The translations under genes and the position numbers were made by a program. The notes below the pieces were generated by a model. It saw nothing but the letters and a program-made list of their open reading frames with translations, did no database searches and was not told where the DNA came from. Shown in pieces: positions 1 through 64,000 of a stretch of DNA of 64,000 nt. The DNA is from Hemiscyllium ocellatum (taxonomy: Eukaryota). The first letter of the stretch is position 1, and the number at the start of each line of letters is the position of its first letter. The stretch lies in assembly GCF_020745735.1 (NCBI RefSeq), contig NC_083426.1, positions 12,710,001-12,774,000 of the forward strand, given 5' to 3'.

Positions 1-2099
1 AAACAATGTTTATTTATTATCTCACTCTGGGAAACTGTAATTAATAAAGTGCTCTCCATTTGTTTCATTGTCATTTCTGAACAAAACCAATGGTTAGCAC
101 TGTACTTGGAAAATGAGCAGGTATATAAAATCCTGCCCACAGCCTGCAGAAACATAGCAACAACTCCAACAATCCCTGCAAAATTAAAACAGCATTTGAT
201 TAATGGAGAATTTGCATTTTTCTAACAGATGCAATTTTAAATTCAGTACATGACTGTTGTGTCCAGATTTTGGACAGATATTGTGGATAGAGTGGAGGTC
301 AGTTGTACAATTAAATATGTGTAAATATTGCCTGCAGCCATTTCCTGATCTGATCTGTTTGAGCTGTCAGAGAAGAAGCAAGTCAGCATCAAGTCGAAGT
401 GACACACGGGAACTGTAATTGGAACTATCAGCAGCAGCTCATGTGGCTGCTCTCTCACTTGTGATGCCAGCATGTTGGGGGTTCCAGTTCCCCTTCGGGG
501 TTAAAATCCAGCTGGATCCCACTGCCCAGCAGAGAGAAGTAATGCTGTGCTGTGGCAGGTGAGACAGTGTCGATGAGGTGAGAAACTGAGAACCTGTTCT
601 CCCTTTAGGAATGGCACATTTGTAAACTATTTACAGAATAGAGGTTCTCCTAGTGTCTGAGCAACCATTCATTCCTCAATAAATGTGACTAAAAACAACC
701 AGATTTTTGAGAGAATTATTTCAATGCTGTTGGCTGCTGCAAATTAACTTCTAGATATCGCTGCATTCCAACTGTTTGTTTCCATCAACTCAGTGACTCA
801 CAGGATGGGAGGGATTTTGGGCTCTCCTCAGATTCTGTAAAGTACCAAAACCCATCTGATTCATCAATGTCCTTTAGGGAAGGAAATCTGTCGCCACTTC
901 CAGGTCTGCTGTGGGAAAAGATTTGCTAACCCACGATAGGCCCACAAAAGCAAAATTTGCCAAACTGTACCACAACACCCAGAATTCCCAAGCAGCTCAC
1001 AAGTTGAATTAGATAGCACAGACAAGGGAATACGCTTTAAGCTCCCACAGACAAGACAGAACCCCACAGATATCTCAAAGCAGTTTCACAACCCAGCAAT
1101 ACCAAAGCCACACAAAGAGCAGGTCAGACAGAAAGGCACCAGCAAGGACATGTCCAGGCACAGGAGAATGGAAGCACCTCACCATTTCACAAGAGACATT
1201 AACATCTACCTGTGAAGAGGAATGGAACCATTGTTACTGTCAGGATGTTGCATTGTGTGAAGGAATTGGACATTCATGTGATAACTGTTTTCCAATTAGC
1301 ATCCTTGTAACTAGATTACTCCATTTCCAGATACATTGTAGTTTCCCATTTCTTACTCAGTGTCATTGTGTAACATTATTATAAAGCTGGTCTCATCCTC
1401 AGCTCTGGGAAGAGAAATCTGATCTATCTGTGCAGACTGTCAGTTCTGTGTCAGTCTCGTCAATTTCTCTTCTAGTGATATGGCTTGTAATAAACTGTTT
1501 GTCAACTTCACTTCGAGCTGTGTTTTGTGATCTCTACCCTATTGGACAAATTTCTCCAAAATCTGCTCTACATGGGACTCCAGCAATGTGGTTTGTTCCT
1601 AACTGCCCTCTTCAAATGGTCTAGAAAGCCACTTAGTCAGGGGTAATTAGGAATGGGCAACAAAAGCTGGCCATTAAAGAGCAACAGATCAAAAATTAAC
1701 AGTTTAATTGTTGCAGAAGTGATTCCTTTAAAACACACCCAAGCCATGCTGTTTGTACTCTTTGGAAATTGGAAACCCCATTGGATCTACCTCATGGATC
1801 TTTACGGTTCAGGAGATGGAAAATCGCTGGCAGGATCTGTGTCTGGAGATGAGGTTTCATATTATTCTTGAAAGTTCCAAAACCAACCCCAAGATGATGG
1901 AAGTGACCACTGCCAATATCAACAAGTGACAACCCCATGTGAAACCCCTGGTTTTCAACAAGTGGGATATCTGGATTGTAGTTACCAGTCCAAACCCTTT
2001 AACAAACCCAAATGGAACACATCAACTCTCAGATTCAGGAAATAAAGTAACTCTGAGATTTGTGAAATTGTGCTGACCAATCCTGATTGAGATATTTAA

Positions 2100-3200
2100 T
2101 AAAGTAACCAAAATGAATGGTGACAGCACAGCAGTACACATTGTCTACACAGGCATTATGGACAGGGTTCCAAAGGGTAGACCAATCAGTAAAGTTAGAT
2201 CACATGGGATTCTGGGTCAGCTTGCCAACTCGAGACAAAATTGGTTTGGTGGCAAGAGACAGAGGGTGGTGTTGAAGGGTATTTTTGGATGGGAGATCTG
2301 TGATTAGTGGTGTTTCGCAGGGATTGGTGCAATTTATATCAGCAATTTGGATAGGAATTCAAGAGACATGGGTAATGGGTTTTTGGATGACACCAAATTT
2401 GGTCAATAGTCAACAGTGAAGAAGATTATCTAAGATTATCAAGGTATTTTGATCAATAGGGTCGATGGGCTGATGAATGGCAGATGGAGGTTAATTTGGA
2501 TGAATGTGAGGTTAAGCATTTTGGTAAAACAAACAAGGGGAGGACTTTACAATTAATGGTCGGGCCCTGGGTTGTGCTTTTCAACAGAGAGACCTCAGCT
2601 TTCAGGTTAAGAAGGTGTTTAGCACGCTTGTCTACATTACTCAGATCTCTGAGTATCAGAGTTGGAACAGGATGTTTCTGAGGCCACTTTTGGAGCACTG
2701 TGTCCAGTTCTGGTCACCCTGCAAGAGGAAGGTTATTATTCAACTGGAGAGGGTTCAGAAAAGATTTACCAAGATATTGCTAAATCTGGAGGGTTTGAGT
2801 TATTAGGATAGGTTATGGGGAGACCTTGCCGAAGTTTATAAAATTGTGAGGGGTATCAGTCAGATGAATAGAAAAGGTTTTTAATTTCCGGAGCGTAGGA
2901 GAGTACAAAGTAAGGGGCATATTTTAATGTGAGATGAGAAAGATGTAAAAGAGACCTAAGGGGCAATGTTTCCATGTAGTGGGTGGTCCATTTGTAGAAT
3001 GAAATGCCAGAGGACATGGTAGATGAAGGTATAGTTCCAACATTTAAAGGAGATTTGGATCGATAAGTGAACAGGAAAAGTTTGGAGGGACGTAGGACAA
3101 ATGCAGGCAAGTAGAACCAGTTTATGTGAGAAACCTGTTCGGCCTGGACATATTGAACAGAAGGGTCTATTTCTGTGCCATATGAATCTATGACACTGGT
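2100..3200 (+). mobile_element. Decayed CR1 LINE ORF2 (RT) fragments, shared by paralogous introns
   Basis: Broken ORFs such as SKVRSHGI and CVQFWSP..KVIIQLERVQKRFTK; homologous fragments at about 14640-16470 and 45560-46767. Confidence 0.8.
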
Positions 3201-3283
3201 TGGGATAATGAAGGGCAAAGTGGTGTGGCTTTTTTGGCTTTTCAATTACAGTCTGTTTTGTCATAATTATTTCTTTCCCAAAG

Positions 3284-4329
3284 AAGCCATCTCCGTTCCT
3301 GGACTTCAATTTTGATCACAACTAAATGTCTTACGTTCAGTGGGCACAGTGCCAATCTCCTGTGAGTCTGCCCATGGATCCCTCCCCATTCACTACCTTC
3401 TCAAGAAGACCCCATCTCAAGATCTCTGACTCCAATAAACTGGATCTACATCATCAATCCTTCAAACACCATGTGGAGGTGCCGGTGTTGGACTGGGTTG
3501 GATAAGGTCAATAATCACACAACACCAGGTTAGAGTCCAACAGGTTTACTTGGAAACACTAGCTTTTGGAGTGCTGCTCCTTCATCAGGGGATATTAGAC
3601 AGAAAGATTTCAGACACAGCATTTATAAGGAAATAATCAAAGGATCATACAACACATGCAAGCGAATTGAACACACGTACGTTGGCTGTTAAATCTTCAA
3701 TCATTTAGAATGGAAGTGCAGGTTTCGATTGATTAATATATAAATCCTAGAATTTCTTTCGAGTGGCTGTCCTGAGGTAACTTAAGGTATTATCAATATA
3801 AAGGAGGTGACACCTCTGGTCAGACAGTGTATTTTGGGTGTGAGGTTTTGTTTGGTGTGCTCAGTTGGAGTCAGACAGATTTTTTTTCCCCAAAGTAAGA
3901 GTTTATACAATGATACATTGACTGACTGTCTACAAATTTCTAAATTTGTGCTTCCTAAATAAAATAGAATGTATCTGCAAACACAAATCTGCAAGTGCAA
4001 ATTCACCCCACAGATTTATTGTTTAAATACCACACAATCTGTAGATAGTCAGACAATGTGACATTTTATAAACTCCTACTTTGGAAATAAAACCAGTCTC
4101 ACTCCAGCCTGATGGAGGGGCAGTGTTCTGAAAGCTCATGTTTACAAATAAACCTGTTGGACCACAACCTGGTGTGTCGTTTTTGACTAATCCTTCATAC
4201 AGCAACATCATCAATATTACTGCACAGCCTCAAAGACTCAGGGATCAAACTCCAGTGAAATTGTTCATGTATCAGTTACCAGGGTAGCAGAGAGGGGCTG
4301 TAGTTCCATGATATAAATCAGCAGCATCG
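3284..4329 (+). pseudogene. Second C2-type Ig pseudo-exon (unit A), split by an insertion
   Basis: Paralogous to the C2 exon (EAISVPGLQF...CESAHGSLPIHY...QYYCTAS). In-frame TGA at 3313-3315 and TAA at 4314-4316, a 9-nt deletion, and an insertion at 3471-4188. Confidence 0.85.
3471..4188. mobile_element. Penelope-derived fold-back element with inverted ends carrying degenerate hammerhead cores
   Basis: About 85-bp inverted arms (about 3508-3590 vs 4109-4188) with a CTGATGA-stem-GAAAG-like core; flanked by the near-duplicate AATCCTTCA(A/T)ACA at 3456-3468 and 4189-4201. Confidence 0.65.
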
Positions 4330-4803
4330 GTAAATTTTATACAAACACTGAGGCTGAAGCATTCATTTAATGTCTATTCAAACTGCTCATTGGTTAAGTT
4401 TCTTGTCTAACTACGAACAACTGCACCTCATCACATTACCTCATCACGTATAACATTGGGCTGACCATTCCAGGATATGTTACTGCAACTTGTTTCATTT
4501 AAGCTTTATCTATTGCTCCTTTCTGTGGCTGTAAGGCACATTCAGACCAGAAACTGTTCTGTCCATCTGCTGATTTGTCAGTACTAGCCACGATTTGTCT
4601 ACACCTGACAGGAGCTAACATAAAGACTGCCTCATCGGGTATAAATATATTTACAAGACGTACTACAGAGGATTCTTTCATTTGAACCTTTTCTGTTGTT
4701 CAGGTTAGTAATAAAATACACGGTAATTTAATTTTCCCACGAAACTGTGTTAGCTTTGCTGCTTTTACTTTGCTACAGTATACTGCAGTGTAACAGGTTA
4801 ACA

Positions 4804-5040
4804 GGGGCGGTGCAGTGGCTCAGTGGTTAGCACTGCTGCCTCATAGCACCAGGGATCTGGGTTTGATTCTCACCTCAGGTGACTGTTTGTGTGGCGTTTG
4901 CACATTCCCACCATATCTGCTTGGGTTACCTCTGGGTGCTCAGGTTTCCTTCCACAAGTCAATGATAAATTGCCCAGAGTCGGGGTAAATGTAGGGGAGA
5001 GGATCCAGGTCGGTTACTCTTCAGAGGTTCAATGCAGACT
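4804..5040 (+). mobile_element. Degenerate tRNA-derived SINE (HE1-like)
   Basis: GGTGCAGTGGCTCAGTGGTTAGCACTGCTGCCTC head, similar to the younger copies at 11909 and 21133. Confidence 0.8.
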
Positions 5041-5845
5041 TGCAATAAGTTTCAATTTTCGGTGATAACTTATCAGAATGTCAATGGTCACTGATTTCAT
5101 GCAATGTCATTATGTTTGTTTCCTTATTGGTGAGCTGAAGGCGACATTTTCTGACTGTTTTAACGTCAGTTTTAATTAGCAAAGGGGTTCAATTTCCAGA
5201 TCGTAGCATTTACAATGTTGTTATTTACGTTATTGGACATTCATAACAGGAAATGCCAATTTCTGTTTGCCCCATCCCAGTTTAAATGCTTCATTATTCA
5301 CCTGAGCTCATGGTGTTGTATATGTCAAAAAAGTGACAGATTTTGTTGAGCCAGAGCATCTGGAGTATCACTGCCAGGGACATTACATTCTCTATCACCT
5401 TCTCCTCCTCCATTCTCTCATGTTAAACATTATTCCCAATCTGAGAGGGTGTGAGGCTGTCTGGTTCCACCTGGTAAAGCCTTGCCTGTTAGAAGGTGCA
5501 GGAGCAGTGTGGGATGATGCTATTCTGAGTTCCTCACTGACTGAAGAGACTTCTCACCCACTGGAATATTACACCAGACTGCAGTGCTCCTGCAAATATC
5601 CATCCACATCTAATAATCCTCATTGACAACAAGATGCTGAGCATGAAAGGACGTGGAACTGAAACATGTTACATTTGGCTTTTATATATTGTTCAAGTCA
5701 ATCAAAAATTAAACTGTAAATTAATTTCAGCTGTGCTGCTTTATTTTGCTCCAATATACTGCAGTGTGAACATGGGATAAATGTTTAAAACATCAAACAA
5801 TCTTGTTTCCTTCAAATGATTTTGTATTTCTTCTGTTTTACACAG

Positions 5846-5936
5846 TTACATTGTCTGGGATGTGATACGCTGGGTACTCTTCACTCTCCTGGTGATTTGT
5901 TCTGTTTCAGTCACAATGTTTACACAAAAACATTAG
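5846..5936 (+). CDS. TM/cytoplasmic exon of unit A: (S)YIVWDVIRWVLFTLLVICSVSVTMFTQKH*
   Basis: Polypyrimidine-ACAG acceptor, phase 2, hydrophobic helix with Asp/Arg, TAG followed by GTGAGC; near-identical to 18800-18890 and 50812-50902. Confidence 0.8.
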
Positions 5937-6669
5937 GTGAGCATCATGGCCTTTACACAAATGATTTTGAGCACTCTAAGTTCCCCATCAATGAGGTGGC
6001 CCTGGGTGGAGGGGTTTCAAAGCAGGAGACACAGTTTGAGAAGAATGGGTTAAACATTTGGGACTGAGATGAGCAGGAATTTCTTCACTCAGAGGGTGAT
6101 GGTTTGTTGGAATTCTCTGCCCCAGAGACCTCTGGAGGCTCCAGCCTTGAGTATATTCAAAACAGAGATCAATAATGTTCTGGGTAATAAAGATATGAAG
6201 GGACATGGCATTAGTGCAAGTAAAATGGTAATCATGTGGAAGATGTGCCCTGATCCAGGTGAATGCTGAGGGACCCTCGAGGGGCTGAATGGCCTACTCT
6301 GTTCCTGCCTCATCTCTCTCCATGGTGACCTCATGCTGTTAAATGCTGTCATTGTACCAGCCTCCCCCATTTCGTCTGACAGATCGTTTCACACACATGC
6401 CCTCCCTTTGTGTGAAAAAGTTACTCCTCAGGTCATTTTGAAATAATTTCCCTCTCACCTTCAACCTCTGCCCTCTAGGTCTGGACACCCCCATTGAGGA
6501 AAAACACCTTGGCTGTTCACCCTGCCCATTCCCTTGTTTAAATCTCTTTGGATAACATAGTCATATGTCCTAATCTAGAATGAAGACAATGTAAATGCTG
6601 TTGGGTAGAGAGACAAGTGAGTTAGTGTCTAATAGTTTGATTGGATGGAACCTTGTTATCTGTTAAAAT

Positions 6670-6675
6670 AATAAA
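6670..6675 (+). terminator. Candidate polyadenylation signal (unit A)
   Basis: AATAAA about 730 nt after the stop, followed by a TG/T-rich tract; positionally conserved at 19624 and 51616. Confidence 0.4.
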
Positions 6676-9585
6676 ATATGTTTGTTGCTGTCCAAACGAT
6701 TTGATCTATTCAGCATTTATTGGTGTGAACAGCTCCCACACAGACATTAATAAATAATTTTAAACAACGAAACCTGAGTCTTGTCTGATCTAAAGAGGAA
6801 ATTCAGGGGAGGATTGGGGCCAATAAGGGCTTTGTAATTCTCAAAGACATGGGTTTGATGGGAAATTAGGGACATAATGGCGATAGAGAGAGGGAATGAA
6901 CAGAAATGATGAGGTGACAAAAGATCATTGGATCCACAGGGACAGCAACAATAAAGAGAGGAAGAAGGATCATCCTACGTCACAGGTAGAGTCTGCTGTT
7001 AATTCACAGAAACACCCCACTTCCAGTGTCTGCAGGATATGGAGCACCTTATCGAAGCTACTAATAGTTCAGAAGAATGATCAATGGACCCAAAACAGTA
7101 ACTCTGCTTTCTCTCCACAGACACAGTCAGACCTGCTGTGTTTCTCCAGCAACTTCTGTTTTTGTCACAAATATACTCAGTTGACACTTCACCAATCCTG
7201 ACCCAGTTGCTGCACAATAACTGTGTAAAATGATTGACACCAGCTTACAGAGTGTATGTGGAGTCAGTTATTCAGATTTTGGGATGGGGAGGTGAAGGGG
7301 GAGGGGGCAAATGTAAAATTCCAAGAATTTGAAACCTAGTCAGGGAAATTTCATCCACCGTGCATCCACTGATTCAGTCCTACCACTGGCATCAACTTCA
7401 ACAACAGGTCACTCAATGTCCCGAAATAAACATTACAAGTGATGGCCTTTAGTAATCATTGACTACAGCATTGTTCACCTTCGGTGTCTCATTAATGAGG
7501 CGAATGTAATCAGACAAGTACATTTTAAAGTTCCACTTGGGTTTGGGGTCTTCCACGCTATCAGTGTAAGACAGCAGTTCTCACCTGCCACCTACACACA
7601 CTGGACTGTAAGTCTGTGACGACATTGACTATAATGTGCAATGGTGATTTATTTCTAAAAATGTTCCTGGCTGCAACATGCTGTGTATGAATGACTCATT
7701 GTAAACGAACACCCATTCCATTTAACCCTCAAACAGGTTCATGGTCAATGAGGAGCGTAACTGAGAAATAGGACAGGTCAGGCAGCATTGAAGGAGCAGG
7801 AGAATCGACGTTTCGAGCATCAGCCCTGCTTCAGGAATGAGGCTTGTGGGCAAGGGCTGAGAGATAAAGGGGGTGAGCCTGAGGGAAACTCAGGATAACT
7901 CAGGAGTCAAGAAATACTGTATATCACCAAGTGATAAAGCAGGGACATTAACCGACTCTTTTAAAATCCTTAAAATGCTGATTAGACACTTGGGGTTGAT
8001 CTCCTGGTAAAACCCCAGAGCCTGTGGGGAAGCCCATTGTGAATCCACAACCCATACCTGCAGGCACTGTAACACCCTCCTGGCACCCATTGTCTACAGC
8101 TCAGTAAAGAGGGAGAACTGTGTCACCTGGAGCAATATGTCTGCAGCCACGTTTGCACAGCCACTGACAGAAATGTTCAGTGGAGAGGCATTCTGGAAAG
8201 GAAGGGTGGGGACAGTTTTCTCAGAGCCCAGATCAGTGTTAATCAACAGGATATTGTGGGTGGCACACTCTGGGTCATTCAAGGCTGTACTGAGAGTTTT
8301 CAGATCCAGCCCATTGATCACAATCTCTGGGAAGGAAACCTCCTGGGACAGACTCATGTCCATGTTGTGGGTGGATCACTGCACCATTCCAGAGCAAATG
8401 GAACATCCATCCGAATGGAGGAGGGGCTTTGTGGCAGCCCCAGGTCCTGCAATTATTTGTCTCAGAAGAACGGTCTTTTAAAAACTGCTGAGTGACCGTC
8501 TACCAGGATATGGCTTTGACACTGAGCAAGTCACTTTACAGGATTCCTGACAATTTGATCAGATATTCTTCACTTTGTTAATAACTGCTGCCAGATTTTT
8601 CAATCTAGTCTATTTTTCCAACTGATTCTACAGTGTCCATGTCATTCAGGGGCTGGGGGATCTCTGCTCTCTGTTTCTGACACTCAGACACTGGTGACCT
8701 GACAGCAGAGGGGTTACATCCCCATTTGGGTATGAACCCCCAAATGTTTCCAAGTGTTCTCCAAGAGTTTACCCAACGTATTGTTTCTGTTTCCCAGACA
8801 GAGCATTGCGATAGTCCTCGTTGGTTCAGTCTCTGGGTAATGACTCCAGTGACTCTCCTTTCATATTAAGGGTTAAGGTGGGGGCACTGCCTTCAGCATT
8901 GTGGCTGGGGGTGAGCACGGTTGATGAAGGGTGTCAGTCCCTTTGATCTTCTCAAAGGTGAAACCCAGCATGGTTCACCAGACTCACTCATCATCAACCA
9001 TGTCCTGGTGAATACAAAGCCCCATGTCAGTCGGTACACCAGAGGGATCCTCACCTTGGAACTGAAGCTCACTCCCAGTTACTCAATCGAAGTTCACTTC
9101 CCCCTGAATTTTCTCTGTGTCGATTGAGTTTCATTCTCTGCCTGAAATCAGTCCCAGGACCTTTTACTTGAATCTTGTGGAAATGGAACAGTGGATGTCC
9201 TTCTCCTGCCCATCGGGGAATTCAGATCCTGACACAATAATTGTTCAGCACTGACGATAGGAGGCATATTCTGCAGACAAAATATTCAAAAGAGTTCTAT
9301 TTTTAGCTGAAAGCTTAACTTTCGCAAACTAAATCTATGTCTGTCTAAAACTGTAGGTTGAAATTTCCTAACATGGGAGAATGAGACAGTTGTCATTCAA
9401 ATGAGATTTCAGTATAAATACTGAGCTTGGGTCAACATTATCCTGAGCATCTGATGCATTAACTGCCTTGATTTCAGAATTTTCAGTTCATTCAAAGAAA
9501 ATTCTTTAGTTCTGTTAAACATAACCAAGGAGAAAAAATTCTTCAGGATTAAATTTCACTGGCTCACTCTGGTTTCAGAAGCTGG

Positions 9586-9650
9586 CTTCCTGTTTCCTCT
9601 TCCTCATTTAACTTCTTGTAGACATTGCATTACACAGTATCTCAATGTGA
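9586..9650 (+). promoter_or_regulatory. Candidate proximal promoter with clustered ETS/PU.1-like TTCC cores
   Basis: CTTCCTGTTTCCTCTTCCTC (three GGAA cores on the - strand) about 100-120 bp upstream of the ATG; function is inferred only. Confidence 0.35.
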
Positions 9651-9707
9651 GAAACAAGAGCTGAGAGACTGACATCAAGAACTGAACTGATCCTTGTGAA
9701 CAAAACG

Positions 9708-9744
9708 ATGTGGACTTTGATTCTCCTCATTTGTTCCATTCCCG
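9708..9744 (+). CDS. Unit B exon 1, signal peptide MWTLILLICSIP
   Basis: ATG, hydrophobic run, G|GTGAGT donor; paralog at 30249-30285. Confidence 0.85.
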
Positions 9745-12700
9745 GTGAGTGACCATCCGAGTTGCATATTCAGATAATCCACATTTGTTGAAATCCACTG
9801 TGTTATAAAGTAGAAATGTTTAAATATTTGAAGATACATAATTGGAAAAGGGAGAGCTTGTGACACAGTGGGGAACATCGTTATTGCCATGACAAATGCT
9901 TAGAGTTCAATTCTCACAAAAGTACACTTTTCAAAGGAATGTGTCTTCTCACAAAGCCAAACAGGTTCATTTTCAACCGACAAATCTTTCCAACATACAG
10001 AGAGCAGGACTGGGTGAGATTTCACATCAGTCTTTTCCAATGCACACTTAAAAATCACGCAAAACAAAGATTTAGTCCAGCAGGTTTATTTGGAAGCACT
10101 AGCATTCAGAGCACTGCTCCTTCATCAGGGGAACACAACCACTTAATGAAGAAGCAGTTCTTCGAAAGTTAATGCTTCCAAACAAACCTGTTGAACTATA
10201 AACTGGTGTTGTGTGATTTGTCTACCCCAGTCAAACACCGGCACCTCCAAGTCATGGTTATCCAATGCAGAGTGACACCCCTCACATCACAGCAACTGGC
10301 TTCAGGCTGGTGACAAGCTGCAGAAAACAGACACAGCAAGAACTTTGTCTGCTCCATGTGTCTCTAAATATGGACGCCATTGAATTTTAAATGAACAACA
10401 TTTAAGGTAATTAAAGTACATGAACAACATCACAAAATGTAGTAATTCTACTAAACACTTCATACTCCCATGCTGCAGAGTTCCCAAATAATTTAGAGCA
10501 GCACAATAAATTATGAATTAAATTAAAAGGGTACCATAACATTTTTTTCAGTGAAAAAAAGGGCACAATTATTTTAATTTGACCACAATTTTCAATTTTC
10601 AATACACACTGAAAAGTGTATGAGTAATAAGCCCTCAAACAAAACATCTTGAGTTTGCTTTTATTTCTTTTATTTTTGAAGATCAATTCATGAAATATTG
10701 CTCTGTGAGGCTCAGTCACAAAAGGAGATGGTTGGTTATATTTCTCTTCACTTAGAAAAGCCTTTTTCCTTTCAGTCTAATTGAATCAAGTTGTTTGCTC
10801 TCTTTCAATTCCATTGATTTACACAGTACAATCAAGTTCATGCTCATCATTGCAATCGCTCCATTAATGATAGAGACATTTTTGAAAGACTCAAGAATAA
10901 AATTCTCAGTGTCACTTTCCCCTAGGCTACAGCTCTGTGAATTCTGTTACATGAAAATTCCCTGAAATGTTTTGTGGCTCCAGCCCACCAACTTCATGCA
11001 GAATACTTCATGGACAGAAATCTGAAACATGCATCTCTCTGCTTTCACAATTCTCTCTCTTTCAAGGCTTCCTTTTTCCAATAAGGTTTGTCTCCAAACC
11101 AGCAGCATTTTTAACCATTCACGTATCTCCCTCCCTTTCATCTCAGATCTCCACCTCTTCACTTACATTTAAAATCCTTTGTTGTTTTACTCAAGAATTG
11201 TTCGTCACACAAAGGGCAGTTCTCCCAACAAAACTGTTGGTCTGGCATTTATTGAAGTAAAGTCTACACTGTCATCAACAGGCTTCTCCTCGTCAACACC
11301 AGGACACAATGTGGCAGCAATGTCAACATTTTCTCATGAACCATCTCTCTGGCACAATCAGTAAATTACTTCTGTTATTTTATTATCCATACAATGACAA
11401 CAATGTGTGATGATAAATAATCCTGCCTTTACTGCCCTCAAAATCCTCCACATTGATCTCTCTCCCATCGTGAACCATCCCTTGCTGAACTTTAATTCTC
11501 TTCCTTTCCCACTTGAGGCCTCTCATCATCTTCCTGGGTCACCTGTTGTCTCGGCCCCTTGAGCCCTGAAAATGCAACCCCTGAGCCCATCATGAGTCCA
11601 CACACATCACTCTCCTCCCTGGATGAAACCCTCCTTCTCCAGTCGGAGTAAGGACCCTTCAGCAACTGTGCCCTCCTTCACACTGATCCCCAGCCGACAC
11701 CAATCCAGGCCTGTCACTCAGGCTGCTCTCCAGGGGGACAACATTTCGATGATGTCACACACGGTGGAGTTAGAGCCCACAGCGGGCAGCACAAACCCAA
11801 TTTCAAGATTGTCCCAAAGCTCGACCAGTGGGATAAGAAAATATCACAACTGCTTCAATCATTCCCTGGGAATATGGAACAGCCTGAGACTTGGATAAGG
11901 GTTTATAATAGATTAGATTAGACTTACAGTGTGGAAACAGGCCCTTCGGCCCAACAAGTCCACACCGACCCGCCGAAGCGCAACCCACCCATACCCCTAC
12001 ATTTATCCCTTACCTAACACTACGGGCAATTTAGCATGGCCAATTCACCTGACCCGCACATCTTTGTGACTGTGGGAGGAAACCGGAGCACCCGGAGGAA
12101 ACCCACGCAGACACGGGGAGAACGTGCAAACTCCACACAGTCAGTCGCCTGAGTCGGGAATTGAACCCGGGTCTACAGGCGCTGTGAGGCAGCAGTGCTA
12201 ACCACTGTGCCACCGTGCCGCCCTTGAATAATGGTTACCTTCATCATGTACTGGATGGAATGTAGCTGATTAAAATGTATCTGTTTGTAATAAGCAGTGC
12301 TTTCCAGTTATACTTCTGAAATATTGTCTCCTCCGTTTCAGGTGCTGTATGGGCAGAGAAAGATGTGACGGGAATTTTGGGAAGAGCGATCACAATATCT
12401 TGTCAATACGAAGCACGGTTGTACCAGTCACACAAGAAATATTGCTGTCACGGATGGACTCGTCTGTGTAAGGTTATAGCAACGACAAATTGGCCAAATG
12501 GGAGAATATCAATCACTGACAACAAAACACAAGGAATATTTCTTGTCACAATCACGAATCTTCAATGGGGAGATGCAGGATGGTACAGCTGTGGGATCGA
12601 GACTCCTGGCTATAAACCGATGTTTTATGTAAAGCTGCACATTTCTGACGGTACGTGACTCACTTTGTTTTAAATTACACTCTGCTGATATGTCTGATCA

Positions 12701-15700
12701 GTATTTTATCTAGGAAGAAAAGTGACAAAGTGTTGGGGAATATTTGAATTTTCTCATAGAATAATTGTTTCTTTCCCACAGAAGCCGTCTCTGTTCCTGG
12801 GCTTCGATTTTTATCCCAACCAAATGTCTCATGTTCTGGGGGTTCAGTGACAGTCTCCTGTGAGTCTGCCCAGGGATCCCTCCCAATTCACTACACATGG
12901 TCTGAGAAGATGCCATCTCAAGATTCAAAGATCTCTGACACCAATAAACTGGATCTACATTGTCAATCCTTCACACAGCAACATCATCAATATTACTGCA
13001 CAGCCTCAAATACTCAGGGAACAAAACCCAGTGAAATTGTTCATGTGTCAGTCAACAATGTAAGAGAGAAGAACTGCAGTTATAGGATACAGATCAACAG
13101 CATCGGTAAGTGTGATGTAAACAATGTTTGTTTATTATCTCACTCTGGGAAACTGTAATTGATAAAATGCACTCCATTTGTTTTCATTGTCAGTTCTGAA
13201 CAAAGCCAATGGCTTGCCCTATACTTGGAAAATGAGCAAGTACATAAAATCCTGCCCACAGCATAGAGTCAACATCTCCAATGATCCCAGCAAATTAAAA
13301 AAGCATTTGATTGTCAGACAATTTGCATTTTTCTAACAGAAGGAATGATTAAATTCAGTCAGTGACTGTTGTGTGCAGATTTAGGACAAATATTGGGGAC
13401 AAATTGGAGATCAGTTGCACAAATGAAATACAGAGGAACCTCGATTATCTGAACATTGATGATACTAATTTCGGGTTATCCAAACAGGTTCTCAAGGTCC
13501 CGATGCTTTGGTGAACTGTATTATCCAAACATTCAATTATCCAGACAAAATATTCCCTTCCCGAGTCATTCGGATTATCAAGGGTCCTCTGTATATGTAA
13601 ATATTGCCTGCAGCCATTTCCTGATCTGATCTGTTTGAGCTGTCAGAGAAGAAGCAAGTCAGCATCAAGTCAAAGTGACCCACGGGAACTGTGTTTGGAA
13701 CTATCAGCAGCAGCTCATGTGGCTGCACTCCCACTTTTGATGCCAGCGTGTTGGGGGTTCCAGTTCCCCTTCGGGGTTAAAATCCAGCTGGATCCCACTG
13801 CCCAGCAGAGAGAAGTAATGCTGTGCTGTGGCAGGTGAGACAGTGTCGATGAGGTGAGAAACTGAGAACCTGTTCCCCCTTTAGGAATGGCGTCGTTTGT
13901 AAATTATTTACAGAGTAGAGGTATCCTAGTGTCTGAGCAAGCATTCATTCCGCAATCAATGTTACTAAAAACAATCAGATTTTTGAGAGAATTATTTCAA
14001 CTTAAGTTTGAGATATTGTTGCATTCCAACTGTTTGTTTCCACCTCCTCAGATCCTGTAATGTACCAAAACCCATCTGATTCATTGATGTTCTTTAGGGA
14101 AGGAAATCTCTAGCCTTTCCAGGTCTGCTCCACATGGAACTCCAGCAATGTGGTTTGTTCTTAAACTGCCCTCTTCAAACGGTTTAGAAAGTCACTCAGT
14201 CAGGGGTAGTTAGGAATGGGCAACAAAATCTGGCCATGAAAAACCAAAATATAGAGAATTAACAGTTTATTTGTTGCAGAAATAATTCACATAAAACACA
14301 CTCTAGCCGTATTGCCTGTGTACCCTTTGGAGATGGGGAACCTCATCTGTCTACCTCATGGATCCTTATGGTTCAGTTGATGAAAAATCTTTGGTGGGTT
14401 ATGTGTCTATAGATGAGGTTTCCCATTATTCCTGCAAGATCAGAAAACCATCTCAAGAGGGTGGAAGTGACCACTGTCTATGTCGGCAAGTGACAGCTCC
14501 ATGTGAAACCCGTTGGTTTTAAACAAGTGGGATATCTGGGTGTAGTTACCAACCCAAACCCTTTAACAAACCCCAATGGAACGCACCTACTCTCAGATTC
14601 AGGGATAAAAGTAACCGGGATCGTCATTGTGTGCAACCACAGAAGATGGGAGAGATATTCAACAAATATTTCCAATATTTTACTGTGGAGAAAGACATGG
14701 AGGTTAGGGAATTCAGGGAAATGAACATTGATGTCATGAAAACAGTCCACATTACAGAAAGAGGAAGTCCTGAAAATCTTAAAAGAGAAATCTCCAGGAC
14801 CTGATCAAGTGCATCCCAGGACAGTGTGGAAATTAGGGAAGAAATTATGGGTCCCCCTAGCATCGCTATTTGTTTCATCCACAGTCACGGGTGAGGTGCT
14901 GGAGGATGTAAGGGTGGATAACGTTATCCCTTTATGTAGGAAAGGCTGTGGGGAGAAGCCTGGGAATTACATATCTGTGAGTCTGATATCAGTGGCAGGT
15001 AAGTGAGAATCATAGAATGACAGATTCCGTACAGTGTGAAACAGGCCATTCGGCCCAACACTTCCACACCAATCCTCTGATGAGCATCCTTCACAGAAAC
15101 ATTTCCCCTGTCTAACGCACCTAACCTGTACATCCCTGAAAACAATGGGGCAATTTATCACGTCCAATTCACCTAGCCTGCACATCTTTGGACTGTTGTT
15201 GGAAGGGGTTTTTAAAGATTGGATTGACATATATTTGGAGAGGCAAGAACTAATTCGGGATAGTGTGTGGGAAGTCGTGCATTACAAACTTGGTTCCATT
15301 TTTTTCAGGATGTAAGCAAAAAGATTGATGAGGGGGAACAGTAATTGTTGTCTCCATGGACTTTAGTAACAAGGTTCCACATTCAGGAGTGATTTATAAA
15401 GTTAGATCACGTGGGATTCAGGGTGAGCTTGCCAATTGAATTCAAAATTAGCTTGATGGCAGGAGACAGAGGGTGGTGGAGGGTCAATTTTTTGGATTGG
15501 TGGCCTGTGACCAGTGGTGTTCAGCAGGGATCGGTGTTAATTATATAAACAATATGAACGACAATTTAGATGGCATGGTTCGTAAGTTTATGAATGACAC
15601 CAAAATTGGTGGTATTGTTGACAGTGACAAAAGTCATCTATGATTACAAAGGGATCTTGATCAATTGGGCCAATGCGCTGAGGATTGGCAGATGGAGTTT

Positions 15701-18700
15701 ATCTTGTTGAATGTGGGGTATAGCCTTTTGGTAAAACAAAACAGGACGGGAGTTACACAATTAAAAGTACGGCCTGGGGTCGTGTTGTCAAACAGAGTGA
15801 CCCTGGGGATCTTTGATATTTGCATCATAGGTAGAGAGGGTGGTTAAGAAGGTATTTAACATGCTTACTCTCATTGCTCAGACCATTGTGTGTAAGAGTT
15901 GGAATATTGCGTTGAGCTTGTACAGAATGATGCTGAGACCACTTTTGGTTTCGTGTGTACAGTTCGAGTCACCGTGCTTCAGGAAGGTTATTGTTAAATT
16001 GAAGAGGTTTCAGAACAGATCTACTAAGATGTTGCTGTGACTGGAGGGTTTGAGTGATAGGGATAGGCTGAGACTTTTTCCCCGGGAGGGGAAGAGGTTG
16101 GGACGTAACTTTATCGAGGTTTATAAAATCATGAGGGGTAGGTGATAAGCAAAGGTTTCTTTCACGAGGCTGGGAGAGTTCAAAGTGAGGGGTCATGTTT
16201 TCACAGTGAGAGGAGACAGATCTGAAAGGAATCTAAGGGACAATATTTTCATGCAGAGGGTGTTTTATATGTAGAATGAATAGTCAGAGGACATGGGAGA
16301 CGAAGGGGCAGTTGCAACAACAAAAAGACATTTGGATCAGTACATAAATAAGAAAGATTTGTAGGGAAACGTGCCAAATGCAAGCAAGTGGGACTGGTTT
16401 ATTTGAGAAACGTTTTCAGCACGGACGTATTAAACTGAAGGGTCTATTTCTGTGTCCTATGTGTCTATGACACTGAATGGGACAGTGAAGGACAAGATGT
16501 TGGGGGTTGTTGGTTTTTCAATTATAGTCAGTTTTGTCACAAATGTTTATTTCCCAACAAAGCCATCTCTGTTTCTGGACTTCAATTTTAATCCCAACCA
16601 AATGTCACATGTTCTGGGGGTTCAGTGACAGTCTCCTGTGAGTCTGTCCAGGGATCCCTCCCCATTCATTACACATGCTCTGAGAAGACCCCCATCTCAA
16701 GATTCAAAGATCTCTGACACCAATAAACTGGATCTACATTGTCAATCCTTCACACAGCAACATAATCAATATTACTGCACAGCCTCAAATACTCAGGGAA
16801 CAAAACCCAGTGAAATGGTTCATGTCTCAGTTCCCAGTGTAGCAGGGAGGGCTGTAGTTCCATGATATAAATCAGCAGCATCAGTAAGTTTCCTACAAAC
16901 ACTGAGGCTGACACATTCATTCAATGTTTATTCAAACTGCTCATTGGTTAAGTTTCTTTCATACTTACAAATAACTGCACCTTATCACATAATGTCTCTG
17001 TGATATTTGAACAATTTTGAACAAGGTGTTAACTTATTTATGAGAATGGACAAGATTGTACTAAAGCTTCAGAAAATGTATGCGTGCTTCACTCCAGCTT
17101 TGTGTTACATCTCACAGCTTGTGTATGTTATACCTTTAATAGATAAAGTCACCACAATATCACAGCATGTGACCTGAGGGGATAATGGTGTCAGACTCCA
17201 TCATAGTCAGGGTCACATCAGGCATGACATGCTGATGGACGGGTGTCACTGTTTGTAATTGAATACCTCAGTTCCAGCCCAGATCCTGAAGTGTCTCTGG
17301 CTGTGAGATATGTTTCGCCAGATGCTGGTGATTTGTCAGTCCGACAAAATCCATGCCTTGTTCTCATGTAACAGGAGCTAACGTAAAGATGACATCATTG
17401 GGTCTAAATACAATAGTGGAGGCAAAAGTCCCAGTGGAAGCTCACCCAGCAATCACAGGATATTACTGGGCAGAGCAGGGGCTGCTGGATCCCCCAGGAA
17501 TACATTGTCCAGCGGGAGCAGTGACCAGCTCAGTGGCTGGAACTTTCTTTTATGTTTGACAAGGATGAGAAAGGGGAATATAGTCTCACCAACTTCAGGC
17601 TTTCAAATGCTTTAATAAAAATACAGGAGCATCAATGTCCAGGCAAGGAACAAAATACAAGTTTTAGGCAAACTCGGTCACTACCACATCTCTCCAGACA
17701 GGGGGGGTTAGAGACAAATGAATTCAACAAAATCCATGATTCACAACAAGTCCTGAGGTTCCATTGGTGAGGAGAGCTCTCTTGGTTGTCTGTCACTGAG
17801 ACTCAGATGAAGCTGAATATTATCTTATGTCTCAATAGGAAGTGAATATACTTGTGACAAATCCACAACAATATCATCAACAACAACAGGAACATCGTCA
17901 GGACCCAAATCTGTCAGTAAAAGGTAGAACAATTTCATTGTCAATGTTTCCATTAGCATTGATTCCAGTGAGAATAAGTGACTGAGCATAGGCTTGCAAT
18001 AGGTTTCAATTTTAGGTGATAACTTATCAGAATGTCAATGGTCACTGATTTCATGCAATGCCATTATGTTTGTTTCCTTATTGGTGAGCTGAAGGTGAGA
18101 TTTTCTGACTGTTTTAACTTTAGTTTTAATTAGCAAAGGGATTCAATTTCCAGATCGTCACATTTACAATGTTGTTATTTACGTTATTGGACATTCATAA
18201 CAGGAGATGCCAATTTCTGTTTGCCCCATCCCAGTTTAAATGCTTCATTATTCACCTGAGCTCATGGTGTTGTATATTTCAAAGAAGTGACAGATTTTGT
18301 TGAGCCAGGGCGTCTGGAGTATCACTGCCAGGGACATTGCATTCTCTATCACCTTCTCCTCCTCTATTCTCTCATGTTAAACATTATTCCCAAACTGAGA
18401 GGGTGGGAGGCTGTCTGATTCCACCTGGTGAAGCCTTGCCTGTTAGAAGGTGCAGGAGCAGTGTGGGATGATGCTATTCTGAGTTCCTCACTGACTGAAG
18501 AGACTTCTCACCCACTGGAATATTACACCAGACTGCAATGCTCCTGCAAATATCCATCCACATCTAATAATCCTCATTGACAACAAGATGCTGAGCATGA
18601 CAGGACGTGGAACTGAAACTTGTTACATTTGGCCTTTATATATTGTTAAAGTCAATCAAAAATTGAACTGTAAATTAATTTTAGCTGTGCTGCTTTATTT

Positions 18701-18890
18701 TGCTACAATACACTGCAGTGTGAACAGGAGATAAATGTTTAAAACATCAAGCAGTCTTGTTTCCTTCAAATGATTTTGTATTTCTTCTGTTTTACACAGT
18801 TACGTTGTCTGGGATGTGATACGCTGGGTACTCTTCACTCTCCTGGTGATTTGTTCTGTTTCAGTCACAATGTTTACACAAAAACATTAG
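9708..18890 (+). CDS. Unit B: intact CD300/pIgR-like (MDIR-like) activating receptor, SP-V-C2-stalk-TM, 281 aa; exons 9708-9744, 12342-12650, 12782-13105, 17839-17923, 18800-18890
   Basis: All introns GT-AG with phases 1,1,1,2. The 846-nt joined CDS is open from ATG to TAG. V motif C.Y...KYxC.G...C...GRISITDN...F.VTI..L...DAG.YSCG; C2 motif SVTVSCES.QGSLPI.Y.W...YYCTASN. Confidence 0.85.
10045..10260. mobile_element. Penelope-derived fold-back mini-element with a 9-bp target-site duplication
   Basis: Inverted arms with degenerate hammerhead cores; TCCAATGCA at 10036-10044 and 10261-10269; the empty site is present in the unit C intron at about 30590. Confidence 0.7.
11909..12223 (-). mobile_element. 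Young full-length HE1-like tRNA-derived SINE
   Basis: A box TGGCACAGTGG, B box GGTTCAATTCC, (TAATC)n tail; absent from the same site in unit D (about 48425). Confidence 0.9.
12342..12650 (+). CDS. Unit B exon 2, CD300/pIgR-type V domain
   Basis: TTTCAG acceptor, G|GTACGT donor, canonical Cys pair plus the C-C' Cys pair; KYCC replaces the usual KYWC. Confidence 0.9.
12782..13105 (+). CDS. Unit B exon 3, C2-type Ig domain
   Basis: CCACAG acceptor, G|GTAAGT donor, 324 nt open in phase 1. Confidence 0.9.
14640..16470 (+). mobile_element. Decayed CR1 ORF2 fragments with a nested SINE piece (about 15007-15195)
   Basis: RT-like remnants (DQVHPRT, WRVxNVxPL, CVQFESP) with many stops; homologous to 2100-3200. 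Confidence 0.75.
16560..16883 (+). pseudogene. Second C2-type pseudo-exon (unit B)
   Basis: Acceptor G lost (CCAACAAAGCC), TAA at 16589-16591, +1 frameshift near 16690, Trp to Cys, TAA at 16868-16870. Confidence 0.85.
17839..17923 (+). CDS. Unit B exon 4, Ser/Thr-rich stalk (GSEYTCDKSTTISSTTTGTSSGPKSVSK)
   Basis: CAATAG acceptor, AG|GTAGAA donor, phase 1 to 2, restores frame to the TM exon; paralog at 49848-49956. Confidence 0.8.
18800..18890 (+). CDS. Unit B exon 5, TM with Arg and 4-aa tail: (S)YVVWDVIRWVLFTLLVICSVSVTMFTQKH*
   Basis: Phase-2 acceptor; in frame with the stalk exon. Confidence 0.85.
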
Positions 18891-19851
18891 GTGAGCATCA
18901 TGGCCTTTACAAGAATGATTTTGAGCACTCTAAGTTCCCCATCAATGAGGTGGTCCTGGGTGGAGGGGTTTCGAAGCAGGAGACACAGTTTGAGAAGAAT
19001 GGGTTGACCATTTGGGACTGAGATGAGCAGGAATTTCTTCACTCAGAGGGTGATGGTTTGTTGGAATTCTCTGCCCCAGAGACCTCTGGAGGCTCCAGAC
19101 TTGAATATATTCAAAATAGAGATCAATAATGTTCTGGGTAATAAAGATATGGAGACACATGGCAGTAGTGCAAGTAAAATGGTATTCAGGCAGAAGATCT
19201 GCTCTGATCCAGGTGAATGCTGAGGGACCCTCGAGGGGCTGAATGGCCTACTCTGTTCCTGCCTCATCTCTCTCCATGTTGGCCTCAGGCTGTTAAATGC
19301 TGTCATTGCATCAGCTGCCACCATTTCGTCTGACAGATCGTTTCACACACATACCCACCCTTTGTGTGAAAAAGTTACTCCTCAAGTCATTTTGAAATAA
19401 TTTCCCTCTCACCTTCAACCTGTGCCCTCTAGGTCTGGACACCCCCATTGAGGAAAAACACCTCGGCTGTTCACCCTGCCCATTCCCTTGTTTAAATCTC
19501 TTTGGATAATATAGTCATGTGTCCTAATCTGGAATGAAGACAATGTAAATGCTGTTGGGCAGAGATATAAGTGAGTTAGTGTGTAATAGTTTGATTGGAT
19601 GGAACCTTGTTATGTGTTAAAATAATAAAATACATTTGTTGTTATTCAAACAAATTGATTTATTCAACATTTGATGGGATGTACAGCTCCCGTGCATACA
19701 TTAATAAATATGTAAACAAAGAAACCTGAGTCTGCTCTAAAGAGGAAATACTGTATCAAATCCCCCTTTCTGGGATTCTCATAGAACAGAGGAGGTGCCA
19801 GAGAGCAAAAGGAAATGACATATTCCCAGAAACTGTCATACTGTTCCTCAC

Positions 19852-22720
19852 GTAGAGTTATAGAGTCATAGAGACGTACAGCACGGAAACAGACCCTTTG
19901 GTCCAACTCGTTCAAGCCAACCAGATATTGAGTCCAATCTAGTCCTACCTGCCAGAACTTGGCCCATATCCTTCCAAACTCTTCCTATTCCTATACCCAA
20001 CCAGGTACCTTTTAAATCTTGCAATTGTACTAGCCTCCACCACATCCTCTGGCAGTTCATTCCAAACACACACCAGCCGCTTCATATAAAGTTGCCCCTT
20101 AGGTCTACTTTATATCCTTCCTCTCTCACCCTAAACCTATGCCCTCTAGTTCTGGACTCCCCCACACCAGGGAAAAGGCCATGTCTATATATCCTATACA
20201 GGCCCCTAATGATTTTGTAAACCTCTATAAGGTCACCCGTCAGCCTCCGAGACTCCAGGGAAAACAGCCCCAGCCTGTTCAGCCTCTCCCTGTAGCTCAG
20301 ATCCTCCAACCCTGGCAACATCCTTGTAAATCTTTTCTGAACCCTTTCAAGTTTCAAAACATCTTTCCAATAGGAAGGAGACCAGAATTGCACACAATAT
20401 TCTGACAGTGGCCTAACCAATGTCCTGTACAGCCCAAACATGACCTCAAAACTCCGATACTCAATACTCTGACCAATGAAGGAAAGCATACCAAATGCCT
20501 TCTTCACTATCCTATCTACCTGTGACTCCACTTTCAAGGAGCTATGAACCTGCACTCCATTGTCTCTTTGTTCAGTAACACTCCCTAGGACCTTACCATT
20601 GAGTGCATAAGTCCTGCTAAGGTTTGCCTTCCCAAAATGCAGCACCTCACATTTATCTAACTTGAACTCCATCTGCCATTTATCAGCCATTGATCCATCT
20701 GGTCAAGATCCCATTGTAATCTGAAGTAAGCTTCTTCGCTTTCCACTGCACCTCCAATCTTGGTGTCATCTGAAAATTATGAATTATACCTCTTAGGCTC
20801 ACATCCTAATCATTGAGATAAATGATGAAAAGTAGTGGACCCAGCACTGATCCTTGTGACACTCCACTGGCCACAGGCCTCCAGTCTGAAAAACAACCCT
20901 CCCCCACCATCCTCTGTCTTCTAACTTTGATTCACTTCTGTATCCAAATAGCTTGTTCTCCCTGCGTTCAGTGAGATCTAACCTTGCTAACCAATCTTCC
21001 ATGGGGAACCTTGTCAATAGCCTTACTGAAGTCCATATAGATCACATTTATTGCTCTGCCCTCATCAATTTTCTTTGTTACTTGTTCCAAAAATTCAATC
21101 AAGTTTGTGAGACATGATTTCCGACACACAAAGCGGCACGGTGGCACAGTGGTTAGCACTGCTGCCTCACAGCACCTGAGACCCGGGTTCAATTCCCGAC
21201 TCAGGCAACTGAGTGTGTGGAGTTTGCACATTTTCCCGTGTGTACGTGGGTTTCCTCCGGGTGCTCCGGTTTCCTCCCACAGTCCAAAGATGTGCGGGTC
21301 AGGTGAATTGGCCATGCTAAATTGCCTATAGTGTTAGGTAAGGAGTAAATGTAGGGGTATGGGTGGGTTGCGCTTCGGCGGGTCGGTGTGGACTTGTTGG
21401 GTCGAAGGGCCTGTTTCCATACTGTAAGTAATCTAATCTAAAAAGCCATGCTGACTTTCCCTTATTAGTCCTTGCTTTTCCAAATACATGTACATCTTGT
21501 CCCTCAGGATTCCCTCCAACAACTTGCCCAACACTGACGTCAGGCTCACTGGTCTATGGTTTCCTGACTTGTCCTTACCACCTTTCTTGAACAGTGGCAC
21601 CATGTTAGGCAACCTCCAGTCTTCTGGCACCTTACCTGTGAGTATCGATGACACAAATATTTCCGTAAGAGGCCCAGGAATCACTTCCCTAGCTTCCCAC
21701 AGAGTTCTAGGGTACACCTAATCAGGTCCTGGGGATTCATCCACTTTTATGCATTTCAAGCCATCCAGCACTTCCTCCTCTGTAATATGAACATTTTTCA
21801 AGATGTCACCATCTGTTTCCCTACATTCTATAACTTACACGTCCTTTTCCACAATAAATACAGATGCAAAATACCAATTAGTTTCTCCCCCATCTCCTGT
21901 ACCTCCACACAAAGGCTGCCTTGCTGATCTTTGAGGGGCCCTATTCTCTCCCTAGTTACCCTTTTGTCCTTACTGTATTTGTAAAAGCACTTAGGATTCT
22001 TCTTAACCCTATTTGCCAAAGCCATCTCATTTCCCCTTTTTCCCCTCATGATTTCTCTTTTAAGTATACTTCTACTGCCTTGATACTCTTCTCAGGATTC
22101 ACTCGATCTATCCTGTCTATACCTAACATGTGCTTCCTTCTTTTCTTTAATGAAATTCTCAATTTCTTTAGTCATCCAGCATTCCCTATACCTACCAGCC
22201 TTTCCTTTCACCCTGACAGGAATATACTTTCTCTGGACTCTCGTTATCTCATTTTTGAAGGCTTCCCATTTTCCATCCATCCCTTTACCTGCAAACATCT
22301 GCCCCCTATCAGCTTTTGAAAGTTTTTGCCTTACACAGTCAAAATTGGCTTTTCTCCAATTTAGAATGTCAAATTTGAGATGCGCTTTGAATGCTGCCTG
22401 AACTGCTGTGCTCTTCCAGCACCATTAATCCGAAATTTGAGATGTGGTCTGTCCTTTTCCATCACTATTTTAAAACGAACAGAATTATGGTCCCTGGCCC
22501 AAAGTGCCTCCCCACTGACACCTCAGTCACCTGCCCTGCCTCATTTCCCAAGAGTAGGTCAAGTTTTGCACATTCTCTAGTAGGTACATCCACATACTGA
22601 ATCAGAAAATTGTCTTGTACACACTTAAGAAATTCCTCTCCATCTAAATCTTTAGCACGATGGCAGTGCCAGTCGATGTTTGGAAAGTTAAAATCCCCGA
22701 CCATAACTACCCTATTATTC
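19852..22720 (-). mobile_element. CR1/HER1-type LINE, 5'-truncated, ORF2 decayed
   Basis: 3' tail (CTATGACT)n at about 19852-19875; RT ORF 20082-20690 (YCVQFWSPSY..LERVQKRFTRMLPG); endonuclease VGDFNFP at about 22690; same insertion site as the CR1 at 51842. Confidence 0.92.
21133..21440 (+). mobile_element. Full-length HE1-like SINE nested in CR1
   Basis: A and B boxes, TAATC tail, AAAGC duplicated at the flanks. Confidence 0.9.
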
Positions 22721-22729
22721 TCACTCTCA

Positions 22730-23362
22730 CTCTCTCTCCCTCACACACATGCACACATCTTCCCTCTGCCTCTCTCCCCCACCATGCCACCTCCCACCCC
22801 ACTACACACAAACGCACACACATACAAGTCTATGGGATGAATTGCATTTGCAAATTTGTATTTACAGATATTTTAGATTATGTTCAAAAAACACACAATC
22901 TATAGACAGTGAGTAAATGTGATATTTTATAAATCCCTTCTTTCAAAATGAATCCTGTCTGACTCCATGCTGGAAACAGACTCGAACATCATTCCTGCAA
23001 TGCATTGTCTGAGCTGACGTGGCACTTTTTTATTTACAGATAAAACTTGAAGATATATTGGGATGATGACTTGACAGAAATTCGGGGATTTACATATTAA
23101 TCAATGGAAACCTGCAGCCTCATTCTAAGTGACTGAAGACTTAACAGCAATCTAGGTTTCTCTAATACATTGCATCCATTGTGTGATACTTTGATCTTTT
23201 ATTGATAAATTCTGTGCCCGATGTATCCTGCCTCAATGACTCCCTGACAAAGGAGTGGTGCTCTGAAAGCTTGTATTTTCAAATGAACCTGTTGGACTCT
23301 AACCTGGTGTTGTGTGATTTTCAGCTTTGTCCACGCCAGGCCAACAGCAGCCCCTCCACATC
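22730..23362 (+). mobile_element. Penelope-derived repeat (same family as 3471-4188 and 63830-64000)
   Basis: Shared TTGCATTTGCAAATTTGTATT block and terminal GAAAGCTT...AACCTGTTGGACTCTAACCTGGTGTTGTGTGATT. Confidence 0.6.
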
Positions 23363-24040
23363 CTGAATCTTCTTGCCAGTGGCTCATATCCAGCAGACAG
23401 TGAGTGCTGAGCCTGAGTCTGAATGACAGTTGTTCACCTCTCCAAGGAGACAGCTAGACATACGGCTCAGGATTGAGAGTGATGGTTGATGCCTCCATCC
23501 CCATTGATCCAGTTTAAGGGCTGTCTCTGACATACCGACCTGCTGTGCTTGTGCCTGTCTCTGCATTTTCACAACTTCAATAAAATTACACCTGACAGTC
23601 CTGAATGTTGAAGCCATTGTCTCTATCACAGCACATTCACCTTTCCTTCGCCACTGACTCCAGCCATCTCCCTGCTCAACAGAGCCCTCATCCATGATGT
23701 TATTAGTTTCACGTCCAACCATTCCAAATCATTCAATCTGGCCTTGAATCTTCCAATTTACACTCTTCCATCTCTCTGCTCCAGCTTTGCATCTTTGAAG
23801 GTGCTATGTGAATGCAACTTGCCATATTCGCAAACACACTGACAAGGCAAGGCTTTCAAATGAATGCGCTTCTCAGCTCACTGTAGTTAGAAAGCTGCAA
23901 ATCATTCTGAAATAATGTGAAGTTTTATCCCAAACATTACAATCCAAGTTAAGTTCAATGGAATTGAATAATTTTAAAACTTTATGAAATTAAAATTTAA
24001 ATCTGGTAAAATAGATTTCTTCCCAAAATTACTTTATTTT

Positions 24041-27000
24041 TAAATATGTTTCTATCTGCAGCATGCTGTGTGTGAATGGCTCATTGTAAATGATCACACA
24101 TTCAGTTTGGGCCCATTCCATTAAACTCTCAAACAGGTTCATGGTCGATGAGGAATGTAACTGAGAATTAGCACTGTTGCCTCACAGTGCCTGAGACCCG
24201 GGTTCAATTCCCGACTCAGGCGACTGACTGTGTGGAGTTTGCACATTCTCCCCGTGTCTCCGTGGGTTTCCTCCGGGTGCTCCGGTTTCCTCCCACAGTC
24301 CAAAGATGTGCGGGTCAGGTGAATTGGCCATGCTAAATTGCCCGTAGTGTTAGGTAAGGGGTAAATGTAGGGGGATGGGTGGGTTGCGCTTCAGCGGGTC
24401 GGTGTGGACTTGTTGGGCCGAAGGGCCTGTTTCCACACTGTAAGTAATCTAATCTAATCTAATTATAGAATCCCTACAGTGCAGAAAGAGGCCATTTGGC
24501 CCATCTGGTCTGCATCATCCATCTAAAGAACTTCCCACCAGACCCAGAACCCCACTCTTTCCCATAGCCACACATTTCCCATGGCTAACCCACTGAGACT
24601 ATACCTCCCTGGACACTATGGGCAATTCAGCATGACCATTCCACCTAATCTGCACATTGGTAGACAGTGGGAAAAAAACTGTAGCACTTGTAGAAAACCC
24701 ACACAGACTCAGGGAGAACATACAAACTGTACACAGACAGTCACCCAAGGTTTGAACTGAACACAGGTCACGGGGACTGTGAGGCAGCAGTGCTAACCGC
24801 TGAGACACTGTGCTGTCCATTTTTGAGAAGTTGAGATGTAAAACGCAAGTTTCCACACTTGTTGCATGTTTTGATGTTCATTGTGTTTTCACACTATCAG
24901 AAAAAAGTGTGAATATTGTCAAGAGAGTTCTGTGATAGATAGCCATGTGTGTACAATGAGAGTAAGTGTTAGTTACTTTGGTCTGAAATTGGAGAGAGAG
25001 CTGCCCTGGTACAGCACTTGCTGGAGGCTAATGTTGTAGGGCCTGGTCCATTTGAAGGACATTGTTGGATGTGGATGGAACAAACAGTGGACAGATGTAT
25101 CGCGGTTCGACCTGAGTGGGATGTAGGTTATGAATCACAAAGAGGACAGCTGAAAGGGGAGAGAAGCTTTATCGATTAATCTACAGGGGAGATTCCAAAG
25201 GACCAGAAGAAACATGATCAATTAAACTGTGCTGTAAACTGTTCCTAAAGTTCCTTCAGCACTGAGCATTTTATATTGTCCAGGAACTGTGTGACAAATA
25301 GCTCAGGAGTTCAGGAATATGTCACTAACTGCTACAGCAGGGACATTACAAAACTCTTCTAAACACTTTCAAAAAGCTGAGTAGACACTTGAGATTGGCC
25401 TCCTCAGTCACTGATAAAACCCCAGAGTCTGTGGGAAAAGCCCATTGTGAAACCACAACCCATACCTGCAGACACTGTAACACCCTCCTGGCACCCATTG
25501 TCTACTGCTCAGTAAAGAGGGAGAACTGTGTCACCTGGAGCAATATGTCTGCAGCCACGTTTGCACAGCCACTGACAGAAATGTTCAGTGGAGAGGCATT
25601 CTGGAAAGGCAGGGTGTGGACAGTTTTCTTAGAGCCCAGATCAGTGTTAATCAACAGGATATTGTGGGTGGCCCACTCTGGGTCATTCAAGGCTGTACTG
25701 AGAGTTTTCAGATCCAGCCCTTTGATCACAATCTCTGGGAAGGAAACCTCCTGGGACAGGCTCATGTCCATGTTGTGGGTGGATCACTGCACCATTCCAG
25801 AGCAAATGGGACATCCATCCGAATGGGGGAGGGGCTTTGTGGCAGCTCCAGGTCCTGCAATTGTTTGTCTCAGAAGAACGGTCTTTTAAAAACTGCTGAA
25901 TGAGCTTCTACCAGGATATGGCTTTGACACTGAGCAAGTCACTTTACAGGATCCCTGACAATTTAATCAGATATTCTTCACTTTGTTAATAACTGCTGCC
26001 ATCACTGCTTCATCACAGAATCTAATGTTTCAATCTGGTCTATTTTTCCAACTGATTCTACAGTGTCCATGTCATTTTGGGACTGGGGGATCTCTGCTCT
26101 CTGTTTCTGACACTCAGACACTGGTGACCTGACAGCAGAGGGGTTTCATCCCCATTGGGGTATTAACCCACAAATGTTTCCAAGTATTCTCCAGGAATTT
26201 ACCCAACGTATTGTTTCTGTTTCCCAGACAGAGCATTGCGATGGTCCTCGTTGTTTCCGTCTCTGGGGAATGACTCCAGAGACTCTCCTTCCATATTAAG
26301 GGTTAAGGTGGGGGCACTGCCTTCAGCATTGTGGCTGGGGATGAGCACGGTTGATGAAGGGTGTCAGTCCCTTTGATCTTCTCAAAGGTGAAACCCAGCA
26401 TGGTTCACCAGACTCACTCATCATCAACCATGTCCTGGTGAATACAAAGCCCCATGTCCATCAGTTCACCACAGGTCCAACCATTTACAAACTGTGAAAG
26501 ACTGTTTGAACTGTCATGTCTGTTCCATTTTAGGAACCACAGCATTAATTTGTGACAGCAAGCTTCTGCAAGGAACAATCTGATAGTGACCAGATCGTGA
26601 CTTTAGTTGGTGAGAATTATGGACCAGGAGATGAGGCAACTCCACAGCTGCCCTTTGAAATAATGCAGTGTAGTTAGTTTCCAGGAAATGAAGGTTTATA
26701 AATAAAAATAGACTGCAAAGACTGGGGCCATTTTCACTGGAGTGGAGGAGGCTGGGTGGTGTCCTTTATGAGGTTTATAAGATCATTAGCGGCACGGAAA
26801 AGTTCTTATTCCTCGGGTGGGCTGTTCAAAACCTGGGAGCATGTCTTTAAGGTGAGAAGAGAGGCAATTACTTTATGAGAAAGTGAGGCAAATGTTTTAC
26901 ACAGAGAGTGGTCCGTGTGTGGAATAAATTATTATAACTTTTCCAATGTCTTTAATGTTGAATACAGACTGAAAACTGGAGTGGTCATAAGCCCTCAAAC

Positions 27001-29870
27001 AAAACATCTTGAGTTTGCTTTTTTTTCTTTTATTTTTGAAGTGCAGTTCCTTAAATATTTTTTGTGAGGAACTAGAGCTTTCTTAAAATGTTTCTGTCTG
27101 CAGCATGCTGTGTGTGAATGGCTCATTGTAAATGAACACACATTCAGTTTGGGCCCATTCCGTTAAAACCTCAAACAGGTTCCTGGTCAATGAGGAATGT
27201 AACTGAGAATTATAGAATCCCTACAGTGCAGAAAGAGGCCATTTGGCCCATCTGGTCTGCTTCAGCCATCTGAAGAGCATCCCACCAGACCCAGAAACCC
27301 ACATAGCCACACATTTCCCATGGCTAACCCACCGAACTTGTACATCCCTGGACATTATGGGCAATTCAGCATGACCTTTCTGCTGAACCTGCGCATTGGT
27401 AGAAAATGGGAAAAAACTGCAGCACCTGGAGTAAACCCAAACAGACAGAGGAAATCGTGCAAAATACACACAGACAATCACCCAAGGTTTGAACTGAACC
27501 CAGGTCACGGGGACTGTGAGGCAGCAGTGCTAACCACTGAGACACTGTGCTGTCCATTTTTGAGAAGTTGAGGTGTAAAAAACAAGTCTCCACACTTGCT
27601 GCATGTTTTGATGTTCATTGTGTTTTCACACTATAAGAAAAATGTGTGAATATTATCTTATCAAGGGGGTTGTGTGAAAGATAGCCCTGGGTATACAATG
27701 TCACTCAGTGTCAGTTACTTCCGTCTGTAAATTGGAGAGAGAGCTGCCCTGGTACAGCACTTGCTGGAGGCTAATGTTGTGGGGCCTGGTCCATTTGAAG
27801 GACATTGTTGGATGTGGATGGAACAAACAGTGGACAGATGTATCGGGGTCCGGCCTCAGTGGGATGTAGGTTATGAATCACAAAGAGGACAGCTGAAAGG
27901 GGAGGGAAGCTTTATCGATTAATCTACAGGGGAGATTCCAAAGGACCAGAAGAAACATTATTAATTAAACTGTGCTGTAAACTGTTCCTTAGTTCCTTCA
28001 GCACTGAGCATTTTATATTGTATAGGAACTATGTGACAAGTAGCTCAGGAGTTCAGGAATATGTCACTAACTGCTACAGCAAGGATATGACACAACTCTT
28101 CCACAGGCTTTCAAAAAGCTGAGCAGACACTTGGGATTGGCCTCCTCTGTCACTAGTAAAACCCCAGAGCCTGTGGGGAAAGCCCATTGTGAATCCACAA
28201 CCCATACCTGCAGGCACTGTAACACCCTCCTGGCACCCATTGTCTACAGCTCAGTAAAAAGGGAGAACTGTGTCACCTGGAGCAATATGTCTGCAGCCAT
28301 GTTTGCACAGCCACTGTCAGAAATGTGCAGTGGAGAGGCTTTCTGGAAAGGCAGGATGGTGACAGTTTTCTTAGAGCCCAGATCAGTGTTAATCAACAGG
28401 ATATTGTGGGTGGCACACTCTGGGTCATTCAAGGCTGAACTGAGAGTTTTCAGACCCAGCCCTTTGATCACAATCTCTGGGAAGGAAACCTCCTGGGACA
28501 GGCTCATGTCCATGTTGTGGGTGGATCACTGCACCATCCCAGAGCAAATGGGACATCCATCTGAATGGGGGAGGGGCTTTGTGGCAGCTCCAAGTCCTGC
28601 AATTATTTGTCTCAGAAGAACGGTCTTTTAAAAACTGCTGAGTGACCGTCAACCAGGATATGGCTTTGACACTGAGCAAGTCACTTTACAGGATCCCTGA
28701 CAATTTGATCAGATATTCTTCACTTTGTTAATAACTGCTGCCATCACTGCTTCATCACAGAATCTAATGTTTCAATCTGGTCTATTTTTCCAACTGATTC
28801 TACAATGTCCATGTAATTCAGGGGCTGGGGGATCTCTGCTCTCTGTTTCTGACACTCAGACACTGGTGACCTGACAGCAGAGGGGTATCATCCCCATTGG
28901 GATATTCACCCCCAAATGTTTTCAAAGGTTCTTTAGGAGTTTACCCAACATATTGTTTCTGTTTCCCAGACAGAGCATTGCGATGGTCCTCGTTGGTTCA
29001 GTCTCTGGGTAATGACTCCAGTGACTCTCCTTCCATATTAAGGGTTAAGGTGGGGGCACTGCCTTCAGCATTGTGGCTGGGGGTGAGCAGGGTTGATGAA
29101 GGGTGTCAGTCCCTTTGATCTTCTCAAAGGTGAAACCGAGCATGGTTCACCAGACTCACTCATCATCAACCATGTCCTGGTGAATACAAAGTCCCATGTC
29201 CGTCGGTACACCAGAGGGACCCTCACCTTGGAACAGGCCCAACCATTTACAGTCTGTGAAAGACTGTTTGAACTGTCATGTCTGTTCCATTTTAGGAACC
29301 ACAGCAGTTAATTTGTGACAGCAAGCTTCTGCATGGAACAATCTGATAATGATCAAATTGTCTTTATTTGTGACCTTAGTTGGTGAGAATTATGGACCAG
29401 GAGATGAGGCAACTCCATTACTGTTCTTTGAAATAATGCAATGTAGTTAGTTGCTGCGAAATGAGAGTTTTATAAATAAAAATGGACTGAAAGGACTGGG
29501 GCCTTTTTACTTGAGTGGAGGAGGCTGGGTGGTGACCTTTTTGAGGTTTATAAGATCATGAGCGGCACGGGTGAGGTCATTTCTCTCGGGTGTCTGTTCA
29601 AAACCTGGGTGCATGTTTTTAAGGTGAGAGGAGAAATATTTTAAAAGAACATGAGGGCTAAGTTTTTAATAGAAATGAGGCAAATATTTTACACAGAGAG
29701 TAGTTTGTGTGTGGAATAAATTATTGTAATTTTTCTAATGTCTTTAATATTGAATACAGACTGAAAACTGGAGTGGTCATAAGCCCTCAAACAAAACATC
29801 TTGAGATTGCTTTTATGGCTTTTATTTTTGAAGTGCAGTTCATTAAATATTGTTTTGTGAGGAACTGGAG
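24041..29870 (+). repeat. Direct tandem duplication of about 2.8-3 kb (24041-27075 and 27080-29870) upstream of unit C
   Basis: Collinear blocks at roughly 90-95% identity; single-copy homolog at about 7670-9060. Confidence 0.85.
24171..24460 (+). mobile_element. 5'-truncated HE1-like SINE
   Basis: AATTA at both flanks; empty site at 27208-27212 in the sister duplicate. Confidence 0.9.
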
Positions 29871-30248
29871 CACACTCCCAGTTACTCAATCACAATTCAC
29901 TTCTCCCTGATTTTTTTTCTGTCAGTTGAGTTTTTGTTTCTGCTTGAAATACTGAGCTTGAATCAACATTATCCTCAACACTTGATGTTTTAACTTTCTT
30001 GATTTCAGATCATTCTATTCTTTCATTGGAAATTAAATCAGTTTTTCTGTTAAACACAACTAATCAAAATAAATGTCTTCACAGTGAACTTTCACCATCT
30101 GGCTGACTGTAGTTTCACAAACTGGCTTCGTATATCCTGTTCCTCATTTAACTTCTTGTAGACATTGCATCACACACTTATTTCAATGTGAGAAACAAGA
30201 GCTGTGGGACTGACATCAAGAACTGAACTGACCTTTGAGAATAAAACC

Positions 30249-30285
30249 ATGTGGATATTGATTCTCCTCATTTGTTCCATTCCCG
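30249..30285 (+). CDS. Unit C signal-peptide exon MWILILLICSIP
   Basis: ATG...G|GTGAGT; paralog of 9708-9744. Confidence 0.85.
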
Positions 30286-33200
30286 GTGAGTGACCATCTG
30301 AGTTGTATATTCAGATAATCAATGTTTGTTGAAGTCCACTGTGTGGTTTATACAGAAGAAATGTTTAAATATTTGAAGGTACATATTCAGATAAAGTGAG
30401 AGCTTGTGACACAATGGTTACATTGTTCTTGCTGTGATAAATGCTGAGAGTTTGATTCTCACTCCAGCACATTTTGCAAAAGCATGTGTGTTCTCACAAA
30501 GTCGAACAGGTTCATTACCAACCTGTAAATCCATCTAACATGCCCAGTGCAGGGAGCAGGACTGGGTGAGGTTCCAGGTCAGCCTTACACAATGCAGAGT
30601 GACACCCCTCACATTACAGCGACTGGCTTCAGGCAAGTGACAAGCTATAGAAAACAGACACAGCATGGACTTTGTCTACACCATGTGTCTCTAAATGTGG
30701 AAGTATTGGAAGTTTAAAGGAACAAATATAAAAATACCTGAACAACATCACAAACATATCTTCTACTGAACATATTGCAATCCCATGTGACAGAGTTCCC
30801 AAATACTTGAGAACAGCTTTATTAATTCTGAATTAAATCAAAATGGACCAAATAATGTTTCTTTTGAGTGAATAAAGCAGCACAATTATTTTAATTTTTC
30901 CAATGTTTTTAATGTTGAATATACACTGACAACTGGAGTTGTAATAAGCCCTCTAGGGAAACATTTTGAGTTGATTAAATATTGTTTTGTGAGGCTTAGT
31001 TGTAAAAGTAGATGGTTGGTTTATATTTCTCTTCACAGAAAAAGCCTTTTATCTTTCAGTCATGAACGTGAATCAAGTCGCTGACTCTCTTTCAATCCCA
31101 CTGCTTTACACATTACAATGTAACACTAAAACTATTGCTCATCATTGCAATCTCTCCATTTATGAGCAAGGAATTGTCAAACACTCAAGATTAAAATTCC
31201 CAATGTGGCATTACTCTAGGCTACAACTCGGTGAATTCTGTTACATGAAAACTTCCTGAAACATTTTGTGGCTCTCGCCCACCAAATTCATGTAGAATAC
31301 TTCACGGGCAGAAACCTGAAGCATGAATCTCTCTGTTTTCACAACTCTCTTTCATTCAAGACTTCCTGTTCCCAATGAGGTCTCTTTCTCCTGACTTTCA
31401 TCAGCTTTACATATTCATGAACTGAATGCCTTTCTCTTCTCCTCTCCACCTTAGATTTCAATTCCATTCTGTCATTTTACTCAAGAATTGTTCTCCACAA
31501 AAAGGGTGGTTCTCCCAACAAGATTGTTGGTCTGGTATTTATTGAAGTAAAGTCTCCCCAGTCATCAACAGGCTGTTCCTCTTCCACACCAGGAAACAAC
31601 ATTGCAGCAATTTAAGCACTGTCTCATGAAACATCTCTCTGGTACAGTCAGTAAATTATTTAGGTTATTTTACACTCCTTACACTGACAACAATGTGTGA
31701 TTACAAACCATCCTGCCTTTACTGCCCTCAAGGTCCTACACATTGATCTCTCTCTCTCCCATCATGAACTATCCCTTGCCGAACTCCAATTCTCTTCCTC
31801 TCCCACTTGAGGACTGTCATTATCTTGCCTGGGTCACCTGTTGTATCTACACGTTGAGCCCTGAAAATGCAGCCCCTGAGCCCACCATGAGTCTACACAC
31901 ACCCCTCTCCTCCCTCGATTAATCCCTTGCTCTCCGGTCAGAGGAAGGATCCATCAGCACCTGTGCCCTTCATCACACTGATTCCCAGCCGACTCCAACC
32001 CAATCCCCTCACTCAGGCTGCTCTCCGGGGCATGAGGCAACATTTCAATGATGTCACACATGGTGGAGTTAGAGCCCACAGCGGGCAGCACAAGCCCAAT
32101 TTCAAGATTGTCGCAAAGCTCGACCGGTGGGGAAAGAAAATATCACGACTGTTTCAATAATACATAGAGTCATAGAGATGTACAGCATGGAAACAGACCC
32201 TTCGGTCCAACCCGTCCACACTGACCAGATATCCCAACCAAATCTAGTCCAACCTGCCAACGCCTAGCCCATATCCCTCCAAAGCCTTCCCAATCATATA
32301 CCCATCCAAATATCTCTTCAATGTTACAATTGTACCAGCCTCCACCGCATCCTGGTAGCTAATTCCATACACATACCACCCTCTGCGTGAAAATGTTGCC
32401 CCTTAGGTTTCTTTTATATCTTTCCCCTCTAAGCCTAAAACTATGCCCTCTAGTTTTGGACACCCTGACCCCAGGGAAAAGACTTTGTCTATTTATCCTA
32501 TCCATGCTCCTCAGAATTTTGTAAACCTCTATAAGGTCACCCCTCAGTCTCCGACGCTCAAGGGAAAACAGCCCCAGCCTGTTCAGCCTCTCCCTGTAGC
32601 TCAGATCCTCAACCCTGGCAACATCCTTGTAAATCTTTTCTGAACCCTTTCAAGTTTCACAACATCTTTCCAATAGGAAGGAGACCAGAATTGTATGCAA
32701 TATTCCAACAGTGACCTAACCAATGTCCTGTACAGCCGCAACATGACCTCCCAACTCCTGTACTCAATACTCTGACCAATAAAGGAAAGCATACCAAACG
32801 CCTTCTTCGCTATCCTATCTAGCTGCAACTCCACTTTCAAGGAGCTATGAACCTGCACTCCAAGGTCTCTTTGTTCTGCAACACTCCCTAGGACCTTACC
32901 GTTAAGTTTACAAGTCCTGCTCAGATTTGCTTTCCCAAAATGCAGCACCTCACATTTATCTGAATTAAACTCCATCTGCCACTTCTCAGCTCATTGGCCC
33001 ATCTGGTCCAGATCCTGTTGTAATCTGAGGTAACCCTCTTCGCTGTCCACTTCACCTCCAATTTTGGTGTCATCTGCAAACTTACCAACTGTACCTCTTG
33101 TGCTTGTATCCAAATTATTTATGTAAATGACAAAAAGTAGAGGGCCCAGCACTGATCCTTGTGGCACTCCACTGGTCATAGGCTTCCAGTCTGAAAAGCA

Positions 33201-36200
33201 ACCCTCCACCAACACCCTCTGTCTTCTACCTTTGAGCCAGTTCTGTATCCAAATGGCTAGTTCTCCCTGTATTCCATGAGATCTAACCTTGCTAATCAGT
33301 CTCCCATGGGGAATCTTGTCGAACGTTCTACTGAAGTCAATATAGATCACATCTACTGCTCTGCGCTCATCAATCTTCTTTGTTATTTCTTCAAAAAACT
33401 CAATCAAGTATGTGAGACATGATTTCCCATGCACAAAAGCCATGTTGACTATCCCGAATCAATCCTGGCCTTTTCACATACATATACATCCTGTCCGTCA
33501 GGATTCCCTCTAACAACTTGCCCACCACCGAAATCAAGCACACTGGTCTATAGTTCCCTGGCTTGTCTTTACCACCCTTCTTAAACAGTGGCACCACCTT
33601 TGCCAACCTCTAGCCTTCCGGCACCTCACCTGTGACTATCGATGATACAAATATCTCAGCAAGAGGCCCAGCAATCTCTTTTCTAGCTTCCTACAGAATT
33701 CTCGGGGACATCTGATTAGATCCTGGGGATTTATCCACCTTTAACCTTTTCAAGACATCCGGCAATTCCTCCTCTGTAATCCGGACATTTTACAAGATGT
33801 CACCATCTGTTTCCCAGCAGTCTATATCTTCCATATCTTTTTCCACAGTAAATACTGATGCAAAATATTCATTTAGTATCTCCCCCATTTTCTGCAGCTC
33901 CACACAAAGGCCGCCTTGCTGATCTTTGTGGGGTCCTATTCTCTCCCTAGTTATCATTTTGTCCTTAATATACTTGTAAAACCCCTTTGGATTCTCCTTA
34001 ATTCTATTTGCCAAAGCTATCTCATGTCCCCGTTTTGCCCTCCTGATTTCCCTCTTTAGTATACTCCTACTTTCTTTTTACTCTTCTAAGGATTCACTCG
34101 ATCTATCCTGTCCATACCTGACATATGCTTCCTTCTTTTTCTTAACCAAACCCTCAATTTCTTTAGTCATCTAGAATTCCCTTTCATCCTGAAAATGTGT
34201 TGCTGGTTAAAGCGCAGCAGGTCAGGCAACATCCAAGGAACAGGGAATTCGATGTTTCGGGCACAAGCCCTTCTTCAGGAATGAGGAAAGTGTGTCCAGC
34301 AGGCTAAGATAAAAGGTAGGGAGGAGGGACTTGGGGGAGGGGCGATGGAGATGTGATAGGTGGAAGGAGGTCAAGGTGAGGGTGATAGGCCGGAGTGGGG
34401 TGGGGACAGAGAGGTCAGGAAGAAGATTGCAGGTTAGGAGGGCGGTGCTGAGTTCAAGGGAATTGACTGAGACAAGGTGGGGGGAGGGGAAATAAGGAAA
34501 CTGGAGAAATTTGAGTTCATCCCTTGTGGTTGGAAGGTTCCCAGGCGGAAGATGAGGCACTCTTACTCCAACCGTCGTGTTGTTATGTTCTGGCGATGGA
34601 GGAGTCCAAGGACCTGCATGTCCTTGGTGGAGTGGGAGGGGCAGTTAAAATGTTGAGCCACCGGGTGGTTGGGTTGGTTGGTCCGGGCGTCCCAGAGGTG
34701 TTCCTTGAAGCGTTCCGCAAGTAGGCGGCTCGTCTCCCCAATATAGAGGAGGCCACATCAGGTGCAGCGGATGCAATAGATGATGTGTGTGGAGGTGCAG
34801 GTGAATTTGTGGCGGATATGGAAGGATCCCTTGGGGCCTTGGAGAGAGGTAAGGGAGGAGGTGTGGGCGCAAGTTTTGTATTTCCTGCGGTTGTAGGGGA
34901 AGGTGCCGGGAGTGGAGGTTGTGTTGGTGGGGGGTGTGGACCTGACGAGGGAGTCACGGAGGGAGTGGTCTTTTCGGAACGCTGATAGGGGAGGGGAAGG
35001 AAATATATCCCTGGTGGTGCGGTCCGTTTGGAGGTGGCGGAAATGACGGCGGATGATACGCTGTATATGGAGGTTGGTGGGGTGGTAGGTGAGAACCAGT
35101 GGGGTTCTGTCCTGGTGGCGGTTGGAGGGGCGGGGCTCAAGGGCGGAGGAGCGGGAAGTGGAGGAGATGCGGTGGAGGGCATCGTCGATCACGTCTGGGG
35201 GGAATCTGCGGTCTTAGAAGAAGGAGGCCATCTGGGCTGTATGGTATTGGAACTGGTCCTCCTGGGAGCAGATGCGACGGAGACGAAGGAATTGGGAATA
35301 TGGGATGGCGTTTCTACAGGGGGCAGGGTGGGAGGAGGTGTAGTCCAGGTAGCTGTGGGAGTCAGTCGGTTTATAGTAGATGTCTGTGTTGATTCAGTCG
35401 CCCGAGATAGAAATGGAAAGGTCTAGGAAGGGGAGGGAGGAGTCTGAGATGGTCCAGGTGAATTTGAGGTCAGGGTGGAAGGTGTTGGTAAAGTGGATGA
35501 ACTGTTCAACCTCCTCGTGGGAGCACGAGGCAGCGCCGATACAGTCATCGATGTAGCGGAGGAAAAGGTGGGGGGTGGTGCCAGTGTAGTTGCGGAAGAT
35601 GGACTGTTCCACATATCCTATGAAGAGACAGGCATAGCTGGCGCCCATGCGGGTGCCCATGGCAATTTCTTTAGTTTGAAGGAAGTGGGAGGATTGGAAA
35701 GAGAAATTGTTCAGGGTGAAGACCAGTTCAGTCAGTCGAAGGAGGGTGTCGGTGGAAGGGTACTGGTTGGTACGGCAGGAAAGGAAGAAGCGGAGGGCTT
35801 TGAGTCCTTCGTGATGGAGGATGGAGGTGTACAGGGATTGGATGTCCATCGTGAAGATAAGGCGATGGGGACCGGGGAAGCGAAAATCATGGAGGAGGTG
35901 GAGGGCGTGGGTGGTGTCCCGAACGTAGGTGGGGAGTTCTTAGACTAAGAGGGACAGAACCGTGTCGAGGTATTGGGAGATGAGTTCGGTGGGGCAGGAG
36001 CAGGCTGTGACAATGGGTCGGCCAGGGCATTCAGGTTTGTGGATTTTGGGCAGGAGGTAGAAACGGGCGGTGCGGGGTTGTGGGACTATGAGGTTGGAGG
36101 CGGTGGATGGGAGATCCCCTGAGGTGATGAGGTTATGGATGGTCTGGGCGATGATGGTTTGGTGGTGGGAGGTGGGGTCCTGGTCAAGGGGGCAGTAAGA

Positions 36201-39200
36201 GGAGGCGTCCGCGAGCTGGCGTTTGGCCTCAGCGGTATAAAGGTCGGTACGCCAAACTACTACCGTGCCTCCCTTGTCTGCCGGTTTGATGGTGAGGTTG
36301 GGGTTAGAGTGGAGGGAGTGTCACCCTGACAGGAATATACTTTCTCTGGATTCTTGTTATCTCTTTTCTGAAAGCTTACAATTTTCCAGTTGTCTCATTA
36401 CCTGCGAACATCTGCCTCCAATCAGCGTTTGAAAGTTCTTGCCTAATACTGTCAAAATTGGCCTTTCTCCAATTTAGAACTTCAACTTTTGGATGTGGTC
36501 CATCATTTTCCATCACTATTTTCAAACGAATAGAATTATGGTCGCTGGTCCCAAAGTGCTCCCCCACTGACACCTCAGTCACCTTCCCTGCCTTATTTCC
36601 CAAGAGTAGGCCAGGTTTTGCAACTTCTCTCGTAGGTACACCCACATACTGAATCAGAAAATTGTCTTGTACACACTTAAGAAATTCCTCTCCATCTAAA
36701 TCTTTAACACTATGGCAGTGCCAGTCGATATTTGAAAAGTTTAAATCACCTACCATAACTACCCTATTATTCTTACAGATAGCTGAGATCTCCAGACAAG
36801 TTTGTTTCTCAATTTCCCTCTGACTACTGCGAGGTCTATAATATAATCCCAATAAAATGATCATCCCTTTCTTATTTCCCAGTTCCACCCAAATAACTTC
36901 CCTGGATGTATTTCCGGGAATATCCTTCCTTAGCACAGCTGTAATGCTATCCCTAATCAAAAATGCCACTAGCCCTCCTCTCTTGCCTACCTTTCTATCC
37001 TTCCTGTAGCATTTGTATCCTGGAACATTTAGCTGCCAGTCCTGCCCATCCCTCAGCCATGTTTCCGTAATTGCTATGATATCCCAGTCCCATGTTTCTA
37101 ACCATGCCCTGAGTTCATCTGCCTTCCCTGTTAGGGCCCTTGCATTGAAACAAATGCAGTTTCATTTATTAGTCATACCTTGTCCCTGCCTGCCCTGATT
37201 GTTTGACTCACTTCTGTTCTCAGCTGTACCCGTCTCAGATCGATCTCTTCCACCCCCACCCCCACCCCACCTTGCTAGTTTAAATTCTTTCAAGCAGTTC
37301 TAGCAAATTTCCCTGCCAGTATATTCGTCCCCTTCCAATTCAGGTGCAATCCTTCCTTCTTGTACAGGTCACTTCTACCCCAAAAGAGATTCCAATGATC
37401 AAAAACTGTGAATGCTTCTCCCATACACCAGCTCCTAAGCCATGCATTCATCTGCTCTATCCTCCTGTTCCAGCCCTCACTAGTTTGTAGCACTGGGAGT
37501 AATCCACTTATTACTACTGTTGAGGACCTCCTTTGTAAATTTCGGCCTAACTCTCTGTAATCTCCCTTCAGAATCTCAACCTTTTCCCTTCCAATGCCGT
37601 TGGTTCCAAAGTGGACAATGACCTCCTGCTGGCCCCTCTCCCCCATGAGAACATTCTGTACCCTCTCTGAGACATCCTCGATCCTGACATCAGGGAAACA
37701 ACACACCATTCTGATTTTTCTCTGCTGGCCACAGAAATGTCTGTCTGTACCTCTCACTACAGAATCCCCTAACACAATTGACCTCTTGGAAGCCAACGAA
37801 CCCCTCGTTGCATTAGAGCCAGTCTCAGTACCAGAAACTTGGTTGTTTGTGCTACATTCCCCTGAGAATCCATCACCCCCTACATTTTCCAAAACAGCAT
37901 ACCTGTTTGAAATGGGTATATCCACAAAAGAATCCTGCTCGAGCTGCCCACCTCTCTTACTCTTCCATCTATGTGACTGTATCTGAGACTTTCCCCCCTT
38001 TCTATAACTGCCATCCATCACATATTGTTGCTGTTGCAAATTCCTCATCGCTTCTATTTGTCTCTCCAACCGATCCACTCGATCTGATAAGATTCGCATC
38101 CAACATCATTTATGGCAGATATAATCCGCAGTAACCCTTAAACTCTCTTTAAACTCCCACATCTGACAAGAAGTACTTTTCACAGAAAGGCCATTTTTGC
38201 TCCTTCACAATCTACAGACCCAGAAAATAACACCGTCTTATTCCTCGACAAACACTGTCGCAGGTTAAATTAATAGCTATGGTTTATATTTTAAGTTTAA
38301 TCAAGAAACTTATCTCCAAAAACATCTAATCAAGAAAGAATCCACTGTACCCACTACTGCAGCCTTTCGCTTGGACAGGCTTAAAACAACAATTACCTTC
38401 TCTGATTGTGTGCTGTGAACTTCATCCAACAGTTCCTCCAAGATTCGGTGTGAATTTCACTGTTTGTTAATTTTCCCAGATGCACTGCGACGTCCAGCGA
38501 TACACGAATTCAAACAGCAAAGGCAGTAACTGTGCAGGTTTTCTCTCTCTCTCTCTCCTGCACTGTCCTCACCATGTGCTTCCTTTGTCTGCTCTTCTCC
38601 CTTTTCAACTGCTGTTGTTTTGACTCTTTTTTCCAAAGTTCCAAAACAATGCAACAGCAGATAAACAATAATTGCTGCTTCTGGAATTCGAGGAAATCAC
38701 CTCCAACACCTAAAATACCTCAAAAAAAGGAGCAGCTCTTACAGCCAGAAATGTTTCCCATCCTGGGAATTTGGAACATCCTGAGGCTGTAACAAAGGAT
38801 TGCCTTCATCATGAACTCGATGGAATGTAGCTAATTAAAATGTTAATGTTTATATTAAGCAATTCAATCCAGTCAAACTTATCAATTCGTATCTCCTCAG
38901 TTTCAGGTGCTTTATGGGCAGAGAAAGATGTAACGGGAATTTTGGGAAGAGCGATCACAATATCTTGTCACTACGAAGCACGGTGGTACCAGTCACACAT
39001 AAAATATTGGTGTCACAGATGGACTACTCTGTGTAACGTTATAGCAAAAACAAGTTGGCGAAATGGGCGAATATCAATCACTGACAACAAAATACAAGGA
39101 ATATTTCTTGTCACAATCAAGAATCTTGAATGGTGGGATGCCGGACGATACAGCTGTGGGATTGAGATTCCTGGTATTTACTCTGACCTCATGTTTAATG

Positions 39201-42200
39201 TAAATCTGCACATCTCTGAAGGTAAATGTCTCATTGATCTTTTAAAAAGATACTCTCTGCTGATATATCTTATCAATGTTTTATCCAGGAAGAAAAGTGA
39301 CAAAGAGTTGGGGGATATTTGATTTTTTGATCTCTCAATAATTGTTTCTTTCCAACAGAAGCCATCTCGGTTCCTGGACTTCGATTTTTATCCCAACCAA
39401 ATGTCTCATGGTCTGGGGTTTCAGTGACCTGTGAGTCTGCCCAGGGATCCCTCCCCATTCACTACGCATGGTCTGAGAAGATGCCATCACAAGATTCAAT
39501 GATCTCTGACACCAATAAACTGGATCTACATTGTCAATCCTTCACACAGCAACATCATCAATACTACTGCACAGCCTCAAATACTCAGGGAACAAAACCC
39601 AGTGAAATTGTCCATGTGTCAGTCAACAATGTAAGAGAGAAGAACTGCAGTTATAGGATACAGATCAACAGCATCGGTAAGTGTGATGTAAACAATGTTT
39701 GTTTATTATCTCACTCTGGGAAACTGTAATTGATAAAATGCACTCCATTTGTTTCTTCGTCATTTCTGAACAAATCCAATGGTTTGTACTGTAGTTAGAA
39801 AATGTGGAGGTCCAAAAAATACTAACCACATCATGTAGAAACATTGGAACAACTCCAATAATCCCCGCAAAATTAAAACAGCATTTGATTGATGGAGAAT
39901 TTGCATTTTTCTAACAAATGGAATTTTAAATTCAGTCCATGACTGTTGTGTCCAGATTTAGGGCCTATATTGGGGATAGAGTGGAGATCAGTTGTACAAT
40001 GAAATACCTGTAAATATTGCCTGCAGCTATTTCCTGATCTGATCTGTTTGAGCTGTCAGAGAAGTAGCAAGTCAGCATCAAGTCGAAGTGACACACGGGA
40101 ACTGTATTTGGAACTATCAGCAGCAGCTCATGTGGCTGCACTCTCACTTTTGATGCCAGCACGTTGGGGGTTCCAGTTCCCCTTCGGGGTTAAAATTCAG
40201 CTGGATCCCAGTGCCCAGCAGAGAGAAGTAATGCTGTGCTGTGGCAGGTGAGACAGTGTCGATGAGGTGAGAAACTGAGAACCTGTTCCCCCTTTAGGAA
40301 TGGCACCATTTGTAAACTATTTACAGAATAGAGGTTCTCCTAGTGTCTGAGCAAGCATTCATAGAGTCATAGAGTCATAGAGATGTACAGCATGGAAACA
40401 GACCCTTTGATTCAACGCGTCCATACCGACCAGATATCCCAATCCAATCTAGTTCCACCTGTCAGCACCAGGCCCATATCCCTCCAAACCCTTCCTATTC
40501 ATATACCCATCCAGATGCCTTTTAAATGTTGCAATTGTACCAGCCTCCACTACTTCCTCTGGCTGCACATTTATTCCATGCACCACCCTCTGTGTGCAAA
40601 AGTTACCCCTTAGGTCTCTTTTATATCTTTCCCCTCTCACCCTAAACCTATGCTCTCCAGTTCTGGACTCCCCCACCCCAGGGAAAACTCTTTGTCTGTT
40701 TATCCTATCCAAACCCTCATAATGTTGTAAACCTCTATAAGGTCACCCCTCAGTCTATGACGCTCCAGGGAAAATAATCCCAGCCTGTTCAGCCTCTCTC
40801 TATAGCTCAAATCCTCCAACCCTGACAACATCCTTGTAAATCTTTTCTGAACCTTTTCAAGTTTCACAACATCATTCCAATAGAACGACAACCAAAATTG
40901 CAGACAATATTCCTGCAGAAGCTTAACCAACACTCTGTACAGCTGCACCATGACCTCCCAACACCTGTACTCAATACTCTGACCAAGAAAAGGAAACATC
41001 AAATGCCTTCTTCTCTATCCAATCTACCTGCAACTCCACTTGCAAGGAGCTATGAATCTGCACTCCAAGGTCTCTTTGTTCAGCAACACTCTCGACGACC
41101 TCACCAGTCCTACTAAGATTTGCTTTCCAAAAATGCAGCATCTCGCATTCATCTGAATTAAATTCCATATGCCACTTCTCAGCCCATTGGCCCATCTGAT
41201 CAAGATCCTGTTGTAATCTGAGATAACCTTCTTCACTATCCACTTCACCTCCAATTTTGGTGTCATCTGAAAACTTACTAACTATACATTTTATGCTTGT
41301 ATCCAAATCATTTATGTAAATGACAAAAAGTAGACACCCCAGCACCGATCCTTGTGGCACTCCACTGGTCACAGGCCTCCAGTCTGAAAAACAATCCTCC
41401 ACAACCACCCTCTGTCTTCTACCTTTGAGCCAGTTCTGTATCCAAATGGCTAGTTCTCTCTGTATTCCATGAGATCTAACCTTGCTAATCAATCTCCCAT
41501 GGGGAAACTTGTCAAACACTTTACTGAAGTCCATGTAGATCACATCTACCATTCTGCCCTCATCAATCCTCTTTGTTACTTTTTTCAAAAATCTCAATCA
41601 AGTTTGTGAGACATGATTTCCCACGCACAAAGCCATGTTGATTATCCCTAATCAGTCCTTGCCTTTCCAAATACTTGCATATCCTCTCCCTCAGGATTCT
41701 CTCCAACAACTTGCCCACCACTGACATCAGGCTCACTGGTTATAGATCCCTGGCTTGTCCTTACTAACCTTCTTAAACAGTGGCACCATGTGAGCCAACC
41801 TCCAGTCTCCTGGCACCTCACCTGTGACTATTGATGATCCAAAGATCTCAGCAAGAGACCCAGCAATCACTTCTCTAGCTTCCCACAGAGTTCTAGGGTA
41901 CACCTGATCAGGTCCTGGAGATTTATTTGCCTTTATGCATTTCAAGACATCCTGCACTTCCTCCTCTGTAATGTGGACATTTTGCAAGGTGTCACCATTT
42001 ACTTCGCTACTTTCTATATCTTCCATAACCTTTTCCACTGTAAATACTGATACAAAATACTCGTTTAGTATCTCCCCCATTTTCTGCAGCTCCACACAAA
42101 GCCCGCCGAGCTGAGCTTTGAGGGGCCCTATTCACTCCCGAGTTATCCTTTTGTCCTTAATGTATTGTAAAAGCTCTTTGGATTCCACTTAACTCTATTT

Positions 42201-45200
42201 GCCAAAGCTATTTCATTTCCCGTTTTTACCCTTCTGATTTCCCTCTTAAGTATTCTCCTACTGCCTTTATACTCTTCTAGGATTCACTCAATCTGTCTTG
42301 TCTATTCCTTACATATGCTTCCTTCTTTTTCTTAAGCAACCCCACAATTTCTTTAGTCATCGAGCATTCCCTATACCTACCAGCCGTTCCTTTCACCCTA
42401 ACAGGAATGTACTTTCTCTGGATTCTCGTTATCTCATTTCTGAAGGCTTCCCATTTTCCAGCCGTCCCTTTACTTGCGAACATCTGTCCCTAATCAGCTT
42501 CCGAAAGTTCTTGCCTAATACTGTCAAAATTGGACATTCTCCAATTTAGTACTTCAACTTTTAGATCTGGTCTATCCTTTTCCATCACTCTTAAATCTGG
42601 AATTATGGTCGCTGGCCCCAAAGTGCTCCCCCACTGACACTTCAGTCACCTGCCCTGCCTTATTTCACAAGAGTAGTCAGGTTTTGCACATTCTCTGATA
42701 GGTACATCCACATACTGAATCATAAAATTGTCTTGTCCGCACTTAACAAATTCCTCTCCATCTAAACCCTTAACACTATGGCAGTCCCTGTCTATGTTTG
42801 GAAAGTTAAAGTCCCCTACCATAACCACCCTCTTATTCTTACAGAAAGCTGAGATCTCCTGACAAGTTTGTTTCTCAATTTCCCTCTGACTGTTCAGGGG
42901 TCAATAATACAATCCAAATAAGGTTATCATCCCTTACTTATTTCTCAGTTTCCCCAAGATAACTTCCCTGGATGTATTTCCAGGAATATCCTCCCTCAGC
43001 ACAGCTGTAAGGCTATCCCTTATCAAAAATGCCACTCTCCCTCCTCTCTTGCCTCCCTTTCTATCCTTCCTGTAGCATTTGTATCCTGGAACATTAAGCT
43101 GCCAGTTCTGCCCATCCCTGAGCCATGTCCCTGTATTTGCTGTGATATGCCAGTCCCATGTTCCCAACCATGCCCTGAGTTCATCTGCCTTCCCTGTTAG
43201 GCTCCTTGCATTGAAATAAATGCAGTTTAATTTAACAGTCCTACCTTGTTCTCTGCTTTGTCCCTGTCCGCCCTGACTGTTTGAATCACTTCTGTTCTCA
43301 ACTGTACCAGTCTCAGATTAATCTCCTTCCTCACTATCTCCCTGGGTTCCTCCCCAAACCCCCCACACACCCCCCCCAACGTTACTAGTTTAAGCCCTCC
43401 TGCCCAGCTCTAGCAAATTTCCCTGCCAGTATATTAGTCTGCTTCCAATTCAGGAACAATCCGTCCCTCTTGTCCAGGTCATTTCTACCACAGAAGAGAT
43501 TCCAATGATCCAAATGTGTGAATCCTTCACCCATACACCAGCTCCTCAGCCATGCATTCATCTGCTCTATCCTATTCTTGCCCTCACTAGCTCGTAGCAC
43601 TGGGAATAATCCAGATATTACTACTCTCGAGGACCTCCATTTTAAATTCCTGCAAAACTCTCTGTAATCTCCCTTCTGAATCTTAACCATTTCCCTTCCT
43701 ATGTTGTTTTTTTCCAACATGGACAATGACCTCATGCTGATCCCTCTCCTCTGTGAGAACATTCTGCACACCCTCTGAGACATCCTTGATCCTGGCGCCA
43801 GGGAAGCAACACATCATTCTGCTTTCTCGCTGATGGCCACAGAAACGTCTGTCTGTACCTCAGACTAGAGAGTCCCCTAACACAAGCGATCTCTTGGAAT
43901 TCGACATACCCCTCATTGCATCAGAGCCAATCTCAATACCAGAAACTTGGCTGTTCTTGCTACATTCACCTGAGAATCCATCATCCCCTGCATTTCCCAA
44001 AACAGCATACTTGTTTGAAATAGGGATAGTCACAGAAAACCCTGCATTACCTGCCTACCTCTCTTACCTTTCCTGGACATAACCCATCTATGTGACTGTA
44101 TCTGCAACTTTTCCCCCTTCCTATAACTGCCATCCATCACACCACCTTGCTCTTGTAAATTCTTCATTGCCCTTAACTGTCTCTCCAACCGATACATTTG
44201 ATCTGAAAGGATTTGCAAACAACAGCATTTATTGCAGATATAATTCTCAGTAACATGTCAACTCTCTCAGAACGATCACATCTAACAGGAAGGGCATATC
44301 ACTCTTCACCAGGCCATTTTTGCTTTTTCCAATTTGCAGACCCAGAAAATAGGACTGTCTTATTCCTCTCCTGCTCCAGGCTAACTTAATGCTTATATTT
44401 TTAAGTTTAATCAAGAGACATATTTCAATAAAACATGTAATCAAAAAAGAATCCACTCTACTCACTACTGCAGACTTTCTGTCAGGCCACACTTACAAAT
44501 ATTCACTTATCTGTTTCTGTGCTGTGACCTTTCCCAAACAGGTTCCTCCAAGATTAGTTGTCAATTTCCCTGTCTGTTAATTTTCTCAGACGCACTACGA
44601 TGTCCAGTGATACATCAATTCAAACAACAAAGGCAGTAACTGCACAGGTTCACTCCTGTGTCAGTTAGCAGTGTGGGTTTCCTTTTCTGTCTCCCTGTCC
44701 TGCACTGACCTAACCATGCGTTGCCTTTGTCTGTTCCTCCCCCTTTTAAAAGTGCTGCTAATTTGACATTTTTTGCCCAAAGTTCCAAAACAATGCAGCA
44801 GCACTTAAACAGTATTTGCTGCTCCTGGAATTCGAGGAGATCACCTTCAACACCTGAAATACCTCAAAAAAGGAGCAGCCTGTTACGGCCAGAAATTTTT
44901 CCCATCCTCCATCTTGGATTACCCAGAATCCTCTTTTTGCTGCCTTCCAACTGTTTTCTTTCTTCAAATGAGTACTTCACAGAATGGGAAGTATTTTGGG
45001 ATCTCCTCAGATTCTCGAAAGCACCAAGACCCTTCTGATTTATCAACGTCCTTTAGGCAATGATATCTGCCACCATTTCCAAGTCTGCTCCACATCAGAC
45101 TCCAGTAATGTACTTTGTCCTTAACTGCCCACTTCAAATGGCTTAGAAAACCACTCAGTCAGGGGCAATTGGAATGGACAACAAAAGCTGTCCATTAAAG

Positions 45201-48041
45201 ACTAAAAAATAAAGAGTTCATAGTTTATTTGTTGCAGAAATGATTCACCTAAAAAAAAACCCCAACCCATGTTGACTGTGTATTCCCTGGAGATGGGGAA
45301 CCTCATCTGTCTGTCTCATGGATTCTCACACTTCAGGAGATGGAAAACCACTGGCGGATTGTGTCGGTGTGAGGATGAGGTTTCACATTATTCCTGCAGG
45401 CTCAGAAAACAGACCTCACGAGGATGGAAGTCACCACTGTCTATGTCGGCAAGTGACAGCTCCATGTGAAACCCATGGTTTTAAACAAGTGGGATATCTG
45501 GGTTGTAGTTACCAGCCCAAACCCTTTAACAAACCCCAATGTGACACACCAACTCTCAGATTCAGGGAAAAAAGTAATCGGGATTGTCATTGTGGGGAAC
45601 TACAGGAGATGGGAGAGATACTGAACAAATATTTCGCAGGAGTTTCTACAATAGAAAATAACATAGAGGTGAGGGAGCTTCAGGAAATAAACATTGATGT
45701 CATAAGACACAGTCCATATTATACAAGAGGAAGTTTTGGAGGTTTTAAAAAACATAAAAGTTAATAACTCACTGGGACCTGATCAAATGTATCCGAGGAT
45801 GGTGTGGGAAGTTGGGGAAGGAATTTGGGGCATCTCTAGCAGAGATATTTGCAACATCCACAGCCATGGGTGAGGTGCTGAAGGACTGGAGGGTGGTTAA
45901 TGTTGTGCCTTTATATAAGAAAGACTGTAAGGAGAAGCTTGGGAACTCTCGAGCTGTCATTCCGATATCTGTGCTGGGTTGGTTGTTGCAGTGGATTCTG
46001 AGAGAGAGGATTTACATACATTTGGAGAGTCAAGAGCTGATTTGGGATAGAGTGAGGGAAATCGTGCTGTCCAAACCTGACTGAGATATTTAATGAAGTA
46101 ACCAAAACAACTGATGACAACACAGCAGTACACATTGTCTACACAGGCATTAATGACAGGGTTCCGCAGGGTAGACTAATCAGGAAAGTTAGATCACATG
46201 GGGTTCAGGGTGAGCTTGCCAATCAGATACAAATTTGGTTTGGGACAGGAGACAGAGGGTGGTCATGAAGGGCATTTTTTGGACTGATGGCATGTGACGA
46301 GTGGTGTTTCACAGGGATCATTGTAATTTGTATAAGCAATTTGGAGAGGAATTTAGGATGCATAGTTAATGAGTTTGTGAATGACACCAAATTTGGTGGT
46401 ATAGTCAACAGTGAAGAAGATTATCTAAGATTACAAAGGCATTTTGATCAACTGGGTCTTTGGGCTGCTCGGTGGCAGATGGAGTTTAATTTGGATAAAT
46501 GTGAGGTATTACATTTCGGTAAAACAAACAAGGAGAGGACTTATACAATTAATGGTCAGGCCCTGGGTTGTTCTGGTGAACAGAGGGACCTTGGGGCTCA
46601 GGTGAAGCAGGTATTTAACACGTTTGTCTGCGTTGCTCAGATCATTGAGTATCGGAGTTGGAACATCTTATTGTGGTGTATAGGATGTTGCTGAGGCCAC
46701 TCTTGGAGCACTGTGTACAATTCTGATCACTGCAACAGGAAGGTTATTATTCAACTGGAGAGGTTTCGATCTTCTCCTGAACATATTATAGGCCCATGTG
46801 ACAGAGTTCCCAAATACTGAAGAGCAAAATATTATTAATTATGAATGAAATGCAAAAGACCAAATAATGTTTCTTTTAAGTGAACATACCAGTATAATAA
46901 TTTTAATTTTTCCAAAGTTTTTAATGTTGAACACACTCTGGAAACAGGGGTGGTAATAACTCCTCAAACAAAACATTTTGCGTTTGCTTTTATTTCTTTT
47001 CTGCTTTGGAGTGCTGTTCATTAAATATTGTTTTGTGAGATTCAGTCACAAAAGTAGGTGGTTGGGTTATATTTCTCTTCCCACTAAAAGCCTTTTCCAT
47101 TCAGTCTTTAACTTGAATGAAGTTGTTTACTCTCTTTCAATCTCATTGAATTACACATTACAGTGTAATACTACAATAACATTTTTGTTCATCATTGCCA
47201 TCCCTCCACTTATAGTCAAGAAATTTTCAAACACTCAAAATTAAAATGCCCAATGTAGCATTACTCTAGACTATGACTTAGTCAATTCTGTTACAAGAAA
47301 CCTTCCGGGAACATTTTGTGGCTGGAGCCCATGAATTTCATGCAGAATAATTCACGGACAGAAACCTGAAGTGTGCATCTCTCTGTTTTCACAATTCTCC
47401 TTTTTCCAAAGCTTCCTTTTTCCAATAAGATCACTGCTTTCTGACCTTCATCACCTTTAATCATTCATGTATCTATCTCCCTTTCTTCTCTCCCCACCAC
47501 CTCTTCACTTACACTTAATATCCTTTCTGTCACTTTATTAAAGAATCGTACCCCACACAAAAGGCAATTCTCTTCACAAAATTGTTGGTCTGGTATTTAT
47601 TGAACTAAAGTCTAGCCAGACATCGACAGGCTGCTCCTCTTTCACACCAGAACCTAATGGCACAGCAATTTATACATTTTCCCATGAAGCATCTCTCTGG
47701 AAAGGTCAGTAACTTACTTTGAGGAGAAAGTGAGGACTGTGGATGCTGGAGATCAGAGTCGAGAGTGTGGTGCTGGGAAAACACAGCAGGTCAGTCAACA
47801 TCTGGAGAGCAGGTGGTGATTTTACCCTCCTTACATTCTCAGCAATATGTGATTACAAATAATCCTGCCCTTGTTGCCATTAAGGTCCTGCACATTGATC
47901 TCTCTCCCACATTGTGAAACATCCCTGGCAGAAGCTGAATTCTCTTTCTTTCCTACACAAGGACTCACATCATCGTACTGGGTCACCCGCTGTGTCTGCT
48001 CGTTGAGCCCTGAAAATGCAACCCCTGAGCCCACCATGAGT

Positions 48042-48077
<36 letters not shown>

Positions 48078-48202
48078 CTCCTCCCTGGATGAAACCCTCA
48101 TTCTCAGGTCGGAGTAAGGACCCTTCAGCTCCTGTACCCTCCTTCACACTGATCCCCAGCTGACTCCAATCCAGGCCTGTCACTCAGGCTGCTCTCCACG
48201 GT

Positions 48203-48233
<31 letters not shown>

Positions 48234-50902
48234 GGAGGAAGGGGAATGGCGGGGGGGTGCAATATTTCGATGAAGTCACACACGGTGGAGTTAGAGCCCA
48301 CAGCGGGCAGCACAAACTCAATTTCAAGGTTGTCCCAAAGCTCGACCAGTGGGGTAAGAAAATATCCCGACTGTTTCAATCATTCCCTGGGAATTTAGAA
48401 CAGCCTGAGACTGTGATAATGGTTTATATGAATAATTACCTTCATCATGTAATGGGTGGAGTGCAGCTGATTAAAATGTATCTGTGTTTATTTAGTCATT
48501 CTTTCCAGTTCAATTTCTGAAATATTATCTCTTCAGTTTCAGATGTTTTAATGGCAGCGAAACACGTTACTGGAATTTTGGGAAGAGCGATCACAATATC
48601 TTGTTACTATGAAAATTGGCGGTACCAATCAAATGTGAAATATTGGTGTCATGGAAGGAATCGTTCATGTAACATTATAGCAAAAACAGATTGGCCAAAT
48701 GGGAGAATATCAATCACTGAGAACAAAACACAAGGAATATTTCTTGTTGCAATGAAGAATCTTCAATGGGAAGATGCCGGATGGTACAGCTGTGGGATTC
48801 AGATTCCTGGTATTTACTCTGACCTCATGTTTAATGTAAATCTGCACATCTCTCAAGGTAAATATCTCAGTGATTTTTACATAACTCTTTGCTGATATGT
48901 CTGATCAATATTTTAACCAGGAAGAAGATTGGCCAGGTTTTGGAGTATATTTGATTTTTTGATCTCTCAATAATTGTTTCTTTCCCACAGAAGCCGTCTC
49001 TGTTCCTGGGCTTCGATTTTTATCCCTACCAAAAATCTCATGTTCTGGTGGTTCAGTGACAGTCTCCTGTGAATCTGCCCAGGGATCTCTCCCCATTCAC
49101 TACACATGGTCTGAGAAGATGCCATCTCAAGATTCAATGATTTCTGACACCAATAAACTGGATCTACATTGTCAATCCTTCACACAGCAACATCATCAAT
49201 ATTACTGCACAGCCTCAAATACTCAGGGAACAAAACCCAGTGAAATTGTTCATGTGTCAGTCAACAATGTAAGAGAGAAGAACTGCAGTTATAGGATACA
49301 GATCAACAGCATCGGTAAGTGTGATGCAAACACTGTTTGTTTATTATCTCACTCTGGGAAACTGTAATTAATAAAATGTACTCCATTTGTTTCATTGTCA
49401 GTTCTGAATAAAGCCAATGGTTAGCACTGTACTTGGAAAATGAGCAGGTATATAAAATCCTGCCCACAGCGTGGAGAAACATTGCAATAACTCCATTGCT
49501 GCATTACAGCCATTTGCTTCCTTCAACTAAGTATTTCACAAATTGGGGAGATGCTAAACAAATATTTTGAATATTTTACTGTGGAGAGACACATGGAGAT
49601 TAGGAAACTCAGGGAAAATTGATGTCTTGAAAATAGTCCAAATTACAGAAGGAGACGTGCTGATCATCTTAAAATACATAACAATGGATAAATCTCCAGG
49701 ACCTAATCAAGTGTCCCCAAGAGAGAAATGAATTCAGCAAAACCCATTTTTCGCAGAAGTCCTGAGGTCCCATTGGTGAGGAGAGCTCTCTTGGTTGTCT
49801 GTAAGTGAGACTCAGATGAAGCTGAATATTTTCTCATGTCTCAATAGGAAGGGAATATATTTGTGACAATTCCTCAACAATATCACCAACAACATCACCA
49901 AAAATATCACGAGGGGCAACAAGAACATCGTCAGGACCCAAGTCTGTCAGTAAAAGGTAGAACAATTTCATTGTCAATATTTCCATCAGCATTAATTCCA
50001 AGTGAGAATAAGGGACTGAGCATAAAGGCTTACAATACATTTCAATTTTATCAGAATGTAAACTTTATACAATGTTATTATGTTTGCTTCCTTACTGGTG
50101 AGCTGAAGGCAAGCTTTTCTGGGTGTTTTAATTTTAGTTTTAATTAACAAAAGAGTTCAATTTCCAAGTCATAACATTTCCAATGTTGCTATTTACATTT
50201 TTGGACATTCATAACAGGAAATGCCAATTCTCTGTCTGCCAAGTCCCAGGTTAAATGCTTCGTTATTCATCTAAGCTCACGGTGTTGTATATTTCAAAGA
50301 AGTGACAGATTTTGTTGAGCCAGGGTGTCTGGAGTATCACTGCCAGGGACATTACATTCTCTCACATCTTCTCCTCCATTCTCTCATGTTAAACATTATT
50401 CCCAAACTGAGAGGGTGGGAGGCTGTCTGGTTCCAGCTGGTTAAGCCTTGCCTGTTAGAAGGTGTAGGAGCAGTGTGGGATGAAGATATTCTGAGTTCCT
50501 CACTGACTGAAGAGACTTCTCACCCACTGGAATATTACACCAGACTGCAGTGCTCCTGTAAATATCCATCCACATCTAATAATCCTCATTGACAACAAGA
50601 TGCTGAGCATGACAGGACGTGGAACTGAAACTTGTTACATTTGGCCTTTATATATTGTTCAAGTCAATCAAAAATTAAACTGTAAATTAATTTCAGCTGT
50701 GCTGCTTTATTTTGCTACAATATACTGCAGTGTGAACAGGGGATAAATGTTTAAAACATCAAGCAGTCTTGTTTCCTTCAAATGATTTTGTATTTCTTCT
50801 GTTTTACACAGTTACGTTGCCTGGGATGTGATACGCTGGGTACTCTTCACTCTCCTGGTGATTTGTTCTGTTTCTGTCACAATGTTTACACAAAAACATT
50901 AG
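30249..50902 (+). CDS. Predicted C/D fusion receptor SP-V-C2-V-C2-stalk-TM, 506 aa; exons 30249-30285, 38901-39221, 39359-39676, 48537-48857, 48991-49314, 49848-49956, 50812-50902
   Basis: All exons open with GT-AG boundaries; 1521 nt joined. No TM exon lies between 39676 and 48537, and no signal exon precedes 48537. Junction at about 46768. Confidence 0.7.
34190..36320 (-). mobile_element. Penelope-like element (RT plus GIY-YIG), 5'-truncated, nested in CR1
   Basis: RT: DIQSLYTSI...AMGTRMGASYACLF...RYIDD; GIY-YIG: FTCTSTHIIYCIRC..CGLLYIGET..L.ERF.EH; 3' end carries a hammerhead core. Confidence 0.92.
34247..34282 (-). ncRNA. Minimal type I hammerhead ribozyme motif, one core-adjacent mutation
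   Basis: ATTC-CTGAAGA-A-GGGC-TTGT-GCCC-GAAAC-ATC-GAAT; helix I 4 bp, helix II 4 bp; the GTC site is changed to ATC. Confidence 0.7.
38901..39221 (+). CDS. Unit C V-domain exon (alternative acceptor at 38907)
   Basis: VSGALWAEKDVTGILGRAITISCHYEARWYQSHIKYWCHRW...DAGRYSCG; G|GTAAAT donor. Confidence 0.9.
39359..39676 (+). CDS. Unit C C2 exon (Cys to Trp at 39409; in-frame 6-nt deletion)
   Basis: 318 nt, open, intact splice sites. Confidence 0.85.
40358..44930 (-). mobile_element. CR1 LINE retaining 5'UTR and ORF1, with internal deletions
   Basis: (CATAGAGT)n tail at about 40359-40382; RT 40971-41597; ORF1 esterase remnants 43385-44218; absent from units A and B at this site. Confidence 0.9.
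48043..48074. repeat. (CA)16 microsatellite
   Basis: Direct reading; only 3-4 units at the paralogous sites near 11597 and 31895. Confidence 0.95.
48203..48232 (+). repeat. Poly-G (30 G) followed by a G-rich tract
   Basis: Direct reading; paralogs have only G4-G5. Confidence 0.9.
48537..48857 (+). CDS. Unit D V-domain exon (alternative acceptor at 48543)
   Basis: VSDVLMAAKHVTGILGRAITISCYYENWRYQSNVKYWCHGRNRSC...DAGWYSCG; G|GTAAAT donor. Confidence 0.9.
48991..49314 (+). CDS. Unit D C2 exon
   Basis: 324 nt open; 9 nt differences from the unit B exon by hand count. Confidence 0.9.
49848..49956 (+). CDS. Unit D stalk exon (GREYICDNSSTISPTTSPKISRGATRTSSGPKSVSK)
   Basis: 109 nt, phase 1 to 2; 8 codons longer than the unit B stalk. 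Confidence 0.8.
50812..50902 (+). CDS. Unit D TM exon: (S)YVAWDVIRWVLFTLLVICSVSVTMFTQKH*
   Basis: As in units A and B. Confidence 0.85.
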
Positions 50903-53594
50903 GTGAGCATCATGGCCTTTACAAGAATGATTTTGAGCACTCTAAGTTCCCCATCAATGAGGTGGCTCTGGGTGGAGGGGTTTCAAAGCAGGAGACACAG
51001 TTTGAGAAGAATGGGTTGATCATTTGGGACTGAGATGAGCAGGAATTTCTTCACTCAGAGGGTGATGGTTTGTTGGAATTCTCTGCCCCAGAGAGCTCTG
51101 GAGGCTCCAGCCTTGAGTATATTCAAAACAGAGATTAATAATGTTCTGGGTAATAAAGATATGGAGGGACATGACAGAAGTGCAAGTAAAATGGTATTCA
51201 GTTGGAAGATCTGCCCTGATCCAGGTGAATGCTGAGGGACCCTCGAGAGGCTGAATGGCCTACTCTGGTCCTGCCTCATCTCTCTCCATGGTGGCCTCAT
51301 GCTGTCATTGTGCCAGCCTCCACCATTTCGTCTGGCAAATCGTTTCATACACATGCCCATCCTCTGCACGAAAAATTTACTCCTCAGGTCCTTTTGAAAT
51401 CTTTTCCCTCTCACCTTCAACCTATGCCCTCTAGTTCTGGATACCCCCATTGAGGAAAAAGACCTCCCTGTCCATGCCCTTGTTTAAATCTCATTGAATA
51501 ATATAACCATGTGTCCTAATTTGGAATGAAGACAATGTAAATGCTGTTGGGTAGAGAGACAAGTGAGTTAGTGTGTAATAGTTCCATTGGATGGAACTTC
51601 AATATCTGTTAAAATAATAAAATACATTTGTTGCTATTCAAACAAATTGATTTATTCAGCATTTATTGGTATGTACAGATCCCACGCATACATTAATAAA
51701 TATGTAAACAAAGAAACCAGAGTCTGATCTAAAGAGGAAATACAGCATCAAATCCCCTTTTCTGGGGCGGTCAGAGAACAAAGGAGATGCCAGAGAGCAA
51801 AAGGAAATGGTATATTCCCAGGTCACTGTCATATTGTTCCTCACATAGAGTCATAGAGTCACAGAGATCTACAGCATGGAAACAGACGCTTCGGTCTAAC
51901 TTAGACAAGCCAACCAGATATCCAAACCCAATCTAGTCCCACCTGCCAGAACCTGGCCCATATCCCTTCAAACCCTTCCTATTCATATAACCATCCAGAT
52001 CCCTTTTAAATGTTGTAATTGTACTCGCCTCCACCACTTCCTCTGGCAGCACATGCCAAACGTGCATCACCCTCTGCATGAAAAAGTTGCCTCTTAGTCC
52101 TCTTTTATATCATTCCCCTCTCACCCTAAACCTATACCCTCTAGTTCTGGACTCCCCCACCCAGGACAGTGTCTATTTATCCTATCCATGCCCCTCATCA
52201 TTTTATAAACCTCTATGAGTTCACCCCTCAGTCTCCGACGCTCCAGGGAAAACAGCCCTAGCCTATTCAATCTCTCCCCATAGCTCAAATCCTCCAACCC
52301 AGACAACATCCTTGTAAATCTTTTCTGAATCCTATCCAGTTTCACAACATCTTTCCGATAGGAAGGAGACCAGAATTACATACAATATTCCAATAGTGGG
52401 ATAACCAATGTCCAGGACAGGTATAACATCACCTCCCAACTCCTGTACTCAATGCCCTGACCAATAAAGGAAGCATGCCAAACACCTTCTTCACTATCTT
52501 ATCTACCTGCGACTCCACTTTCAAGGAGCTATGAACCTGCACTCCAAGGTCTCTTTGTTCAGCAACCCTTCCTAGGCCCTTACCATAAAGCGTATAAGTC
52601 CTGCTAAGATTTGCTTTCCCAAAAAGGGGCACCTCACGTTTATTTAGATTAAACTCCATCTGCCACTTCTCAGCCCATTGGCCCATCTGATCAAGATCCT
52701 GGTCTCATCTGAGGTAAGCCTCTTCGCTGTCCACTACACCTCCAATTTTGGTGTCATCAGCAAACTTACTAACTATACCTATTAGGCTCACATCCAAATC
52801 ATTGAGATGAAAAGGATTTGATCCAGCTCCAATCCTTGTGGCACTCTACTGGTCATAGATCTCCAGTCTGAAAAACAACACTCGACCACCATCCTCTGTC
52901 TTTGACCTTTAACCTATTTCTGCATTCAAATGGCTAGTTCTCCCTGTATTCCATGAGATCTAACCTTGCTAATCAGTATCCCATGGGGGACCTTGTCGAA
53001 TGCCTTACTGAAGTCCATATAGATCACATTTACCTCTCTGCCCTCAGCAAACTTCTTTGTTACTTCCACAAAAATCTCAATCAAGTTTGTGAGATATGAT
53101 TTCATACGCACAAAGCCATGTTGATGATCCCTGATCAGTCCTTGCCTTTCCAAATACATGTACATCCTGTCCCTCAGGGTTCCCTCCAACAACTTACCCA
53201 CCACCGACATCAGGCTTCCTGGTCAATAGTTCCCTGGCTTGTCCTTACCATCTTTCTTAAATTGTGGCACCACGTTAGCCAACCTCCAGATAAAAATATC
53301 TCAGTAAAAGGCCCAGCAATCACTTACCTGGCTTCCCACAGAGTTCTAAGGAATAAATGATCAGGTCCTGGGGATTTATTCACTTTTAGGCATTGACTTC
53401 CAGCACTTCCTTTTCTGTAATATGAACATTTTTCAAGATGTCACCATTTGTTTCCCTACATTGTACAGCTTCCATATCCTTTTGGACAGTAATTACAAAT
53501 GCAAAATATTATTTAGAATTCAAAGTTTGTGAAAAGATTTGTAGCTCGTGTGCTTGTTGTTGTGTTTCTGTTCGCCAAGCTGGGAATTTGTGTT

Positions 53595-53634
53595 GCAGAC
53601 GTTTCATCCCCTGTCTAGGTGACATCCTCAGTGC
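53595..53634 (-). ncRNA. Minimal type I hammerhead ribozyme motif, core intact
   Basis: GCA-CTGAGGA-T-GTCACCT-AGAC-AGGGGAT-GAAAC-GTC-TGC. Confidence 0.65.
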
Positions 53635-53879
53635 TTGGGAACCTCCTGTGAAGTGCTTCTGTGATCTTTCCTCCGCCATTTGTCGTGGTTTGAATCTGTC
53701 GCTTCTGGTTGTCAGTTCCAGCTGTCCGTTGCAGTGGTCGGTATATAGGCACATCAACCTGGACCCCATATTCCGACCACTGTAACGGACAGCTGGAACT
53801 GACAACCAGAAGCGGCAGATTCAAACCACGACAAATGGCAGAGGAAAGATCACAGAAACACTTCACAGGAGGCTCCCAA

Positions 53880-53919
53880 GCACTGAGGATGTCACCTAGA
53901 CAGGGGACAAAACGTCTGC
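53880..53919 (+). ncRNA. Hammerhead motif in the opposite arm, G12 to A
   Basis: GCA-CTGAGGA-T-GTCACCT-AGAC-AGGGGAC-AAAAC-GTC-TGC. Confidence 0.55.
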
Positions 53920-53994
53920 AACACAAATTCCCAGCTCGGAGACCAGAACCACAACATCATTTAGAATCTCCCCCATCTCTTGCAGCTCCACACA

Positions 53995-54289
53995 GTGGAC
54001 CGGTGGCACAGTAGTTAGCACTGCTGCCTCACAGTGCTAGAGACCCAGGTTCAATTCCCACCTCAGGCAACTGACTGTGTGGAGTTTGCACATTCTCCCC
54101 GTGTCTACGTGGGTTTCTTCTGGGTGTTCCGATTTATTCCCACAGTCCAAAATGCGCAGGTCAGGTGAATTGGCCATGCTAAATTATCCGTAGTGTTAGG
54201 TGTAGGGGAATGGGTCTGGGTGGGTTGCGCGTCGGTGTGGACATGTTGGACCGAAAGGCCTGTTTCCACATTGTCAGTAATCTAATCTA
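53995..54289 (+). mobile_element. HE1-like SINE nested in CR1
   Basis: A and B boxes, TAATC tail. Confidence 0.9.
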
Positions 54290-54330
54290 AACAAAGGGAG
54301 CCTTGCTGATCTTTGAGGGTCCCCATTCTA

Positions 54331-54504
54331 GGGTGTAGATTTGCTCACTGAGCTGTAAGTTTGATATCCAGACATTTCATTACCTGGCGAGGTAACATCA
54401 TCCAAGTGAAGCGAAGCTGTTGTCTCCTGCTTTCTATTTATATCTTTCTCCGAGATGGGGTTCCTGGGGTTTGTGGTGATGTCATTTCCTGTTCGTTTTC
54501 TGTG
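54331..54504 (-). mobile_element. Short Penelope-type fragment with a 14-bp TSD
   Basis: GGGTCCC(C/T)ATTCTA at 54317-54330 and 54505-54518; degenerate hammerhead-like TGGATGA-TGTTACCT-CGCC-AGGTAAT-GAAAT-GTC on the - strand. Confidence 0.6.
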
Positions 54505-54532
54505 GGGTCCCTATTCTATCCTGATTTACACT

Positions 54533-55154
54533 TGTGGGATATAGGTAAAGTAGTGTTACTTCTGCAATTAGAATTACTTATACAAAGTAAATGAACTCAC
54601 ACCAGTATGCACTTGTTTCAGCCAAGAGCTGAGTCAACAAGAATGGAAACTATGTGGAGGAAATGCATAATTGTTTTTTTTGTATAAGCTAAAATTGTAT
54701 GCAGGAAAGAAACGGGACTGCAAAACAATGGTAGATATTACAGGCGATTAGATAAGATGCTGAGAGGGGAGGCACAGATGGAGGGAGTAGATAATGGTAA
54801 GGAAAGGATATGCCTAACAATGACCCACAGCAGGATGAGGTCAAATGGCCTTGTGAGGCCAGAAATAAGCATTTTGTCACAGACAAGGCCGGATAAGGCA
54901 AGAGATAAACAGGAGTAATGGGTACCGGTCTTAGGGAAGTGGAGGATGTAAACAGGGGAGGAGCAATGAAATAAAAAAAAAGAAACCAAATTATATAAAT
55001 ATCGAGTATTCGTTGAATTCGGAGTGTGAGTCCCTTGTCTTGTAGACAGACAGTGGACATCACACCCTCTTGCAAGAGTAAAATAAAGGACACTCCTGAT
55101 TCAGGTTTTGTCTCGGACTGAAATTATTGAAGTGTGTGAGCTTAGTTTCTCACA
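54533..55154 (+). repeat. 5' LTR (622 bp)
   Basis: TGTGGGA...TCTCACA; TATA-like TTATATAAA at about 54991; AATAAA at 55082. Confidence 0.95.
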
Positions 55155-55156
55155 AT

Positions 55157-55174
55157 TGGGGGCTCGTTCGGGAT
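55157..55174 (+). promoter_or_regulatory. Primer binding site, tRNA-Pro
   Basis: TGGGGGCTCGTTCGGGAT; one mismatch to the MLV-type tRNA-Pro PBS TGGGGGCTCGTCCGGGAT. Confidence 0.92.
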
Positions 55175-55471
55175 GTTCTTCCATCAATCGGGGGGGAGTG
55201 GCTGGCCTTGGACACTGGGAAGACACGTCCCGTTCCCAATTGAGGAGCGGTCTCCTGTCCCGGTTTGGTCCGCTCCCTTGGGTGACTGGTACAAACCCCA
55301 CAAGAGAGACATCTGAATCAGACAGTGAAAGGAGGTCGATGGAAAATACGGCGAAAAGGGGTCAGGCAACTCTGTGCACAGGCCAAGGTAAGAAAATTGA
55401 CTTTTAATTACTGCCTTGGTGGCTGGGATTGGGTTTTAGTAGTTAATAAGGGACTAACGAAGGAACCCAAT

Positions 55472-57260
55472 ATGGGTTGTGCTGTGGGTAAGGAAAAAGC
55501 CTCCGGGAAAACAAAAGAAGAAAAAGGTAATGGAAATGGAGGCGGGGTCCCTTACAACATACCTCCGGAAAGTCCGTTGGGCAGGATGTTGTGGAATTGG
55601 AAAAATAATACTTGTACAAGGGAAAAAGATGATTAACTATTGTTGCTTTGTATGGACTAAGGAATCCATTCCTCATCCCACAGTCTTCTGGCCAAAGTAC
55701 AGACCGGACGAAGACTGGGTCTGTAAATATCTGAATTTATATGTCAATGAGTGAGAGAGAGAGAATGAAAAGAGCTGTCCAGCTGGTAGAAAGTTTAACC
55801 CTTTGTGATTTGGTTTGAATGCTTGCGCTTTATTCCCTGGAGCTTGAGTTCCAGGACTGTTTTGAATCTGATTTTTATTATGGAAACTTAACATGATTTC
55901 TCTTAAGGTTAAGGATTCTATAGAGTTTAAAATCTGTTTGAAGATTCTATAGAGATTAAGAAAAAAATATGATGATAGCTCCTGTTCTTTTTCCAGGTCA
56001 TGACTGCCTTACTATCAGTTTCTAACTCATCTCTTTTATCCTTACATAAAAGCGATTTATGGAGGACAGTTGAAGTTTCAGTTCAACATTAGATTGTAGT
56101 CAAAACAAAATCCTATGGTTAATATCTGTGACCTTGGATTCGGCCATTGTTCATGCATGAGAAGGTTTTTTTTAACTTGAATAGACAAATTCTTTTAAGG
56201 CAGCTCTGATAATTTCACGACCAATAGTATTGTAATTGAGCAATGATTGGTCAGGAATACTTAAGAAAACTAATTATGGATTTAAATTAAGGGACTAAAA
56301 TTGGATAATTATAGTGGATTTCAAAGTTAGGAGCTGTATGCATTTTACATTTTAAATATTAAATACAGAATAAATGAATGTAAATATGTCAATATATTTA
56401 CAAGTTAGGAACAGGCTTTAAAGTTAGTCAAGCATGAATTGATGAATTGGTATTTGAAGTTATGGGGAGCTAGAAATATTGCAATATTTGTTAAAAAAAA
56501 AGGGAAGAACGTAATGACTTATCCCCTTCGGGAGCTACCAATAGGGGACAAAGAGATTGGGTTTGTAAGTGCCCCCCTCACCAGTGGGGAGGTCAGAACA
56601 TTTAAAAAGGAAATGAAGGTCCTGGTTGAGGATCCGGTAGGGTTGTCTGAACAAATTGATCAATTTTTGGGGCCCAGTCTGTATACATGGGCTGAGTTAA
56701 TGTCTATTTTGAATATATTATTCACTGGGGAAGAAAGGAGACTTATACGAGGAGCAGCCATTAAAATATGGGACAGGGAACACCAGATTGGAGATGGGGA
56801 TGCTGGACAGGGTGAGATGAAGTTTCCCCTCAGAGAGGCCAGTGGGAAAATAAAATGCCGGAGCATAGAGAAGAAATGAGGGAATTGAAAGACCTGATTC
56901 TAAAAGGAATAAGAGAGGCAGTTCCGAAGTCGCAGAATCTGACTAAAGCCTTTGAAGTTAGACAGGAGAAAGATGAGACTCCCTCAGCTTTCTTGCAAAG
57001 ATTAAGAGACTCAATGCGGAAATATTCTGGAATGAACCCTGAGGACCCAGTGGCACAGGGTCTTTTGAAAGTACATTTTGTGACAAAGGCATGGCCAGAC
57101 ATACAGAGAAAGATACAGAAGATAGAAGGGTGGAGTGAAAAACCATGAGATGAATTGTTAAGAGAGGCACAGAAAGTGTTTGGAAAGAGAGAGGATGAGA
57201 GACAAAAACAGAAGGTGAAAATGATGGTAGCTACAGTTGATGAGGTAGTTTAGAAAAGAA
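55472..57260 (+). pseudogene. gag: ERV gag (matrix and capsid), frameshifted; nucleocapsid missing
   Basis: MGCAVG myristoylation start; IPPESPLGRML.NW matrix motif; capsid with MHR RQEKDETPSAFLQRL. Confidence 0.85.
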
Positions 57261-57309
57261 TGGAACCAATATTGAGCAAACTGAGCGGCGGGTGGCAGCA
57301 TGTAGGGCA

Positions 57310-59200
57310 GAGGATGTGGGGAGAGAGATAGACCCTATTGTATGGGTTAGAGAAGGGAATTGTGGAGGACTACAGGCCCCTCCCCTTTAATTAAGTTTAA
57401 AAAGGAAAGGGGACATTGTCTGTGAGCAATAATATCCCATTTCTATAGAAGGTAAACGAGGACTGCAGCCAGTAATTGATGGACTGATTAGAGATGGATT
57501 GTTGGAGCCATGTATGTCTCCTTATAATACCCCAATTCTACCTGTGCGGAAATCTGATGGAACTTATCGATTGGTGCAGGATTTGAGAACATTAAATCGA
57601 ATAGTACAGATCAGACAGCCAGTGGTGCCAAACCCCTATACGTTATTGAGTAAGATCCCTCATGACCACAAATGGTTGAGTGTGATAGATTTAAAGGATG
57701 CCTTTTGGGCTTGTCCCTTGGCAGAGGAAACTTGGAATTTGTTCGCCTTTGAATGGGAAGACCCCAAGACAGGACGGAAACAGCAATACAGTGGACTGTG
57801 CTCCCCCAGGGGATTACGGAATCCCCGAATTTATTTGGACCAACGAAAGAACAAATATTGGAGAAATTGAGCAGCCCCAAGGGGACTACCCTGTTGCAGT
57901 GTGTAGTAACAGGAAAAAGAAGAGAAAGAGTAGTAGAAGCCACGAACAAATGATTGAATTTCCTGGGTCAGCAGGGCCTGCGAGTATCTAAAAATAAATG
58001 ACAATATGTGGAGCGAGAAGTGAAATAGTTGGGACATTTAGTTAGTGAGGGAAAGCGAAAGATAAGCCCGGAACGGATACAGGGAATAGTGGGGATGCCG
58101 CTGCCCAGGACTAGATGGGAGTTAGGTAAATTTTTGGGTATAAAGGGATATTGCAGATTGTGGATTGATTCCTATGATCAAAAGACTAAGAAATTATATC
58201 TCAAACTATTGTAGGAGGAACCAAAATGTCTAAGTTGGGATGATGAGGAAAAAGAACTAGTTGAGGAACTCAAAAGAGATCTGATCCATGCCCCCGTGTT
58301 AGCCTTACCTTCCCTAGATAAATCTTTCCATCTTTTTGCTACTGTAGATAAGGGAGCGGCTTTGGGAGTATTAACCCAGAGGTGGGGAGGAATGAAACAG
58401 CCAGTAGCATATCTTTCGAAGTTATTGGATCCAGTATCCCAGGGATGGCCTGAGTGTGTGCAGGCTGTGACTGCCACTGTGAGTGGGGTGTCTAAAACAA
58501 TATTGGAGCATATAATTCCCCGATATGGGCTAATAAACCGTATAGATTCCGAACAAGGAACTCATTTTACCTCTAAGGTGTTCCAGGGGCTAATGAAAGG
58601 CTTGGGAATTTCCTGGGAGTTCCATACTCCATGGAACCCGCCATCATCAGGAAGGGTTGAGAGAATGAACCAAATGCTCAAACGACAGCTCTCTAAATTG
58701 ATAATAGAAACAAGACTCCCTTAGACCAAATGTTTACCTATACCTCTCTTGCGAGTACAAACAGCCCCAAGGAAAGATTTGGGATGATCCCCCTATGAAA
58801 TCTTATTTGGATTACCTTATCTGGGAACGAATGGGGGAGTTGCCAATTCCCGAAACTAAAGATTTGTTCTTAAAGAAGTATATACTGGGCTAGTCCTCTC
58901 TGTCTTTCCTCAGGAAACAGGGTTTATTGGCACCGACTCCACCCCTTGAATTCACCGTTCATCCCATCCAGCCGGGAGATTGGGTCTTAGTAAAATCATG
59001 GACAGAGACTAAATTGCAGCCGGACTGGGAAGGGCCGTACCAGGCTCTTTTGACGACCAAAACGGCAATAAGGACGGCGGAGAAAGGCTGGACTCACTAC
59101 ACTCGGATCAAAGGGCCAGTGGAGTCTCCAGTTGAGGAAGACGTCTGGACAGTTGAATCAATGCAAGACCCGATGAAACTCAGACTAAAGAGACTTTGAG
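57310..59200 (+). pseudogene. pol: ERV pol with protease, RNase H, YVDD and integrase N-terminus deleted
   Basis: SPYNTPILPVRKSDGTYRLVQDLR, IDLKDAF, LPQG; LLQCV-VTG lacks DD; IN SEQGTHF, HTPWNPPSSGRVERMN, WEGPY. Confidence 0.9.
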
Positions 59201-59220
59201 TAACTGATTATACAGTGGTG

Positions 59221-64000: not shown

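Follow-up and report, generated by a model that had tools for sequence, protein, structure and literature searches.

A probable four-domain MDIR-type receptor gene of Hemiscyllium ocellatum with a non-homologous intronic junction likely to mark an old rearrangement

Skate cDNAs encoding four-domain MDIRs have been on record since 2006 (PMC3031540), and MDIR5 of the clearnose skate was described by Cannon et al. 2006 (as cited in PMC3031540). Our account of the group follows the MDIR passages of PMC3031540 together with sequences named as MDIRs in UniProt. MDIR5 (UniProt A0S0F…, P0201) consists of a leader, V, C2, V and C2 domains, a stalk, a charged transmembrane (TM) segment and a short tail, and models of the family carry from two to more than six domains. 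A comparable arrangement, D1a-D2a-D1b-D2b, is found among the DICPs of ray-finned fishes, a tandem multigene family with activating and inhibitory members and with two- and four-domain forms; its authors speculated that the four-domain form arose when an upstream gene lost its terminator and the downstream gene its signal peptide (bioRxiv 10.1101/2021.06.11.448072). The same deletion mechanism had been proposed in an initial annotation of the DNA studied here. The DICPs are another family in another lineage and their mechanism was suggested by domain trees only, whereas in H. ocellatum a breakpoint is visible in an intron. No DICP occurred among our sequence matches, and we use that family as an analogue only.

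The window analysed here, 64,000 bp of H. ocellatum contig NC_083426.1, contains a tandem array of related units, called A to D. We consider it likely that positions 30249 to 50902 form one gene encoding an activating MDIR with four Ig domains, and that a junction in its C2a-V2 intron is the scar of a single old non-homologous rearrangement that preceded the split between Hemiscyllium and Chiloscyllium. The features, in window coordinates, are as follows.

30249 to 30285, plus strand: leader exon, 37 nt, MWILILLICSIP, with phase-1 donor GTGAGT (splice sites, tblastn)
30286 to 38900, plus strand: intron 1, 8.6 kb, expanded by an antisense LINE (homologous to intron 1 of unit B as far as 32158)
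32163 to 38540, minus strand: near full-length CR1-like LINE with GDSL-esterase ORF1, endonuclease and reverse transcriptase (RT) (Pfam matches on minus-strand ORFs)
38901 to 39221, plus strand: V1 exon, 321 nt, pIgR/CD300-type V-set (Pfam V-set 7e-09)
39359 to 39676, plus strand: C2a exon, 318 nt, marked by a Cys-to-Trp change ("SWSG") and by an in-frame deletion of 2 codons (exon translation, tblastn)
39677 to 48536, plus strand: C2a-V2 intron, 8.86 kb, containing the junction and holding no family exon and no credible alternative leader
40368 to 44650, minus strand: antisense LINE copy in the post-C2 intron (matches 32163 to 38540; RVT_1 on the minus-strand ORF 40971 to 41597)
46056 to 46767, plus strand: old LINE RT fragment, common to units A and B, ending at the junction (tblastn with an intact RT ORF, E 5e-41)
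46767 to 46769, no strand: non-homologous junction, post-C2 intron, then G, then intron 1 (self-blastn and five-way alignment)
46769 to 48536, plus strand: 3′ portion of an intron 1, corresponding to 10446 to 12337 of unit B, with no leader exon (self-blastn)
48537 to 48857, plus strand: V2 exon, 321 nt, a distinct V lineage (Pfam V-set 2.5e-11)
48551 to 50902, plus strand: CDS range of NCBI model LOC132828342 (XP_060701346.1, P0256), 276 aa without a leader, which is unit D from an internal Met
48991 to 49314, plus strand: C2b exon, 324 nt, FCRL-like Ig (PDB match to FCRL5, 1.6e-26)
49848 to 49956, plus strand: stalk exon, 109 nt, Ser/Thr/Pro-rich with one Cys (the tail of the C. punctatum protein P0283 has a stalk of this type)
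50812 to 50902, plus strand: TM exon, 91 nt, …WDVIRWVLF…, with Arg in the TM segment and tail TQKH, ending in TAG (exon translation, tblastn)

AG acceptors and GT donors bound the seven exons, which total 1521 nt and translate as an open frame of 506 aa plus stop; a second AG 6 nt inside the V1 exon provides an in-frame alternative acceptor. Each of the four Ig exons is flanked by phase-1 introns, and exon sizes, splice sites and translation agree with the initial annotation that the seven exons can be joined in phase 1 into a V-C2-V-C2 frame free of stops, as we expect them to be spliced in vivo. Also upheld is its description of an activating-type product with two different V domains: the TM exon encodes a charged TM segment with an Arg, and the amino acid identity between V1 and V2 is 73.6% (91.6% between C2a and C2b). 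Both V exons score above the Pfam cut-off, and V2 matches pIgR (6e-40) and CD300/CMRF35-like (1.7e-12) structures in the PDB. C2b shares 96% of its residues with the C2 of unit B (tblastn). The domain tree unites V1 with V2 in a single clade (82/90), and both have an FG loop two residues longer.

With its pIgR/CD300-like V and FCRL-like C2 domains, the 506-aa product belongs to the MDIR group of cartilaginous fish. Searches that used a neighbouring unit as query matched skate MDIR3 (E 1.7e-163), MDIR5 (5e-142) and MDIR2 (1e-76). The product has the same V and C2 domain types as MDIR5 in the same order and is collinear with it at 48% identity over residues 1 to 504, with WDVIRW in the TM segment in place of the WKVGRW of MDIR5. 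A V-C2-V-C2 receptor with a charged TM segment is thus already present in skate, and the architecture is not new to the family. The two V-C2 pairs of MDIR5 nevertheless belong to old, separate domain lineages, whereas both pairs of the H. ocellatum product come from one young subfamily, from which we infer that the four-domain form arose here independently. Older paralogues of the same family lie on the same H. ocellatum chromosome (P0202, P0038 and P0204) and have V-C2-V-C2 or V-C2-C2 ectodomains; the first and third domains of these paralogues are placed in different deep clades, shared with Stegostoma, Rhincodon, Carcharodon and Mustelus, and their architecture is much older.

The NCBI annotation presents a different picture of the locus. 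LOC132828342 spans 2352 bp, starts at an ATG internal to V2 and has no other CDS within 10 kb; V1 and C2a are covered by no NCBI protein model, and the NCBI set for H. ocellatum contains no model joining units C and D. XP_060700983.1 of H. ocellatum matches the exons of unit B at 100% identity, and XP_060701346.1 is identical to unit D. This annotation would suit an old and real rearrangement whose H. ocellatum copy is no longer a four-domain gene, with unit D transcribed alone or silent and V1 and C2a decaying, their frames open by chance or through gene conversion. Several observations go with such disuse. C2a carries its 2-codon deletion beside the B-strand cysteine, and the deletion is private to H. 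ocellatum. The C2 exons are homogenised in the array, units B and D differing by 2.8% there versus at least 13% in introns. Unit D is 92% identical across exons and introns to L001, a contig of the old C. punctatum assembly that covers V2-C2b, and its exons are no better conserved than its introns; the dN/dS of this pair, 0.54, is a weak sign of constraint. Against disuse, a type-I membrane protein cannot sensibly lack a leader, and the NCBI model is therefore more likely to be 5′-incomplete. C2 paralogues have a dN/dS of about 0.2. The seven exons, their splice sites and the canonical Ig Cys and Trp residues are all intact, in contrast to the second-C2 pseudo-exons that units A and B carry in this window, which are broken by stops and frameshifts. 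The C2a indel is in frame, and neither V1 nor V2 has a terminal branch of unusual length. On balance we find a disused copy unlikely, and the 506-aa model probably describes the gene better than the leaderless 276-aa model of unit D, which would amount to a correction of the H. ocellatum annotation, including its unannotated V1 and C2a.

A separate signal exon feeding 48537 had been named as an observation that would contradict the fusion; neither tblastn with each exon peptide, which found no leader, stalk or TM homologue in 39677 to 48536, nor a scan of the 8.86-kb intron for phase-1 exons combining an ATG, a hydrophobic ORF and a donor yielded a credible candidate, the best donor in the scan matching at 6/9 positions versus 8/9 for the real leader. 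What the intron does contain is an abrupt change of homology at 46767 to 46769, from the post-C2 intron of units A and B on the 5′ side to intron 1 of units B and C on the 3′ side. In a five-way alignment the break reads ...GGTTTC, G, ATCTTCT..., and its counterparts lie at about 2756 in unit A, about 16010 in unit B, about 10446 in intron 1 of B and about 30768 in intron 1 of C. Self-blastn of the window aligned 46058 to 46767 with 2064 to 2756 (82.5% identity, E 1e-172), 46772 to 47719 with 10446 to 11371 (76%, E 4e-132) and 47016 to 47724 with 30970 to 31664 (79%). These results confirm the switch of intron type that had been placed at about 46768, with the homologous positions given for it. 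The breakpoint is clean, with microhomology of at most 1 nt.

The junction also cuts the old LINE fragment, whose homology extends to 2920 in unit A and 16244 in unit B and halts at 46767 in the C-D intron. The ORFs of the minus-strand LINE at 32163 to 38540 match Lipase_GDSL_2, Exo_endo_phos_2 and RVT_1 in Pfam, and self-blastn located further copies at 19853 to 22381, 40368 to 44650 and 51844 to 53289; the copy at 40368 to 44650 is missing from units A and B at the equivalent site. An Rfam scan of the window returned no family at gathering score.

Comparison with Chiloscyllium punctatum bears on the age of the junction. Residues 2 to 506 of the product align with residues 266 to 780 of XP_072419286.1 (P0283, "polymeric immunoglobulin receptor-like") at 84% identity, an alignment that spans the C2a/V2 join, and residues 1 to 494 align with residues 1 to 497 of XP_072419285.1 (P0287) at 80% identity, with an identical leader peptide. 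The C-terminal 490 aa of the former have the V1-C2a(SWSG)-V2-C2b order with stalk and TM segment as in H. ocellatum; the N-terminal 497 aa of the latter have the same order and the leader, with an ITIM tail (LVYANL, ITYAVL, VIYSNL) in place of the charged TM segment. Both are automatic models that also take in a neighbouring gene and were compared as proteins, and the C2a-V2 join in them could be the predictor's choice. Among 49 C2 domains, SWSG occurs only in H. ocellatum C2a, domain 4 of P0283 and domain 2 of P0287. The nearest relatives of V1 in the tree are domain 1 of P0287, domain 3 of P0283 and H. ocellatum P0254. The V2 clade (support 99/98) contains both species, and every member lies downstream of a C2: in no model does a V2-type domain stand first, and in the domain tree no species has a V2-type gene with its own leader. 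At the DNA level, contig L001 begins 586 bp upstream of V2, short of the junction, and of the intron-1 part at 46769 to 48536 the last 650 bp are conserved in C. punctatum; a second C. punctatum contig, L002, covers an inhibitory tail and was left out of the comparison. Two C. punctatum genes have this domain order and the SWSG mark, and members of the V2 clade never come first; the rearrangement would therefore antedate the divergence of Hemiscyllium and Chiloscyllium, with later duplication of its product.

The initial annotation saw a domain-number change caught in the act, that is, a recent, lineage-specific or polymorphic deletion that has just welded two complete two-domain neighbours. 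A deletion of this kind would produce just such a junction, the exons are still without stops, and the joined gene is as yet absent from the NCBI models. A recent origin is nonetheless very improbable: the V1-C2a-V2-C2b order, SWSG mark and leader recur in C. punctatum, in one activating and one inhibitory gene, the V2 lineage spans both genera, the junction flanks are 18-24% diverged from their homologues (self-blastn), and the V2-C2b block is 5-11% diverged from its C. punctatum copy. Even less credible is a mis-joining or collapse of two units by the assembler, despite the tandem array and its many LINE copies, since the sequences on either side of the junction share no homology with each other and a collapse cannot make such a junction, the nearest paralogous sequences are just 76-82% identical, and an independent assembly of another genus gives the same domain order.

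Under the preferred reading of one old rearrangement, the old LINE fragment would have entered the post-C2 intron first. A single non-homologous event, older than the Hemiscyllium/Chiloscyllium split, would then have fused the post-C2 intron with the interior of an intron 1 and so set another V-C2 exon pair downstream of the existing one. An identical junction would be left by a tandem duplication of a V-C2 cassette within one gene or by a deletion that joined two sister genes lying in tandem. We lean slightly towards the cassette duplication, because it takes one event versus two, V1 and V2 are sister lineages and the V2 type never occurs with its own leader; it would have removed no stalk, TM or leader exon. 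Pairwise distances were rejected as unreliable for telling the two apart, because the C2 exons are homogenised and V2 lies on a long branch. The reading frame of the four-domain gene would afterwards have been preserved while duplication gave rise to activating and inhibitory versions; the H. ocellatum product presumably signals through an ITAM adaptor and may be the activating counterpart of a four-domain paralogue of the inhibitory type.

Neither the kind of receptor nor the mechanism is new: four-domain MDIRs are known, models of the same gene exist for C. punctatum, and a fusion origin has already been suggested for DICPs. What makes the locus valuable is a breakpoint that can still be read, together with the pairing of activating and inhibitory descendants. 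We suggest, tentatively and with slightly more doubt than confidence, that 46768 is the founding scar of the paired activating/inhibitory four-domain receptors of hemiscylliids and the first breakpoint-level evidence for the gain of a V-C2 pair in a modular immune receptor family, in which case all four-domain copies in the two genera should carry this scar. The locus offers a concrete, datable case of tandem Ig-receptor arrays changing their domain number by means of phase-1 exon cassettes.

Ig-receptor units lie head-to-tail on the + strand of the window (no N, GC about 42%), with LINE copies between them as revealed by self-blastn. The units were mapped by tblastn using one query per exon peptide:

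Unit A, + strand: the window opens inside its post-C2 intron; decayed second C2 at 3286-3472 and 4191-4328; TM at 5847-5936
Unit B, + strand: leader 9708, V 12338, C2 12784, decayed second C2 16562-16841, stalk 17844, TM 18801
Unit C, + strand: leader 30249, V 38903, C2 39361
Unit D, + strand: V 48539, C2 48993, stalk 49850, TM 50813

Unit B exons match the second half of XP_060700983.1 at 100% identity, and unit D corresponds exactly to XP_060701346.1; both proteins are from Hemiscyllium ocellatum (assembly GCA_020745735.1, 58.7-Mb scaffold). Between the working C2 and the stalk of units A and B sit decayed second C2 exons carrying stops and a frameshift, that of unit A being interrupted by an insertion. 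They are relics of a V-C2-C2 ancestor resembling the H. ocellatum model P0204 (V-C2-C2-stalk-TM); the short post-C2 intron of unit D (535 bp) accounts for its lack of such a relic. Directly upstream of the unit C leader lies a 2.6-kb tandem duplication (24461-27078 and 27208-29871, 90% identity), which may contain the promoter or a 5′UTR exon; one related copy precedes the unit B leader (7920-9062). Two repeat families were found:

19853-22381, 32163-38540, 40368-44650, 51844-53289 and 61812-62886, - strand: CR1-like LINE, five copies about 83-87% identical
11898-12221, 21133-21440, 24168-24475 and 54001-54289, both orientations: short interspersed repeat of about 310 bp, 84-95% identical

All five LINE copies are on the minus strand and thus antisense to the receptor genes, whose long introns are due to these elements, which encode an esterase ORF1, an endonuclease and an RT; 32163-38540 holds a near full-length copy (GDSL-esterase ORF1, endonuclease, RT). 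One short repeat is nested in the LINE that follows unit B. At gathering score, Rfam returned no family anywhere in the 64-kb window.

The seven exons of units C (leader, V1, C2a) and D (V2, C2b, stalk, TM) measure 37, 321, 318, 321, 324, 109 and 91 nt and have canonical splice sites; their sum of 1521 nt, or 506 codons plus a stop, bears out the uninterrupted 506-aa ORF of the initial annotation. Both V exons contain a second AG six bases in, hence an in-frame alternative acceptor, which some Chiloscyllium models use. A separate signal exon feeding V2 at 48537 was sought between 39677 and 48536, where tblastn with exon peptides detected no leader, stalk or TM homologue and a scan detected no phase-1 ATG-hydrophobic-donor exon comparable to the true leader. 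In the NCBI protein set for this assembly, no entry links C with D or includes V1 or C2a. Its unit D model starts at an internal Met (48551; 276 aa, without signal peptide), with no other CDS within 10 kb. Since a leaderless type-I receptor is implausible, the predicted 506-aa model is the better hypothesis, and the activating V-C2-V-C2 structure proposed initially is probably right and preferable to the present annotation.

Three other NCBI models (P0002, P0153 and P0154) chain adjacent genes, at 5909-6049 to 9660-9744 and also at 50875-51015. Beyond the TM exon they continue in a different frame (HNVYTKTLGEHHGLY…FEKNG) and then splice to an acceptor some 48 nt before the ATG of the next leader. 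Transcription reading through from gene to gene along the array would explain this, as would an error of annotation. At 23324-23398 there is a 92% amino acid match to an odd linker exon of P0153 (SLSTPGQQQPIHIL…), which NCBI positions, at a different locus, after a TM exon and before one of V2 type. The match lies within repeat-like sequence (3471-3764 matches 23361-23069 inverted) and therefore may be an exonised repeat.

The homology switch initially placed near 46768 proved correct to within one or two bases. In self-blastn, 2064-2756 matches 46058-46767 (E 1e-172) and 10446-11371 matches 46772-47719 (E 4e-132), and alignment of the five relevant stretches gives a clean switch, ...GGTTTC|G|ATCTTCT..., at 46767/46769 with microhomology of at most one base. 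To the left of the break, the sequence belongs to a degenerate LINE reverse-transcriptase fragment in sense orientation, which matches an intact RT ORF at E 5e-41 and occupies the equivalent site in all of A, B and C. It extends 160-230 bp further in A and B than in C, so the junction is derived and younger than the LINE insertion common to the three units.

Comparison with Chiloscyllium punctatum dates the four-domain gene. XP_072419286.1 (780 aa) clusters with the V2-type fragment P0259, and XP_072419285.1 (1073 aa) falls in a neighbouring cluster; their genes adjoin, 9.3 kb apart. The 506-aa product aligns without rearrangement to residues 266-780 of the former (84% identity), covering all four Ig domains, with a collinear C2a/V2 join (RIQINSI|VSDVLM versus RIQANST|VSDVLW), a stalk of the same type and an identical TM. 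It is 80% identical to residues 1-497 of the latter, including an identical leader (MWILILLICSIP), but XP_072419285.1 goes on to a conventional TM followed by a tail with ITIMs. A set of 49 orectolobiform C2 domains shows the Cys-to-Trp change ‘SWSG’ nowhere but in the leading C2 of these three genes. Domain trees group the V2 type into a clade (support 99/98) with both genera inside, and this joins V1-type domains of both genera in a further clade (82/90). V2-type domains always follow a C2 or else lack a leader, and the FG loop is two residues longer in V1 and V2, whereas the B type lacks the extension. An old-assembly C. punctatum contig is 92% identical to unit D over a stretch that begins 290 bp before V2 and ends 390 bp after C2b, including the unusually short post-C2 intron. 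Collinearity, ‘SWSG’, the V2 clade and this contig together indicate that the four-domain gene predates the Hemiscyllium/Chiloscyllium split, which removes the concern of misassembly and contradicts the view of a fusion caught in the act.

Between unit D and this contig, V2 differs by 8.7%, C2b by 6.2% and introns by 5-11%, with dN/dS of 0.61 for V2, 0.43 for C2b and 0.54 combined. The combined value suggests weakly purifying selection, as is usual for fast-evolving immune receptors; paralogues in the window give about 0.2 for C2 and 0.6-0.8 for V. The stops and frameshift in the second C2 of units A and B illustrate how exons decay here when free of constraint. In H. ocellatum alone, C2a has lost two codons in frame, with the alternating B-strand pattern preserved.

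Two routes would yield the observed junction, and the window sequence fits both: tandem duplication, within one gene, of a segment beginning midway through intron 1 and ending in the post-C2 intron, or deletion of everything between the post-C2 intron of an upstream gene and intron 1 of its downstream neighbour. The post-C2 intron of D is reduced, homogenisation has affected the C2 exons (2.8% difference between B and D, at least 13% in their flanks) and V2 is on a long branch. We lean slightly towards one-step duplication because V1 and V2 are sisters and no V2-type gene with its own leader was found. Against duplication, the two-domain V1-type model P0254 carries a D-type stalk, although its CDS spans 17 kb and may therefore hide skipped exons. 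Deletion is only a little less probable, and the same mechanism has been proposed, speculatively, for D1a-D2a-D1b-D2b DICPs of ray-finned fishes (bioRxiv 10.1101/2021.06.11.448072).

The V exons encode V-set domains whose nearest solved relatives are pIgR and CD300; those of the C2 exons are FCRL5 Ig domains. A V2 query of the full protein library matched 1962 proteins, many carrying several V stretches. Queries from the neighbouring unit matched elasmobranch ‘polymeric immunoglobulin receptor-like’, ‘CMRF35-like’ and ‘Fc receptor-like 5’ models, and also clearnose-skate Modular domain immune-type receptor (MDIR) 2, 3 and 5. A passage in PMC3031540, citing Cannon et al. 2006, describes MDIRs as multigene families with activating and inhibitory members related to CD300, TREM, FCAR and pIgR. 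Skate MDIR5 (501 aa; leader-V-C2-V-C2-stalk-charged TM) is collinear with the 506-aa product at 48% identity, and V-C2-V-C2 with directly adjoining domains occurs in models of Hemiscyllium, Chiloscyllium, Scyliorhinus, Carcharodon, Mustelus and skates. This layout is thus already known, and with a gene older than the genus split, the initial reading of a fresh deletion creating a novelty is unsupported. Since that split the four-domain gene has given rise to activating and inhibitory versions, or these have been homogenised with one another, as the copies group by species. The 506-aa product would pair with an ITAM adaptor, as other Ig receptors with a charged TM do.
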